Assembly: GCF_964204645.1 (NCBI RefSeq)
Contig: NC_134028.1
Coordinates: forward strand, 24,610,345 to 24,674,344
DNA length: 64,000 bases
Direction: 5' to 3'
DNA from: Tubulanus polymorphus
Taxonomy: Eukaryota > Animalia > Nemertea
In this document: piece by piece, positions 1-64,000 of the stretch
Position numbering within the stretch: the stretch's first letter is position 1
How the letters are laid out: every line of letters starts with the position of its first letter
Program-made: the position numbers and the translations under genes
The notes under the pieces: model-generated
What the model saw: the letters and a program-made list of their open reading frames with translations, nothing else
Told to the model about the DNA's origin: nothing
Database searches by the model: none

Positions 1-247
1 GAAAATGAAGTTCATTTGTTCAATTTAATTATCATTTAAAAAAACAAATCTTCAATTTTCTTTTCTGCGATGAGACATTTAGGACCCAAATATAGCTATG
101 GCGTAAAAAGGGATCAAAACATTTTGACAAACACTATGTTGAATTTTTCACACTTTTTTCACTCAATTTTCTCAGCAGACATCCATTTGTTACATCAAGT
201 TTACTCGCGCAGATGTAGGTAAGGATAAGTGGTCAACAACAGCTTAC

Positions 248-1235
248 CTTATTCGTTCCTAACATTGTCACTTCTTTATCGACGTCGATGACCTCAGTTA
301 CTGTAACGCTGTGTTCAGGGAAGTCAAACGTTTGACTATCTACGAGATGTTCTACCTCAGGAACCGATCTCTGGTTCTTTATGCTGTGCAGGATCTTCTC
401 TTTATACTAAATAAATGAATAAATAAATACAAAACTCAATTTCATAATTTTTGATAACTTCAACTTTAAAATTGATCTCCAGTTGGGATTTGCTTGAAAA
501 TGAAAAGTAAACTAAACAATTTTAACTACCTCTATCATAGACCTATGTCCCAGACAGACCCACATTTGTATCATTATCTTTTTTACCTCTTGCTTGATTT
601 TCTTTTTTTCATCTTTCAACTTTTGTATCATTTGCTCCTGAGCTTTTTTGCGTCGTTCCGTTTTCCTTTTTTGAAAACCGGTCAAGAACTCCCTGTATAT
701 AGAGAAAAAAAGAAAATAGTGGGTCAGACTCTGAAAGCATCGGGTCCAGTGATCGGTAGGCCTACCAGAATCTTTGTCTCTAGTAAGTATAGAGTCTGTA
801 TGCGTGATGTATATATATATATATATATATACAGGGATACGTGGATGCATCTGATACTGGTTTCATCCATTCACTATATCACTATGAGAGATCTATCAAA
901 AATGTGACAAGCTCCTGTGAGATGGATCGGAATATAAATTTACCAGTGGAATATAATTTGTAAAACAATTCTTTATGCTTGTACTTGTTATGAATTTTTC
1001 ACCTTGGCTCAATTGAAATCAACAACTTTCGTTATCTTGTAATTGATGATATGAAGTAATTTGTATTGAATTGAATATTTTGATTGTATTGTTGATGTAC
1101 TTGGACACGTATTTTTAATGATTTAATCGAGTTCACAGTTACATTCGAAAATAAAACTCACACTCTTGCTTTGTCATCGAATACTAAATGCAGTTGGTTT
1201 TTCTTCTTGGCCGCTTTATTCGCCCTTTTGCCCAT
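248..1235 (-). CDS. NOL12: Nucleolar protein 12 (RRP17 family), 5' part; exons 1162-1235, 587-692, 248-406; continues past the left edge
   Basis: The spliced translation MGKRANKAAKKKNQLHLVFDDKARV-EFLTGFQKRKTERRKKAQEQ...QTFDFPEHSVTVTEV matches the NOL12 signatures F-D-x-x-x-R-x-E-[FY]-LTGF-x-KRK and the later HTVTVT-like motif. GT-AG introns have consistent phases. Confidence 0.9.
810..831. repeat. (TA)n microsatellite
   Basis: Run of tatata... in NOL12 intron 1. Confidence 0.9.
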
Positions 1236-2120
1236 ATTTTTACTTTATCTGTTTATTTTTTCTACCGATATTTAGTCACTAGTGACATCTATAGGCGTGT
1301 ATGTAGTTTAGCAAATTCAAATCTTGTTTCTATATTGATCATTAACTTTCGCGGGCCACCCGCCGCCTCCGAGGTGTCCGTTTCACGAAATATTTAAACT
1401 CGAATCTTAGCCGCTCTTATTGATTACTTCATACTATTAAAGTGTAGCAACTTACGTCACATAGGGCCTTACCGTTTCAAGTGAAGCACATTTTCTGAGG
1501 AGTTGCCGCCGAAGATCCCAGCGCCCGCCGACGGTGAAACTTCGTGTGTGCCCCAAAAGTAGTGAAAAAACAACAACTAGGAGAATAGGTTTCATCAAAT
1601 GAAGGTTTGATTGTATATTTTCGAAACCACGGACACGTCACTGTTGTTTTAGTTGGGGGAGGGTGTAATTTCTACGTAGGCGCCATGGTCTGCCGGGTCC
1701 CAGTTCTGTATCCATTAATCATTGAAGGAAAATAAATGGGCCCGGTTTGGGATATAGGACACCCAGGTCGGAGAAGAGCGAACGAATTTTTTTTCGATAA
1801 GATACTATGAAATAGAAATCAGCGAGTAAAACCGGTTCACTACCTTGACTTACAGAAAATTGAGCATTCAAGTTCTTGCAGGCGCTTTTCGGGCAAACAA
1901 TGTATATTTTGGTTGAATTCCCACGACATAAATCGATATCTTGTCAACTAATAAATTTAACACGGTGTATAATGTTGAATTTTGGAAATGTTTAACTTGC
2001 AATATATATATGAGGCGTCTGCAGGCACAAACGCGAGCGCTGAGAAAAAGTTTTGATTTATCCAATGGTTTTATTGAAATTTGAAGATTTCGTAGGATTA
2101 AACAGATATTGTTTTTTAAG

Positions 2121-2666
2121 ATGAATATTTCTACGACGACGACGCAAAACATGACATCGACGACAACGGTCACTGTTTATCCTACGTCATTCTATAACCC
2201 ACGAGGAGCGGCGATCTTCACTGTTTCTGTCATCACCGTCTACGCCTTTTCGATCATTGCGATGTTGACTTTCTCCCTGTTGAGCAGAGGGAATAAAGAT
2301 AAGCGGTATAATCACGAACTCGACTGCGAAGTCGACCTCTATTTCCGAGATTTAAAGATGGAAAAAGATCGTTGGATTCGAGCCCAACGGAGCGCTCAAA
2401 AATGGAAAATATTGCGCCAAGTGAGCAGTGCGTCTGCGACGGGCGACGTGGAATCAGGAGAATTCGGATATAGAAACTCGGCTTTTGAAGAAGAAGGAGA
2501 GCGCCAACAACACCGCGAATACGTGGTGGTTTTTGAAAAAGCGACGACAAACAGCGACGATGTCGTCGAAACCGATAACCGTTCACACAAAACTGAAGTT
2601 CTAGTTCATACACAGAAGACAGCGACGTTTGATACTGAAATAATGACAGAAACGACGCATCTTTGA
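2121..2666 (+). CDS. Small single-pass membrane protein (181 aa), KCNE/MinK-like topology; single coding exon
   Basis: ATG at 2121 follows a pyrimidine tract + AG (ttttttaag|ATG). Thr-rich N-terminus with N-glycosylation sequons (NIS, NMT), no signal peptide, one hydrophobic helix (AAIFTVSVITVYAFSIIAMLTFSLL), then a basic juxtamembrane segment and D-x-x-V-x-x-Y. Confidence 0.75.
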   Translation: MNISTTTTQNMTSTTTVTVYPTSFYNPRGAAIFTVSVITVYAFSIIAMLTFSLLSRGNKDKRYNHELDCEVDLYFRDLKMEKDRWIRAQRSAQKWKILRQVSSASATGDVESGEFGYRNSAFEEEGERQQHREYVVVFEKATTNSDDVVETDNRSHKTEVLVHTQKTATFDTEIMTETTHL

Positions 2667-3910
2667 TGAATGTTTTCTTCTTTGAAATGAAAATATTGTA
2701 TCTTAGAGAATCCGCGAAAACCATTGAGAAAAAACGCTGTGTCCACGATTCCAAATTGAGATTAATTTGTACAGGTGATTATTCAGTGCTTGGTTTTTTG
2801 TTCATTTCATGCTCAAAATGTTTTAATTCAGTATACATTGTACGCAGTATTTTTCGCTGTTTTTTATTACGGATTTTCAGTACAAAAATGATCGTGCTTG
2901 TTGATTATTTCTATACTATATTCTATATTGATATAAATACTTTAAATTACAAGACAAATTTCCAATTTATTCGGTAAAGTCGTTGAATATAATAACTTCA
3001 TGGCCTTTTAATGGATGCGATAAACACTGCTTGCATCATTAAGGTCTCTTCTTAAATTCTCCTCTTGTTGTTGTTGGCTATAGTAAATTTTTACTAATGG
3101 CCGCGACGTTTACGGAGAAATCATAACAAACCTCGCCGCATTCCGCAGGCAATAATCAAACAGAGATGTTTATCGGTTGAGAACAATGAAACATATTTCT
3201 GATCTTATTATGCTTATGAAATTGATATACGCGTATATAGGTCTTAATGTTTAGACCTCATGGACGAGTCAATTATAGGTCCATGATATATTGGACTTTC
3301 ATAAGCACCTCCCTCGTCGTCGTCTATAGTTTCGGCCTGATCGACAAAGAGAAATATCAAAAATTGAGAAACTACACGTACAATTGAACAAAAAAAATAT
3401 CCCCGAAACTGTTGGAAAATATACACTTTTCCATATCTACGGTGGGTTTTTATTTGTTAACTGAGATTAATATCAGTTTATCGACATGTAGGCCCTATAA
3501 CGACGAAGACCAGTAGAATGTGGTTGGGATAATAGTTTCTTAGATGTAGATGATCAATCAGATTTTCTTCAAAAATGCAAAACATTTGTTTCATCAAACC
3601 GAAAACACGTTTTTGTTGTAAAACGTTTTGAATGAAAGTTTTACCCGCAGCGATAAAACGTCAAACGCACACGGCGTAACAAAACACGTTGAAAACGCTT
3701 TTTCACGGTGAAAAAAAACTTTTTCTCTTTGCCGTGTGCGTAGAGCTCAAGTGTCTCCGTTTAATCGGTATTTTTACGAAAATTAGTGACATAAAAGATG
3801 ACTTTTCCAAAATCGTATTTTTTCTGGAAATAAGAACGAAAAGAAGATCGGTGGTACTGACGCCAAAACTGGATATCTCAACGGAGGTAAAAACCCCTCT
3901 ACATTGAGGC

Positions 3911-3969
3911 AACAAACCGCTACATCGGGGAAACAAACCGCTACATCGGGGAAACAAACCGCTACATCG
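3911..3969. repeat. 21-bp tandem repeat, ~3 copies
   Basis: Unit aacaaaccgctacatcgggga is directly visible. Confidence 0.9.
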
Positions 3970-5531
3970 ACAAATAAACTAAGAAAATATTTTGTACATA
4001 ATACGGTATTTTCCATAACCAAAGTTACACATATATATATTATTGTTATTTACACAATCATCAATAAACGCAAATACTTTCCAATTTCGTTTACGCAAAA
4101 ATAATGTGACATCTTTGTTCTATTTTGAAAATTTATTTCTAATTCTAATCTTTCTAATCTATAAATTGGATATTCCGAAATTTGTATATGGTAATGAATT
4201 GAAAAAAAAACATGTGAATCGAAATATGATAAATAAGAAAAAATGAAGATATTATAATGTACATTTGTATTACATTCGTTGCTAAACAATAAATCTTTCT
4301 TTCTTTATCCCGAATCTTATGGCGAACAAACCAAATTAACCAAAATTTTTATGCGATCCCGTTAGAATTAAAATCGATCTTATAATTTCGAGACTTAAAA
4401 TTGATGAAGGGGATATAAAGAAAAATATATAAAACAGATTTCTACAGATAACGTGATCATAATCGGATATTTTCTGACTCAAAATCGGCTGCTCTATTTT
4501 AGCCATAAAATTAGTCACCAAAATGTTGGATGATTTCCGCGGATAGCAAGTTTTATTTACCCCTAGCATTTAGATAATTTCTTGTTTATTCGTAGGAGGG
4601 TTTTTTCCGCAGAATTATCATCGAGATTACTACGAACTTCTGATCAACGAACAACAATTAACTGTTAGATTATATTTACACACGACAAAAAAATCAGCCC
4701 ATAATTTTGAGAGGCTGTAAACATGTTTATTTTACGTTAATCCCACGTTTCACGTCGCTATAAACCCGACGTACGGCGGCAGAAACCGACGGTAAGTGCT
4801 TCACGGAAAATCCTTCCCCCATAAACACGAGCGGTTAATACGAAAGATTGTGCTAATAACTTTGCTAATAACTGACTGAGTTTTACACGGGTATATAACG
4901 ACTAAAGTGATCTTTTCCATATGTTTCTTATATTCATAAAGTTTTAGTACACGTAGTTACAACACGGGAACGGTTAATTCCACACGTTTTTCGATCGTTC
5001 TGCCGCGATAAACACTTGATCGAATTTACACTCGATCATCGAATCTAAATTCGATTGATTATGTAAGCACAGATTGGCAGTTATTCCAAACATGCATTTC
5101 TAATGCGAGTCGACAAGGCGGCGGCCGTTCGGTTTATAATTCAATTTGCCGCACGCATTCTTTAACGGTTATCAATATTCAAACCTCTCGACGGGAGGGA
5201 CGCCGGCCGCGCAAAACACTTTTTAAATCTGTCGAATACGAGACTGTACTCGTTACAGGAAAAAAAATTCACACTGTTTTTTTCCCATCTAATTCGTATA
5301 CATTAGATTTCCATTAACCATAGAACGATTTTTAATAAAATGTCGATGTTTACAAATTCTACTCGATTAGTATAAAATTCTTCCATTTTCATTTTTCGGT
5401 TATTATTGATTAGAATGAATCGAATGTTGTGTACGGGCTCCATTCACCGATAAACTGTTTTTGAAAAGTTCACGACGAACAAACCTTTCGTCCATTTTTA
5501 CGTATAACGATAAATCCCATGATTTCCCCTT

Positions 5532-6335
5532 TCAACAAGAACAAAAACATTCGGCAATAACCGGATAGGGAACTTTGAGCCATTTGCAGCGAACTTCGCG
5601 AGGATGGTCTTCGTTATCTCCGTCACGTAGACGCCGTTTCGAGTAGATATTCCTGAACCCTCTGACCCTCGAACGGCGACGGGGCAGCGACAATCGACAA
5701 TGCCATCTGAGAATGTAAACCGTATGGCTATCAACCGGGATACATCGCATACCGGCCGGCCATGAACACGGGGTACCGTTGTCGCATTCGCCCTTTTTCA
5801 CCCATCGTGGCCAGTACAACTCGCCTACGTCGTGCCATCTGAAATGTACCGGGCACGATGCTTTGCGGATGAGCCAATCCTTGAATACGTTTACCAACTG
5901 CGGTTGCGGTTGAAACGTCGATCCTGTCGGGTCTTGGAAGGTAAAATTCAGATCGCGCAGAGCTTGTCGTAGCATGGGATCGGTTTTGTAGGCGATGCCG
6001 CTGTTTTGTTTGAATTCGAGAACGTTCGGTCGATCTATCGACATCCATTCCGCGTTATAATCCTCGCCCAAAACTCGTAGCAAACGTTTTTCGCGTAAAT
6101 TTCGTTTCTTCGGTTTAAAACGATGGAAATCGATGACCGGTTCTAGATCGCGACTGCGCGATCGACGACCGCCGCCGCTTTTCATTTTTTTATCCGGTAC
6201 CAGAACATGAGGAAGCGGCCCTGCGATGTTATTCCCCGGTTTCGGTGGCGGCGGTGGAGGAGGTTCCGCGAGAACGTCCAACCACCAAATACAAACGATA
6301 CAAAATAAAACTGGTAAAACCTTATCCAAAGCCAT
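5532..6335 (-). CDS. nog: Noggin-like secreted cystine-knot protein (267 aa), intronless
   Basis: Signal peptide; LREKRLLRVLGEDYNAEWMS; CPVHFRWHDVGELYWPRWVKKGEC; CSWPAGMRC; LRWHC; CKWLKVPYPVIAECFCSC. All nine noggin cysteines are present. Confidence 0.95.
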   Translation of the reverse strand: MALDKVLPVLFCIVCIWWLDVLAEPPPPPPPKPGNNIAGPLPHVLVPDKKMKSGGGRRSRSRDLEPVIDFHRFKPKKRNLREKRLLRVLGEDYNAEWMSIDRPNVLEFKQNSGIAYKTDPMLRQALRDLNFTFQDPTGSTFQPQPQLVNVFKDWLIRKASCPVHFRWHDVGELYWPRWVKKGECDNGTPCSWPAGMRCIPVDSHTVYILRWHCRLSLPRRRSRVRGFRNIYSKRRLRDGDNEDHPREVRCKWLKVPYPVIAECFCSC

Positions 6336-9300
6336 GATTGAGACACAAGTTTTACGTCGACATCAGGATGGAGATAGTATCCCTCGTGTAATACGCTTTA
6401 TACGCGTTAAAAACTAAATGAAACACGGCTCGAAAATCAGAGCGCTCCGAACAACAACTGCTGGTGTTTAGTAAATGGTGCGCCAACTGTGTGAACAATC
6501 TTCCTCAAACTACCAACCGCAGACGCGTTTCTGATCTGCGCATCAAACTGTTTGCGCATATACTAATGTACACGCACACACGTTTACCCTGGTCCGATTT
6601 ACTTCCGAGTCAACATTCTTTGAATGGCAGAACATTTGAGAATCTGCTTACTCCTTATAGCCTATAAACAAATATATATACGATTCACATTTGCGGAGAA
6701 ATATCCGGTTTTTATGTAAACGCGATGTGAAATGAGATTTTTTTTCGATAATTTTTGAATTGACGGCCCACTATCGATTCGTCTCTACGTATAAATGTAT
6801 GCACAATGTATTAGAGGAAAGGAATCTAATGGGATATATACACTTCGATACCGGAAACCTTAAGGAGCTGATAACCTCAAGCGCAGGCCACTGCTATAAA
6901 ATGTTCCAAATCGCTATTCATGTCAAGTAGTATGCAAATCGATGATTCATTGGAAGGTTGATCAATCATTTAATGCAGATTTTAAATGTTTCCATAAAAT
7001 GTCAAAATTAATTGAGTGGGTTACATTTTTGGAAATATCCACGTTAGAATGAGTGCTGGGCCACTGTTATCAATCTGATTTATTCTTTTACACCAAAACT
7101 CGGTATTTGGTATTTGACGGTTTATTGCACCTGGAGGAGTCATTCTCTTGATAGAAATGAGGGATAAACTGCGCGGCGATGTTGGCGCCGGTACAAAAAT
7201 GATTTTGAGGAGAATTTGTCATCGAATCCACAACAAACCACTCGACGGAAATCGAGGGCACTTGAGGCTATTTGTCGAACCGCGAACAAACCTTCTAAAT
7301 TCCGGGTAAAAGTTACGCCACTGTAAATATACCGTTAAATAAGTGTCGGGTCGGGTTACAGGAATAATATTAACCGAAAGGATGAGAGATAAAATGGAGA
7401 CACCGACTGGGAAGAAGTCACGTACGATTTCAAAGTGGGACTGATTGAAGACTGAATGGAGACGCACTCTAAGCTTCATGAAGCTGACATTCCAGTTGCA
7501 AAACATCTTCAGTTACCTTTCGAAGGCGTTCTTGTAACTCTACAATCTTACATCAAAACCAAAAGATTTCATTGGTGGTAGAGAATTTTAAAAATTTGAT
7601 CGACTTGAAAAGTTTAGAGAGGGATCAACATTTATTCACCACACTGATTTGGAGTAAAACAGAGTATATTATATATAGATTGGAACTTTCGTATTCAGGA
7701 GCTATCTCCTCAATTTATTTTTTGAATCATATCTCTTTGCGAATCACCGGTAAACTCGGTCCGACAGTGAAGTGTTTTCTAAACACGAATTCGACATACA
7801 TTCGATAGTAAATCAAATAAAACGGAATGATTTTATATCAGTGACCCCCGATGATGGTATGTATACGTGCAGCTAGTGGTAAAGACAAGCGACATGCAAT
7901 ACGTGATTTTCAACAAGTTTGCCTATTATTTGAAGACAAATGATTCAAATGACTGATGTATTGCCGGTAATCGAGGAATTGATAAAACACGAATTAGACC
8001 CTTGGTATCTCGTTCTATTTGCATAAAGTAAAAACTAATTTTTGTTCTATTTGATTTGATGTTATCGACAGAACTTTCGTAGACAAGCATTTTGTTGATA
8101 GTTCGTCGAGACTCCATTCACTCCACGCGTGAGGAGAGTTTATGTTTGTTTTTTTAAAAGGCATATTTTTTTGTGTCAACGGTAAAACGATCCGCGTAAT
8201 AATGGAACATTGCCGTCGATCTGACTGAAATCAAACATGATCTAAAGGCGGAACTCAGCGGTGGCGATCATTTTTTTCTTTAATTTCCATCGTCGAAATG
8301 ATTTCTGATCGCAGCACGAGATCGGGAAAGCAATTATCAGCGACAGGAACAAGCGACGAGTCGAAATTCCAGGGGGTACCGGTGATATTTACAATTCTAC
8401 CGCGCATAACATCATTCTATATCCATCTTCATGCAGTAAAAAAAAAACACGTGTATTAAGAGCAAAGAAATAGATTAAATCTGGCAATAACACCTGGTTC
8501 TGGGTACGCAGTATGGGTTGTTCCGACCGGCTCCGAATTACATGTTTGACTATACCCCGAGTTTCAGTGTGTGTGTGATCTATGTGAGAGTACAAACAGC
8601 CAGTGAACAAGTTACAAACACGAGCTAACAAAAACTGCGGTAAACATTCGCGGTTTAAGCTTTCAACTTTTCTCGCCCTCAACGTGCTAATCACGTCAAA
8701 CCAGGTGTAAATGTGAGGTTTATATTTTTCGCTTTTTTGATCATCCATGAAGAAAAATTGCAGTGGGTACCGAACTATTACTCTAAACGCGTGGAGAACC
8801 TTTTCCGAGATCAAGCGGACAGACAACCTGGCTAGGGGTTTAACTGGAGTTTTGGTTGAATATGACACAAGGTGAATTAGTTCATTTTGAATGAATGACA
8901 GTCAAATCTGTTACGTTTTTGCGGTAGAAATGTTTATGTTGTTATAGTGAATAGATATCATTTGACAACCAGTTATCCCCCCCTGACTGGTCACCAAAGC
9001 TAAATGGTCACGCTACATCTTATGGCCAGGCCCGTAGCCAAGCCATGTCTTACTTGGGTGGGTGATTGTCATGAAAGTGGAACTATTTGTAAGGTATACC
9101 CACACGCTTATGTCGGGTCCTGAGAATACTCGTGCACAGAATTTCTGAAAATGCATGCAAAGAGAAGTAATATCACAACTTCTAGAATATTTGGGGTGAA
9201 AATAATGCTTCTTTTCCTTATAATTTGGCCTCAAACCAAGTTAGTTTGGAAGTATGTGCGTATCTTGAGCGAAAACGAATGAAAAAGTGAACTACTAATG

Positions 9301-10905
9301 AGCGAATATTTTGTAATCGATACTCAAATTTTCTTAACTTCGCCGCAATGAGCGAGGGGGTTCGTTCCCTAAATACGGGCCTGATGGTACAGTGCTTACA
9401 TTAATTTTGATGTTGCAGATTGCCTTGAGAAAACCAGTGAAATTAATGCGAATTTCTCAATCTTTGTTCTTGAAAATTCCTGACTATACGGCCCTGGTTA
9501 TTCGCGCAGTTGGGGGTTAGGAATAGTTGAGAGCACGTTTCAATACATTTAAATCTGAAATGTTGAATTAATGGATATCGTTGAAAATCTGGTTGAAGAA
9601 CGATGTAGTAATAAAACTGATGGAATGGAATCCTCCACAGTTCACCAACTTTCTTCTCTATAGTTCTCATGTATTCATATCCTATGATGACTGATCTACT
9701 CAGCACCTCAAGACTTCAACAAAGTTGATGAGTAGTTAAACTGATAAAAACCGAAATTCTTGTGGAAAATAACCGTGAAAATGCGCATATATAACGAGTT
9801 GTGTAATGCATCACACTCAAAAGCTGTACTCCGAGAAATATTACTTTTATCTACTAACACATCACACGCCATCCACGAGATGTTTAACAAGTGAAAAATA
9901 TCGATGATAAAAAATCTCGTGAATCCGGTGTTTTTTACGGAATGATGAAACTAAGCAACTGTATAGCGAGCAAATTCGTTCACTCATGCGCAAGATGCAA
10001 ACATCGCTTTGTCAGAAAAAAATCCATGGCCATTGGATTGCATGTACGATAGATACTATACGATTGATGACGGTGAAAGCCGCGTTGAGTTGAACAGTTG
10101 TAAATGTTTCAAATTTAAAAATAAACGGTTTTCCTAAAAAATCGAATTCGAGTTTAGATTGATGACTGTGATACAGTATAAAACCCGGGGGAGCGATAAA
10201 AATACGAGCATATTTCAAATTCGGCAGGTTTCTATTGCGCAATTACTACCGGTCGATTCCATCAGGTTTACAGATTGCTATTCAAGAATAGGTAGAGCCA
10301 AAAATTCACAGTCTTTACAGGGTCCCTACATATCAGTCATTCCTGGATATACCGAGTTTTTAAGGAGTAAATTTCATATTTCGGAGCACCACTTTCATAT
10401 ATTCCTCCTAAATCGGTACTGTTAATCTCTGTAAGCATTCAACTGTGGTTTTGTAAGCAAAATGTTTATCCCCAAATTCATTTTCTAATTTGGCAACCGC
10501 CTAATATGGTAAAAACAAATCCCATTTTTTCAAAATTCAAGTAGTTTCAGGCATCTTGCTTTTTTATGCCATCTCCACAACGAAATTGACGTTTCAAAAC
10601 GATAAACAAACAAGTCGGTATTTAAAGCATTATAAGTTATTTCAATTATTTTTATTTTCTTTCAATAATCATAATTTAATCGGCATTTATTCATCATACA
10701 TTATATATATATATATACATACATACAGATCTCGGGAAGATCACAGCGAAATACATACTACAATATTATAGTAGAAACTCCCGTTTAATACAATGAAATT
10801 CATCCGGGATTATGACGAAATACATTGAACGAAAAAGAAAGATGATGAAAGAAACAGTCGGTATATAATATATTGATACTTAGCCGCGATCACATAAGCA
10901 TTTTA

Positions 10906-11135
10906 GGCCCGGACCAACTGTTCACACGGGTGCCAAATGGGACGTGCCTGTTTTGCCCCAAACAAAAACGTCGCACCAGGCCCGAGCCAAATTTTAGGAT
11001 GGGTCAGATTATTGCGTGTGAATCGCAACTAGTTCTGGAAGTGACCGACTTCGCTTTGTTTAGTATCGAGTGAGTGGGTTTACATGTCGACGCTCTTTAA
11101 TTTGGCAATTTGACTCAATCCTGGTCCGGACCAAA
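10906..11135. mobile_element. Dispersed non-autonomous repeat (related copies ~11757-11850 and ~39998-40200)
   Basis: Shared blocks ttcacacgggtgccaaa...aaaaacgtc..accaggcc.gagccaaat...gggtca.attatt...gagtgag.gg.tttacatgt seen in several places. Confidence 0.7.
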
Positions 11136-13236
11136 TCATCTCCGCGTGATCGCGGCTACGTTTAGAAAAGCTACGAACCTATGGAATCACTATCATTTAT
11201 ATCATTCGAATTCATTGGAAAACATTATTAACCTTTTTACATTTTTTCATTCTTCATATAAAAATCAGTCACCCGATTTTTTTCAAAATTCATGCATGCG
11301 ACAAACAGCGTTTACGATTGGATGACCGCGTTCACCGAGCCCCTTACGACATCAATCATTGCATTTGTGACTGATTTAATCTCGTAGTTAGTTGAGGAAT
11401 GAATCCGGCGGCTCTCAGGGAGATTTATTGAGGCAGTCATCTATTCTGGACGAGTCACTATCGTACTCGAAATAACAAACATTTGCTATCACAAGATATA
11501 AATAAGGCTAAATCCTTATTGTTAAATTCTATCTACCGAATATATACACACATCATGTCGTTACATATCCTTAGCCTAGTCGAAAATTGAAAATAAACCT
11601 ATTGAATATCAACGAGCTACGAGTATTTCCGTAGTAAATTCAATATTATGCTGAAAGGTTTTCAAAAATGAATGGAATGATAACTACCGGTATTTCACTA
11701 TAATTTGTGTGCCTACAGCTGAGATCGAACTAGCATTTTTGTTCAGGGCTAATTATTGTTCACACAGGTTTCGACACTGGCCACATTTGGCCCAGCCAAA
11801 AACGTCGGACCAGCCCCCGGACGGGTAAAATTATACCGCGTGAAAGCTTAAGACATTCCGTGACTCAACTTGCTTGACACAGCATCATCTTAATAGTATT
11901 TAAGTTAGATTACTCCAAGGTGTGAGTGGTTTATGCGTGAACACACTCTAATTAGCAGGGGCCAGATTTGACTGAAGTCAGATCTGTGTCAGTTTTAGCG
12001 ATCATCTGCATGCAACTAACCAGTACAAGGGAGCCCCGGTATAGGCCTACCCCAGAGTTCCAAACCACCAGTACTAAACCGAGGGGTGTAAATATATTCT
12101 ACACATAAATGATAAGATTGACAAACTGTTTTAGATCTAAAACAGTTGAAATAGAATCAGTTTACAGAATTGCATTTCAACTCGAATCCGTAGAACTGGG
12201 TCCTGGTCAACTGGAGGACACTCGAGCTTTTGTTCGACTACAACCCAAAAAACAGAAAAAAAATCTCTAACAATTTCTAACCCGAGACAATGAGCTTTTT
12301 CTGCGATTTTCTTTTTAAAAAACACATCTCTCTTTCATTCGCATACAATCAACTCAGCTATGAGCAATACTGATAACACAGAGATTGGTTATAGTTAAAC
12401 AACTATTTGCATTTTTAATCAAACCACAACACATTTGAGCCAGCTTGGTTTATTTAACCTACCAGTCAGTGTTAGCGGTCAGTCCATGAGATCATAATAC
12501 ACTATATATACACTAATATATCGATACAACTACAAATATGGCAACACACTAACCAACCCCCTGTCCTGACTCCCATTCAGAACAGGTAGAATTTGAGCTA
12601 GTACCCTGCTGGTAAAATTCCCCAGTTCCTGAGGATTCAATCATATTGAACCTCAAGTTTACTGTATATGAATTTGTCCCCCCAAGGCCCGAGTCCGATA
12701 CAAGTCAAAATAGTGCACACTATTGTCACTGAACTGCACTATAATCGTATCCATATACACGAATACATGCACTATTTTCTGCTTTTATTTGACTCGGGTA
12801 AAATCGGCTTCCATGAAATTCATTCTTATCCTAAAATTTGTGTTACGAATAAATCATTACGAAAATACATTCGGAGAAAATGCTGCTGCCGTCTGACGTT
12901 GTTTTCAACTTGATTTTCAGTATTTTATGGACACACTATATCAAGAGTATATATATAATATACTACAATATACAATGACAACGATAAAACTGTGTAAAAA
13001 AATTCACATTCATTTCACAAAACTAAAATGCCCATTTATTCTCACATCAAGCACGAGGCCATTCATGAAGTTTACACACTCAAAATACAGATTTCTGACC
13101 CCCCTCCTTGTAGATGCATAGGTACTAAATGAATGGCCCGGCAACATTCTGTTCCCAGTTCAACAGTTGTAGGTCTAAGTTTGACTCCAGGGTTAAAACA
13201 TAGAAAATCACATACTTTCAATAAAATATGAAACTA

Positions 13237-13343
13237 GGGCCAGTTCCATAGTTGAGACTTAAGTTCAAAAGCGTCTTAACTCACAAAACTGATTTCAAGT
13301 TCTTAGATTGGCTATAGAACTAAGACGGAATTAAATCTAAGCC
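13237..13343. mobile_element. Short MITE family with GG(C/T)CC(A/G)GTTCCAC-type termini (other copies ~18228-18310, 19484-19570, 47182-47300, 55828-55910)
   Basis: Imperfect terminal inverted repeats ..ccagttcca.agtt / aactgtggaac.gg.cc recur across the window. Confidence 0.65.
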
Positions 13344-13625
13344 ATGACAATGGAACAGGCCCCAGAATTCTGATTTGACGACTGGCATCTCAATACACAC
13401 TTCTATTAGTCTAAGCACTTAAACTTCATGGAACAATGATATATTGTTGTTGTCTTAAACTTTGATTTTGATCGCCAAAGTTCAAACGGTTTATAGTTCG
13501 AAAATGTGACACTACGCCATCATTCAAACTGACGAACAGCGAACATGCTCCGAACAGCGTCATACGCTAGCTCCAGTTTTGATGTTCGTTTTTGTTCGCC
13601 TCGCGGATGAGTTTCGTCGCGTTCG

Positions 13626-16600
13626 CTAAAACGAAGCGACGCCGGATATTTTACGAATTTCTTCATAACTCAACCAGAAAATCAAAGACCACGGAGCCTG
13701 AAAATATATGAAATAAAAACGTTACACGTTACTTTTAGCTCGCATTAATTTTAAAACATACTTCGTTTTGTAAGAAAATTTCGAGAAAAAATTTACTTCT
13801 TTAACAATTTAACAACTGAATTAATGAAGATATCAGATTGATTTAAGAGTATAACTTGTTTTTGAAACTGGACTCTGAAAGTGTATGTCACAGGCCGGTT
13901 TTATAGACACGGACTCATTTTCTCAGTCAAGAGTTCAAATCTGTTCGTTTTCAATAATTCAACTCTTATACAAGTCAAATTTCAACTCAGTCTTATAAAA
14001 CCAGGCCAGAGTTTAATAACAATCCTGGTTCTATAAATATAGTTTCATAGCTTTAGGTTAGAATTTGACTAGGGTTGAAACATTAGATACGAACTCTAAC
14101 ATGATCTTTAGAAGTGGATCCCGCTCACTGGTATAAACTAATACTATTATAAAACCATACTCAAAGTTTGCGCAAGTACCCATTGAATTTTTCATTGACC
14201 CTGCTATTTCACAGCGTTCTTGATTTTTAAAAGCTGCACAAATATCTCGTTAACGTTACCAGAGAGTGAGCTCATAATATCAACATCAGAATTTGACAAA
14301 TGCGTAGCTAGTAGCGGAAATGTCTACAAGAAAATATGGCATGTTATCCGAAGAAAGCTAGCGTGCCGTAAAAAAAGGATACTGCCGGATAAGTGCGAAA
14401 GAAACCGGTTGAATTATACCCGGTGAATGTTTTTATTCCGATTCCGATGCCAAGCGACAAGTTGAAATAACAGATCAAATATACGCAAAAATATTACGAT
14501 ATTCTATTATTATAAATACGGAGAAAAAACCGATAGCAAGAAGTTCATATCGGTTTTTTGATACATCCTCGAGTGGTATATAGAATCTGATACGGGTAAT
14601 TCACTGGCGATTGCAACACATTGCAAGATGTTTCTTTCAACATTCAATCTACGAGGGGCATGTGAAGCAAACTGGTATTTGTAACAGCACTGAAAAGTGT
14701 GTAAAAGTACAGAACTCATAGCGAATAGTATTGAAATTAATATCAGGTGTAAGATTTTTGTCTTTCCTTTGAGCTACAATTTCTAGTCTAAAATCATCGA
14801 GTTTTCATATGAATCTTCTACCATTCGATCCTCCCCTGGCAGGGATTTGAACCTGATGGCATCGAAACCCTGCCACACTAGAACGTGCTCATATCCTTAT
14901 TCAAGATTCATACATTCATTCGAAAGTAATGAAATGCATTAGATGTTTACATACCAACTATCGATTACCAACAACAACACAAATATTTTAAAAATCCAAA
15001 AAAGAGCCTCAATCTCTCCTTGAAAGTCAACAGTGTTTTTTGCTTTTGTCTTCGCATGCGTCTAAGAAGTTGCTCGCGATGTTTTCTGTAGCGTTTGTGT
15101 CGGTTGATGAGACAATAAATGCACATGTTTGCAGCATAGATTCGACATTAAATCAGCAAATCATTCCACTGGTTATGGTTAGAATAAAGACTTAAAACCA
15201 TGACCTAACTCGATGTCTAGGACTCTATGAACACTTAAAGTTTCACTATTAGACCATGAAATTCGGTTGGAATCAAATACCACAAACTTCTTAAAAGATT
15301 AAAATGAAGGTTACTATGATTATATGACTATGAGCTTGAGTAGGGCTCCTAATATGAAAGCCATGGTTGAGAAAGCATATAATTCTTAGACACAAAACCG
15401 CATGAATTTCTTCTTTCATAAACAACAAAATCATACATGAAAACCTTCAAACTTCTTCTTGTCTTAATGAATTACTGATAGAGCTGTTACGTAGAAAACA
15501 TACGGACACTAAGAGAAACATCATAACTGAAAACTGACAGATGCAATTAACAGAAAATACCTCGATTGCACCGGTCTGTGAATGGTGTACCCTTTCTACA
15601 AACATCCAAGGTAAAAAGGTTATTTTTGTGCAACTTTCCAGTATTTAGCGGTGTAGCAATTTATCTCCCTTATACAAATACCGACTTAGACAATCCCTTG
15701 GATAATCCCTCAGATAATCCCCCTGTGATCGCTCAAATCCCCCTGATTGCTGCAATAATTACATTTTTACAATCTACTGCATTAAGGTACATTATTATAT
15801 ACGTGAAAATTCACAAAATATCTTGAAGAATATGACCAAGAAATTAACCCAATATACATCGTAACATAACGTATACAGGTAGCGTTGTAATTGAAGATGA
15901 ATTTATTTCTGTTGTGGTTTCGAGACGTGCAGCGGTGAAAGTGTCAGTCAGGTCGGAACGAACGTATTAAATCTATTACGGTTCACAGGTGTAGAACAGA
16001 CTGTAGTGGGGCACACGTGAGGTTCAACAAAAATACAGCAGGTAAAATCTGTTGAGTTGATGTTGTTTATAGCGGAACGGTTGTTGCCGCATAGAATGTA
16101 TTTACACCAACTTTCATAATACGCACAGAGGTTTTTTACTTCGAATGCAGCTAGTTCTACTGGTTATAACCGGGTATATGGTAGAATTATTAGTAATTCT
16201 ACTTTAGAACGATGAACAATTTTGAAGAAGAAATTCTTCGCAAACTTTCAATCATTTTTCTTCTGATACATGAAGTTCCATTTTGGTTATTGACTCAATT
16301 CATTCATATTCACTAAAACAAAACCCAAAATCGGTGCTCATTATAAGTAGTTCAGTATGCTATGGATATTCCTGTATCCTACTGAATAAAGAAAACATAA
16401 ATTTTGAAGTAAAGAATTTTAAAGATAGATGGAAAATAAATATTGAGTACAGTACATAGGTAGGCGAGGTCCGCAAGAAACGACACATAGGTGGAGTATA
16501 ATATTTCTTACCATTCTACTCCAGGTGGGCAACCATCCTTTATATAACGCGAGAAAACCTTCAGACTTCACGGTTTTGAGGAGACAGTCTAACGATGATG

Positions 16601-19600
16601 TGTAGGTCACACCTCTGAAATCATGAACAACCACTAAATACATGAAAGATGATTTACAAACTGATAGGTCGAGAAAGAAGTCCAGCTATTTGCTCTGTAT
16701 GCCTAGGAAATGAACCTATTTCAATTTTTAAGATAACATCTGTTGAACCCAGGTACCCCTAGAATCAAAGATAATAATCAGAAGCACTTTCTGACCAGTG
16801 TTTGCGGTAGGTTTATCAAGGCGCGCCTACAAAACTGACCCCCATCAATGACTCTAAAACCCTCGATGCAGTTTAACATGATGGTTAAATTGGCAACCGA
16901 ATGCAGGATTATTTCTGATGTAGCTGATAATTACTGTATGATTGAATGTAAAACATTTAGCTTTCTGTACTTGATAACTGTCGAGATAACTGAATACACG
17001 AAAGAAGGAAGGGCAGTTTGAACTAAGTACATCACGCACAGCTCAGTATAAACGCCAATATTAATTCACAATCAGTTCAAGGACAAATACTGAAAATTGG
17101 CAAGCTTCGAAATGCAGCCAATTCCATCGATCTCAGGTCTGGATAAATAAATACAGTTACATGATGATCGGATATCAAACTAACCTTACGAATTTCTAAA
17201 TCTTAAAAAGTGAAATTTATTTGGAAACTATTGAATCAGGGGGGCAGTTTCACAGAACAAAACTGAATGTTTCACTAGTCAAAATAACACTGTAATTGTA
17301 TTTGTACAAATGCCAGTGAAATCATTCTGTAAAACCGGCAAAAATTGGGAACCAGTTCTACATGTATGGTGTATAAAAACCTTCATCATTCAATGTTACA
17401 ATAATCATTTTTAAATTGCTGCGATTAAATACCGATTTAACCACAGGGAAACATGTTTCATTCTAATTAGAATCGATGCCACTTACTTGTATCCGTCTAA
17501 ATGAGAATTCATAATTCTAGTTTTGATGACGTCAGCGGGTGTACTTAACGTGGCTGCGACGAGTCCAGAACAACAACTGAATTCAGAAATAAATGACCAG
17601 CTAAATTACGATCTTACCTCAAAAATTATATTTTACTTATACCCGGTATATTCATATCTCTGGATTGACAGAGATGCCATCTAGTGGACATATCGAATAT
17701 TACAACTAGCAAAGCAACGTTACCTGGCAAGAAAATGTGTCATGTAGTTGTCTTTTAATTGAGTGTTCCGTAAAATGAAATGTTTTGCAGAATCGTACGT
17801 CGTAAGATCTGAAAATACATGAAGAATACGATTTTCCACCAAAAGTTTTTTTTTCAATGCGGCGCCTGGAGAACAAAATTTATTCGTAATTCAATGCTAA
17901 ATATTAAAACATTTTCTTTTTTCTAATCCGAGCTCTATATTCGTCCCGATGCATTTCAAACTGTGCAGTACTCTGATAATAATCAATGACTTATGAATAT
18001 TTCATTACATGATTTGGAGCTAGAGCTTCATGGCCGGGTGCATCGCATATCAAACTATCATCCATCTCGAGATATATAGCAGCAGTCACAGACGTTTTTA
18101 ATGAAATAGAAATACCAGGATTTGCGTCAACAAGACTAGCGCCAGATGCATGTCGAAAACATAGAATAAACAATATCAGGGGTCAGATCGATAAATTCGT
18201 GGAATTTTCACATCCTCCAAAAATCCAGCATCCAGTTCCAAAGTTCTGAGTTTACCCTAGATTTAAAACATTGATTCTAACTCTAACTCATAACTGTGGA
18301 ACTTGGCCCTGAATTTTCGACATTTTTTGTGGACCAGTCTGACCCCCTGCACACTTTTTAGAAATATATCCGTACCAAGCCGGATATATCGCAAAACAAG
18401 TTTTATCATTGATTATTATTAAAGAAGAGCAGTACAAATGGCTAATAGGATAATAAACTCTGGGAACAATATTAATTGGAATCAATACAGTGGTATTACC
18501 TACTCAATCATACAGCACAATATATAATTGTGTATATATATAGCAGAATAATATTGGATTTTATTGTTCTCACGTAAAAGCTTTACATCAATAAGTGACA
18601 ATACTTACCGCCCATATTCACTAATGCTGCTCTTTTGACGTTCGGTGCCCAGCCTTTCCATAGCCCTCGATAGCCACTGTTACGAACGATCTTTTTGAAA
18701 GCGTGCAACGGACTCTTCACCCTTATAGAAAATACATTCATACAAGGAAAATTTTGAAATACAAGCACAGTAAAATTCACTGAGTGGACTGGATACAGAT
18801 TTGAAAAGCAGGGAACAACTCAATAGCGATGGGACTACAGACTGCTCTAAATATTTTACCAACTGGGCTGGAAACTCAGTGACCTTAGAACTGATTTAAA
18901 TATTTCACCGAGTTGACTGGATACAGAGTTGAGAATCACTCAAATATAGATTTACCCACTAAAGGAGTTTAACGAGTTGACTAGTACTTAGAGTTAGGAG
19001 TACTGGTAAATCTTTACATGAAGACTGCATTGAATGGGGAACTAGGAAAAATCAATAAGCACACATAAACAATCTGCCAATGCGATTTGATATCCTTTCA
19101 ATCTGTACACAACAAATCCGTAATCTTCTAACTACATACGATATGTTAGCCTGCATACGGCACCATTCATGCACAAAAACCAGAAAGGGTGACAGATGTT
19201 TAATGTCTACACACAGTAAACTGTTACAGTTTGAATTTCTAGGAGAAACTCTCGATATCAAAACAGATTGTGTTAATTACGCCAGCAGCAGATTCAACTC
19301 ACCGAGGTTTTTTGCCTTCCAATCGGCGTCTGCCTTCCATTTGTAGCTGAACTTTGATCAGATCGGTCGGACTGGCAAAGAATTGCGCGAGGCCCCCCGC
19401 AGTTAGACCACCGACTATTGCTTTCCTGAAAATTAAAAGTGTTTGGAAATATTTCACTAGAAATTAGAAATATGATCAGCTTGGTCCGGTTCCACAGTTG
19501 TGAATTAAGATTTAACTCGGAGTTAACTCATTGAAAAAACTCTTAACTCACAAATGTGGAACTGTGGGTCCAGACTTTCAAAACTGAACATCCACACTTC

Positions 19601-21488
19601 ACACTACAAACACTGAATCTCTGAGGGGATCTTGCTGTGGATTGATACTTCATGAAGCCAATATCAACTATATGTAATTCAAAATTTTGAAATTTGAACT
19701 TATATCAAAATCTGGCCCCAGCTGCGTGAAAAATAATGTTTTACTCACCAAACTGGAAATGAACCATCTGGCTTTTTGCCCAGTATATCGTCACGTAAAA
19801 CCTCGTAGAAGGCCATCCGACATCCCGTATATACTGAAACAACAAAACAACAATGTGTTACCACTCACCGAGAAAAACATGATTTTCATTCACAAACTTG
19901 TACAGATTTTTGACGCTGTATAAATTGTTTTTTTCACACATTGGTAACTGGGGTAGCTTGTGAGATTGGATGTGCGCAAAGTCATCGATATTGGTGCCTT
20001 TCGAAATAACAGTAACAATTGTGAATTATTTTTGCATTTTTTTGTCTGCAATTCAATTTCATGACACGTATATATTTTCTATCTAATAAATTTCATATAT
20101 TTTTAAAACTGAGGGCGGAACTACACAGAACCCCAATAGAGGCCTTCCACTTGGCTGCTGGCTGGACCCCGCCCTTCCAATTTTCTTAAATCCACCCCTG
20201 TTAAGCTATTAGGATATAGTCGAAACGTTGAATAAACTACTAGCTTCTACTACTGTTTTTTCGATATTATTGTGGGATTCTCTCTATCTAAGCGATATGT
20301 AAATTTTCAAGTCGTCAATAGTTCGTTTTCTGGTTACCTATGTGTCTGTATATTGCTGGAGTAACACCTTGCCATAATCTAAGCGTTCCTTCTTCCCGAA
20401 CTGAAAAAAAGGTTGGAAAACAAAAGTTCATCACATGTCGTAGGGCGTACGTGATGTACTCAATAATCACTGATAAAATAATGTTTCTTTTCGAAATGAA
20501 ATCGAAAAACGACGTAAAAAGACTCGAATGTCAGATGTCGTTGATATTGCCACATCTTGTCACGGTACGGTCTGATCTTATCTCTCGTTGATAGGACTGT
20601 GATAAGAGGTCAATGACGTAAGTTTTGTGACAAATGTCAGACAAAACAACGAAGAAGTCTGATGGAAATTTTTCTACCTATTCCGAGTGCGGTATCTACC
20701 ATGCCCCGATGAGGCCCGTTCGGTCTGATCTTATCTCTCGTTGATAGGACTGTGATAAGAGGTCAATGACATAAGTTTTGTGACAAATGTCAGACAAAAC
20801 AACGAAGAAGTCTGATGGAAATTTTTTTACCTATTCCGAGTGCAGTATCTACCATGCCCCGATGAGGCCCGTGTTGTTTCGCGTATAATTCTCCCTGGAC
20901 CTGCAGACGTGTTTTAGTCAAATCCAGAGGATACGTTACTGAAATATCGAATAGCATGAAATTATCGAAAATGATCAAAACGGGCATTCCGGTTTAAAAA
21001 ATAGTTAAATAAATGACAGATCGAATAGGATGGATAGATTCCTGATTTAAGAAAACATAAAATAAAATTTAAAAAGTGCAATAAGGCTATATTATAAGAA
21101 AAAATAAAACGATTAAAAAAAACAAAAACCACCTTAAAACTTAGATCAATAATGGAGAGCCCTAATTTCGAGTTTGAATGGCTGCTTTACCTGTTTACAG
21201 CGAATGTCATTTTAATTTCAGCCCTTTGAATTGATAGTTAGGCCCTATTCAAAATAAGGAAACCCTTACACCAACTATTAATTAATACCCTTATATCAGA
21301 ATGTCATTTGACATAGCAGCAGCAGAGATGAGATGAACCAAGTTTCTGAATGAAAGTTCATGCTTACCAGTCTCTGATACGGTTGCTGCTACACATGACA
21401 GCGCGTATTTTAAAGTGAATGCCCTCACTCGATCCTGTCTGGATACAGTAGCCGGTTTTCTGGGCTGTGACGATACGCTTAGAGCCAT
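13626..21488 (-). CDS. SLC25A27: Mitochondrial uncoupling protein 4 (SLC25 carrier); exons 21368-21488, 20831-20938, 20338-20400, 19749-19833, 19303-19425, 18609-18721, 17724-17808, 17487-17576, 16512-16614, 13626-13697
   Basis: Three carrier motifs ([33 protein letters not shown]) plus UCP4-typical [43 protein letters not shown] and [17 protein letters not shown]. Phases are consistent through to TAG. Confidence 0.95.
14830..14886 (-). mobile_element. tRNA-like SINE head fragment (second copy at ~48015-48092, +)
   Basis: Both copies share tctagtgtggcagggttt...catcaggttc(g/a)aatccctgcc with a Pol III B-box-like GGTTCRAATCC. Neither folds into a canonical cloverleaf. Confidence 0.55.
20568..20872. 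repeat. 153-bp tandem duplication spanning the UCP4 exon 2 3' end and the start of intron 2
   Basis: 20568-20719 and 20721-20872 are near-identical. Confidence 0.95.
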
Positions 21489-22651
21489 GGTTCACTTCAC
21501 ACACCGCTGTCAGTCAGTTACACAAGTTACACAGTAACACAGTTCTCTAAATAGTCAGCTGTTACGGATGGGACACCGGCGCGGAATCCCACCAGCCCGC
21601 TAGGCGGTGCTCTGGTAGATTCTGGGGCTAAATAAAATGAAATATTGTTAGAAACATAAAAACCAAGAACCGATGATTCTATTAGCTACCCGTAATTAGC
21701 AGTTGTGATGAATTCATCATCATGTTGAAACTTAACATGGTTAACCACTGTAAACTGCTTGGAAAAGATGTACCGTACCTCTAAACCCTGAAAATACAGT
21801 TTCTTGTGCACGCGCCCCACAGCCACATTCTCCTGACATTTTCTGCTTATTAATTCCTTCCCGAATTAATAGTCAGTAATCTGTTTGTGGTTTACTTTCA
21901 CGATCAGATATTTTCACTCCTAGGATGCTGGGTCGAATCTTCCCCAGCCAGGTATCGTGACAAGCCCTGGCCCTGGTGCATCCGATTATAAAGGCTCACC
22001 ACTGAAAAGCTTTCCTATTTGTTCTGGCGCCATAATGAATTACTTTTGTTCTTTGACTGGATGAATGACAATTTCTATTTTTCAGAATTTGGATTCGAGC
22101 CCTAGTTGCTTCGCAACGCAGTTTTTCTTCATGCTGTTGACATTCGGTAAACATTTCATCAATAATTTCTCGGGATTGTGAGATATTTCTGTCAAAGCGT
22201 ATCAAACATGTATCATTTAGGTAAGTGAAACTGACTTGTGATACCAGAAATGAGTTAATCACAGTTAAATCAGTGGTACTGACTACATAAAATGATGGAG
22301 GCTTCATATCTATTGATATCTTTGTTTCCATAATCTCTGTTGCTATACAGGCGCCCTATGACTCCTTGATTCATTAAAAACCCCATCTAAGCTGATTTGT
22401 AAGGTCACTGTTGTGTTATAACAACAGTGAGTTGAGTTCATTTTGGTAGTAAATTCCTGATATCAGTCTGAAAATGACCAGCGCCGATGTGTAGCAGAAA
22501 TCAGACATCGATGTTCAATCTGTTTTACACTGTAGGCCAAAGGTCTTCGAAAAAGTCTTCTTTTACTCGATTAGTTGAATCTAAGAAAAGAAAAGTACTA
22601 CCAACGTTCAGTGAAACAGATTGAAATAGAATTCATTGTTATTTAATTCAG

Positions 22652-25600
22652 AAGTGACTGGTGCTTCTATAAAACAGTGTTTGAAATCGTATCCTGATTT
22701 ATTGGATGAGTTTGTGATTCTTGCTGACCGGGATACGTGGAAGAGATGGGTTGAAAAACGACAGAATTCGATACCAGGTATTATCAGAAAAATCAATATA
22801 TCGATCTCCTTCAGAATCGATGAAGTGTGGCCCTATCCCAAACTCTATTCGAACAAAATAAGATCAGGACGATTGTGATACAGTCAAACCAGCTTTAATT
22901 CTGATCAGTTAAACCCGGATTTTAGTATGATCAATCTATGGACATGTGTAAAATATGATGTTTAATCCAGATTTCTCATTAACTGGATGAATTTCGTCAG
23001 GCCCATATGATCTAAATCAACACCGGTTTGACTATAAAACAAATCAATTTTCATGACCTTAAAACATGTTTTTTGTTGCGTTTTTCTAAAAGGTTTTGAA
23101 AACAGCAATGAAATACTAGTTAATGGTGTTGCTCGTCCAAAGATACAATCGGTCTGGTCTCAGAATGAAAATTGCAATTCCGATGGACAGTTCAACAATG
23201 CAAATACTACAGGTAACAAAATAGCTTTACACCAGGGGTAGACTTACACATGAACAATGAAACAAAGAGGGCATATACATAGCTGAAAAGAGCAGAGAGA
23301 GAGCGCCGAGCCAAAACGATTCCGAGAGATTTAGAGATCCCAGTGCATTTTCAAGGCACGTTGAGCGAAATTAAAGAAAATAGTTGCGGAATCTTGTGCA
23401 TCGGACTGTTTATTTATCATTTGTGGGTGGAAACAGTACCCTGAAAAAAAATTACCATGGTATTTTCAAAAGGGCACAGTTGAATTGCGACTGGAGCACG
23501 TGTCTGGATCCGCCCTCATTCGCTGCCAGTTGATTAGTATTTAAAACTGTAAATCGATTATTCCCAGAAGTTGATCTGTAACTGTGATATCACTGAATGT
23601 CAAAAAATTAAGAATATTTTCGATATATTGCTTACCAGATGAAGATATCAATCCAAATGTGATCAAAACTGAAGTGTCACAATCTATTGAAAATTTAGAT
23701 GAAGATGAATTTGATGATTTCGAAGAAAGTAAGTGCCAGTACTCGGGGTTCAATATTCTCACGCATATCCCGGTTATTAATTTATTTCTTTGTTTGTTTT
23801 CGTATCGGTTTCTGAGTTTTGTTTTTATCTATTTCAGTTTCCGCCGATGAATTCGATGATGAAGAGCTTCAAAAGGCGATACTGCCACTCGGTGATATAA
23901 AATTATCAGGTAAATATGTCGCCTTTGCCTTTGAGTTAGAGCTCTATTGATTTTGACTACGTCAAACTTTACATTATAAGGAACCAGTGTCGGCCAGCTG
24001 ATGAATGGATAATTTAGAAAATTTGATAATTTCCTGACTTAATTGGTACGGAATTGGAAACAGTTAGCTGCAATTAAAGATCTATTGAAAAGTCAAATAC
24101 GTCCATAACTTGGCACCCACTTGCCTCACCAACCTTTTAACAATTTACAAACCATCAGTCGGAACACTTGTTACGATCTGGTTACGATCTTCATTTCAGA
24201 TCGAGAGAAAGCCAAACTTCGTCTGTACAAGTGTAAGGTTTGCTCGGAGAAATTTTCGTATAAATCGAGTTTATTGGAGCACCGTGTGACTCATTCGAAA
24301 TTTCAACGACCGCACAAGTGCGACGTCTGTCTAAAAGCATTCCGGTTTAAACAGAATTTAAACAGCCACAAACAACGCATGCATTCGTCTGATACACCGT
24401 TAGAATGTCTGGAGTGCGGAAAAACATTTAAAGTAAGTTATTTTGATTTTGAAATTGTTTCATCTATGCTCAGCTTTTTGCTATCCTGCCCTGAGTCATG
24501 CGAACAATGAATACAATCAGGACAATTGCCCCCAGGTTAACAATTTAAACTTACTTTTGAGCTAAAATGTTTTCATGAATTTGAACCCTGATCTGCTTAG
24601 GTAACAGTCATTAACAATTGCAGGTTATTACTCAATGTTTCCTTTGATTTGGCAAATAAATTACAACCATGAGAAAGCATAGAAAATGGGGGGAGGCAGT
24701 TGTCTGGGAATTATGTTTTGACAAGACATTGAAAAATGTGGAGGGGCAATAGTTCTAGAAGGCAGTTGTTAAGGGGTATAGTACAATCCTATAATTTGTG
24801 AAAGTCAAATAAGTACAGCAGCGTATATTCATAATATCTACACTTCAATGTAATTCCTTTGAAAAATGAATGTCTGTGACTATGGTTTTAGATGATCGAA
24901 GATCTGCGTCTGCACCAGCGTATACACACCGGCTTGAAACCGTTCACGTGCGAAGTTTGTAAGAAGACGTTTCGACAGAAGGCGCACCTGAAATACCACG
25001 AACGTACGCACACCGGCGTTAAACCTTATAACTGCCCCGTCTGCCAGCGAGCGTTCGCGTACAAGTGCGCGTTGACCGCCCACATGCGTATACACACCGG
25101 ACAAAAACCATACCACTGCAATCAGTGCGATAAATCATTCCGGGAAAAATGTAAATTGATCGTAAGTACAAAAAACATGAAGCCATCAGTCTCTTTTCAA
25201 TCAGGGTTCATGGTTTTGAATCTCGATGGTTAAAGGTCATTGGTTTCTCTTGATCTAGGATTTATGACTTTGACTCCTGATGGTGAAGGCCATCAGTCAC
25301 TGCTTTCTCATCAATCTTGATGAGATTCTTGATGAATATCAAGAATCATCAATCAACCTCCTGCGTAAACAATATCCTGAATGAGGGAAAAAACAATATC
25401 TATTTATGATTCTTGATATTTGATAAGTAAACTTTTTAAGAAGATTTGTTTTTCTGTTTTGTCTGTAGGTTCATCAGAGATGTCACTCTGGCGAGCGTCC
25501 ATACGTTTGTGAGATTTGTGGCAAGACATTCGCGCAAGCGGGGAACCTTCGATCTCACAAACTCACTCACAGCCAAGTGAAAGCTTACAAATGTCAAAGT

Positions 25601-27629
25601 TGTGAGATGAGATTCACTCAGTTGGTAAGAAATTGATCAATTCTTGTGATTCATACTTCAACGAATTCGAATTATCAACTTTTCTGGAAGATGCCAGGAT
25701 AAAATCTTTTAATCGATCAAATAATGATAGTAATAATGATAATTGATTATCTAACATCTCTTTAAATTCATGAACTGATCTCAAAGCTGAAATGTTCTTG
25801 GAATTTCTTAATCAATCAAATAACGATGATTATACCAATTATTCAAATGAGCTTTTCAATAAAACGATGCCAATGCTCTTTACAAAATATGTTTCTAAAA
25901 AGTAAGGTCATAAAATTCTTTGAATCGGTGAAATGCTTTGAAATCGCAGAACAATCATTTGTCCACGAGATCTGAGGCAAGTGGAGTCTATTATAGTAGC
26001 CTTTATCAAATAAGGAGGTAATTGAATAATTTGTTTATTTATTTTTTTCAGTCGGGTCTGAAATATCACAGTCGCATTCACTCGGGTGAAAAACCGTTTC
26101 AGTGCCAGATCTGCGACAAATCGTTCCGCAACAGTTCGACGCTGAAAATACACATGCGTTGGCATAACGACGAAAAACCGTATCATTGCGACGACTGCGG
26201 CAAGTCGTTCCGTCAACTCTGCCATCTTCGAAGCCACCAGCGCCAACACAAAGGCGAAAAGAACTACGCGTGCGAGGTGTGCGCGAAGAAATTCACGAAT
26301 CCGCTTTATGTGAAAGTGCACATGCGTATTCACACCGGGGAACGTCCGTACGCGTGCGAGACATGCGGAGAGAAATTCAGATATCTGAAAAAGATGCAAG
26401 AACATAAAAAACTGAAACACGATCCGTTGAAAACCGAGTCTGAAGCGGACCGGGCGAAAATCGCGTCCGGTAAGAGCGGCGTTATCGAAACTGCGAATAA
26501 AAAGAAACCGATTCGGAAAATGAAAAAAGAGACTGCGAATAAAACACGTCGAAATAATAATCCGGAAGAAACGCCGAGGAGAAAGAGGACTCCGACTGCT
26601 AAGGCGATTGAAACAGCCGAGATTACTCCGAGTTCTGCGAAAACGAAAACAGCATCCTCCGCGAAAAAGACTCCCGGCAACAACGGTGCAAAAACTACTA
26701 AAAAACCTACCCCCGCCACTGTGAAAGCAGGTAAAATAACTCCCGGTGATAAATCTGCGAAAATGACTAAAGAAACTCCCCCCGCTGCGAAGGGGGGAAA
26801 GAAAACTTCCGATTCATCGGTTACTTTGATGAAAATGTATCACTGTGATATTTGCGCGAAGGTTTATGGTCGTAAAGGTCACTTCGATAATCACATGCGA
26901 ACACACGAATCAGCCGGTGAAGCTCGTGCAGAGCAAACTACCGCCGATCGAAAGACTCCACAGAAAACGACGAAAGCTAATCAAAAGAAATCATCTTCAC
27001 CGAAGAAAAGGAAAAGTAAAGTTATCAAAGTTGCGATCGTTCGTGGGAATAAGAACGACTCGTTGACCGAGCCGACCACGACCACCGCCGCAGGTGAGGT
27101 CCCTCGTGAAGAACCGGCGTCCGGTGTGGTTAAAACCGAACCAGTGTTTCTGTGCGGTTTATGTCCAGAGAGTTTTGTCACGGAAACGGAATTCGAACAT
27201 CACGTTCGAACGCACGGCGCCGTTCTGTTCGAGTGTAACGCGTGCGCTCGCACCTACAACACGTTGTTCGATTTACAACAACATCATTTAGAACACGCGG
27301 CTGTGATACACGCAACCGAGGTTGTATGTTCACCCGAGATGGATGCGTGTTGGGGCTGTTCGTCGTGCGACGCTAAATACCCGTCATACGACGAGCTACA
27401 GCGCCACCACTCCGAATACCACGGTCAGGTTATCGCGCAGGTCGCTGCCGATCTGCAGCCCGTTGTTGCCTCGGCAATTCAAGAAAATTCCATCGGAGAC
27501 GTAGGAACAACTGAGGATAATATGACCAATTTAGGAAATGGAGTTACTCATACTATAGTACAAGTTAGCAGTTCTTGTTTGAACAATGACTTATCGACTT
27601 TTGTTTTGAACGCCACAGACTTTAACTAG
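22652..27629 (+). CDS. C2H2 zinc-finger protein (~16 fingers); exons 22652-22777, 23093-23212, 23639-23728, 23838-23909, 24200-24432, 24892-25161, 25469-25624, 26052-27629; start codon upstream not resolved
   Basis: Twelve tandem C2H2 fingers with TGEKP-type linkers, then a Lys/Thr/Pro-rich linker and four dispersed fingers. GT-AG junctions keep frame, including introns within fingers 3, 6 and 8. Confidence 0.9.
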
Positions 27630-27688
27630 ATTTAAATGCAGGGCTACCAACCCTTCCTGATTTTCAGAACCAGGTTTTTTGTTGCTAT

Positions 27689-27854
27689 AGGGGGTCATTC
27701 ATTTATTACGTACGCATTAAGGGAGGGGGAGGGGGTCAGTGCAATTGCGTACTGTAATGCCTAATGTATATGAAAAAATGGCCCATTTTGCGTATAGAGG
27801 GGGAGGGGGGAGTTGAAAATTTCAAATTTTATGCGAACGTAAAAAATGATCCCT
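27689..27854. mobile_element. PIF/Harbinger-like MITE in the zinc-finger 3' flank
   Basis: Left end aggggg tcattcatttattacgtacgc and degenerate right end gcgaacgtaaaaaatgatccct, with internal G-tracts. Confidence 0.55.
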
Positions 27855-28685
27855 AGATATGATTTTATGTTAAATCTACAAGCAATTATCTAACGTAGGT
27901 TAAATGTTGACTATTAAAGTTTTTTTTAATGTCTAATCAAGTTTTTGAGTCAAAAGAATATTCATGTATATTCAAATCATGATTAAGTATTTTAGTGGGT
28001 GCATATTTTAATAATCCCATATGATGAAACGTTTGGTATTGAATAAATTTAGACAGGCTTTAAAGACTTAAGATTAAATTTTAATCTAATTTTTTTGGTC
28101 GATCATGATCTCGGGTGAGGAAGAGTCCATTGCTGAAGTAAGGAGTCCTTAAGTCACATATTGGGTTAGATTTGTATCGATGGTCCGACAGACGTGCGCC
28201 CCACAAGACTCGCTGCGATGCAATCTGTGCGTGTACTGTATATGAAAAGCGTGCCTCATGTGGTGGCCTAGTTAAAAGTTTTCCAGGAAACTGCATCCGA
28301 TTCAACTGCCAGGGTTTGTAAATGATTCACGGACCGGCCGTGAAAAGCAGTGAATTTAATAGAAGGGCAGTGAAATGGGGGTGTTATTAAAACTACACAC
28401 TACTAAAACTAAGACCTATGCACTTAGAGGTGTAAGAACTATGCTTGACTAAAACGAAGTCCGATGAGCTATTGCACTCATTAGAAATCATCACTAGGGG
28501 TGCCATCTATCTGTGTATTCAACCACCTCTGCTAATAAGTGTAAGCAATACCAGATATAAACAAATGCATGTGAAACGTAAATTGGTCGGTTTTCTCTGG
28601 TGCATATAGTCATTTTATTTAGTAGTGCTTCGTTATACAAATAGTATCACTTGTTGCTTAACGAATGACAAATTTTAAAATCATA

Positions 28686-30292
28686 TTTATTCTCATACAA
28701 CAATTATACAAAATGCCAGGATTGCTCGAGGCAACGTAAGCTCCTCAAACACGTGGACTTTCAAAAAACAACTAGTCCAACCACCATAGGCGTATAAACT
28801 ATAAATGAATGTTTATACGCCCCTTGGTCCAAACATAGACTCTAAAACAAAAAAGTCTATGGCACAACCATGGACTCAATTGTCCATGGCCCCCGCACTA
28901 AAACCAGAGATAAACCTGGCCAAATACTCTGGAAAGCGTAGGATTAATCACTCTGATTTACATTCTTTACATCATTTTATTTTCACATATCAAATTATTA
29001 ACTTTAAGCTTATTTTCTCAAATTTTAATAGCAATTTTATTTCTATTACTATGTATGAAATTGTACTAACTTTAAAATCACAAAAGTTACATGCAAGGTA
29101 TTTATAAGTCTTTATATATGATACATTTCCACAACAGCCGATTCATACAATTTGCATCAATGGGAATATAACAAAAATACACAAAGAGTTGTAAACTTTG
29201 ATCCATAAAACACCGAAAAAAGGACTAGTCTGAAAGTCTAAGATTATGAATTGTCTAGATTATGAATTTGACAATTCATGAGGTCAATATAACCGACACT
29301 TTGTTATATTTCATAAAATATGAATCTACCATCATCAACTTTTCAAATGACATTGAGATTGAGGACATCTTAATTAACATTAAACCTACAAATTCACTCA
29401 CTCTGGAAAGCGTAAGGTTAACTAATTAATCTTAATTATTACAAGGAAACTAAAAACATTGCCAAATTTTCCTCGTCTTTAAGAGATTTCTTCAAACATT
29501 ATATTATCAACTACTTTTTCACAAATTTTACATTTGAAACAAAGCAGGGTCTGATTTAAGCACTAGTCCGAAGTATATTTTCATTAGGGCATGAAGGTTA
29601 TCATAATCACTCATCCACCGGGCTTGTGTAATTCTGTCTCAAAGCTTTTATCCCACTCGATGCAAGGGATTATTGTGTCACAATCGCACTATTCATGTAG
29701 AGCAAGTTGATTTTTGAGGGGGCAAGTGATATTACATATATGCTTGCCCCAAGGTCAAGTGGCATTTATTCCTCAGATCAAACCCTGCAAACTATTATAA
29801 AGGTTTTTCTTCGTGATAATTTAAGATAAATCAAGTATTTTCAAATAAATATGGTTTGATTGACGAAGCTGCGCTAACTTCTTAATTGTTTTATTCAACT
29901 TGATAGTAGATATAAATACAACTCTATATAAAGATCAGAAATTCTTCTTGTCCAGATATTACAGGCCCCGCACAGACGCGGTTAAACTGATAATCAAAAC
30001 AAAGCTAGGACAATTATTCTATGCTCTCGCTATTTTCGACAGGGCCTTGAATAGATCAGTATTTTATGAACCACTGAAAAGCACCAAAGTGAAATTTTTG
30101 CTATAGAACTTAACAACTGAAAAGTTTTAACATGAATGATGAAAATGTACATCGTTTTATTCACGCAACAATAATATCTTAACCGAGGAATCGTCATGCA
30201 AGTTCCTAATTTACAAACACGCGGACTGTGTTACAATAACAATCTCCAACATAAAAGCATTAAAACTAAGAGATGAGAAACTCAGATTCACT
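28686..30292 (-). ncRNA. Array of four structured non-coding modules (28686-28928, ~28976-29402, 29890-30116, 30156-30292), each a 3' splice site + stem-loops + AATAAA
   Basis: Acceptor context GATTAAT...TTCCAG|AGT is repeated in three modules (TTTTCAG in the fourth). Multiple perfect hairpins, closing stems and terminal AATAAA; no ORF. Confidence 0.45.
29545..29787. mobile_element. hAT-like MITE (CAGGG...CCCTG termini)
   Basis: cagggtctgattt / agatcaaaccctg termini; internal ggggcaag...cttgcccc inverted repeat. TSD not recognisable. Confidence 0.55.
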
Positions 30293-30604
30293 CTGGAACT
30301 CTTAGTATCAATTAATCATTACTTTCACTAGAAAACTAGAATTTTGCTTACTTTGCCTTGTCTTAAAGATTTCCAAACACCTTGACATTACATACTAAGT
30401 ATTCTGACGTTTTTCCTGGCAGCTTCATCATAACTATACAATCGGTAACTAATCAATAACGTCGATAACTTAAGTATATAGCTGTTTTAAATTCTTTCTA
30501 AAAAGTAAAATGTATGTACCAGATTTTAGATAGCGAGTCTTACCCATGTATAACAATAAACAGTCACAGCAGTGATTGAGCGCGGCTAGTTGAAAGGACG
30601 GGTC

Positions 30605-30752
30605 GATCTTTCATCACAGTTATTCAAAGCATTCTATCATATCAGATATCTTTTTAAATGTTTTTTCGATTTAGTAAAGGTTTATGGTTATTTGTTTTGT
30701 TCATTACAATAACTGAGTTGATAGAATGCTTTGAATAACAACAGAAAAGATC
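30605..30752. repeat. Inverted repeat / probable MITE
   Basis: Perfect 21-bp arms gttattcaaagcattctatca (30619-30639) and tgatagaatgctttgaataac (30719-30739), extended imperfectly to gatcttt/aaagatc. Confidence 0.8.
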
Positions 30753-32459
30753 TCGGGTTTTCGCTATACTTAGGGAAGGTTGTTCGATAGATGAAGAACC
30801 TTGTTGATAAATATTTGAAAAAATGCCTTTTCATGTAAATAGAATATTAATTTGTTTTTTGTTTGTATTGTTGTTTATTCTATTTATTATTTATTGGTTT
30901 TTTTTAGAATTAATTTATGTACTTGTAGTTTGTAGTTATTTATCATTCATACTTCTCTATTTACAACTGCAGGCATTTTTTCACTGTAAAGTTCTGGGCC
31001 CATTTTAAGAAAGCACTACTGATTCACTGCCACTCCTTAATAATCATTATACACCCGATTGGAAGCTAAATGATTATTCACGAGAGCCATCTCGTGATAT
31101 GGATTTACCCATTACAATAAAAGAAGTTCAAACAGCTATAAACAATGTTAAAACGTTAAAAATTAGTCTTAGCTATAACTTTATGCCTAGTTATTCCTAG
31201 ATTTACCTCTCGAATGTAAATAATGGTCTCCTTTCAGATAAAGGTTAAGTTTTCAAGTACGTAGATATGATCATCAGATTGATGAAGGTTTAAATCGAAA
31301 TCTACGATTCGTTTCAAATTTTTCAAATTGGTTACCTTCGAAAATATCAATGCCATCAAATTTGTACATCTACTATTCAGCAAATAGTTAATATTTGTAC
31401 GTCAACACTGGTCTAATGTTATGTTCTATGTTTCCTAACTATGTGATATCTACACGGACAAATAGCCACAGTTGACTATGTTTAACTATGGTAAGTTGAA
31501 AGATTAAACTCACAATTCATATTGAAACTATATCTCAGTTTAGGAGTTAACTCAACAAGACCTACGAGTCAAAACTAGGCACTCAACACGACCATTTACC
31601 CCTAGTGACTAACTTAACTTGACTTATCTATCAACCATGGATCGAAGACCAATATCTTGAATTAATGGAGCTTAGCTTTTATTAGACTCTCACATTGCAT
31701 AAACATTATCAAATAGTTTCCTTGAAAACACTATATTATCCATCAGACTGGTTTGAAAAAGGTGATAAGCAAAAAAATCAATACTTTACTACAGAAGTCT
31801 GCTATTGTCTTCGCCGCTCCTGGATTTCAGTGTTTATAACATGCACTATTATCTATGCTGCTCCTAATAAGATACACTATAGTCTTTGCTTCTTTTAAAG
31901 CAGTGTTTATTCTGAATCGGTGTTTATGAGATTCCATTAGCTTTGTCGCTTGAATCAGTGGTTTATAAGATTCACTATTGTCTCTGCTGCTCCTGATATT
32001 TAATGTTTTATAGAAATAAACCACCGATTGTAGAAGAATCCATCATTGAGTGATTAATCCGTTGCTGGATCCTCAACTTTTCATCTGGGCTTCTGCAGTT
32101 TTCATCAGCAAATGGGTCGATCAGTATTCATCTACTTGTGAGTGTCTTCTTCAGGCCAATTTTTCCGAGATGTAGTTTGGCTGAAACAAAGTGAAGAAAG
32201 CAAAACATTTCAGACAGATTTATCATAATTTACGTGTCATTTCAAATTACAAGCCACCCTGTTTTTCACAAAGTAAAATTCATTGACGTCAATTGCTGAT
32301 TTAAACCCCAATAATTAATTGCAGTAGTAGGACTAGTTCATCACTGTTTAAGACTAGTGAAGATAAAAGTTCAGCAATGTGGACCGGTAAATAGACTTTG
32401 ATGATAGCCACTTATTAAATGATATTCATATGAGGACTGAAATTTCTATATACAGGTAA

Positions 32460-33420
32460 TTTCATGTATATCAACTTACCTTTAAAGATTGCTGGGTTCA
32501 GTTCTGGTCTTTTCTGTGCACCGTTCCAGTTTGTAGATTTTGGATTGGTTGATGCAATTGGTTGATGCATTTGATTCAAGCTTGGATTGTTCAGTGGGCT
32601 GAGCTTATCTGTAGATATTTGATGAGTCATTGATTTAAAGCTGGGCAGTTTCATATAGATAGGATTTAGCTGAAATGAGCAAACAAAGATATGCTGTAAT
32701 GACAAAATATTTCATTTAGAATTTATCGAAATAATTCCATGTATATCCAGTTACCTTTTATGCTTGGGTCGTTATCGGCGATTATCTTATTAGTTTGTTA
32801 GTTAGTTGGCCTCATCTGTGCACTGTTCCAGTTGGTCGATTTGGACAAGTAGTTGATCTCAAGCTGGGTTTTTTCTTATAGTTGAAATTCAGCTGCAATG
32901 ATTAAAAGAAGATATCCTGTAATGACAAAATATTTCATTTAGAATTTATCGAAATAATTCCATGTATATCAAGTTACCTTTTATGATTGCTTGGTTATCG
33001 GCGATTATCCTTTTAGTTAGTTAGTTAGTTAGTTGGCCTCATCTATTCGCTGTTCCAGTTGGTCGTTTTTGGACGAGTAGTTGATCTCAAACTGGGTTTT
33101 TCTCATAGTTGAAATTTAGCTGCAATGATTAAAAGAAGATATCCCGTAATGACAAAATTTTTCATTTAGAATTTATCGAAATAATTTCATGTATATCAAG
33201 TTACCTTTAATGATTGCTTGGTTCGTAATCGGCGTGGATCATCTTAAGTTTGTTTGTTGATAAGTTGGATTCTTGTTGGCCTCATCTGTGCGCTGTTACA
33301 GTTGGTCGATTTTTGACGAGTAGTTGATCTCAAACTGGGTTTTTCTCATAGTTGAAATTTAGCTGCAATGATTAAAAGAAGATATCCCGTAATGACAAAA
33401 TATTTCATTTAGAATTTATA
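32460..33420. repeat. Tandem exon+intron duplication, ~225-245-bp unit, 4 copies (fifth related end at ~33880-33975)
   Basis: Repeated gtaatgacaaaatatttcatttagaatttatcgaaataattccatgtatatc.agttacctt and gctgcaatgattaaaagaagatatcc blocks. Confidence 0.95.
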
Positions 33421-34565
33421 ATAATTTCCATAAATAATATACCTAGAATAGCCTACTCGGTTATATTCGTAACACCGAACAAATTATAAGCGAACATACG
33501 ATTCCTAGAAGAGTTTCCATCCGATTGAACTTTTATATATTTCAATTCCAAGTATGCAAATTCACATGTATGAAAACGTGCCATTACTTAGTGCTAAAAA
33601 GCAGGGTTTTTACGTGTTTTTCAAGAATAAGTCCCCTAAAAATAACTTGATCACTATGAAATTTTTGTGGGCTCGAGAATTCATTATAAGCCAAACCATG
33701 ACACCAAAAATCAACACTATTGGTTCAACAGCCAATGTTTATGCCTTGTTGACACACCGGTACTCTATTCATTTAAAATGAAAACTGCTTCTCCAGCCCA
33801 TTTGCATAGGCAAACCTACAGTTCGCCAAAAATCAACTTACATTTCAAGTTTGCTGGGTTCAGTTTATCAAATATCAAATTACCTTTTATGATGGCTGGG
33901 TTCATTATCGGAGGATCTCCTTAGTTGGTTGGTTGAGTTTCATCCAAATTGGCCCCTTCTGTGCACTGTTCTGATGAGCTCTCGTTTGACTTTTTGAGTT
34001 GGTGTCCCTTACGATCGTGACACACCTGCCAGGAGCGAAACAGGCAGGAATCGAAGTACAGATATAGTTGTGTGATCGTCGGTCGATTTTTCATCATTTT
34101 TTTCGACAATTTTACAATATTTGGTCTTTTTTTCATACAAGTAGTCCGAAAGTTTACAAGGTTAATAATTTTGTCTAATTTATACATTTCTTTGGTCTTT
34201 TTTTTCATGTAGTCCGAAAGTTTACAAGGATGAAGATAATTTTGTCTAATATTTTTTTCGAAATCAAAGTACAGATATAGTTGCGTGATCGTCAGTCGAT
34301 TTTACATCATTTTTTTCGGAATCGAAGTACTTCTTTGTCTTCTTGGGTTTCGTCGAAGCTGAAATTGAGTAAAAGAAAAACATTTTGTAGTCACACATTT
34401 CTACATCATTAATCCTAATTTATATGTGAATCAACTTAACTTTCAAGATTGCGGAGTTCACTATTCTTTTTTCGGCATCTTCTGTAGTCGCTTTCTACCA
34501 TCGTCTTCTTCAACTTCTTGGGAGTCCTGAAATGAAAAAAAGAGAAGAGCGATGAAAACCTGGTA

Positions 34566-34800
34566 CGGAACAAAACAATGTTCGAAAGCTTTTCAGCTCT
34601 CCGTTGCCGGTCACATGCCGAGAACACCAGACAATGAGCCAGCCAGGAATATACTGCCCTCTACACGCCCTCACACAGAACGCGAAAACCAGAATGACAA
34701 CGCCTCACATTCCCCATCTAACCGCAAGGTGTACTGGGCGACGTCAGTAACTGACAAACCTGTAAGATTGCACGAAACACAAATAGCGCAGTACAACCAG
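34566..34800 (+). mobile_element. Degenerate LINE 3'-end fragment (RTE/L2-like ORF2 C-terminus)
   Basis: Translates in part to QLSVAGHMPRTPDNEPAR, resembling the post-RT R-x-L-x-[WF]-x-GH-x-x-R motif. Inverted partner at 35110-35341. Confidence 0.6.
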
Positions 34801-34828
34801 CTTGACCGGGTTGAGATTCAGGATCTCA

Positions 34829-35105
34829 ACTAGCACTCAAAAGCGTGACAAGAGACTTCATCCACTGACCGAGGTTGTCACAAGGACACAATGAAACTAG
34901 CACTCACAAGCCGACAAGAGACTTCATCCACTGACCGGGGTTGTCACAAGGACACAATGAAAACTAGCACTCAAACTAGAAATCAAAGAGCGTGACAGTA
35001 GAATCATCCCTCAGTCGACTCAGAATACCAGAAACAAAGAGCGTGACAGTAGAATCATCCCTCATCCGGGCGGTCACAATGACACAATGAATGCTAGTAG
35101 CGTGA
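34829..35105. repeat. Short tandem repeats (~67-bp and ~52-bp units) between the two LINE fragments
   Basis: actagcactca...gacaagagacttcatccactgaccg.ggttgtcacaaggacacaatgaa x2; caaagagcgtgacagtagaatcatccctca x2. Confidence 0.85.
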
Positions 35106-35109
35106 CAAT

Positions 35110-35341
35110 CCAGTATAACCACTCCATTTGTATCCCGCGCAATCCCACAGATATGCCCGTCATTGACATCACTCAGCACACTTTGTAGATAGGTGGAGGC
35201 AATGAGGCCTCGTCATCCTGTTATTCTTGTTCCATATGAGAGCGTGTAGAGGGCAGAATTTCCTGACCGACTCTTTGTCTGACATCCTCGACACGTGACC
35301 GGCGAAGGAGAGCTGACGCTTTCGGACATTAGTTTTGTTCC
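35110..35341 (-). mobile_element. Degenerate LINE 3'-end fragment, inverted relative to 34566-34800
   Basis: Translates to VRKRQLSFAGHVSRMSDKESVRK and aligns colinearly with the + copy. Confidence 0.65.
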
Positions 35342-35811
35342 AGCAAACGTTAAAATTCGACAGAGAAATCGGCCCTGAAAAATAAAACGGTTTAATTGCT
35401 GAAAAATAGAACGGATTAATAAACACGGAACAGTACAGGACAGCACGGAGACGAACAGTAACACATAAAACATAAAGACGTCGTTCCTCAGGAAGCAGGA
35501 ACAGGAGCGGGAGCGCAGCGAAAATCGCCAGGAGGAGAATCCACGGTAGCATGTTCACAGTGTGAGTGTGCAGAGGTGAATGGCCTATGCTTGTGTACAC
35601 CGTAGTCAGCCGGTGACGTATTCAATGGCGCGTATGATTATGAATGATATCAACAACTCTGAAAAGCCGCAATTGTGTCTCTATTGTTGAATGGATTATT
35701 GAGAGCTTATAGAAGTTGAATGAAAAGGTTCTACTGCCCGGTTGAATACACGCCAGTAGCCAGCTGAACAATATCGTGGAACTTTAATAAGGCCATAAAA
35801 ATAAATTTCTA

Positions 35812-36155
35812 ACCATGGATATAGTTAATCTTAAGTTACTATAAAACAATAATTTTGAAGCGAGACCTCACACGGCAGCTCGCGCCATTTTGCAGAGCTT
35901 CTCTGGACCTGTGGTGACAGGTCTGCATTATTAAACTGATGAAATGAAGGAAAACTTTAATTTTTTTGGTCTCATTATAGTAATGAGTATAACATCAATT
36001 GCTTACCATAGATAGATTAAATCTTAAGTTACTATAAAACAATAATTTTGAAGCGAGACCTCAGCTCACACGGCGGCTCGCGCCATTTTGCAGAATTTCT
36101 CGCGACCTGTGGTGACAGGTCTGCATTAAAACTGATATAAATAGAAAAAAAACTT
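35812..36155. promoter_or_regulatory. Tandemly duplicated ~145-bp element containing a YY1-like motif, in the divergent lncRNA/ACSM interval
   Basis: 35812-35957 and 36005-36155 are near-identical. Each has cgccatttt (AAAATGGCG on -) and the palindromic gacctgtggtgacaggtc. Confidence 0.45.
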
Positions 36156-37279
36156 CTTGCTTTAAATTTTGCTTTAAATTGATGAGTTGATTTAAAATCA
36201 GTCTCAATAAAATCAGTCTCTATATTGCATTCGGCTCCTTTATACATGTACATCATAAAAACAATGAATATAAATACACTGATACTGATACTGATAAATA
36301 GTGAGACTTCAGGACAGTGAGGAGTGATGCCGGCGAACTGTGGATAGTGAGCAGATATTTTTCAGTGTCTTATTGCGGAAACGAAATATCAAGACCTCGA
36401 TTCAGCTATCGAAAATTTTCCCTTACTTCTACATTAATTAAGTCATCTATGCCTGAAACTTATTTTTTTCCTTTAATACAGAAATAACTCATTTTACACA
36501 TAAATATTTTCTTCTTATAAATCAACCTTTCAAATGAATTATTAGTCAGAACATTTTCTTTATCGTTATTGTTGAATCATTTTCGATATTTACGACGGAT
36601 CAGAATATTCATTCAACTCAAAATGTTCTTCCATTCGTCTAGCACATGCCTAGATATTTCGCCGTTTCGTGAAATATTGTTGTGAGTTTGGGTTTTTCGG
36701 GACCTGACATGACAGGTAAGACCTGTGTAGACAGACATCATTCGCAAATTCTGAACGATGCTGACGCTCGAAGCTAGGTTATTTCCGGGTTCCTGAATGT
36801 GATTTATGGGTTTGTGAAGTTTTTCTCCGGCTGGTAGAACGAATATCCAGGGGCTGAGTGGTTTAATGTGTTCGTGAAGCAACATAATCTAAGGTCTACC
36901 GGCTCACTTCTGAAAAGTAGGAGTGTCAACTGCTGATTGATTGATGACTCGACATTTCTTCTTCTCGACTTTTCCGTTTACTAACTAGTTTAGGAGAGAG
37001 TAATTAAATGAGCCTTCTAATTGGAGTAATTCTTCTTCATTTGTTGACTTCTAATTTAAGCCTCCTGACCTGTGTCGTGTATTTACCTGTTTTTCGGATA
37101 TTGTGCTTATATGATATTCAAGTCCAAGACCTTTTCACGCAAAATATCCTTATAAGGACAGTTAACGGACAACTAAATGTACACTAAAGTTGTTGCCTAA
37201 AATGACCTAGAAATTGAGATAAAAAATCCATGTTCAAATTCAATTTACTGTCAACATTTTATCTTTCAATCTGATTCAG

Positions 37280-40200
37280 ATGTTTAGGGTATCAGTTATC
37301 ACATCATGGAGACATTCACGATTTCTGGGCGCGGTCTTACAGAAACTGAATGGTGCAAGTTCGCCATCACCTCCTCGTCCGGTCGTAGAGCACTACAGAT
37401 ATATCAGTTATCCACCGGGTAACTCGCTCATCGGTGTTAATGATTACGAGTATGAGAAAAAAACGTTCAAGATGCAAGTACCAGAGAAATTCAATTTTGC
37501 CCGAGATGTGATCGACAAGTTTGCTCAGGAGGTAAACTGACAAGTACTTTCTAACTAACGCTTAGTTGACCACACAGGGGCTCGTATTTGAAGTTTGGGG
37601 GCAAACTGTAGCTTAGATCATAAAGTATTCCTGCTACTTTCTTTTTATATATATAGTACCAGGGATATTGGATGATCTAAGCTACAGTTCACCCCCCAAA
37701 CTTCAAATACGAGCCCCTGTGGTTGACCAGTTTATATTTTCAGTCTTGAAGTGGATATTTTGCAAATGTATCATTCTTGTAAATGCTATTCTATTTGAAA
37801 AATTTGGACTCATTGTGGGCTAGTGCAGCGTTTGAACCCACTACCTAACTGTGGCCTAGTGCGACATTCTACCCCTTGACAATCGGTTTTAGCTGCTATC
37901 ATTAGTTTAAACTGCTTACAGCCCTCAATCTAATTATAGCATTTACTAGAGTAATGTCATGTCGGCAAAATATCCACTTCCATAGTTATACATGTACATA
38001 TATGGATGAATGAAACATTTTGCAGTCGAATGCGGCCGAGCGAAATGAAACAGCCCTGTGGTGGATCAATGATCAGGGCAGAGAAGTTAAATGGTCATTC
38101 AGCGAACTTTCGACCAAGTCAAAAAAGTGAGTAGCCCTACCCTGGCCTGATTGGTAGATTTCATTTAGTTTCTTGCCATCGAATGAGATAAATTAGTCTA
38201 ATATTGAGCCGTCATTTCCAAACAAGGGCAACCTGTTCGAAGAAGGTGGACCTGACATTGGAAAGGGCACTTGAAAAGGGCAGAGTTGGCAATGGATGGC
38301 CCTCCCACAGACAATTTAGGACAAACAGGGGGTTTTCTGACCCTTAACGGAGACCATTGAGAATTATTTTTCTTTTTCTTCGAATCATCTTTGCAAAAGA
38401 AAAGTTTTTCCAGACCTTTTGGAGGACACATTCGAATTTTGAAGGGCCTGGTCGACCCCTAAATCCACCCTTGGTGCATTGTCCGGTGTTCAGGCTAAAT
38501 TAATCGAGGATTTAATGAATATGTTCTAGGGTTGCTAATATTCTTGAGACGAGCTGCGGATTGAAAGAAGGTGATGTTATTCTCGTTTTACTGGGTAGAA
38601 ATCCTGAATGGTGGTTGTTCAGTTTAGCGTCATTGCGTTGTGGAATAGTGATGTCACCCGGTACTATGTTACTCACTAGTCATGACATTAATTATCGGTT
38701 GAAAATGTCTAAGGCTAAATGTATAATCACCGATGAGAGTCTGGCTGATAGTGTCGATAAAGTGAGTCCATTTCATTCAACTCTGTTCAACTTCATTCAA
38801 CTCAAATATATGGATAGATAAAAGTGAACAAAGAATGAGGTTCATTAAATTTGTCCGAGCTGCTGCCAACTGTTCCTGATGTTCAGTATTTGTCACTATT
38901 TCATTACGAAAAATACAGATTTCATTTGTTCAATGCGTACATATGAAAGATGTTACCGATGGTCTTGCTGTTGATTACTGATTGAATTTCATATTTCAAT
39001 GAAATGCTCCTGAGAAAAATTCAATTTGTTACTGATAGCCCTTTTCGGAGGTTGGCAGCCGTGTTATGTAATGGTAGAGTTTGTCAAATTTTTTTCTTTT
39101 TCTGCAGGCTTGTGTAGGATGTCCTGACCTCAAACTCAAACTTCTCGTGTCGGAAAAATCCAGGTAATGAAATAGCTGTCAGAACTCTTATCAAATATGA
39201 GTTCTGTTAGTTTCGAAGTATTTTTGCATGATTTCTCTAGACTAAAAAGTTCATCATAGAAAAATTTCTGGTGAATTCTTCCATCCACTCCTCAGTCTCT
39301 GCGAATTTTACGTTTTATGATATTGTTGCGATTTTTAGGTCTGGTTGGTTGAACTATTACAACCTGTTTGATGAAGTTTCTGAACATCATGATGTACGTA
39401 GATTTATTTCTATAATTGTGTCAAGATTTACAGTAAATATACAATAGAAAGACTACGCCTAAATCTGTACTGCTGGGACCAGGATTTGTTGCCCAATTAA
39501 GAGGTTACAGAATTTGAAAGGATAGGAATTTGCTTACCACTAAATTAATAGTCTGGAGATTTGGTGTCTACTGTAATTGGGAAATGAAAGTGATGCAGAC
39601 ACTTCATCAAATTTGAAATTTTCTCCTTTAAAACACCTTGAAAACTCCTCATACCCAGGAATGACTGATATCTGTAGGGATCCTGTTCAAATGACAACTT
39701 AAACTTAGTATATTGAACTGGAAAAACATGTACACAAATTGTGACTCAAAGATAGTTTTTGACTTAGCCAAGTTTGACAGTATATATTCTATTCTAGTGT
39801 CTCGATACAAAGTCATCGGATCCATCAATATTGTATTTTACAAGTGGAACGACTGGTGCTCCGAAGATGGCTCAACACACGCATGCTAGTTTAGGAATTG
39901 GACACCAGGCGACAGCTAGGTATAGAGAATCTTGTAGAAAATTCAGTGCTACCTTCGTATGACACACGTGTGTTGGTATGACATCCTGAGTGTTTTTGGC
40001 CCGTCACTTCACACGGGTGCCAAAGGGCCTGTATCCATTTTGCCAAATTTGGCCCAACCGAAAAAACGTCAGACCAGGCCTGAGCCAAATCTTATGATGG
40101 GTCAAATTATTGTGTGACTGTAAATTGCAACTGGTGACTCATTTTGCTCTGTTTGAGCATTGTTTAGTGCCGAGTGAGGGGTTTACATGTGAGCGCACGG

Positions 40201-43200
40201 TCTTATTAGGCACAGGCTAAATTTCAATCCATAAAAAATGAATGCTATTCTGATGTTTGTGATTTGCAGGTTTATATACGATGCGCATCAGTCTGATGTA
40301 GTGTGGGGAATATCTGATCCAGGTTGGGCTAAAACTGCTTTCTCCGCACTGTTCGGAACTTGGGTCTCCGGCTGTTGTAGTTTTATCTACTCAACTGAAA
40401 AGTTCGACTCGAAAAAATGTCTACAGGTACGTTATCAATCTCGAGTTAAAATCTGGTTATTTGAAGTAATCAAGTTCTGGGCTCACTTGTATAACCATGG
40501 CTTAGATATAAGTCCAGTCTAATCCTTTTTGTGAAACTGAATCCTGAGACCTGCTATCAAATCGTAGTTCATTGCACTTGGTTTTATTAGATTCATAAAT
40601 GACACATATTTGGTGTGAAATACTCTTTAAGGAAATCCAATGATCTTATTTGTTTTAGGTTTTATGCAAATATCCGGTGACCGTATTCTGTGCGCCGCCT
40701 ACTGGCTACCGGTCGTTTGTGAAGGAGGATTTAAAATCGTATGATTTTAAAGCGTTGAGGCATTGTGTGAGCGCCGGGGAACCGCTGGTGAGATTATCTA
40801 CACAATCGATATGGTTATTCCGTTAAAATTTCACGAAGTTACAAACGCATTCAATGCCTCGAGGGTGGCCACTTATCTGGAAATCAGTAGCGAGACGAGT
40901 AGTACTGTTTAGGTTAACTATTTATTTGAGGCACGAGCTTTCGCTTCTAATGAATAGAAGCTTCATCAGGTGAATGAGTCATGGAAATAAGGGAAAAGTC
41001 AGTGAATTTTGTAAAAAGCTTAAGATCAAGGAAAAGTCAGGGAAATTGTTGAGATTGCGTAATTCAAACAGTTTCCCTCTAGTATTATGTTTTAGACTGT
41101 GTTTAATTGATTGGATTCTTAGCGGATCAAATCAGGGAAATTAACGCGTATATCGGGGGACAGTCAGGGAAAGCGAGTCAAACAAAGGTGACTACCCTGC
41201 AAAATGATGATGAATTTTTCTTGCAGAATCCAGAGGTGGTAGAGAGTTGGGTAGGTGAAACTGGTCTGCCTATATACGAGGGTTATGGACAAACTGAAAC
41301 AGTAAGTAAGCACTAGTAGAACGACACGCGCGTCGTTAAAATCATAATTGTATCGTATCCAAATGAATATTATTATTCAGGGTGCTATAGCCAGTACAAT
41401 GAGATGTATGGAACTAAGGCCTGGATCATTCGGTAAAGCTGTTCCTGGTGTCGATATGGCTGTGAGTTGGAAAACATATTTCATCATTTTCATTCGTGAA
41501 AATATTTAGCGAATTTCTTTTCAATATTGTCATTCTGTGTGTAGATTATAGATGAAAATGGAAATGAATTGCCTATAGAAACAGAAGGTGATATCGGGTT
41601 GAAATACAAACCGGAACGGCCAGTCCAACTGTTCGAACATTATTTAGTAAGTTGTGCTACGTAAAATGTTCTCCAGTCTTACTCTTGATACCTAGCAAAA
41701 AGTGTCTAACCTCTTGAAGGTTTCCATTTTCCCAGAGTTTCATTAATTGCACAAAATTCACGATTTTACGCTTGAAAGAATTCCGCCTTACGCTGAGCGG
41801 TGATTGGTGATGATATCTGAAACCCTAAGTGGCCGTATTGGATGGAAACTACGCCTAAAACCTTTCAGAGGTTTAAGTGCTTACTTTTGCCTTACAAAAG
41901 TACCGAGTGCTTACTTTTGCCCCAGCCTTACTATTACGAACCGTATAGATGGACTGAAAATGAAATTCAGATTAGATCAAAATGCCGATTCGACTAATCT
42001 GGATTATACGCGTAATTTCACTGGACATTGTGAATATTTTATAGAATGACGATGCGTTGAATGAGAGATCTTACCGCGGTGATTATTTCCTGCTCGGAGA
42101 TCGCGGAAAGATCGATAAAGATGGATATATTTGGTTCATCGGACGTGCGGATGACGTGATGATTTCATCAGGGTACGTATACTCATAGAAAATCATTTCT
42201 CTTTTAGACCCCGATGACATCACTTATTGCGCATTGCGATCTATTCATTGATTAGATTTTATTTTCTGAGTTGGTGAAAGTTAGAGGGATCGTTCTTAAG
42301 CCAGCCACACACTACAAGTACGCCAGCCGCAAAATCACCTATCATATATTGCCGGGGCATAGTTGTTGTGGAGGCATCAACACTGGCACGCTGGTTGTGG
42401 CTGCTTTAATGCCGGCTTTGAAATCATGTATACAAAATTTTCATGGTTCAGATTTAGGTTAAGATTTCCAATCCCTCTTGTATACAATTTAAGCACTACT
42501 CCAGTAAGCACATCGGGATGGGAGAAACAGTTAATTATGACTTCTCCACATGGATTCCAATGTAGTTGATGAATATAGACCCTTATAACATATGATGTCG
42601 TCATTGGGGAATTTATGGAACCAACATCTCCTGTTCGTGGACACGAGATTGAAATATTCTTCTTTGCTGCAGATATCGTATCGGACCATTTGAAGTGGAA
42701 AGTGCCCTGATTGAACACGATGCAGTATTGGAATCTGCTGTAGTGAGCAGCCCTGACCCTGATAGAGGAGAGGTTTGTACTCGTCGACTGTATATTTACA
42801 CTGTAAATTCTGTTGCCCTTTGAAAGATGTTTATTAGATATTTCTCCCCTCTGAAATATAGGTGGTGAAAGCTTTCATCGTTTTGACGCCGCAATACGAA
42901 AAATACGAGGATAAAGAAGGCCTGAAAAAAGACATTCAAAATCACGTAAAGCAAGTCGCTGCCCCCTATAAATACCCTCGTAAGGTTAGTCCATCCATAC
43001 TATCGATGAAACACTGGTGTGTTAGAAATTACATAAAATCACACACAAATATTAAAATGTGTCTGGAATTTTTCCTTGAGCTAATATTTATTCGACATTT
43101 CGACTAAATCTCAATGGTCATCTTCAGGAATACTGATACCAGAAGATGAAGGAATACGTACTAAGTATTCCTGAAGATGATTCTTTTATACCATTGGATA

Positions 43201-43666
43201 TAAAATATTTCTCCAACTGATAAAATCCGGCTAAGAGAGAGATTTTGATAGGAAAAAAACTGGAAAAATTCCAGACCTAGAACTGGGGGGCAGATCCAGT
43301 AGCCAATTTTGCCAAGTCTCAAAAGGGCATGCGATGTCCATAAAGGCAATATCAAGCGTACACCTGCACTGAAATGCACCAATTGTCTTTTGTTGACAAA
43401 ATGAAAAAGGTCACCCAAAAATTTGAGAAAAGTCAAAAAGGTCACCCTGCAAACTAGTCCAATTTTCCAACTGACAGCAATCTGACTTACGCAACAAGTT
43501 TTACTATATTTTGCGTACCAGTTACATTTCTGAGGACATCAATAATAATAAATGATACCTATTGCAGATTGAATTCGTAGCCGATCTTCCGAAAACAATC
43601 AGTGGTAAAATTCGACGCATTGAACTGAGGAAGAAGGAATGGGAAAAGAAGACGCCTCAAAATTGA
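37280..43666 (+). CDS. ACSM3: Mitochondrial medium-chain acyl-CoA synthetase (ACSM family); exons 37280-37531, 38026-38126, 38530-38761, 39108-39163, 39339-39393, 39798-39919, 40270-40426, 40659-40787, 41227-41301, 41381-41461, 41545-41646, 42045-42172, 42673-42772, 42862-42984, 43568-43666
   Basis: Basic presequence-like N-terminus; [13 protein letters not shown]; [11 protein letters not shown] (AMP-binding P-loop); SDPGWAK; SAGEPLNP; YEGYGQTET; [23 protein letters not shown]; [25 protein letters not shown]. The ACSM3 symbol is a family-level best match, not one-to-one orthology. Confidence 0.93.
37573..37721. mobile_element. Young MITE with ~48-bp TIRs and 8-bp TSD (P-element- or hAT-type)
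   Basis: cacaggggctcgtatttgaagtttggggg... / ...cccccaaacttcaaatacgagcccctgtg, flanked on both sides by gttgacca (37565-37572, 37722-37729). Confidence 0.9.
39479..39685. mobile_element. Dispersed CAGG...CCTG repeat (second copy ~46591-46821)
   Basis: Both copies share cccaatta...gtctactgtaat...gcagacacttc...gaaattttctcctttaaaac.ccttgaa...gactgat...gtagggatcctg. Confidence 0.75.
40862..41199. mobile_element. hAT-like MITE (AGGGTGGCCAC...ACCCTG) with a nested hammerhead-bearing insert; relatives at ~60531-60715, ~62264-62685, ~49590-49742
   Basis: agggtggccacttatctggaaat start, repeated gtcagggaa motifs, ggtgactaccctg end. Confidence 0.7.
40932..40972 (-). ncRNA. Minimal hammerhead ribozyme motif (Penelope-like element type)
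   Basis: CAC-CUGAUGA-A-GCUUCUA(UUCAU)UAGAAGC-GAAA-GC-UC|GUG: full core, 7-bp stem II, CAC/GUG stem I, palindromic AGCU stem III. Confidence 0.75.
43089..43132 (-). ncRNA. Minimal hammerhead ribozyme motif (Penelope-like element type)
   Basis: UAUUC-CUGAAGA-U-GAC...GUC-GAAA-UG-UC|GAAUA with a 5-bp stem I. An inverted partial copy (agtattcctgaagatga) lies at 43164-43180. Confidence 0.65.
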
Positions 43667-45186
43667 TTCTTTGATAATGAATTTAGGCAGAAATTTTATC
43701 ATTACCAACTTATCCAAGAGTTAGTAGTCGAATAAACCTCTATCCAAGTAAACTGTGTGTAAATGATAAATTCCAACAAATTCCTATAAATAGATTTTTC
43801 TCTTATCGGGGAAATGTGTGGGAATTCATTGTACATGTACTTCACATAGTTATCAGGTATTGGAGGCCTCACTTCCATTTGGGAAAAATTTAAAAATCAC
43901 TCATGAAATACTTGAGAATTTTGAATGTTAATGTGGTAACAATGATGCCTGTACTTAAAGATATGCGACCATGACAAACAGTTATGTAATCATGAATTGA
44001 TTTACCTGAAAATATTCAACGATTTTATTAACTTTCAGATACATTTAGCATAATATGTATTTCATTATCTATTGAATTATCATTATTACTATTTAATCAT
44101 CTTATCTTTTACAAAAATACAATTTACAGTGGACTTATTGTCTTCTCAAATTAAGCTGCTGATTATGAAAAGTGCTAAAATGGTAAATAATTTACAAAAG
44201 ATCAAATAATGTTCTAAATGCAAAACCTTGCCTAAACTTGGACATGGCGAACTTTTAACCATATCTTCGAAAAAAAATCAAAATCCTCTGATCTTGATAA
44301 ATCCTTTTTCCAATTAAGGTCAGGTTTACAATTAGGGGCATTTTTATGGTCTGTACAATGTGCTAAGGATATTAATTAAAAGTGCTGCAGATTTAATTTA
44401 AACTACCTTTGATTATGATAATGATAAGAATATTATGTATTTTGAAGTATTTTTGTACCAATATTTCATATTCTATCATTTAATGATTAATAAATCATAT
44501 TATATTATTTGGAATCATTTGTTTTTGATTAATTTTGGTTTTTCGAGGAATTATTGGTAGTGTGGAATCCAAGGAGGAATTGAACAATTTGAAGCCTTTG
44601 CAATGAATTTATTCCCTGTGTCTCTACTGGAAATTATGTCAGCTGACTGATGGTCTAGAGGCCTTATGGTCACTTTTGGGCAAATGCCGTAATAGATTGA
44701 TTATTTTCATTTTCACGGGAAATCTAGCGTGAATTCAACTTTCGAACTGAGAAAATATCATTCTGACAGAAAATCCAATTTCGAGTGATTAATATCGGAA
44801 TGGATCGATTTCAGAGATCGATAATTAGAAATTGGCAAATTGATTTAGGGTTGATAGGCGAACCCTTTGATTCTGACACTGGATATCTTTTTCAGTTTAT
44901 CCGGATATTCGGTCTCCGGACAAAAATCCATCCCTAAATCATATGAATTACGTCAGCCGATAATGAATGGATGAATTGAATGGAAAATGGATTGAACTCG
45001 TGCTGGGGTAAAATACGCCATGCACATCCGGGAACTGTGCACATTATATCTGTAATGGCGGCGTAGACTAACTCGAGTCGCAGTTGAGAAAATTCACCCG
45101 AAATTCGCCCGTTTTCGATACGTTACACGCGTCGTATCGACTCGCAAATGCTACCGAATTATCGCACGAACGTTCGGAATTAGAAA

Positions 45187-48100
45187 ATGCAGAATGAAGC
45201 GACTAAATCTGCTCCGGACGACGCTGACAAGCGCAAAATAGCGGCGCTACCGGAGTCTGAGTCGGCTGGTAGTCAGGAGACTGCACCATCCTCTTCTTTA
45301 CATAATCAGCTTGTTATGGACTGTGCGCGGCCTTTTACCGGCGTCGAATCTGATCATTTTATAGCCGATCTTTCTTACACCGACGAGGACGTCGAAGTCT
45401 CCGATGTAAGTATAAAACTGCCGTTTTCGCAGAGACATTCTTGCACACATAAATTAGGATCGGTAATTTTTGCCTAAAGAAAATGGCTGACTGATAGTGA
45501 ATGTTAAAGGTTCACGATTTATGGATTTATTCTGGGTATTTAGGGTCTATTCAGTGGTGGTTATTTGTTGTATTTCAGTTAAGAATCCCAGCCCGGGTAA
45601 GTTTTTATGAATGCATAGTTTTGAGTTAAATATTATATATTCAATATATGTCAATAAATAGGCCTATCTATAGCCTAAGCTTTGTATCTCAGAATAGGCC
45701 TATTGATAGGTAGCCCCTATAGGTAGGTAGGCCCTATAGCCTATCATCAGGGTCGGATCCGGATTGTGACTGCGGCTTAAGAGTATTTTTCCTAATAACA
45801 GGGGCATTGGACTCAAATATGGCATTTATATACGTGACAAGGTGAAAACTGGAGACTCAACGAAAGAGCAGGCGGTGCTAGTCCTGCTCCATAATCTTAC
45901 TCATATTCGTTTTAGGATTTCTTGATTTTTGGATTCGGTTTGATCAAATTTATAGCGGTACATTTTACTCGAAGATCTAAATCGTAGCCTATATCACCCA
46001 CGGGTCTGGATCCACCGATGAGCCTATTAGGTCCTATGCTAGAGCACATGGTCTTGCAAACCACTATCAAACTACTTAAATATTGATATCATTATATCAT
46101 TCTGATTAGGGGTCAAAATGCTTTCTATTCAAGTTGCTTAGCTACTCGCAGTGGTTGTATCTGTGATAACTGCTATGTGGGTTATTTCATTTTGCCAGGT
46201 CACATTAAAATTGCTATCCAAAGTTTTAGCTAAGTTTGACTAGGGCCCATGCACGTTGCGGGGACAATAATAACCGAGCCATATTGAATAGAGACCATTA
46301 TTAGCGTATGCAGTGTTGATGATATTCTCAGGAAAAATTTCATTGCTTCTTGTATCTTTTTGTCAACTGAAGAATGAGTTTTCATTTTCACTCTGTAGTC
46401 ATAAAAATCTATTTTTGAAGAAATTAGGCCTACGTCAAAATCTTGTCACATTTAGACCCAGAAAATATGCCCTTATGATTGCAGAACTAGTCAGTTCCAG
46501 GAGACTCCTGGTTTATAAAGCCTTTAAAATTCCTTCAATTTTGAGAAATAAGATATAAGAAATGTTGAAAGTTGTACAGAAAATCGAGTACCAGGGTTTG
46601 TAACCCAATTAGGCAGTTAATGAATTAGAAAGGATAAGAATTAGTTTACAGAATTACTGAATCAAAGATTTACTGAGAGAAACAGCACTGATTTAGTAGG
46701 AGTCTACTGTAATCGGGATATTGAAAGTAATGCAGACACTTCTTCGAAATATGAAATTTTCTCCTTTAAAACTCCTTGAATATTCCTTATATCCGGGAAC
46801 GACTGATCCGTAGGGATCCTGATAGAAGGAGCCTATTGATATTAAATCAGTAATTAACCTAGCTACTACGCTAGGGGTTCAGTCCACATGGGCTCCATGA
46901 TTTCGTAGTTAATAACTCTGTAAACTTTATATGATTCATGACTGCTGATTTTTTAACGCCTTTCTAAAACTATCCATCACTGATATTCACACGCTGTTTC
47001 TTACTGCTGCTCTGAAAACGGTTTATAATGTCAAATTTTTAAACCGTTACCTGGCTGCTCTTCGAGCGTGTATGTCTATGCGGTTAAGAGAGGTACCGGT
47101 GCATCAGGTGGGAACGTTTTGATTTTTGGAATAAGCTCAGACAGTTGATATTCAGCGGAACCTCGTTACTACGAATATCTAGACCCAGTTCCGCAGTTGT
47201 GAATTAAAATTTGACTCATCGAGATATGAGATTCGACCCATCAAAAATGAACTGATATAAATACGCGAGTTAACTCATCTCACAACTGTAGAGCTGGAAC
47301 TCGGAGATCAGAGACTGATAGTTGAGTTCAATGTTGTATCCACTCTATGGAATTACTGTGGAACCTCGTAATGAGAAGCTTCAGGAGACCGCAGAATCAG
47401 TTCGTTATAACCGATAATTCACTGTTATATCAGGTATGAAATGAATTATAAGATGAATTGTTATCTGAATTCGTTGAAATGAGATTCTACTGTAGTAACT
47501 GATTTTATAGCCCATTCACGATGCCCTAAAAGCGATTTTAAGAAAGGTTGATGTTCTTGAATAGATGGGGAGTTACTGCGTGGGTGTAGTATAATCAAAT
47601 TAACCGAAAATGTTCCGAGCTCTCTTCCTTAATTCGGAGAATTAATCATTTTCATTTACCAGATGAATTAATTAATTCGTCTTCTTTGAGTCTTCGAGAA
47701 TCTTTAGCAAATCGGCTCCCGACACTCGACCGCAGACATATACCATCAAAATTAATTCATTTTTGAATTAACTTTCATCTCGAAATCATGTATCTCTAGA
47801 GATAAACTCGGATTAAGAGCTCATGTGCGGCACGGTTTTTGTACTGTACATCGTAAATAGAATATTGAGAAAATTTTGTTACTTACATTTCAATTTAGTT
47901 TATTTTAGCCCGGGTTTTTCCATTTATAGTTTGTTTATCTATCCTCAGCGATTAGGCCTATACGACAAGCAATCTGATCGGTGCTGCAAGTTTTCTAGCA
48001 GGAAACCTGCACACCCGGTCTAGTGTGGCAGGGTTTTGCGCCATGACTGAGTCTCGCGAGGCGGCATCAGGTTCGAATCCCTGCCGAGGGACGATGTCGG

Positions 48101-51100
48101 AACGTATTCCGTCGATAAAACATTTGTGACGATATTTTTCTTCTTTTTTTTTTTGATCTGCAGGTCGAATCGTTCACGTTGGATCAGGACGATTTAGAAG
48201 ATGTCGAACCTCGGTTGGACACGTCACGATTCCTGTTGTCGTCGGATACAATGGAAAACAATGAGCTACGCGGAGTTGATCCGGAAACACAGGCGCGATT
48301 AGAGGCGTTATTGGAAGCCGCCGGTAAGAGAGGTCCACGAACCCTGTATCCGTACTAAAACCCCGATTAGGGCCAGTAATCTACAGTTAGTCCGTACTGG
48401 AACGGACCAATTCAATCTATCACACACATTTTTGAAATCAGGTTTTATCACCGGTTCTGGTTAGACGCAACAATCTCTTTAAAGCCTAGCGCACATCGAC
48501 ACAGCGATTGGAGACAACTAGTTGCAACCGAACGATTACCCCGCGCACATCGAAATCTAGTTACAACCGGTCAGTTGCAGCAACTGCATGGCGCGTGTCA
48601 ATCGTCAAGATCCAGAGCGCGCACATCGACGGATACGACTGCGATTACAACCAGTTGCTCAAAAGTAGAACATGGGCAACTGGCTGGAACTGGAGATAGA
48701 TCGACGCTTACCAATTGTAAGCTCGCTCACATCGACACATTCAAGCAACTGATCGTATCCAGCCAGTTCCTCGCATGCGCCGAAAACTGCCTTGCAACTA
48801 GTTGTCTCCAATCGCAGTGTCGATGTGCGCTAGGCTTAAAAGGCGATCGGAGCAAAGTTTCGGTCCACACAATAGACAAAATGGTCCGTTCTAAAATTTA
48901 GAATGTACCTTGATCAGTATTTTTGGTTGGTCTTACTCTAACTTGGTCTGTTTTTCAAATGGAATGGACCAAACATAGTTTCATCGAGTGTATGATGTGT
49001 GTATTTTGAATGTATATGTTATGTTAATGTTGTTACACTCATCGCCCTCCGGTTTCTCTCTCTTCGTTGTTATTGTATTATAAACATGACCGCCCCTGAG
49101 AACGAATATTTACAAGCGAAATTGAATGTGAATTTTTTTTGCAACTAATTGAAACCAAAAACAGTTGGAACCGTTGAGTGTTTAACTAAATTCATCCCCC
49201 ATTGAGTGTTTAACTAAATTCATCCCCCATTGAGTGTTTAACTAAATTCATCCCCCATTGAGTGTTTAACTAAATTCATCCCCCATTGAGTGTTTAACTA
49301 AATTCATCCCCCATTGAGTGTTTAACTAAATTCATCCCCCATTGAGTGTTTAACTAAATTCATCCCCCATTGAGTGTTTAACTAAATTCATCCCCCATTG
49401 AGTGTTTAACTAAATTCATCCCCCATTGAGTGTTTAACTAAATTCATCCCCCATTGAGTGTTTAACTCAATTCATCCCCCATTGAGTGTTTAACTCAATT
49501 CATCCCCCATTGAGTGTTTAACTCAATTCATCCCCCATTGAGTTTTTAACTCATTTCATCCTCAACTAATATCAAAATTCATCCCCAATAATTCAGGAAT
49601 ATTTGTTGAGATTGCTAGATCACTTGTAATATCAAACAGTTTCCATCTATGTTTCGCATATTTGACTTTGTTGATTCAAGTCAGAGAAAACTATGTGCAT
49701 GTCAGGGAAAAGTCAGCAAGTCGAATGTAAGTGGCCCCCCTGATAAAGCCAGCCCCTAAATCTATATTCTTCATATATCATCTGATCGCCGGATCGGGAG
49801 TTTGTGGTAACGGTGTGATCACAGAAATCACTGGCGATTCATAAAAGGAGTTTTTTCTACGAGGACGGACTGAATTTGATGTGATTATTTCATACTGTTT
49901 CGAGGCAGTGTACAGTGTACACAGTGATCACGAATCTACCACGTCAGTCACAGTCACATCTGTCCAACCTTTATACAGTATAACATTTCACATTCGCACT
50001 CCATACATAATATGTAAAAATGTGAATAAATCTAAAATGACGACGAATTTATTAGTTTTCATATTTCGACGCTGAATACATTCGAAACCCTGACTACGAC
50101 TACTATTGATTTGTAGTTTCTACTGTTAGTATTAATGGTATTGATACAGGTATTTCATTAGGTTTCGCTATAACCACTAGAAATGTAATTACTCCAGAGT
50201 TTATCAAAATACTCTCAAAATCAGAATTATTTCTAGTTCATTTACAATTTCTATTTATGAACCCTTGAAAAAATGAATAGAGATCATAGGTAGCCCGGTC
50301 TGCATATTAGAAAGCCGATTAGATGATCGAAATTCAATTTCAAAAGTCGGCAGGTCCTGACATTTCAATATTAAGACTGCTGAGATTTGTTTGTCTGATG
50401 ATGTAGGAGTCTGATGAAAGTTCTATATTAAGCTATTAAGCTATTGCGTGTTCAGTCGCGGAATCAGCTGTTGTTGTATGTGGTGACCTTTCTCTGTCGC
50501 ATCCATTCTAATGTGCACCACGCGTACATATTATATCCATTTATGTACGCGGTGGACACTCACTGTGATGTATACCGGGGTGACTAAGCTCTGATTATAC
50601 ACTACTACCGGTATCTGTAGAAGTATTGATCGGAGATCTGACCATACATTGTAATATTAACTGAATTAATAGGTTTTCATTCATTCAAATGATTTAATAG
50701 TACTGGTGTTGTACTTTGAATACTTACATTAAGGTAGCGCAGGGATGGTTTCATCAGACTTGCTCAATAAAATATTGTGGTAGCAATGTAGTTATAATTG
50801 TCACTGTGTCCGTAATTACTGGGGCCAGTAGCACAGTCATGGCTTAGACCTAAGACCTGCCTTAGACCATCTTAGTTCTACTCTACCACAAAAACTTAAC
50901 TAGTACTAGTAAAACTGAAGTTCCACTTTAACCAGGTTGACGTACCGGTTTCAAAAGCATATATCACCTTTCATCCTAAAGAACGTCTTTAGCCATCAGT
51001 GTCGTTTTGATTATGATTTCAATGTTGTTTTGTTTGTTGTTTCAGGTATCGGTAAGCTATCTACGGCTGATGGTAAAGCACTAGCGGATCCTGAGGTATT

Positions 51101-54100
51101 GCGTAAACTAACGTCATCAGTGAGTTGTGCATTAGACGAAGCAGCCGCGGCGTTAACGAGAATGAGAGCTGAACAACAGGGCAAAACAGCACCGGACGGG
51201 TCAGTGCCATTTATTAGATTCATTACTGTAAAACTTCTAATAAATCGAATTGATCTCCTACGAGAAAATGTCTCATATCACATGAACAAATTGTAGTTCA
51301 ACCTTAACCCTTTCAGTGCTCACTAATTATACCCGAAAGTACTAGTATGAACAAACAAAAAAACTAGTAATGAATTATAGTTGAATCTGCTCAATTCGGA
51401 TCATTTATTGGGACTGACAAGAATTTATCTGGTTTATGAGAAATCCGGATTAAACATAATTTTTTAATTGCTTATATGTTCGACCATCGATGATATCCTG
51501 ATTAGATCAAAATTTGTAATAAACTGATACAAATTAAGCGGGTTTTACTGAATATCAACGCTTTATTAATGAATGTTGCGACTGACTCATTACAGGAGAA
51601 CGTTAGCTGAAGCTTGTAGCGATGGTGATATAAACGCAGTTCGAAAATTACTCGACGAAGGACGCAGCGTCCATGAGACGACCGAGGAAGGAGATAGCTT
51701 GTTATCATTGGCCTGTTCAGCTGGATATTACGAACTAGCCCAGGTATAACGGTTTATGATTATCCTGGTAGTCAGTTTTCGGTACGGGGCTCTTCATGAA
51801 GCAAAACATTTACAGCAGTCTCAACGCTACCGAGTTCCCTGATTCTGAATTCAGTGAAATATTTACAGCAGTCCTATCTCAACCGAGTCTCGCATAGTTT
51901 ACTGTACTTACCCATTGCCAGCTTTTGGATATCACAAATTCCAGTGGGTAAAAACATGGAAAATAACCTAAATATCATAGGTTCGAAACGTAAGCGGGTC
52001 ACGAGAACACGAGCGTCTGTTCGTTTCCATGGAAACGTGGCGGCTGATTTAAAGTAAAACACGTCTTGTTGTCATTTGTTTCTGGATTCATTCGGGAAAT
52101 CATCAAATATTGATTTTCGTCGAAAAATACATCTACCGAATCTACGCAACAATATCAAGAACAAGTCTAACGACGATATCGCGATATCGGTGCTTCTATT
52201 GTGGAAATTTCTTCTACATTGCCAATCATAATCAAACCAACTTCAGTTCTCCCACGAGATATCAATTTTTCTGTGAGAACTACTATACCAAAAACCACGA
52301 GTCCAAAATTCAATCTTATACATATTTGGAGAGTGGCTTTTTTGATGATAATATGAATCCAGTTTGTAGTTGAAAATGAACCAATTTTGACTACATAGAT
52401 AAGATGAGATGAGATAAGATCAGATAATTTATTACTCTCGACTCCTACCATTTCCATGGTATGCGGTGAAGGGAAAATATTCAGTTCATAGATATTTACT
52501 AAAGAGAAAAAATGAAGATTTTAGAAAAAAACATTACAAGGTTATTTACAATATGTATATACATTTACTATTTACAATCACACACTATAGGAGGGATCTG
52601 TACAAATCTTAACTGTTTTTGATAAATTTTGCGAAATGGAAATTGGAGTTTTTGATATATCAAAGTTTCGAAATGTGTCGAGTGAGTTCAGCAAGTCAAG
52701 ATACAATAAAAAAGAATCAACTGACTCGCAGTCACGCCATCTGTTGGTGTGTGCCGGTACCTCCTATTCGTCGAATAATGAGAATGATTTTTTTCGATGA
52801 TTGTTTTTCAGGTGTTGTTAGCGATGAGAGCTAACGTTGAAGATCGCGGTATTAAAGGCGACTGTACGCCTTTAATGGAAGCTGCCAGCGGCGGATACGT
52901 AGATATAGTCACTTTACTCATCGCTCACGGAGCTGATATCAACGCTCAGTCATCTGCCGGTAAATTCATTTCATTCAATATTCAGTTTCGGTTTAGTTTG
53001 TCCTATTAATTTCAGGAAGTTACACTCGATATCGGTACTTTATCATTAAATTCAGTTTTCTCGATATTCAGATTCAGCTTTTCATTAAATTCCCCCAACC
53101 CTATAACCATGATCTGTCATCTCTCCCTGGGGGAATGTAACATGCTATTCATCAAGAAATAGTATAAAATATTTACACTTGCTCCACCAAACTTATCACG
53201 ACTGACTTTTAATTCTCTGGTCTTCTCCTTCCTCCAGTTATTGTTTGTTTCATGACTCGATGCTTTAAGGATTATTCTGATATCGCGGTGTTTTAGGTAA
53301 TACGCCGCTTCACTACGCGGCGTGTGGCGGTTTCGAGGACGTCGTACGTGTTTTAATCAACGCCACCGGAGATGTGGAAGAGCACAACGAAAACGGACAC
53401 ACTCCGCTGATGGAAGCCGCTAGCGCCGGACACGTAGGTGTCGCTAAAGCGTTACTCGAGGCCGGAGCCGGTATCAACACTCACTCTAATGAATTTAAAG
53501 AGAGCGCCTTAACGTTAGCCTGCTATAAAGGTAGATATGTCCTAAGAGTAAACAAATTCGTTGAAAATAAACCAATTTTCATCGAGTGTATTTTTGTGCC
53601 ATCTGGTGTGTGCCGTCAGTACCACATTGAATGTCTGTTGTTAATGCGTAAATTGTTTTTTAGGCCATTTGGAGATGGTGAAATTTTTATTAGAAGCCGG
53701 CGCCGATCAGGAACATAAAACCGATGAAATGCACACGGCGTTGATGGAAGCGTCGATGGACGGCCACGTCGAGGTCGCTCGGTTACTGCTCGATAGCGGC
53801 GCGCAGGTCAACATGCCGGCCGATAGCTTCGAGTCACCGTTGACCTTAGCGGCGTGCGGAGGTCACGTGGAGTTGGCGAATCTGTTGATCGAGCGAGGCG
53901 CTCACCTCGAGGAGGTGAACGACGAGGGATACACGCCGCTGATGGAAGCGTCGCGCGAGGGTCACGAGGAGATGGTCGCATTGCTTCTCGCTCACGGTAA
54001 GATTTTATATTTATACCATAACTTCTGCGAAACTTCACTTAGTTAAATTAGAAGTTAGAGGGTAGTGAAAACTAACGTAAGCGCAAGGTTGATGTAGAAA

Positions 54101-57100
54101 TTGTGAAAACTAAGCACTGTTTTGCCATTGGTTGAGGCAAGGTAGTTTTAGGTCTGTTTCTCATAATGTTCATATAATGAAAACATTTTATGTGAAAAAA
54201 AATGTGATAATTCCACTTAACAACGATCTCACCTCTTCTAGAGCTGTACAAACCAATTTTATGTAGGGTTTCTGTCATGTTTTTGGCGAAATTTTCAGAA
54301 AAACTTTTATTCAGTCAATGCTCGTATCTGTGCGCCATCTATCCGGTATGGGGTAACTAATTATTTGCTGATTATCACTAGGTGCTGATATAAATGCGCG
54401 CACCGATGAGACGCAGGAAACCGCGTTGACGTTAGCTTGTTGCGGTGGTTTCCTCGAAGTGGCTGAATTCCTGATCAAAGCCGGAGCCGATATCGAACTA
54501 GGCTGCAGCACGCCTCTGATGGAAGCGGCTCAAGAGGGTCATATAGAACTGGTTAAACATCTACTGAAGTCTGGTGAGTAAAAATTGTTGTATTTAAGGC
54601 TTGTTCAGCAACCTAGTCATGCTTAACACGTAACTTACTACAAAGCAATAAAGATTTGGAAAGAAGTTTATTATGATAACTTTAAATTCATGACTATCTT
54701 ATAGTTTTAGTAGAGGGTTTTGGTCGAGAGTCTGCAAAATGTGGGTGAATTTCAGATACCTCGATCTGTAAGAACTCGGGAACAAACTCCATTAGCCTTT
54801 TTCATTTAAAGTTGAAATTTGACATGTTGCTGTTTTCAGGTGCGAATGTACACGCACAAACAGGTACCGGTGATACAGCTCTGACTTACGCTTGTGAGAA
54901 TGGACATACCTACGTAGCTGAGGTTTTACTTGAACACGGCGCTGATTTGGTAATTATATCATATTGAAATTGTTAGAAATCAATGATCTTCATGAGAGGT
55001 TTTAAAAGGGTCGGTCACTCGTGTTTCATGACACGTTGCTTCGTTGGCAGCACGATGTTAAGCAATGAATGCAGTGTTACTAAAATCCTGGCCTATGATT
55101 GGAGGAAACTGGAAATGGTTGGCACATGTTGCTGATATTTAGAGACGTTTCATATTTGTAGGAACATGAATCGGAAGGTGGTCGTACTCCGCTGATGAAA
55201 GCTGCGAGAGCTGGTCATCTCTGTACTGTTCAGTTCCTCATCAGTAAAGGTCAGTTGTGCAAGTTTATATATGGTCAATTCTACTTATTACTACTAATTC
55301 TTCGTATTAAAGATTTAAGAAATCATGAAAATGAGTGGAAAATTGGAAAATTGTCTTGTCACAATATTTCGATCCCCTTTTTATGCCATGTACCATTAGT
55401 CCAGAATTTTTGCATAAGCTAAATGAAAGTTTTATTTTGATCATTTCAGATTGTTATCATGAAATGCTTATGTTATTATATCTTGACATGAGAAAATCTA
55501 GATAAATCATGTGTGCAAAAATGTGAAAAATCCTGGTATTTTCTGAATTATTTCAAAAAGTCAATGACGAAAAAGATGTGAAAATTGCCAAGTTCTCCAA
55601 TAATCTGGCCCCTGAAATAGAGAACAATTCAACAAAATGTTAATAAACAATAATGAATGTTGTTGTGTTTTGTTACAGGTGCCGATGTGAACCGTCAAAC
55701 CTCCACTAATGACCATACGGTGTTATCTCTAGCCTGCGCCGGCGGACATTTACCAGTAGTTGAACTCTTACTCAGTAATGGGGGCAATCCTTCTCATAAA
55801 CTCAAGGTTTGTTCGAAATACTGTCTAGGATCCGGTTCCGCAGTTCTCCGGTGAAAATCTTTCTTCACGGCTGAAAACTCTGTAAGACGAACTGTGGAAC
55901 TGTGTCCAAATCTGATAACCTACAAATTTTATGAACATCATTAACCGAAGAGATATTTTCAATAGACTTGCGTTAACTCAATTCATAGCAATGCTCATAA
56001 ATTTAAGCCTTAACTATCCAACTAGCCGCGGTTTGCGAAAGCGACCCTCTTCAATGTTTGTTTGTTTTTATTCCTAGGATGGATCGACGATGTTGATAGA
56101 AGCTGCTAAAGGAGGTCACACGACCGTAGTCAATCTATTACTAGATTACCCGAATAACGTGTTGAACACGACACCAACTGATTTAACTGCGTATACAACA
56201 CCTTCTGATGCTTCCATTACTGAGGTAAATACCTGATAGTAATATCAGCGAAACTCACATTCGATGATTAAACCATTTATTTTCTGACAGTTTCATATCA
56301 GGGGTTTTTATCGTTCCTTCAAATTCCTTCTCCGTCTTTTTCGAACAAGTTTGGACAAATGTAATGTTCCTTTTGACGAGAAATTATCGTAAGATTTAAA
56401 TTGCGAGTTAAAGGAGAGATTTAGTGTTGTACTGTGCACTGGTGAAAACCTGGTAGATTTTCGCTTGCAATGCTGGTAACCAATTAACTCGTAGATCGGT
56501 ATTACGAGTGAATTTTTGTGAATTCACTGAATTTCCATGTTATTGTCTTTACAGTTGCCTAGAGTTCCGATGCAAGGTTTGAACAATGTAGTTCCACCTC
56601 AGGATCCGAACGCCGTCACCGTCACTGCCAACTATCCTCCAAATATACAACAACCTAATCCAGGTCAGTTATCGAAATTCATTCGTTCTTTATATGAGGG
56701 GCCATCAACAGTTGATCAAGAAGTCATAGGGAGTAGTAGTATCCAGTTCAGCAGTTATAACAAAATTTAAAATTAATTTTAATTTAAACTTGCAAACTGA
56801 ACTGAAAATAATGAAGCCGAGTGCGGTGACCCCTTGCGCTTTGCGCTTGATCAAAAGGTGCTTTGAGTAAACCAGTGGACAGTTGAAATAGTAACAATTG
56901 AAAGTCCAGTATTTATGCAACTTTTCAGCCCTATTTTAATTGGTGTAAAAGGCTTTCATTCCATAACTCTTGTGTTGTTCTCAAATTACAGCTGCCCTGC
57001 CGCAGCCGGGTCAGGTGAATTTGAAAAATTTAAACATACCAGTTCGAACGCAAGAGCAGTTTCGACTGAACGTACAGAAGTCGTTGAAACGAAGTCAACC

Positions 57101-60100
57101 GGGCCAGCCGAGTAGTCAATCAGGCCAGCCGAATAGTCAACAACCGGTGAATCTACTGCCACAACCGATGGCGTTACCTCCGGCGCAGCAACCGCTGAAT
57201 ATGTTACAACCTCCTCCGTTACCGATACAATCCGATCAACTGCCGACAGTGATGACCGACTTACAACCGGACGACCTCGAGCACGGACTCGCGTTGGAGT
57301 TGGATAAAACCGACCTCGACGAGAACATGAAAGCCAGCGAACGCCTGGAGCACTTCATCGATAAGATGATGAAGAAAGCCGAGCTGTTGAACACGACTCG
57401 CGAGGAACAAATACTGAAAAAACAACAAATCCTCGAAGAGCTGCAGAAAGTCGAACGCGAACTGAAAGAGAAAGCGCAAGCGCAGCTGTTACTGAGCGCC
57501 GCCGAGAAAGGGAATAAAACCGGCGGAAACACATCGGTCGACGGTCAACCGGTCGATGTAGGCGGAGTCCAGGTCAATGGTCAACTGGTTGATCTCGGAG
57601 CGGTCCTGGTCGACAGCCAGTCGAATGATATTAATAACGACGACGGGATGACGCCCGGTGGCGACTCGGACCGACCGTTACAGGCTGTCGACGACGACGA
57701 CGAATATCTAGACGAAGAGGAGGAAAATGACGAGGAAGGCGATGATGAAATGAGCATCGAAGACGAAGAGGATATACGTGAAACGACGCGAACGGAAGGC
57801 GACGGAGTCGAAGACGATTTAGACGAAGACGACGATTATGACGACGATGAAATTTTAGACGAAGATGACGATGAGGATGATGTTGATGATGATGACGATG
57901 ATCTCGATGAAGAAGACGAAGACGACGATTTAGACGCGTGTTTAGACGATGAAGACGACGATGATCTCGATGATGATGATCGTATACCGATGAGCGAACA
58001 TATCGAAGCGGCCGTTCTCGACTGGAGGAATTTAGGTCTGAAAATGACCGATTTGCCGATGTTTACGACCGGTCAAATAGACGCGTCGACCGGTTTGATG
58101 GTTGCCACTCCTGCCGTTACACTCCATGAAACATTGGGTAATTTACACTTTTAAACCATTCTCACCTTCCTGATAGTAAAATAAAGCGGAGAATAGAAAA
58201 TTAGATTAGAAACTATTATTTACAAATTAACAAGATTTAATACGAATTATAGTAGAAAAATTAAGGCGGGTTTCAATTGGTCTCCACTGATTCTGGTAAC
58301 GTCTTGAATCTTATGACTTGTCTTGTAAGTTTGTAAGTTCTGTGGCTGGGTCCCTAAAACTTGACTCCTTGAAAAGTCTTTCTAAACAGAAAATGCTTTC
58401 AAAGATGCTTCATGATTTGAGCGAGTGATGTGTTGGAATGGACTGGGCAGCAATTTACGTTGTACTCTTTCTGACTGTTTTTGGGTTTGAATTTTTTCGT
58501 ATCTATTTTTCAGGAATGGCTCAACAATCGTTAGTGACGTCATCTGATTCAACGAATACCGAGTTCACGACGCAGTTATTACCGGGTCAGTCGCTCGTCG
58601 CTAGTCTGCCGGTCGTACCGCAAACGAGCGGCGTATCGGTAATACCACCACCGGCGAGCACGATGGCTGTAATACCGCCGTCGAGTACGGTGACCGTATT
58701 ACCGCAAGGCGTCGCTGTATTACCGCAAACGACGACGATCTCGCTACAGCAGACGACTATTACAACCGCGCCGTTCAACACGCAGCAGATCAATTTCACC
58801 GTTCCGCAGACAAACTTCGTCAATCTGGCGGCGGTCGGGAATCCGGGCGCGTTGTCGCAGGGCGCGTTCCCGTTCCAGGCGGCGAATTTGAACCTGCAAC
58901 AGTTGAATCTGGTGACATCAAGTAGTGTATCGTCGAGCGGGGTCGGCGTACAGCAGCCGCTGGTCACCGCGGCGCAATTCACGACCGCCGTTAATATGCA
59001 GCAGCAAGCCGTACAGGTCGCCGGGCAACAACAACAATCGCAGCAACAACAGGGTTCGATCGTTCAGTTGACGCAGCAACAAGCGGTACAGGTCGCGCAA
59101 CAGCAGGCCGTACACGTTGCGCAGCAGAACTACCTGAACATGCAGCAGCAGTTGAAGACGCAGCAACAAGCGCAGGAGATACTGCAACAACAATTACAAC
59201 AGTTAAAACTACAACAAGAGCAACAACAACGAGCTCAACAAAGACCACAGGTAACGTTCAATTCATACTGGACTCTACCGGTTAATATGACATTTTGATT
59301 TCAATTCATTACGTTTATATTTAAGGTGACTTCATCGAGTCCTACGACAACGTGTTTGCAGCCATTGTGTACAACTCAACAGGTCGTACAGAAAAAGAAA
59401 CAAAAACTAAAACAGAAACAGCTTGCAGTGCCACAACAACAATCACCACAACTTGGGGATGCTGTATTGCAACAACAACAACTTGGTGTTCAAACACAGC
59501 AGCTTGGTGTTCAACAACAGCAACTCAGTGTTCAACAACAGCAACTCGGCGTTCAACAACAACAGCAACTCGGTGTTCAACAACAACAACAACTTGGCGT
59601 TCAACAACAACAGCAACTCGGTGTTCAACAACAACAACAACAACAACTCGGTGTTCAATCGCAACAACTTGGCGTTCAACAACAGCAACTCGGTGTTCAA
59701 CCACAACAGCTTGGTGTTCAAACTCAGCAACTCGGAGTTCAACAACAGTTGCAGCAACAGCAACAATACCATAACTTCCAGCAGTCTATCCCGACCTCGG
59801 CACAACTACCGGCTTTTACTGGTAACTACTAGAATTTTCAAAAATCAATCTCGAAAATACATTTTCTTCCATATTGCAATGAAATGTTTGAAAAGAATTC
59901 AATTTGTTACGGATAGCACTTTTCAGAGGTTGGCAGCCCTGACCAGTTAAACCCCCTCAATTCAGATCAATTGAATTCATACTTTAATATAAACCGGATT
60001 AATTTCATCTGTCCCAACTGATTGTGATTAAGCGGAATCTACTCTGTAGAATTGAAGTTTCCATTGATATTTTAAAAAGATTTGAAATTTGTCTAGTTTA

Positions 60101-63100
60101 ATCTTGGATTTATTGAGACAAATGGTACGATGTGTTTATGTACTATAGGAACGCCTATTATAGACGGAGTACCGATGTTAACGAACCAACAGATGTTGAA
60201 CCTACCCGGTACACCTGTGATCGAACTGGACGCTGAAACCGAGAGTAATCACGATACAGCTTTAACGCTCGCCTGCGCCGGCGGACACGCCGATCTAGTT
60301 CAGTTGTTACTGTCACGAGGAGCCGATATTGAACATCGCGATAAGAAAGGTAATTCGTGAGTCCCAAATATCATAAGTGTCTATAATCAATCAGTTCCCA
60401 TCTTTCTCTTAAATACTCTTATTACACTGACTGGGGTGGATCCAAGAATTTTGCTAGGGGATGGGTGTATTCTGCCATATTGTGGCTTCGCAGTAAAGAG
60501 AAATGATCCATTCGAATTTGTTGATTTATTAGGGTGACCACTTATCTGGAAATGGGAAAAAGTAAGGGAATTTTCATTTCTTTAAAAAGGTCGGGGAATA
60601 GTCAGAAGAATGGAATAGTCGGGGAAACAAGTTGAGATTGTATAATCTAACAGTTTCCTGGGTATTTGACTGTATTCATTGATCAGATTCATAGTAGATC
60701 AAGTCAGGGATAAAGCAATGCATGCGTATAATTTGTAGGTTTTACTCCGTTGATCCTGGCTGCGACTGCCGGTCACACCGACGTCGTCGAGATACTACTC
60801 GATCAAGGAGCCGATATCGAAGCTCAATCGGAACGCACGAAGGACACGCCGTTATCGCTCGCCTGTTCGGGAGGTCGTTACGAGGTCAGTTCAGTCGTCA
60901 CGGTTAACGCGATAACGTTCATTCAGGGTCCCTACAATTCCTTGATTTCTTTAAAACTCTTTTCTAACAGAAATTGCTTTTAAAGATGCTTGAAACTTCT
61001 TTAATTTGAGCAAAATACCCAAATACCAGACACAGCGTTCTTTATAGGCTGAGACTTAAGAGGTGCTGTTTTCATTGTTCAGTGTAGTGTTTTGAACAGA
61101 CCTCTGACTATGAAGAGAGTTGTTTCTACTCTTCCCAAGAGCTCAACTACTCCCAAAAGTATCAAAAGATATTCTCAAAATCGGACTTATTTCTCGTCCA
61201 TTTTGAATCAAACTCCTATTTTTTATGTCAAATTACTTTTTCAGTTTTTTGTGAAATCTACCACGGATAATTTAGAGATATATTCTGGACCCCTTGTCCC
61301 TTCTTCATTTGTAGGTGGTTGAATTATTATTGGGTAAAGGAGCGTGTAAGGAACATCGTAATGTGTCGGACTACACCCCTCTGAGTCTGGCCGCGTCCGG
61401 TGGATACGTGAATATTATCAAATTGTTGTTGACCCACAATGCAGAAATTAATTCACGGTAAGAATAGAAGGTTCGATGAAACAAGACTTGTTTCGCAACA
61501 TCTTTTTGAGTACAACCGTTCGAGATTTAACTATATATAATCAAAATCAGGTGATTTTCAATTATTTCTAAGAGTCACATTTCAATTTCAAAGACAGTTC
61601 GGAGTTAAATCATCCGAAATGAACACGATTGATAGAACACTATATCCGTGTTGACGCGATGTAGAAAGAATCCCACAATTATAACGAAAAAGTCCAAAAA
61701 TGTAACTTCGAGACAGTAGTTTTGTAGTATCTCATTATTCCTGAAGATGACTATTAGGATATAGTCAAAACGTTGAAATAAACTACTATCTCGAAGTTAC
61801 ATGTTTTGGTTTTTTTCGTTATAATTGTGGGATTCTCTCTACATCCGAAATGAACCAGTTTCAACTGAAAGTGTCAAATTTATTTAAAACTTTCAGCTGA
61901 ATGCCGATCGTATTGAGAATGTTATGTGTTTTTGTTTTTTAGAACCGGTAGTAAACTGGGTATATCACCGTTGATGTTAGCGGCGATGAACGGACACACG
62001 GCCGCCGTGAAACTGTTATTAGATATGGGCAGCGATATCAACGCTCAGATCGAGACTAACCGCAACACGGCGTTGACGTTGGCGTGTTTCCAGGGACGAC
62101 ACGAAGTCGTCAGTCTGTTGGTCGATAGGAAAGCTAATATCGAGCACCGAGCGAAGGTCAGTGTTTGTTGTACGTCCGGTGCTGGTTGCATTGTCCTGGC
62201 TAGGACCGGTCTAAGACCGACTTAGTTCTATAGCCTATCGGATTACCTGTTTTGTAATATAACGGGGTGGCCATGATCCTGGAAAACCTGGAAACGACTA
62301 GGAACTGATTTCTCTCAGGGAAAAAAAAACACTAGGAATTCGATTAAATTTGGTAAATATCTGCAAAACACAGGGAAATGGAGTTTATGTTGCACGCGTG
62401 TTTTCCCTCAGAATTGTGTTTCACTCCAGAGTTATGTTCCCCAGTCTCTGGTCATCAGAACAACTTTAATATCTTTGTTTCATGTGGTTGCTCTTAAATT
62501 CCTATGAAAATAATTCAGCTGAAAGTTTCAATATTTACTGGGCTAGCTTACTACTGGATCTGTCAAGATAACTATGTGGTCTTTCCTACCGATGTTCATC
62601 AGAACACAGGGAAAGTTCAGTTTTTACTGGGGAAAACCCAGCGAAAACCCAGGGAATTTGGAGGTGGACAGATTGTGGTCACCCGGTGTAATTACTCAGT
62701 AAAATTCATGGATAGCTATATATAGAATAACAGAATCTCAGGAATCCGGGCCGGAGAAGAACAGACCCAGAACTGTGAAACTGTTCCAGAGTTGAGGAAG
62801 GAGTCAACCATTTCAAAGTCTCTCATCTGTAATTGAACACAAGACTTGTAGAACTGGGTCCTGCAATTAACTGATCTGTATTCTCTTAATGCTGGGATTT
62901 TATTCATTCCTCATTGTATACATTGTGGATGCTAAATGTAAAACTTTTTGTAGTGAGATTTGGGGTTTCCCCAACAATATATTGAGAATTTAGGTTCGAA
63001 TTATGTTGCAATCTGCTGCTATTGTTCACATTATTTCATATGAAAACATAGCAATTCACTGTGTAAGCATTGATAGAGAATGCAGTATAGACATCAACTC

Positions 63101-63956
63101 TTGAGTTGTTGAGAAATTTCAACCGGGGGTTGGCTGATTTTCAGAAGTGCCAGCTGGAGAACGCTGCTGATGAATGTGTTTATTTTATAGACCGGTTTGA
63201 CGCCGTTGATGGAAGCCGCGTCCGGCGGTTACGTAGAAGTAGGTCGTGTATTGTTAGATAAGAACGCCGATGTGAACGCCGCTCCGGTGCCGTCGTCACG
63301 AGATACAGCTCTTACGATCGCCGCCGATAAGGGTCATTACCGATTCGTCGAGTTACTACTTCAAAGGTACATTTCACAACGTACTCATCATCGTTTGGAT
63401 GTTTCTGATGATAATTAGAATTGATTTGATCATAAATACTTACAATTTTATTGTCCACCGCCCTCGGTTTTACGCCGAAATTTTGACTCCCAGATTACAA
63501 TGATTTAGTTAATTGTCAAATATAATGATATTCGGAATCCACCATTGGTCCCAAATTGGTGGATTATACAGTGGACCGCGCTCAAGCCGGATCTTTTCGG
63601 GATGCGAAACTTTAGAGCATAATCTGAATCGGAATAAATGCAATTCATAATTAGGGACAGAAATATATTTTTAAAATGAGTTGATCAGATCCAAATTGAG
63701 CAGAGTTTAATGCATTTATGGTAGTTCTTTGTTACGACGTATCAATAGTTTGTTACTCGACCCCTCTGTTGAAATTAGTGGTTCGTTTTAGCGGTTTCTG
63801 TCCTAATTTCTAGATCAATGATAAAATATGAAGAATTGCCCATTTCTGTTAAGATGACTGAATGTTGACTAATGTTTAGTTGTTCGTGTTTCAGGGGCGC
63901 GGCTGTCGATGTGAAGAATAAGAAAGGCAATTCACCGCTGTGGTTAGCGTGTAATG
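45187..63956 (+). CDS. ANKHD1: Mask / ANKHD1 / ANKRD17 ankyrin-repeat (KH-domain family) protein, 5' part; exons 45187-45405, 48164-48323, 51046-51199, 51596-51743, 52812-52959, 53297-53530, 53664-53996, 54382-54573, 54840-54949, 55162-55249, 55679-55806, 56078-56224, 56555-56663, 56992-58137, 58514-59250, 59326-59821, 60149-60349, 60739-60884, 61315-61457, 61943-62156, 63191-63366, 63895-63956; continues past the right edge
   Basis: Family-diagnostic VDPETQARLEALLEAAGIGKLSTADGKALADPEVLRKLTSSVSCALDEAAAALTRMRAE. Two ankyrin clusters (HKTDEMHTALMEASMDGHVEVARLLLDSGAQVNMPADSFESPLTLAACGGH; TESNHDTALTLACAGGH; TGSKLGISPLMLAAMNGH) and the QILEELQKVERELK coiled coil. The KH domain lies outside the window. 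Confidence 0.96.
48483..48836. mobile_element. PIF/Harbinger-type MITE with ~44-bp TIRs and TAA TSD
   Basis: agcctagcgcacatcgacacagcgattggagacaactagttgcaa / ttgcaactagttgtctccaatcgcagtgtcgatgtgcgctaggct, with taa on both sides and internal gcacatcga subrepeats. Confidence 0.9.
49173..49565. repeat. 28-bp minisatellite, ~14 copies
   Basis: Unit attgagtgtttaactaaattcatccccc; the last copies carry an a>c variant. Confidence 0.97.
52023..52036. promoter_or_regulatory. Perfect palindromic RFX X-box in Mask intron 4
   Basis: GTTTCCATGGAAAC matches the X-box consensus GTTNCCATGGNAAC. Confidence 0.5.
59470..59765 (+). repeat. Coding repeat (LGVQ3-7)n in Mask exon 16
   Basis: About ten caact(c/t)gg(t/c)gttcaa(caa/cag)n units. 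Confidence 0.9.
61658..61845 (+). mobile_element. Penelope-like terminal fragment: ~65-bp inverted arms enclosing a mutated hammerhead (61738-61777); truncated relative at 20206-20286
   Basis: Arms gatgtagaaagaatcccacaattataacgaaaa...cttcgagacagtagttt / aaactactatctcgaag...ttcgttataattgtgggattctctctacatc. The loop holds UUC-CUGAAGA-U-GACUAU(UAGGAU)AUAGUC-AAAA-C-GUU|GAA. Confidence 0.7.
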
Positions 63957-64000
63957 GTAAATATCAGTTTCAAATAACATAAAAGTATATATACTTAGGT

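What the first reader, a model, noticed from the sequence alone, without database searches (positions are those of the whole stretch)
28686..30292. Array of four structured non-coding modules, each bracketed by a 3' splice site and a poly(A) signal
Seen on the minus strand: modules start at 30292, 30116, 29402 and 28928 after acceptors (three share GATTAAT...TTCCAG|AGT). AATAAA signals lie at 30156-30161, 29890-29895, 28976-28981 and 28686-28691; two are only ~40-47 nt upstream of the next acceptor. Three modules keep short anchors (GTTT(T)A[AG]TG near the 5' end, AGTCC...GTGTTT near the 3' end). Their closing stems differ in sequence yet still pair (GCCAGG/CCUGGC; CUGAG/CUCGG; UUGUAGG/UUUACAA), and the fourth has AGGCCCUG/CGGGGCCU. 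Upstream minus-strand donors exist (~30544, ~31207, ~31336). Inference: a cassette of alternative structured last exons of the adjacent lncRNA, or an operon-like cluster of ncRNAs. I recognise no known RNA family.
Basis: partly seen in the sequence, partly recalled or inferred. Interest (0 to 1): 0.8.

Follow-up and report, generated by a model that had tools for sequence, protein, structure and literature searches.

The report
Duplicated last exons inside a Helitron
The four modules sit inside a many-copy stretch of animal DNA that has the ends of a rolling-circle jumping gene (Helitron); three are diverged copies of one likely last exon of a predicted non-coding transcript and only one folds better than chance, so this is likely transposon cargo rather than a new RNA family.

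Summary
The motifs are real; the setting and the shared fold are not as proposed. M1, M3 and M4 are homologous units (acceptor, body, poly(A) block); M2 is not demonstrably related. Only M4 folds better than shuffles (z -7.8; M1-M3 -1.3 to +0.8), and no common fold was found. Genomic contigs show that the array lies in a multi-copy element about 8 kb long: depth about 30 in single-copy DNA, hundreds to thousands from 28222 on. On the + strand its ends are Helitron-like: A|TC at 28223|28224, and an 18-nt palindrome, 10-12 nt, CTGA|T at 35939 and 36135. There is no target duplication, terminal repeat or RepHel. Antisense to it runs a gene-like, non-coding layout: duplicated first exons, duplicated middle exons of frame-breaking lengths, then the acceptor/AATAAA units. 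Other copies appear to drop or swap units. Best reading: alternative last exons made by tandem duplication inside non-autonomous Helitron cargo; splicing and poly(A) use are untested. M4's helices survive the listed variants among copies, which leaves room for a selected RNA structure. The scan's notes held no look-alike. Interest 0.3.

The parts
28224..36135 (+). Multi-copy, non-autonomous Helitron-like element that contains the whole finding
   Evidence: X1 depth about 30 in single-copy contigs (27854-28251, 36697-37578, 37699-38891, 38862-39145) against bin depths of 1400-5700 over 28184-32791 and 7000-27500 over 32792-36247; termini; no RepHel or other Pfam family above cut-off in 112 of 112 open stretches of 33 aa or more
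28223..28225 (+). Left end: A then TC
   Evidence: sequence; contigs of X1, X2 and X3 begin at 28222 and the single-copy X1 contig stops at 28251, one base further out than A|TC predicts
35906..35939 (+). Inner Helitron-type 3' end: 18-nt palindrome, 12 nt, CTGA then T
   Evidence: most laid contigs lack 2 nt at 35931, where depth is 28138, partly from the twin copy
36104..36135 (+). Outer Helitron-type 3' end: same palindrome, 10 nt, CTGA then T
   Evidence: 0.25 such sites expected per shuffled window, both strands, 40 shuffles; 4 found in the window; hairpin z -3.35
35814..36133 (-). Two tandem predicted first exons (36133-36007 and 35937-35814), each starting at the element's terminal letters, with AAAATGGCG (YY1-like, name recalled) and ending ATG|GT
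   Evidence: use as promoter or exon inferred
32480..34526 (-). Six predicted middle exons with related 3' ends and donors (34526-, 34358-33884, 33362-33205, 33119-32978, 32892-32755, 32669-32480); the last four are 158, 142, 138 and 190 nt long, so no shared frame
   Evidence: lengths computed from those coordinates
30474..31143 (.). Large inverted-repeat domain upstream of the modules (arms of 24, 21, 28 and 31 nt) enclosing the donors at 31109 and 30544
   Evidence: z -7.4 on minus and -7.8 on plus, 20 shuffles each: strand not resolved
30156..30317 (-). M1: branch-like GATTAAT, acceptor before 30292, body, AATAAA 30161-30156
   Evidence: homologous to M4 and M3 (0 of 200 shuffles each); fold not significant
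29890..30124 (-). M2: two tandem TTTTCAG acceptor-like sites (before 30116 and 30073), 8-bp stem, AATAAA 29895-29890; not shown to be homologous to the other units
29544..29788 (-).
   Evidence: z -1.8; 101 and 23 of 200 shuffles as good; pair probabilities 0.79-1.0
28976..29431 (-). M3: homologous acceptor before 29402, weakly folded body, AATAAA at 29041 and 28981
28686..28949 (-). M4: homologous acceptor before 28928, five strong hairpins (28890-28867, 28861-28834, 28822-28788, 28779-28754, 28751-28723), AATAAA 28691-28686; the only module that folds beyond chance
   Evidence: z -7.8 minus, -8.1 plus; mean pair probability 0.91-1.0

Best explanation
The modules lie in a many-copy element with Helitron-type ends and no transposase gene, and three of them (M1, M3, M4) are diverged tandem copies of one unit that likely serves as the last exon of a predicted spliced, non-coding transcript running antisense to the element. 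Shown: homology of the three units, splice and poly(A) signals ordered like a gene on the minus strand only, multi-copy depth, the terminal motifs, strong folding of M4 alone. Inferred: a RepHel protein from an autonomous partner copies the element by rolling circle. Transcription would start at the element's 3' terminus and read inwards. The last donor would pick one of the repeated acceptors, and the RNA would end at the next AATAAA, giving alternative 3' ends. The units likely multiply, drop out and swap by recombination at the repeated acceptors, as the first and middle exons also did. The hairpins are likely local inverted repeats of the element, not one fold shared by all modules.
For: Depth step from about 30 to hundreds or thousands, with contigs of 3 of 4 runs starting at 28222, and 770 of 1528 X1 contigs only 90-95% alike. 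X1 behaves as DNA: unbroken contigs cross host exons and introns at depth 30-33. A|TC at the left end; palindrome + 10-12 nt + CTGA|T twice at the right, beside the highest listed site depth outside the tandem repeats. No target duplication, no terminal inverted repeat above a 10-bp match, no RepHel. These match the Helitron definition in PMC13286980, PMC6544945 and PMC4224331 (passages); read-through past a first 3' end is shown for Helraiser (PMC4778049, passages). Unit homology: acceptors 0-2 of 500 shuffles; whole units 0 of 200, and poly(A) blocks M1-M3b, M1-M4, M3b-M4 matched by 0, 2 and 0 of 111 other AATAAA sites. The 3' halves of M1 and M4 align with no internal gap over 79 columns. 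Strand-specific signal layout. Joints in other copies skip M3 (28917 to 29398), M2's AATAAA (29802 to 29938, 4 of 4 runs) or M1's acceptor (30255 to 30313), or join an M3-like start to M1/M2 sequence.
Against: The left break is at 28222, one base outside A|TC, and ATC occurs at 1.9% of positions. Depth stays high past 36135 (bins 1619 and 847 up to about 36730), so the right limit is not fixed; a related palindrome lies at 36701. No empty site, full second copy or autonomous partner could be examined, as no genome is held. Two more hairpin+CTRR|T sites occur in the window (34797, 25293), so the right end might belong to a separate element. Contig depth is not a copy number, and many joints have unknown letters between their sides or short sides (tool caveats). 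M4's variants look structure-preserving, and splice and poly(A) blocks are better kept than M3's body, which pure drift explains less well.
Confidence: 0.62

Rival explanations
1. The element encodes a selected antisense non-coding RNA whose alternative last exons, M4 above all, are functional RNA structures (for export, stability, localisation or control of the element).
For: M4: 0 of 5 listed variants break a pair of probability above 0.5; 3 lie in loops and 2 extend a helix. Two contigs lack one whole hairpin while the neighbouring hairpin stays paired with a shorter loop (table 5c). 10 of 60 confident pairs are G-U on minus against 1 of 55 on plus. Signals are kept across diverged units.
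Against: No shared fold; M1-M3 fold like shuffles. M4's z-score is equal on both strands and its DNA folding energies are nearly equal. G-U excess follows strand composition: it is on plus for unit X and the large domain. In the large domain 4 of 13 listed substitutions break pairs. Only the 40 best-supported of 378 and 366 variant rows were visible. Whole-hairpin loss and palindrome perfection can also arise by slippage or template switching (established knowledge, recalled).
Confidence: 0.18
2. It is a dispersed multigene family or segmental duplication of a host lncRNA gene (or cargo of another transposon class); the Helitron-type right end belongs to a neighbouring element.
For: Depth differs along the stretch, so it is a composite. 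The right limit is blurred and the left TC is one base off the break.
Against: The left boundary is sharp and the same in 3 runs. The palindrome-CTGA unit is duplicated together with the predicted first exon. Depth that is highest near a shared 3' end fits Helitron families with varied interiors (PMC4224331, passages).
Confidence: 0.12
3. An operon-like cluster of separate small RNAs, released by polyadenylation and spliced-leader trans-splicing.
For: AATAAA lies 39 and 47 nt before the M2 and M4 acceptors and 105 nt before unit X.
Against: M1 and M3 have no AATAAA within 581 and 362 nt upstream. Cis donors are plentiful upstream. Close packing follows from tandem duplication of acceptor-to-AATAAA units. 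One paper search for spliced leaders with nemerteans listed only a chaetognath paper (listing only).
Confidence: 0.04
4. The signals are chance motifs in AT-rich DNA, multiplied by duplication, and are never used.
For: Motifs were picked after the fact; duplicated units are not independent; 7 AATAAA lie in the region, not one per module.
Against: Donor, acceptor and AATAAA enrichment is confined to one strand and ordered like a gene; acceptor and poly(A) blocks are the best-kept parts of the units.
Confidence: 0.04

Closest known systems
Non-autonomous Helitrons with captured or chimeric exons, e.g. bat HelibatN3 and relatives (PMC4224331, PMC4778049; passages read) and wheat Xuan1 (PMC13286980; passages read)
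   Same: 5' TC, 3' palindrome plus CTRR, A|T junction, no target duplication, no transposase; cargo with promoter-like sequence, splice sites and poly(A) signals; more than one 3' end.
   Different: Here the cargo looks like a complete non-coding unit, antisense to the element, starting at its 3' terminus and built from duplicated first, middle and last exons. No host gene of origin was identified.
Helentron-associated HINE elements of oyster (PMC7492417; passages read)
   Same: Non-autonomous rolling-circle element of a lophotrochozoan with internal tandem repeats.
   Different: No subterminal inverted repeat pair linking the two ends was found, nor the 5' subTIR/IR/microsatellite module.
3' variable regions of Drosophila PGRP-LC, CG42235 and Pip (PMC6191721; abstract and outline read)
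   Same: Tandemly duplicated 3' cassettes that would be chosen alternatively.
   Different: Those are coding host genes steered by competing RNA pairings; here the units are non-coding and no docking site beat controls.
Splice-site-containing ('mirage') tandem repeats, noted by this scan in the same genome (e1-10291512; AI note, not checked)
   Same: Duplication of splice signals with their flanks as a by-product.
   Different: These units are strongly diverged, include poly(A) blocks and sit in a mobile element.

Membership tests
Helitron (canonical, non-autonomous) | 5' TC terminus | tested here: met
   TC at 28224-28225; contig break in 3 runs at 28222, one base outside the expected place
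Helitron (canonical, non-autonomous) | 3' CTRR terminus | tested here: met
   CTGA ending at 35939 and 36135; depth continues beyond, so a further end is possible
Helitron (canonical, non-autonomous) | 16-20-nt palindrome 10-15 nt from the 3' end | tested here: met
   18-nt palindrome 14 nt (outer) and 16 nt (inner) from the end; chance 0.25 per window; definition from PMC13286980
Helitron (canonical, non-autonomous) | No target-site duplication and no terminal inverted repeat | tested here: met
Helitron (canonical, non-autonomous) | Insertion between host A and T, shown by an empty site | tested here: inconclusive
   A precedes TC and T follows CTGA; no empty site could be sought
Helitron (canonical, non-autonomous) | Multiple copies | tested here: met
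   depth and divergence of laid contigs; dispersal over the genome not shown
Helitron (autonomous) | RepHel open reading frame | tested here: not met
   longest open stretch 150 aa; no Pfam family above cut-off in 112 stretches
Helitron (canonical, non-autonomous) | Autonomous partner with the same 30-nt ends; circles with joined ends | not testable with these tools
   no genome held
Helentron/HINE | 11-12-nt subterminal inverted repeats at both ends with a 5' IR | tested here: not met
   only scattered 12-13-mers with one mismatch, none within the first 45 nt of the left end; the TT-target feature is not excluded, since the minus strand ends in TT at the break
Any Rfam 15 family | Covariance-model match | tested here: not met
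   0 at gathering score in the window; 0 at E up to 10 in 28200-32400
3' variable region steered by competing RNA pairing | One docking site that pairs with selectors near each cassette | tested here: not met
   best shared duplex -16.4; 16 of 26 control regions did better
Hammerhead-containing elements | Catalytic core with three stems in or between the units | tested here: not met
   no core motif in 28600-30340; one core-like site at 33971 (+) lacks stems I and III on reading the sequence; motif recalled
Alternative last exons | Spliced, polyadenylated RNAs that use each acceptor and poly(A) site | not testable with these tools
   signals only
Spliced-leader operon | Leader joined at each downstream acceptor | not testable with these tools
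   spacing fits 2 of 4 modules

The most novel reading that the evidence does not exclude
A Helitron family carries its own non-coding gene: a promoter built into the 3' terminator fires inwards, and the spliced antisense RNA ends in one of several exchangeable last exons, of which M4 is a selected, undescribed RNA structure that controls the element's RNA or its silencing.
Probability: 0.15. Interest if true: 0.65.

Novelty: new member of a known kind. Interest (0 to 1): 0.3.

Why it matters
As best explained it is an ordinary kind of object, a non-autonomous rolling-circle element with exon-bearing cargo. It shows how exon duplication inside such an element can imitate a designed ncRNA cassette, and how an element could spread ready-made promoter, splice and poly(A) signals. 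If the antisense RNA is made and M4 is under selection, it would be a Helitron-encoded regulatory RNA. My nine answered paper searches (listings) showed no title describing one, but they were not exhaustive. The many genomic copies make the covariation test easy for anyone with the assembly.

Tried and rejected
RNA evidence: no RNA holder was listed. Run X6 (RNA only by guess) laid one contig by two 18-nt pieces and did not cover the neighbouring host exons either; no conclusion drawn. No CT..AC joints were among the 15 joints shown in each (of 38 and 83); X1 behaves as DNA and the kind of the other runs is not on record, so this says nothing on splicing. Other copies in collections: acceptor pattern 0 in viral contigs, 1 unrelated chance match in metagenomes, 0 in prokaryote genomes; first-exon pattern 0 in viral contigs. 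Coding potential: no Pfam family above cut-off in the element; no longer homologue for 33924-34301 (weak search); the single hit for exon 32669-32481 was an unnamed tandem-repeat ORF, P0006, with no tblastn match back to the window, rejected as an artefact. tRNA/tmRNA: none. Recalled motifs scanned: no U12 donor, telomerase template, CTE motif, B box or histone stem-loop in the element; no Sm-site pattern in the modules on the minus strand; four CPE-like words there, fewer than on plus. Terminal inverted repeats, target duplications, subTIRs: not found; no long direct repeat joins the two ends. Docking site: not above controls. Shared fold: not found. The TCAGT words at 36136 and 35940 are the reverse complement of the element's CTGA ends, so they are no independent evidence of a promoter. 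Look-alike searches in the scan's notes gave nothing. No supplements were read.

Full report
Setting. The window is animal DNA. It holds a noggin-like ORF whose best named relative is from the ribbon worm Lineus longissimus at 50% identity, a C2H2 zinc-finger gene and an ankyrin-repeat gene. Earlier notes of this scan call the genome a ribbon worm (unchecked beyond). No whole genome is held.

The observation. The listed motifs are at the stated places on the minus strand. The pattern GATTAAT...TTCCAGAGT occurs only at M1, M3 and M4. Their acceptor regions are alike beyond shuffles (0, 2 and 0 of 500), whole units align better than 200 of 200 shuffles, and their poly(A) blocks are more alike than nearly all of 111 other AATAAA sites. 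The 3' halves of M1 and M4 align without internal gaps, so the anchors are the best-kept pieces of a longer homology. M2 shares none of this. A further stem-closed unit, X (29788-29544), lies between M2 and M3 and is also not demonstrably homologous.

Structure. Only M4 folds beyond chance: z -7.8 on minus and -8.1 on plus; M1, M2 and M3 lie between -1.3 and +0.8 on minus. A 120-nt sliding scan of 72 windows flagged 5, two of them in M4 and none in M1-M3. The proposed closing stems have probabilities of 0.28 (M4), about 0.5 (M1), 0.00 (M3) and 0.67-0.98 (M2). Against shuffles only M4's is unusual (2%), and M3's arm prefers M1's partner. RNAalifold finds no common fold. Rfam gives nothing. A 670-nt inverted-repeat domain just upstream (31143-30474) folds as strongly as M4 on either strand.

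Copy number. Run X1 behaves as DNA: single contigs cross host exons and introns at depth 30-33. Its depth is about 30 at 27864-28191 and rises to hundreds or thousands from 28222, where contigs of X1, X2 and X3 all begin; 770 of 1528 laid X1 contigs are only 90-95% alike. Site depths in the modules (about 290-8700 in X1) point to tens of copies; depths near 35931 (28138, two places fit) point to hundreds. Depth is a rough guide only. The four runs come from at most three samples and two studies, and one may be the source of the assembly.

What the element is. On the plus strand the left end reads A|TC at 28223|28224. An 18-nt palindrome followed by 12 or 10 nt and CTGA|T ends at 35939 and again at 36135; shuffles give 0.25 such sites per window, the real window has 4. 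No target duplication, terminal inverted repeat or subterminal repeat pair was found, and none of 112 open stretches matches a Pfam family above cut-off. This fits the Helitron definition as read in passages of PMC13286980, PMC6544945 and PMC4224331; bypass of a 3' end is shown in PMC4778049. Against it: the break is one base outside A|TC, depth stays high to about 36730 where a related palindrome lies, and no empty site or partner could be examined.

The antisense unit. On the minus strand, two tandem 190-nt units begin at the element's terminal letters, contain AAAATGGCG and end ATG|GT. Six related middle exons follow; four of them are 158, 142, 138 and 190 nt long and differ by frame-breaking indels, so they are unlikely to code. 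Strong donors number 10 upstream of 30500 (2.2 expected, 0 of 200 shuffles) and 0 among the modules, where acceptor-like sites (9 vs 2.2) and AATAAA (7 vs 2.3) are enriched; the plus strand shows neither. Region and patterns were chosen after inspection, and duplicates are not independent. This is the layout of a spliced non-coding gene with repeated last exons. Its use in RNA is untested.

Variation among copies. Contig joints skip M3, M2's AATAAA or M1's acceptor, or join an M3-like start to M1 or M2 sequence; M4's acceptor is preceded by different sequence in some contigs (many joints have unknown letters between or sides under 30 nt). I classed 40 of 43 substitutions listed between 28396 and 31158, taken from the 40 rows shown of 378 and of 366. 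In M4 none of 4 substitutions and 1 deletion breaks a confident pair, and two extend helices. Two contigs lack one whole M4 hairpin and keep the next. In the large domain 4 of 13 break pairs, 2 restore pairs and 7 are unpaired. In M2 one breaks and one keeps; in M3 one breaks. M4 has 10 G-U pairs of 60 on minus and 1 of 55 on plus, but unit X and the large domain show the reverse, and DNA folding energies are equal between strands. This is a hint of constraint on M4, not proof.

Mechanism. Most likely (0.62) the element is copied in trans by a RepHel protein, and its cargo grew by tandem duplication of exon-sized units with their splice signals. If transcribed inwards from the 3' terminus, the last donor would choose among repeated acceptors and end at the next AATAAA. 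The hairpins are likely local inverted repeats. Rivals: a selected antisense RNA with functional last exons (0.18), a host lncRNA family or other element (0.12), a trans-spliced operon (0.04), unused chance motifs (0.04). No docking site for mutually exclusive choice, as in PMC6191721 (abstract and outline), beat controls.

Verdict. Observation partly confirmed, interpretation partly supported. New member of a known kind, interest 0.3. The boldest reading not excluded, a Helitron-encoded antisense RNA gene with a selected M4 structure, has probability 0.15 and would merit 0.65.

Noticed in passing
window 30474-31143: Inverted-repeat domain with arms of 24, 21, 28 and 31 nt and A-rich loops on the minus strand; folds with z about -7.5 on both strands; depth is like the rest of the element, so it is not a separate miniature element.
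   Followed up: partly
window 27700-27853: Very high-copy short repeat (X1 bin depth 85190) just past the zinc-finger gene; an 877-nt single-copy contig leaves the window sequence at 27854, which may be an allele without it.
   Followed up: no
window 34797 (-) and 25293 (-): Two more palindrome + CTRR|T sites; the first lies inside the element and may be the end of a nested element in the opposite direction.
   Followed up: no
window 34567-34784 and 35126-35341: Inverted pair, 74% alike over 219 nt; translations recall the C-terminal end of LINE reverse-transcriptase proteins (resemblance recalled; no Pfam match).
   Followed up: partly
window 36632-36726: Repetitive patch (depth 3770 at 36692) with a palindrome like the element's terminator and a plus-strand donor near 36716 that might serve the acyl-CoA-synthetase-like gene downstream (gene name from the translation, recalled).
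   Followed up: partly
window 28890-28834 (-): The first two hairpins of M4 look like duplicates whose stems differ by a paired change on both arms (G-C against A-U).
   Followed up: partly
window 5532-6362 (-): Single-exon noggin-like gene (PF05806), 50% identical to a Lineus longissimus protein.
   Followed up: partly
window 49174-49561 and 20568-20872: A 28-bp minisatellite (13.9 copies, 99% matches) and a 153-bp tandem duplication.
   Followed up: no
window 2085-2666 (+): 193-aa open stretch with a T-rich start and one hydrophobic segment, no Pfam family.
   Followed up: no

What the first reader, a model, noticed from the sequence alone, without database searches (positions are those of the whole stretch)
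34566..35341. LINE-derived long hairpin with strong G:U-wobble bias on the minus strand: candidate hpRNA/endo-siRNA locus
Seen: two ~235-bp diverged copies of a LINE ORF2 tail sit in inverted orientation (34566-34800 +, 35110-35341 -). In a hand alignment I counted about 35 transitions that become G:U or U:G pairs in a minus-strand transcript, against about 9 that become A:C mismatches; strand-symmetric neutral decay predicts roughly equal numbers. The 5' arm starts ~30 nt after a strong acceptor (exon start 35374), and the ~300-nt loop is built from repeats with gtgacaa...ttgtcac stems. Known: Drosophila hpRNAs are long imperfect G:U-rich foldbacks diced into siRNAs. Inference: a domesticated transposon-derived dsRNA that may silence its parent LINE family. 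Strand-asymmetric A>G mutation or retro-copied ADAR editing would give the same skew.
Basis: partly seen in the sequence, partly recalled or inferred. Interest (0 to 1): 0.85.

Follow-up and report, generated by a model that had tools for sequence, protein, structure and literature searches.

The report
Multicopy edited hairpin RNA, ribbon worm
A ribbon worm carries an estimated hundred or so copies of a DNA unit with a 240-base-pair foldback whose mismatches favour G:U pairs on one strand and which shows RNA-editing marks in what are likely RNA data, so it is likely a selected double-stranded RNA that would feed small-RNA silencing in a phylum reported to lack the usual siRNA-making enzyme.

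Summary
The foldback and its skew are real: 35 G:U against 9 A:C on the minus strand (p=1e-4), stable across alignment settings. Seven other inverted pairs show no skew (14 vs 14), nor do the flanks.

(1) The hairpin is the core of a multi-copy unit of 5 kb or more, about 120 copies by read depth; majority letters keep the skew (33 vs 9). (2) Two runs that behave like RNA carry seven minus-strand A>G changes, all at A:U stem pairs and at 0.1-1.6% in ~900x DNA: an A-to-I signature. Their near absence from DNA argues against retro-copied editing.

Not supported: the exon start at 35374 (contigs read through it). Unconfirmed: LINE origin (five searches found no LINE) and small RNAs (no data). The animal is a nemertean, a phylum reported to lack DICER2 but keep siAGO (PMC11114477). 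Verdict: an expressed, edited, pairing-selected long-hairpin family that works like an hpRNA precursor; membership untested. No similar earlier scan finding turned up.

The parts
35105..35341 (-). 5' arm of the long stem (sense to the presumed retroelement fragment)
34566..34805 (-). 3' arm of the long stem (antisense to the presumed retroelement fragment)
34719..34769 (-). cluster of seven A>G (A-to-I-type) sites seen only in the RNA-like runs: 34719, 34732, 34744, 34761, 34763, 34768, 34769; all are A:U pairs in the stem
34806..35104 (-). 299-nt loop of 66-67-nt and 51-nt repeats; weakly structured (z -2.5); 35088-35098 can pair with 34829-34839; no RNA-only changes listed here
35342..35600 (-). 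5' leader; RNA-like coverage ends near 35600; holds tandem acceptor-like motifs at 35398 and 35374 that the contigs read through
35169..35552 (-). 127-aa ATG ORF with hydrophobic N-terminus running into the 5' arm; no sign of coding constraint; lead only
35601..36726 (.). multi-copy upstream region with next to no RNA-like coverage; inferred promoter region; contains a 160-bp direct duplication
32630..33431 (-). three and a half tandem 223-243-bp units with acceptor-like and donor-like motifs, downstream in the same multi-copy unit
31700..36726 (.). multi-copy unit, about 12-150x single-copy depth and about 120x over the hairpin; right edge near 36726-36757 (inferred); left edge not reached (lies left of 31700)

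Best explanation
This is one member of a multi-copy family of long foldback sequences, likely transcribed on the minus strand into a ~240-bp RNA duplex that is likely A-to-I edited and likely kept by selection on base pairing, and whose product would most likely be cut into small guide RNAs. Steps. (1) An inverted duplication of a dead, probably retroelement-derived fragment made the two arms (inferred). (2) As the arms diverged by about 26%, changes giving G:U were kept about four times as often as changes giving A:C (counts shown; selection inferred). (3) The unit, with its own upstream region, then spread to about 100 copies with both arms and the loop intact (depth shown; route unknown, not through edited RNA). 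(4) RNA starting near 35600 reads through both arms and forms a duplex that ADAR edits (signature shown; RNA status of the runs and the enzyme inferred). (5) With no Dicer-2 in the phylum, Dicer-1 would cut the stem, and the products would load the retained siAGO or the miRNA AGO; G:U-type changes in the 3' arm would still let guides pair with sense copies of the parent sequence (untested).
For: Skew 35 vs 9, robust in 5 of 5 settings. No skew in 7 other inverted pairs, 14 vs 14, Fisher p=0.011 against the hairpin. No matching strand bias in singleton changes of tandem units in the same transcription unit (6 vs 5) or in DNA-read variants outside the hairpin (121 vs 106, p=0.35). Downstream flanks are not G+U-rich on minus (0.42-0.48). 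Majority letters give 179 WC, 33 G:U, 9 A:C, 15 other, p=2.7e-4. Of 19 listed arm variants, 11 toggle WC/G:U and 4 toggle WC/A:C. Seven RNA-only sites are all T>C on plus; 7 of 18 minus-strand As in 34687-34799 vs 0 of 52 in the loop, p=2.7e-5. Three of them are at full depth in both X5 and X6, and the others differ between contigs. The hairpin and leader form the longest even high-depth stretch of the unit. Nemerteans keep siAGO, and DICER1 processing is raised as a possibility (PMC11114477 section 11).
Against: No small-RNA data, so step 5 is untested. Nemerteans lack DICER2, and the one nemertean library showed no endo-siRNA signature (PMC11114477). Editing of inverted repeats is ordinary across Metazoa and does not show function (PMC5625713, passages). 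X5 and X6 are one sample, are not on record as RNA, and have no same-individual DNA, so private alleles are not formally excluded. The 11 vs 4 variant ratio is not significant (p=0.12), and 40 of 80 rows were not shown. No two-sided compensatory change appears among the listed variants. The flank control from reads is unpolarised. The edited contigs carry family-majority letters, so expression of this particular copy is not shown. No parent LINE or target was identified.
Confidence: 0.45

Rival explanations
1. The hairpin is cargo or a cis-acting part of a non-autonomous mobile element. The duplex is real and edited, and G:U is favoured for the element's own cycle or for host tolerance, but no guide RNAs are made.
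For: About 100 copies at mostly 90-99% identity, with mosaic structure and many loose ends. This copy sits alone in 64 kb, between a zinc-finger gene and a single-copy AMP-binding-family gene. A palindromic repeat family in frog is a major ADAR target (PMC5625713, passages). Near-perfect dsRNA is selected against in mRNAs (PMC7006430, abstract), and G:U designs avoid self-silencing of hairpin transgenes in plants (PMC9263138, abstract).
Against: No terminal inverted repeat to the right edge was found within 24-35 kb, and no transposase or other Pfam family in 12 ORFs of the region. Selection merely against dsRNA would favour A:C, the opposite of what is seen.
Confidence: 0.3
2. The skew is mutational: strand-biased mutation, retro-copying of edited RNA in an earlier phase, or biased repair of a hairpin that forms on one DNA strand. 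The duplex has no function.
For: The fixed G:U pairs could not be polarised without the parent sequence. The loop is also G+U-rich on minus (0.61). The CpG-based polarisation (14 vs 2) is weak because the window has no CpG depletion (o/e 1.08).
Against: Sites edited at full depth in RNA contigs are at 1/884, 1/979 and 3/940 in DNA. 9 of 11 WC/G:U variants are C/U, not A/G. The Gs of G:U pairs show no lack of a 5' G neighbour (13/35 vs 24/83 for A:U, p=0.39), whereas ADAR products would be expected to show one (recalled). Flank controls are flat.
Confidence: 0.13
3. The stem regulates its own transcript: an edited duplex holds back or destabilises an RNA that encodes the 127-aa leader ORF or downstream exon-like units.
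For: The ORF begins about 50 nt after the inferred 5' end, has a hydrophobic N-terminus, and is the longest ATG ORF in 27.7-37.2 kb. No listed variant creates a stop.
Against: 9 of 13 listed variants are non-synonymous. About 21% of DNA reads carry a 1-nt insertion at codon 99. The protein is not in the 15-billion-sequence collection and has no Pfam match.
Confidence: 0.1

Closest known systems
Drosophila hairpin RNAs (hpRNAs; hp-CG4068, hp-Nmy/Tmy, hp-pncr009 family)
   Same: Long imperfect inverted-repeat transcripts built from a duplicated fragment of another sequence, some multi-copy (hp-CG4068 has 20 tandem copies) (PMC10317233, passages). G:U richness and editing of hpRNAs are recalled; the primary papers were not held.
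   Different: hpRNAs are defined by Dcr-2-dependent 21-22-nt siRNAs, and most are spliced, polyadenylated mRNAs aimed at host genes or meiotic drivers. Here the phylum lacks DICER2, no splicing is seen around the stem, the copy number is about 100, and no target is known.
ADAR-edited inverted or palindromic repeats (inverted Alu pairs; frog Harbinger palindrome)
   Same: Repeat-derived intramolecular dsRNA with clustered A-to-G changes (PMC5625713, passages).
   Different: Those duplexes arise from young, similar repeats, and near-perfect ones are selected against (PMC7006430, abstract). Here 26%-diverged arms retain 86% pairing through a 4:1 G:U bias shared by the whole family.
Engineered G:U hairpin transgenes in plants
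   Same: G:U substitution keeps RNA pairing while breaking the DNA inverted repeat (PMC9263138, abstract).
   Different: Artificial and in plants; the self-silencing it avoids was not tested here.

Membership tests
Drosophila-type hpRNA | Single transcript folding into a long imperfect stem | tested here: met
   ~240-bp stem, 86% paired, -416 kcal/mol; RNA-like contigs tile both arms and the loop, though no single contig spans it
Drosophila-type hpRNA | One-strand expression with dsRNA formed in vivo | tested here: met
   7 minus-strand A>G sites confined to the stem; RNA status of the runs is inferred
Drosophila-type hpRNA | 21-22-nt siRNAs from both arms | not testable with these tools
   no run on record as RNA or small RNA; contigs drop short RNAs
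Drosophila-type hpRNA | Dependence on Dicer-2 and siAGO | not testable with these tools
   no genome held; DICER2 reported absent and siAGO present in Nemertea (PMC11114477), not checked in this species
Drosophila-type hpRNA | Spliced, polyadenylated primary transcript | tested here: inconclusive
   read-through at 35374, 35398 and 34526 and no RNA joints in 34480-35420; only 15 of 250 joints shown for the wider stretch
Drosophila-type hpRNA | Complementary target repressed in trans | not testable with these tools
   no parent or target found in the window or in protein searches
LINE (RTE-type) ORF2 fragment | Significant similarity to a LINE ORF2 protein | tested here: inconclusive
   no LINE hit; short decayed C-terminal tails are weak queries; resemblance is recalled only
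Non-autonomous DNA transposon or Helitron | Terminal inverted repeats or Helitron ends and target-site pattern | tested here: inconclusive
   no TIR match to the right edge within 24-35 kb; left edge not reached
Known structured RNA family (Rfam) | Covariance-model match | tested here: not met
   0 matches at E<=1 in 31500-37500

The most novel reading that the evidence does not exclude
A ~100-copy family of hpRNA-like genes, built from a dead retroelement, that makes endogenous siRNAs without Dicer-2 and is the missing cargo of the orphan siAGO kept by ribbon worms: a self-amplifying silencing cassette whose G:U pairs preserve the RNA duplex while eroding the DNA inverted repeat.
Probability: 0.25. 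Interest if true: 0.88.

Novelty: new variant of a known kind. Interest (0 to 1): 0.7.

Why it matters
Trochozoans are reported to have lost the endo-siRNA pathway, yet nemerteans keep siAGO with no known cargo (PMC11114477). An abundant, expressed long duplex that appears selected for pairing gives a named substrate, so one small-RNA library or Argonaute pull-down could test that open question. The family also offers about 100 natural replicates for measuring selection on G:U versus A:C in a long dsRNA. Even if no small RNAs are made, a repeat family that maintains long dsRNA runs against the general selection reported against it (PMC7006430).

Tried and rejected
No genome was held, so copies could not be assembled, mapped or put on a tree. 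No RNA holder was listed by the run search; that blank is not evidence. X9 laid nothing, which is no proof of absence. LINE identity: phmmer over 1.84 billion representatives gave 1 hit, a tandem-repeat protein with no LINE domain; two word-indexed searches with stops read as X gave no hit at E<=10 among 32 and 26 candidates; Pfam gave none. The question stays open. A 14-mer scan of metagenome contigs returned 118 loci, none similar to the unit by blastn. Rfam gave 0 hits. Two independent insertions of still-coding LINE lineages is disfavoured: G:U differences fall evenly on codon positions (13/12/10 in one frame; 11/11/13 when I re-phase by hand at the frameshift). CpG-based polarisation (14 vs 2) was set aside because the window shows no CpG depletion. 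The shuffle test for the leader ORF (0 of 2000) was set aside as biased, since the interval was cut to the ORF. Okamura 2008 and Wen 2015 were not held. Nine paper searches listed no nemertean long-hairpin family; subscription journals are mostly not covered. The supplementary tables of novel nemertean miRNAs in PMC11114477 were not examined and could bear on novelty.

Full report
1. Observation. The two arms lie at 34566-34805 (+) and 35105-35341 (-). Five alignment settings give 31-35 vs 7-9. The minus strand folds at -416.3 kcal/mol and the plus strand at -295; arm-to-arm duplex energies are -318 and -229. On minus, 86% of columns pair and 26 of 221 21-nt windows are fully paired, against 0 of 221 on plus. 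The loop is made of 66-67-nt and 51-nt repeats and is only weakly structured (z -2.5).

2. Controls for mutation bias. Seven other inverted pairs in the window give 14 vs 14 (Fisher p=0.011 against the hairpin); four of them are far-apart dispersed repeats, and none is known to be transcribed. Singleton changes in three tandem units downstream in the same unit give 6 vs 5, a partly overlapping four-unit set 6 vs 3, the loop units 4 vs 2 and an unrelated array 0 vs 2; these numbers are small. DNA-read variants outside the hairpin give 121 vs 106 (p=0.35, unpolarised). Downstream flanks are not G+U-rich on minus, but the loop is (0.61), which counts slightly against me.

3. It is a multi-copy family. 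No genome was held, so I laid public runs on the window. Raw DNA reads (X7) average about 1094x over the hairpin and leader, against a mean of 9x (3-15x) in five single-copy bins: about 120 copies, range 73-365. Single contigs give lower bounds of 71 (X1) and 20 (X2). The whole of 31.7-36.7 kb is multi-copy at 12-154x. The right edge is near 36726-36757, inferred from the depth drop and a single-copy contig that starts at 36697; the left edge was not reached. Depth is even across both arms and the loop, so copies carry the whole foldback. Counting majority letters site by site gives 179 Watson-Crick, 33 G:U, 9 A:C and 15 other pairs (p=2.7e-4), so the skew predates the spread. Of 19 listed arm variants (40 of 80 rows were shown), 11 toggle between Watson-Crick and G:U, 4 between Watson-Crick and A:C, and 4 involve transversions (11 vs 4, p=0.12). 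No two-sided compensation is among them.

4. Expression and editing. No run is on record as RNA. X5 and X6 (one sample) behave like RNA: X5 covers most of 31.7-35.6 kb, has zero depth at 35606-36473, including the bin deepest in DNA outside the tandem units, and nearly misses a high-copy palindrome at 37.6 kb. In 34480-35420, X5 has 30 differences; 27 were shown, 21 shared with DNA and 6 not, all 6 T>C. X6 has 26; 23 were shown, and the 4 not in DNA are all T>C. The seven distinct sites (34719, 34732, 34744, 34761, 34763, 34768, 34769) are A>G on minus, each an A:U stem pair; DNA reads show them at 1/884, 11/874, 1/979, 4/970, 15/949, 3/940 and 7/912. Three are at full depth in both runs and the others differ between contigs, as expected of molecules edited to different extents. 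7 of 18 As in that stretch are affected against 0 of 52 in the loop (p=2.7e-5). This points to minus-strand transcription and a duplex in vivo. Caveats: there is no same-individual DNA; no such site was listed on the 5' arm; the edited contigs carry family-majority letters, so this copy may not be the source. Contigs read through the acceptor motifs at 35374, 35398 and 34526, and 0 of 93 fit only partly, so the proposed exon start is not supported.

5. Retro-copied editing is unlikely. If edited RNA seeded the copies, the fully edited sites would be common in DNA, and they are at 0.1-0.3%. 9 of 11 Watson-Crick/G:U variants are C/U. The Gs in G:U pairs show no lack of a 5' G (13/35 vs 24/83). 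An older phase cannot be excluded, because the fixed pairs are unpolarised.

6. Origin of the arms. The arm peptides recall an RTE-type LINE ORF2 tail, but that label is from memory; searches found no LINE. Both arms carry stops and a frameshift, and the differences fall evenly on codon positions, which fits inverted duplication of one dead fragment.

7. Organism and pathway. PMC11114477 (abstract, passages, sections 7 and 11 read) reports DICER1 and siAGO but no DICER2 in Nemertea, finds no endo-siRNA signature in Notospermus, and leaves open what siAGO loads. PMC8915122 (passages) reports loss of siRNAs in an annelid. PMC10317233 (passages) defines hpRNAs by Dcr-2-dependent siRNAs. PMC5625713 (passages) shows that editing of repeat-derived dsRNA is general. 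PMC7006430 and PMC9263138 were seen as abstracts.

8. Mechanism and verdict. Shown: foldback, skew, copy number, family-wide skew, and A>G changes confined to the stem. Inferred: RNA status of the runs, ADAR, selection on pairing (about 0.7), retroelement origin (about 0.7). Untested: small RNAs and any target. I put 0.45 on a pairing-selected hairpin family that is processed into guides, 0.30 on a structural part or cargo of a mobile element, 0.13 on mutation bias and 0.10 on control of its own transcript. It works like an hpRNA precursor but is not filed as one. Interest 0.7; new variant of a known kind.

Noticed in passing
window 34566-35341: The G of a G:U pair never has A as its 5' neighbour (0 of 35, against 19 of 83 for A:U and 24 of 90 for G:C). 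This is also the weakest G:U stack in a toy energy test. Post hoc and unexplained.
   Followed up: partly
window 35197-35241: Seven changes private to this copy (family letter at 94-99%) cluster in 45 nt of the 5' arm; four turn G:C into G:U and three break pairs. Possibly a converted tract.
   Followed up: partly
window 36700-36730: The right edge of the multi-copy unit falls about 10 nt after a plus-strand donor-like motif at 36715/36716, upstream of a single-copy AMP-binding-family gene (weak Pfam hit; acyl-CoA synthetase label recalled). The unit may supply that gene's promoter and first non-coding exon.
   Followed up: no
window 34541-34701 with 35182-35341: A few DNA reads (3-11 per joint) switch strand between the arms: rare loop inversions by arm-to-arm recombination, or library chimeras.
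   Followed up: no
window 32630-33431: Tandem 223-243-bp units each carry acceptor-like and donor-like motifs on the minus strand but no long open frame; use in splicing not seen in the joints shown.
   Followed up: partly
window 37573-37721 and 61658-61845: Palindromic MITE-like elements without G:U skew; the first is high-copy in DNA reads.
   Followed up: partly
window 31009-31200: A short frame recalls a LINE ORF2 segment (recalled; no Pfam hit).
   Followed up: partly
window 5532-6335 (-): Noggin gene in a single open frame, used here only to place the phylum.
   Followed up: yes
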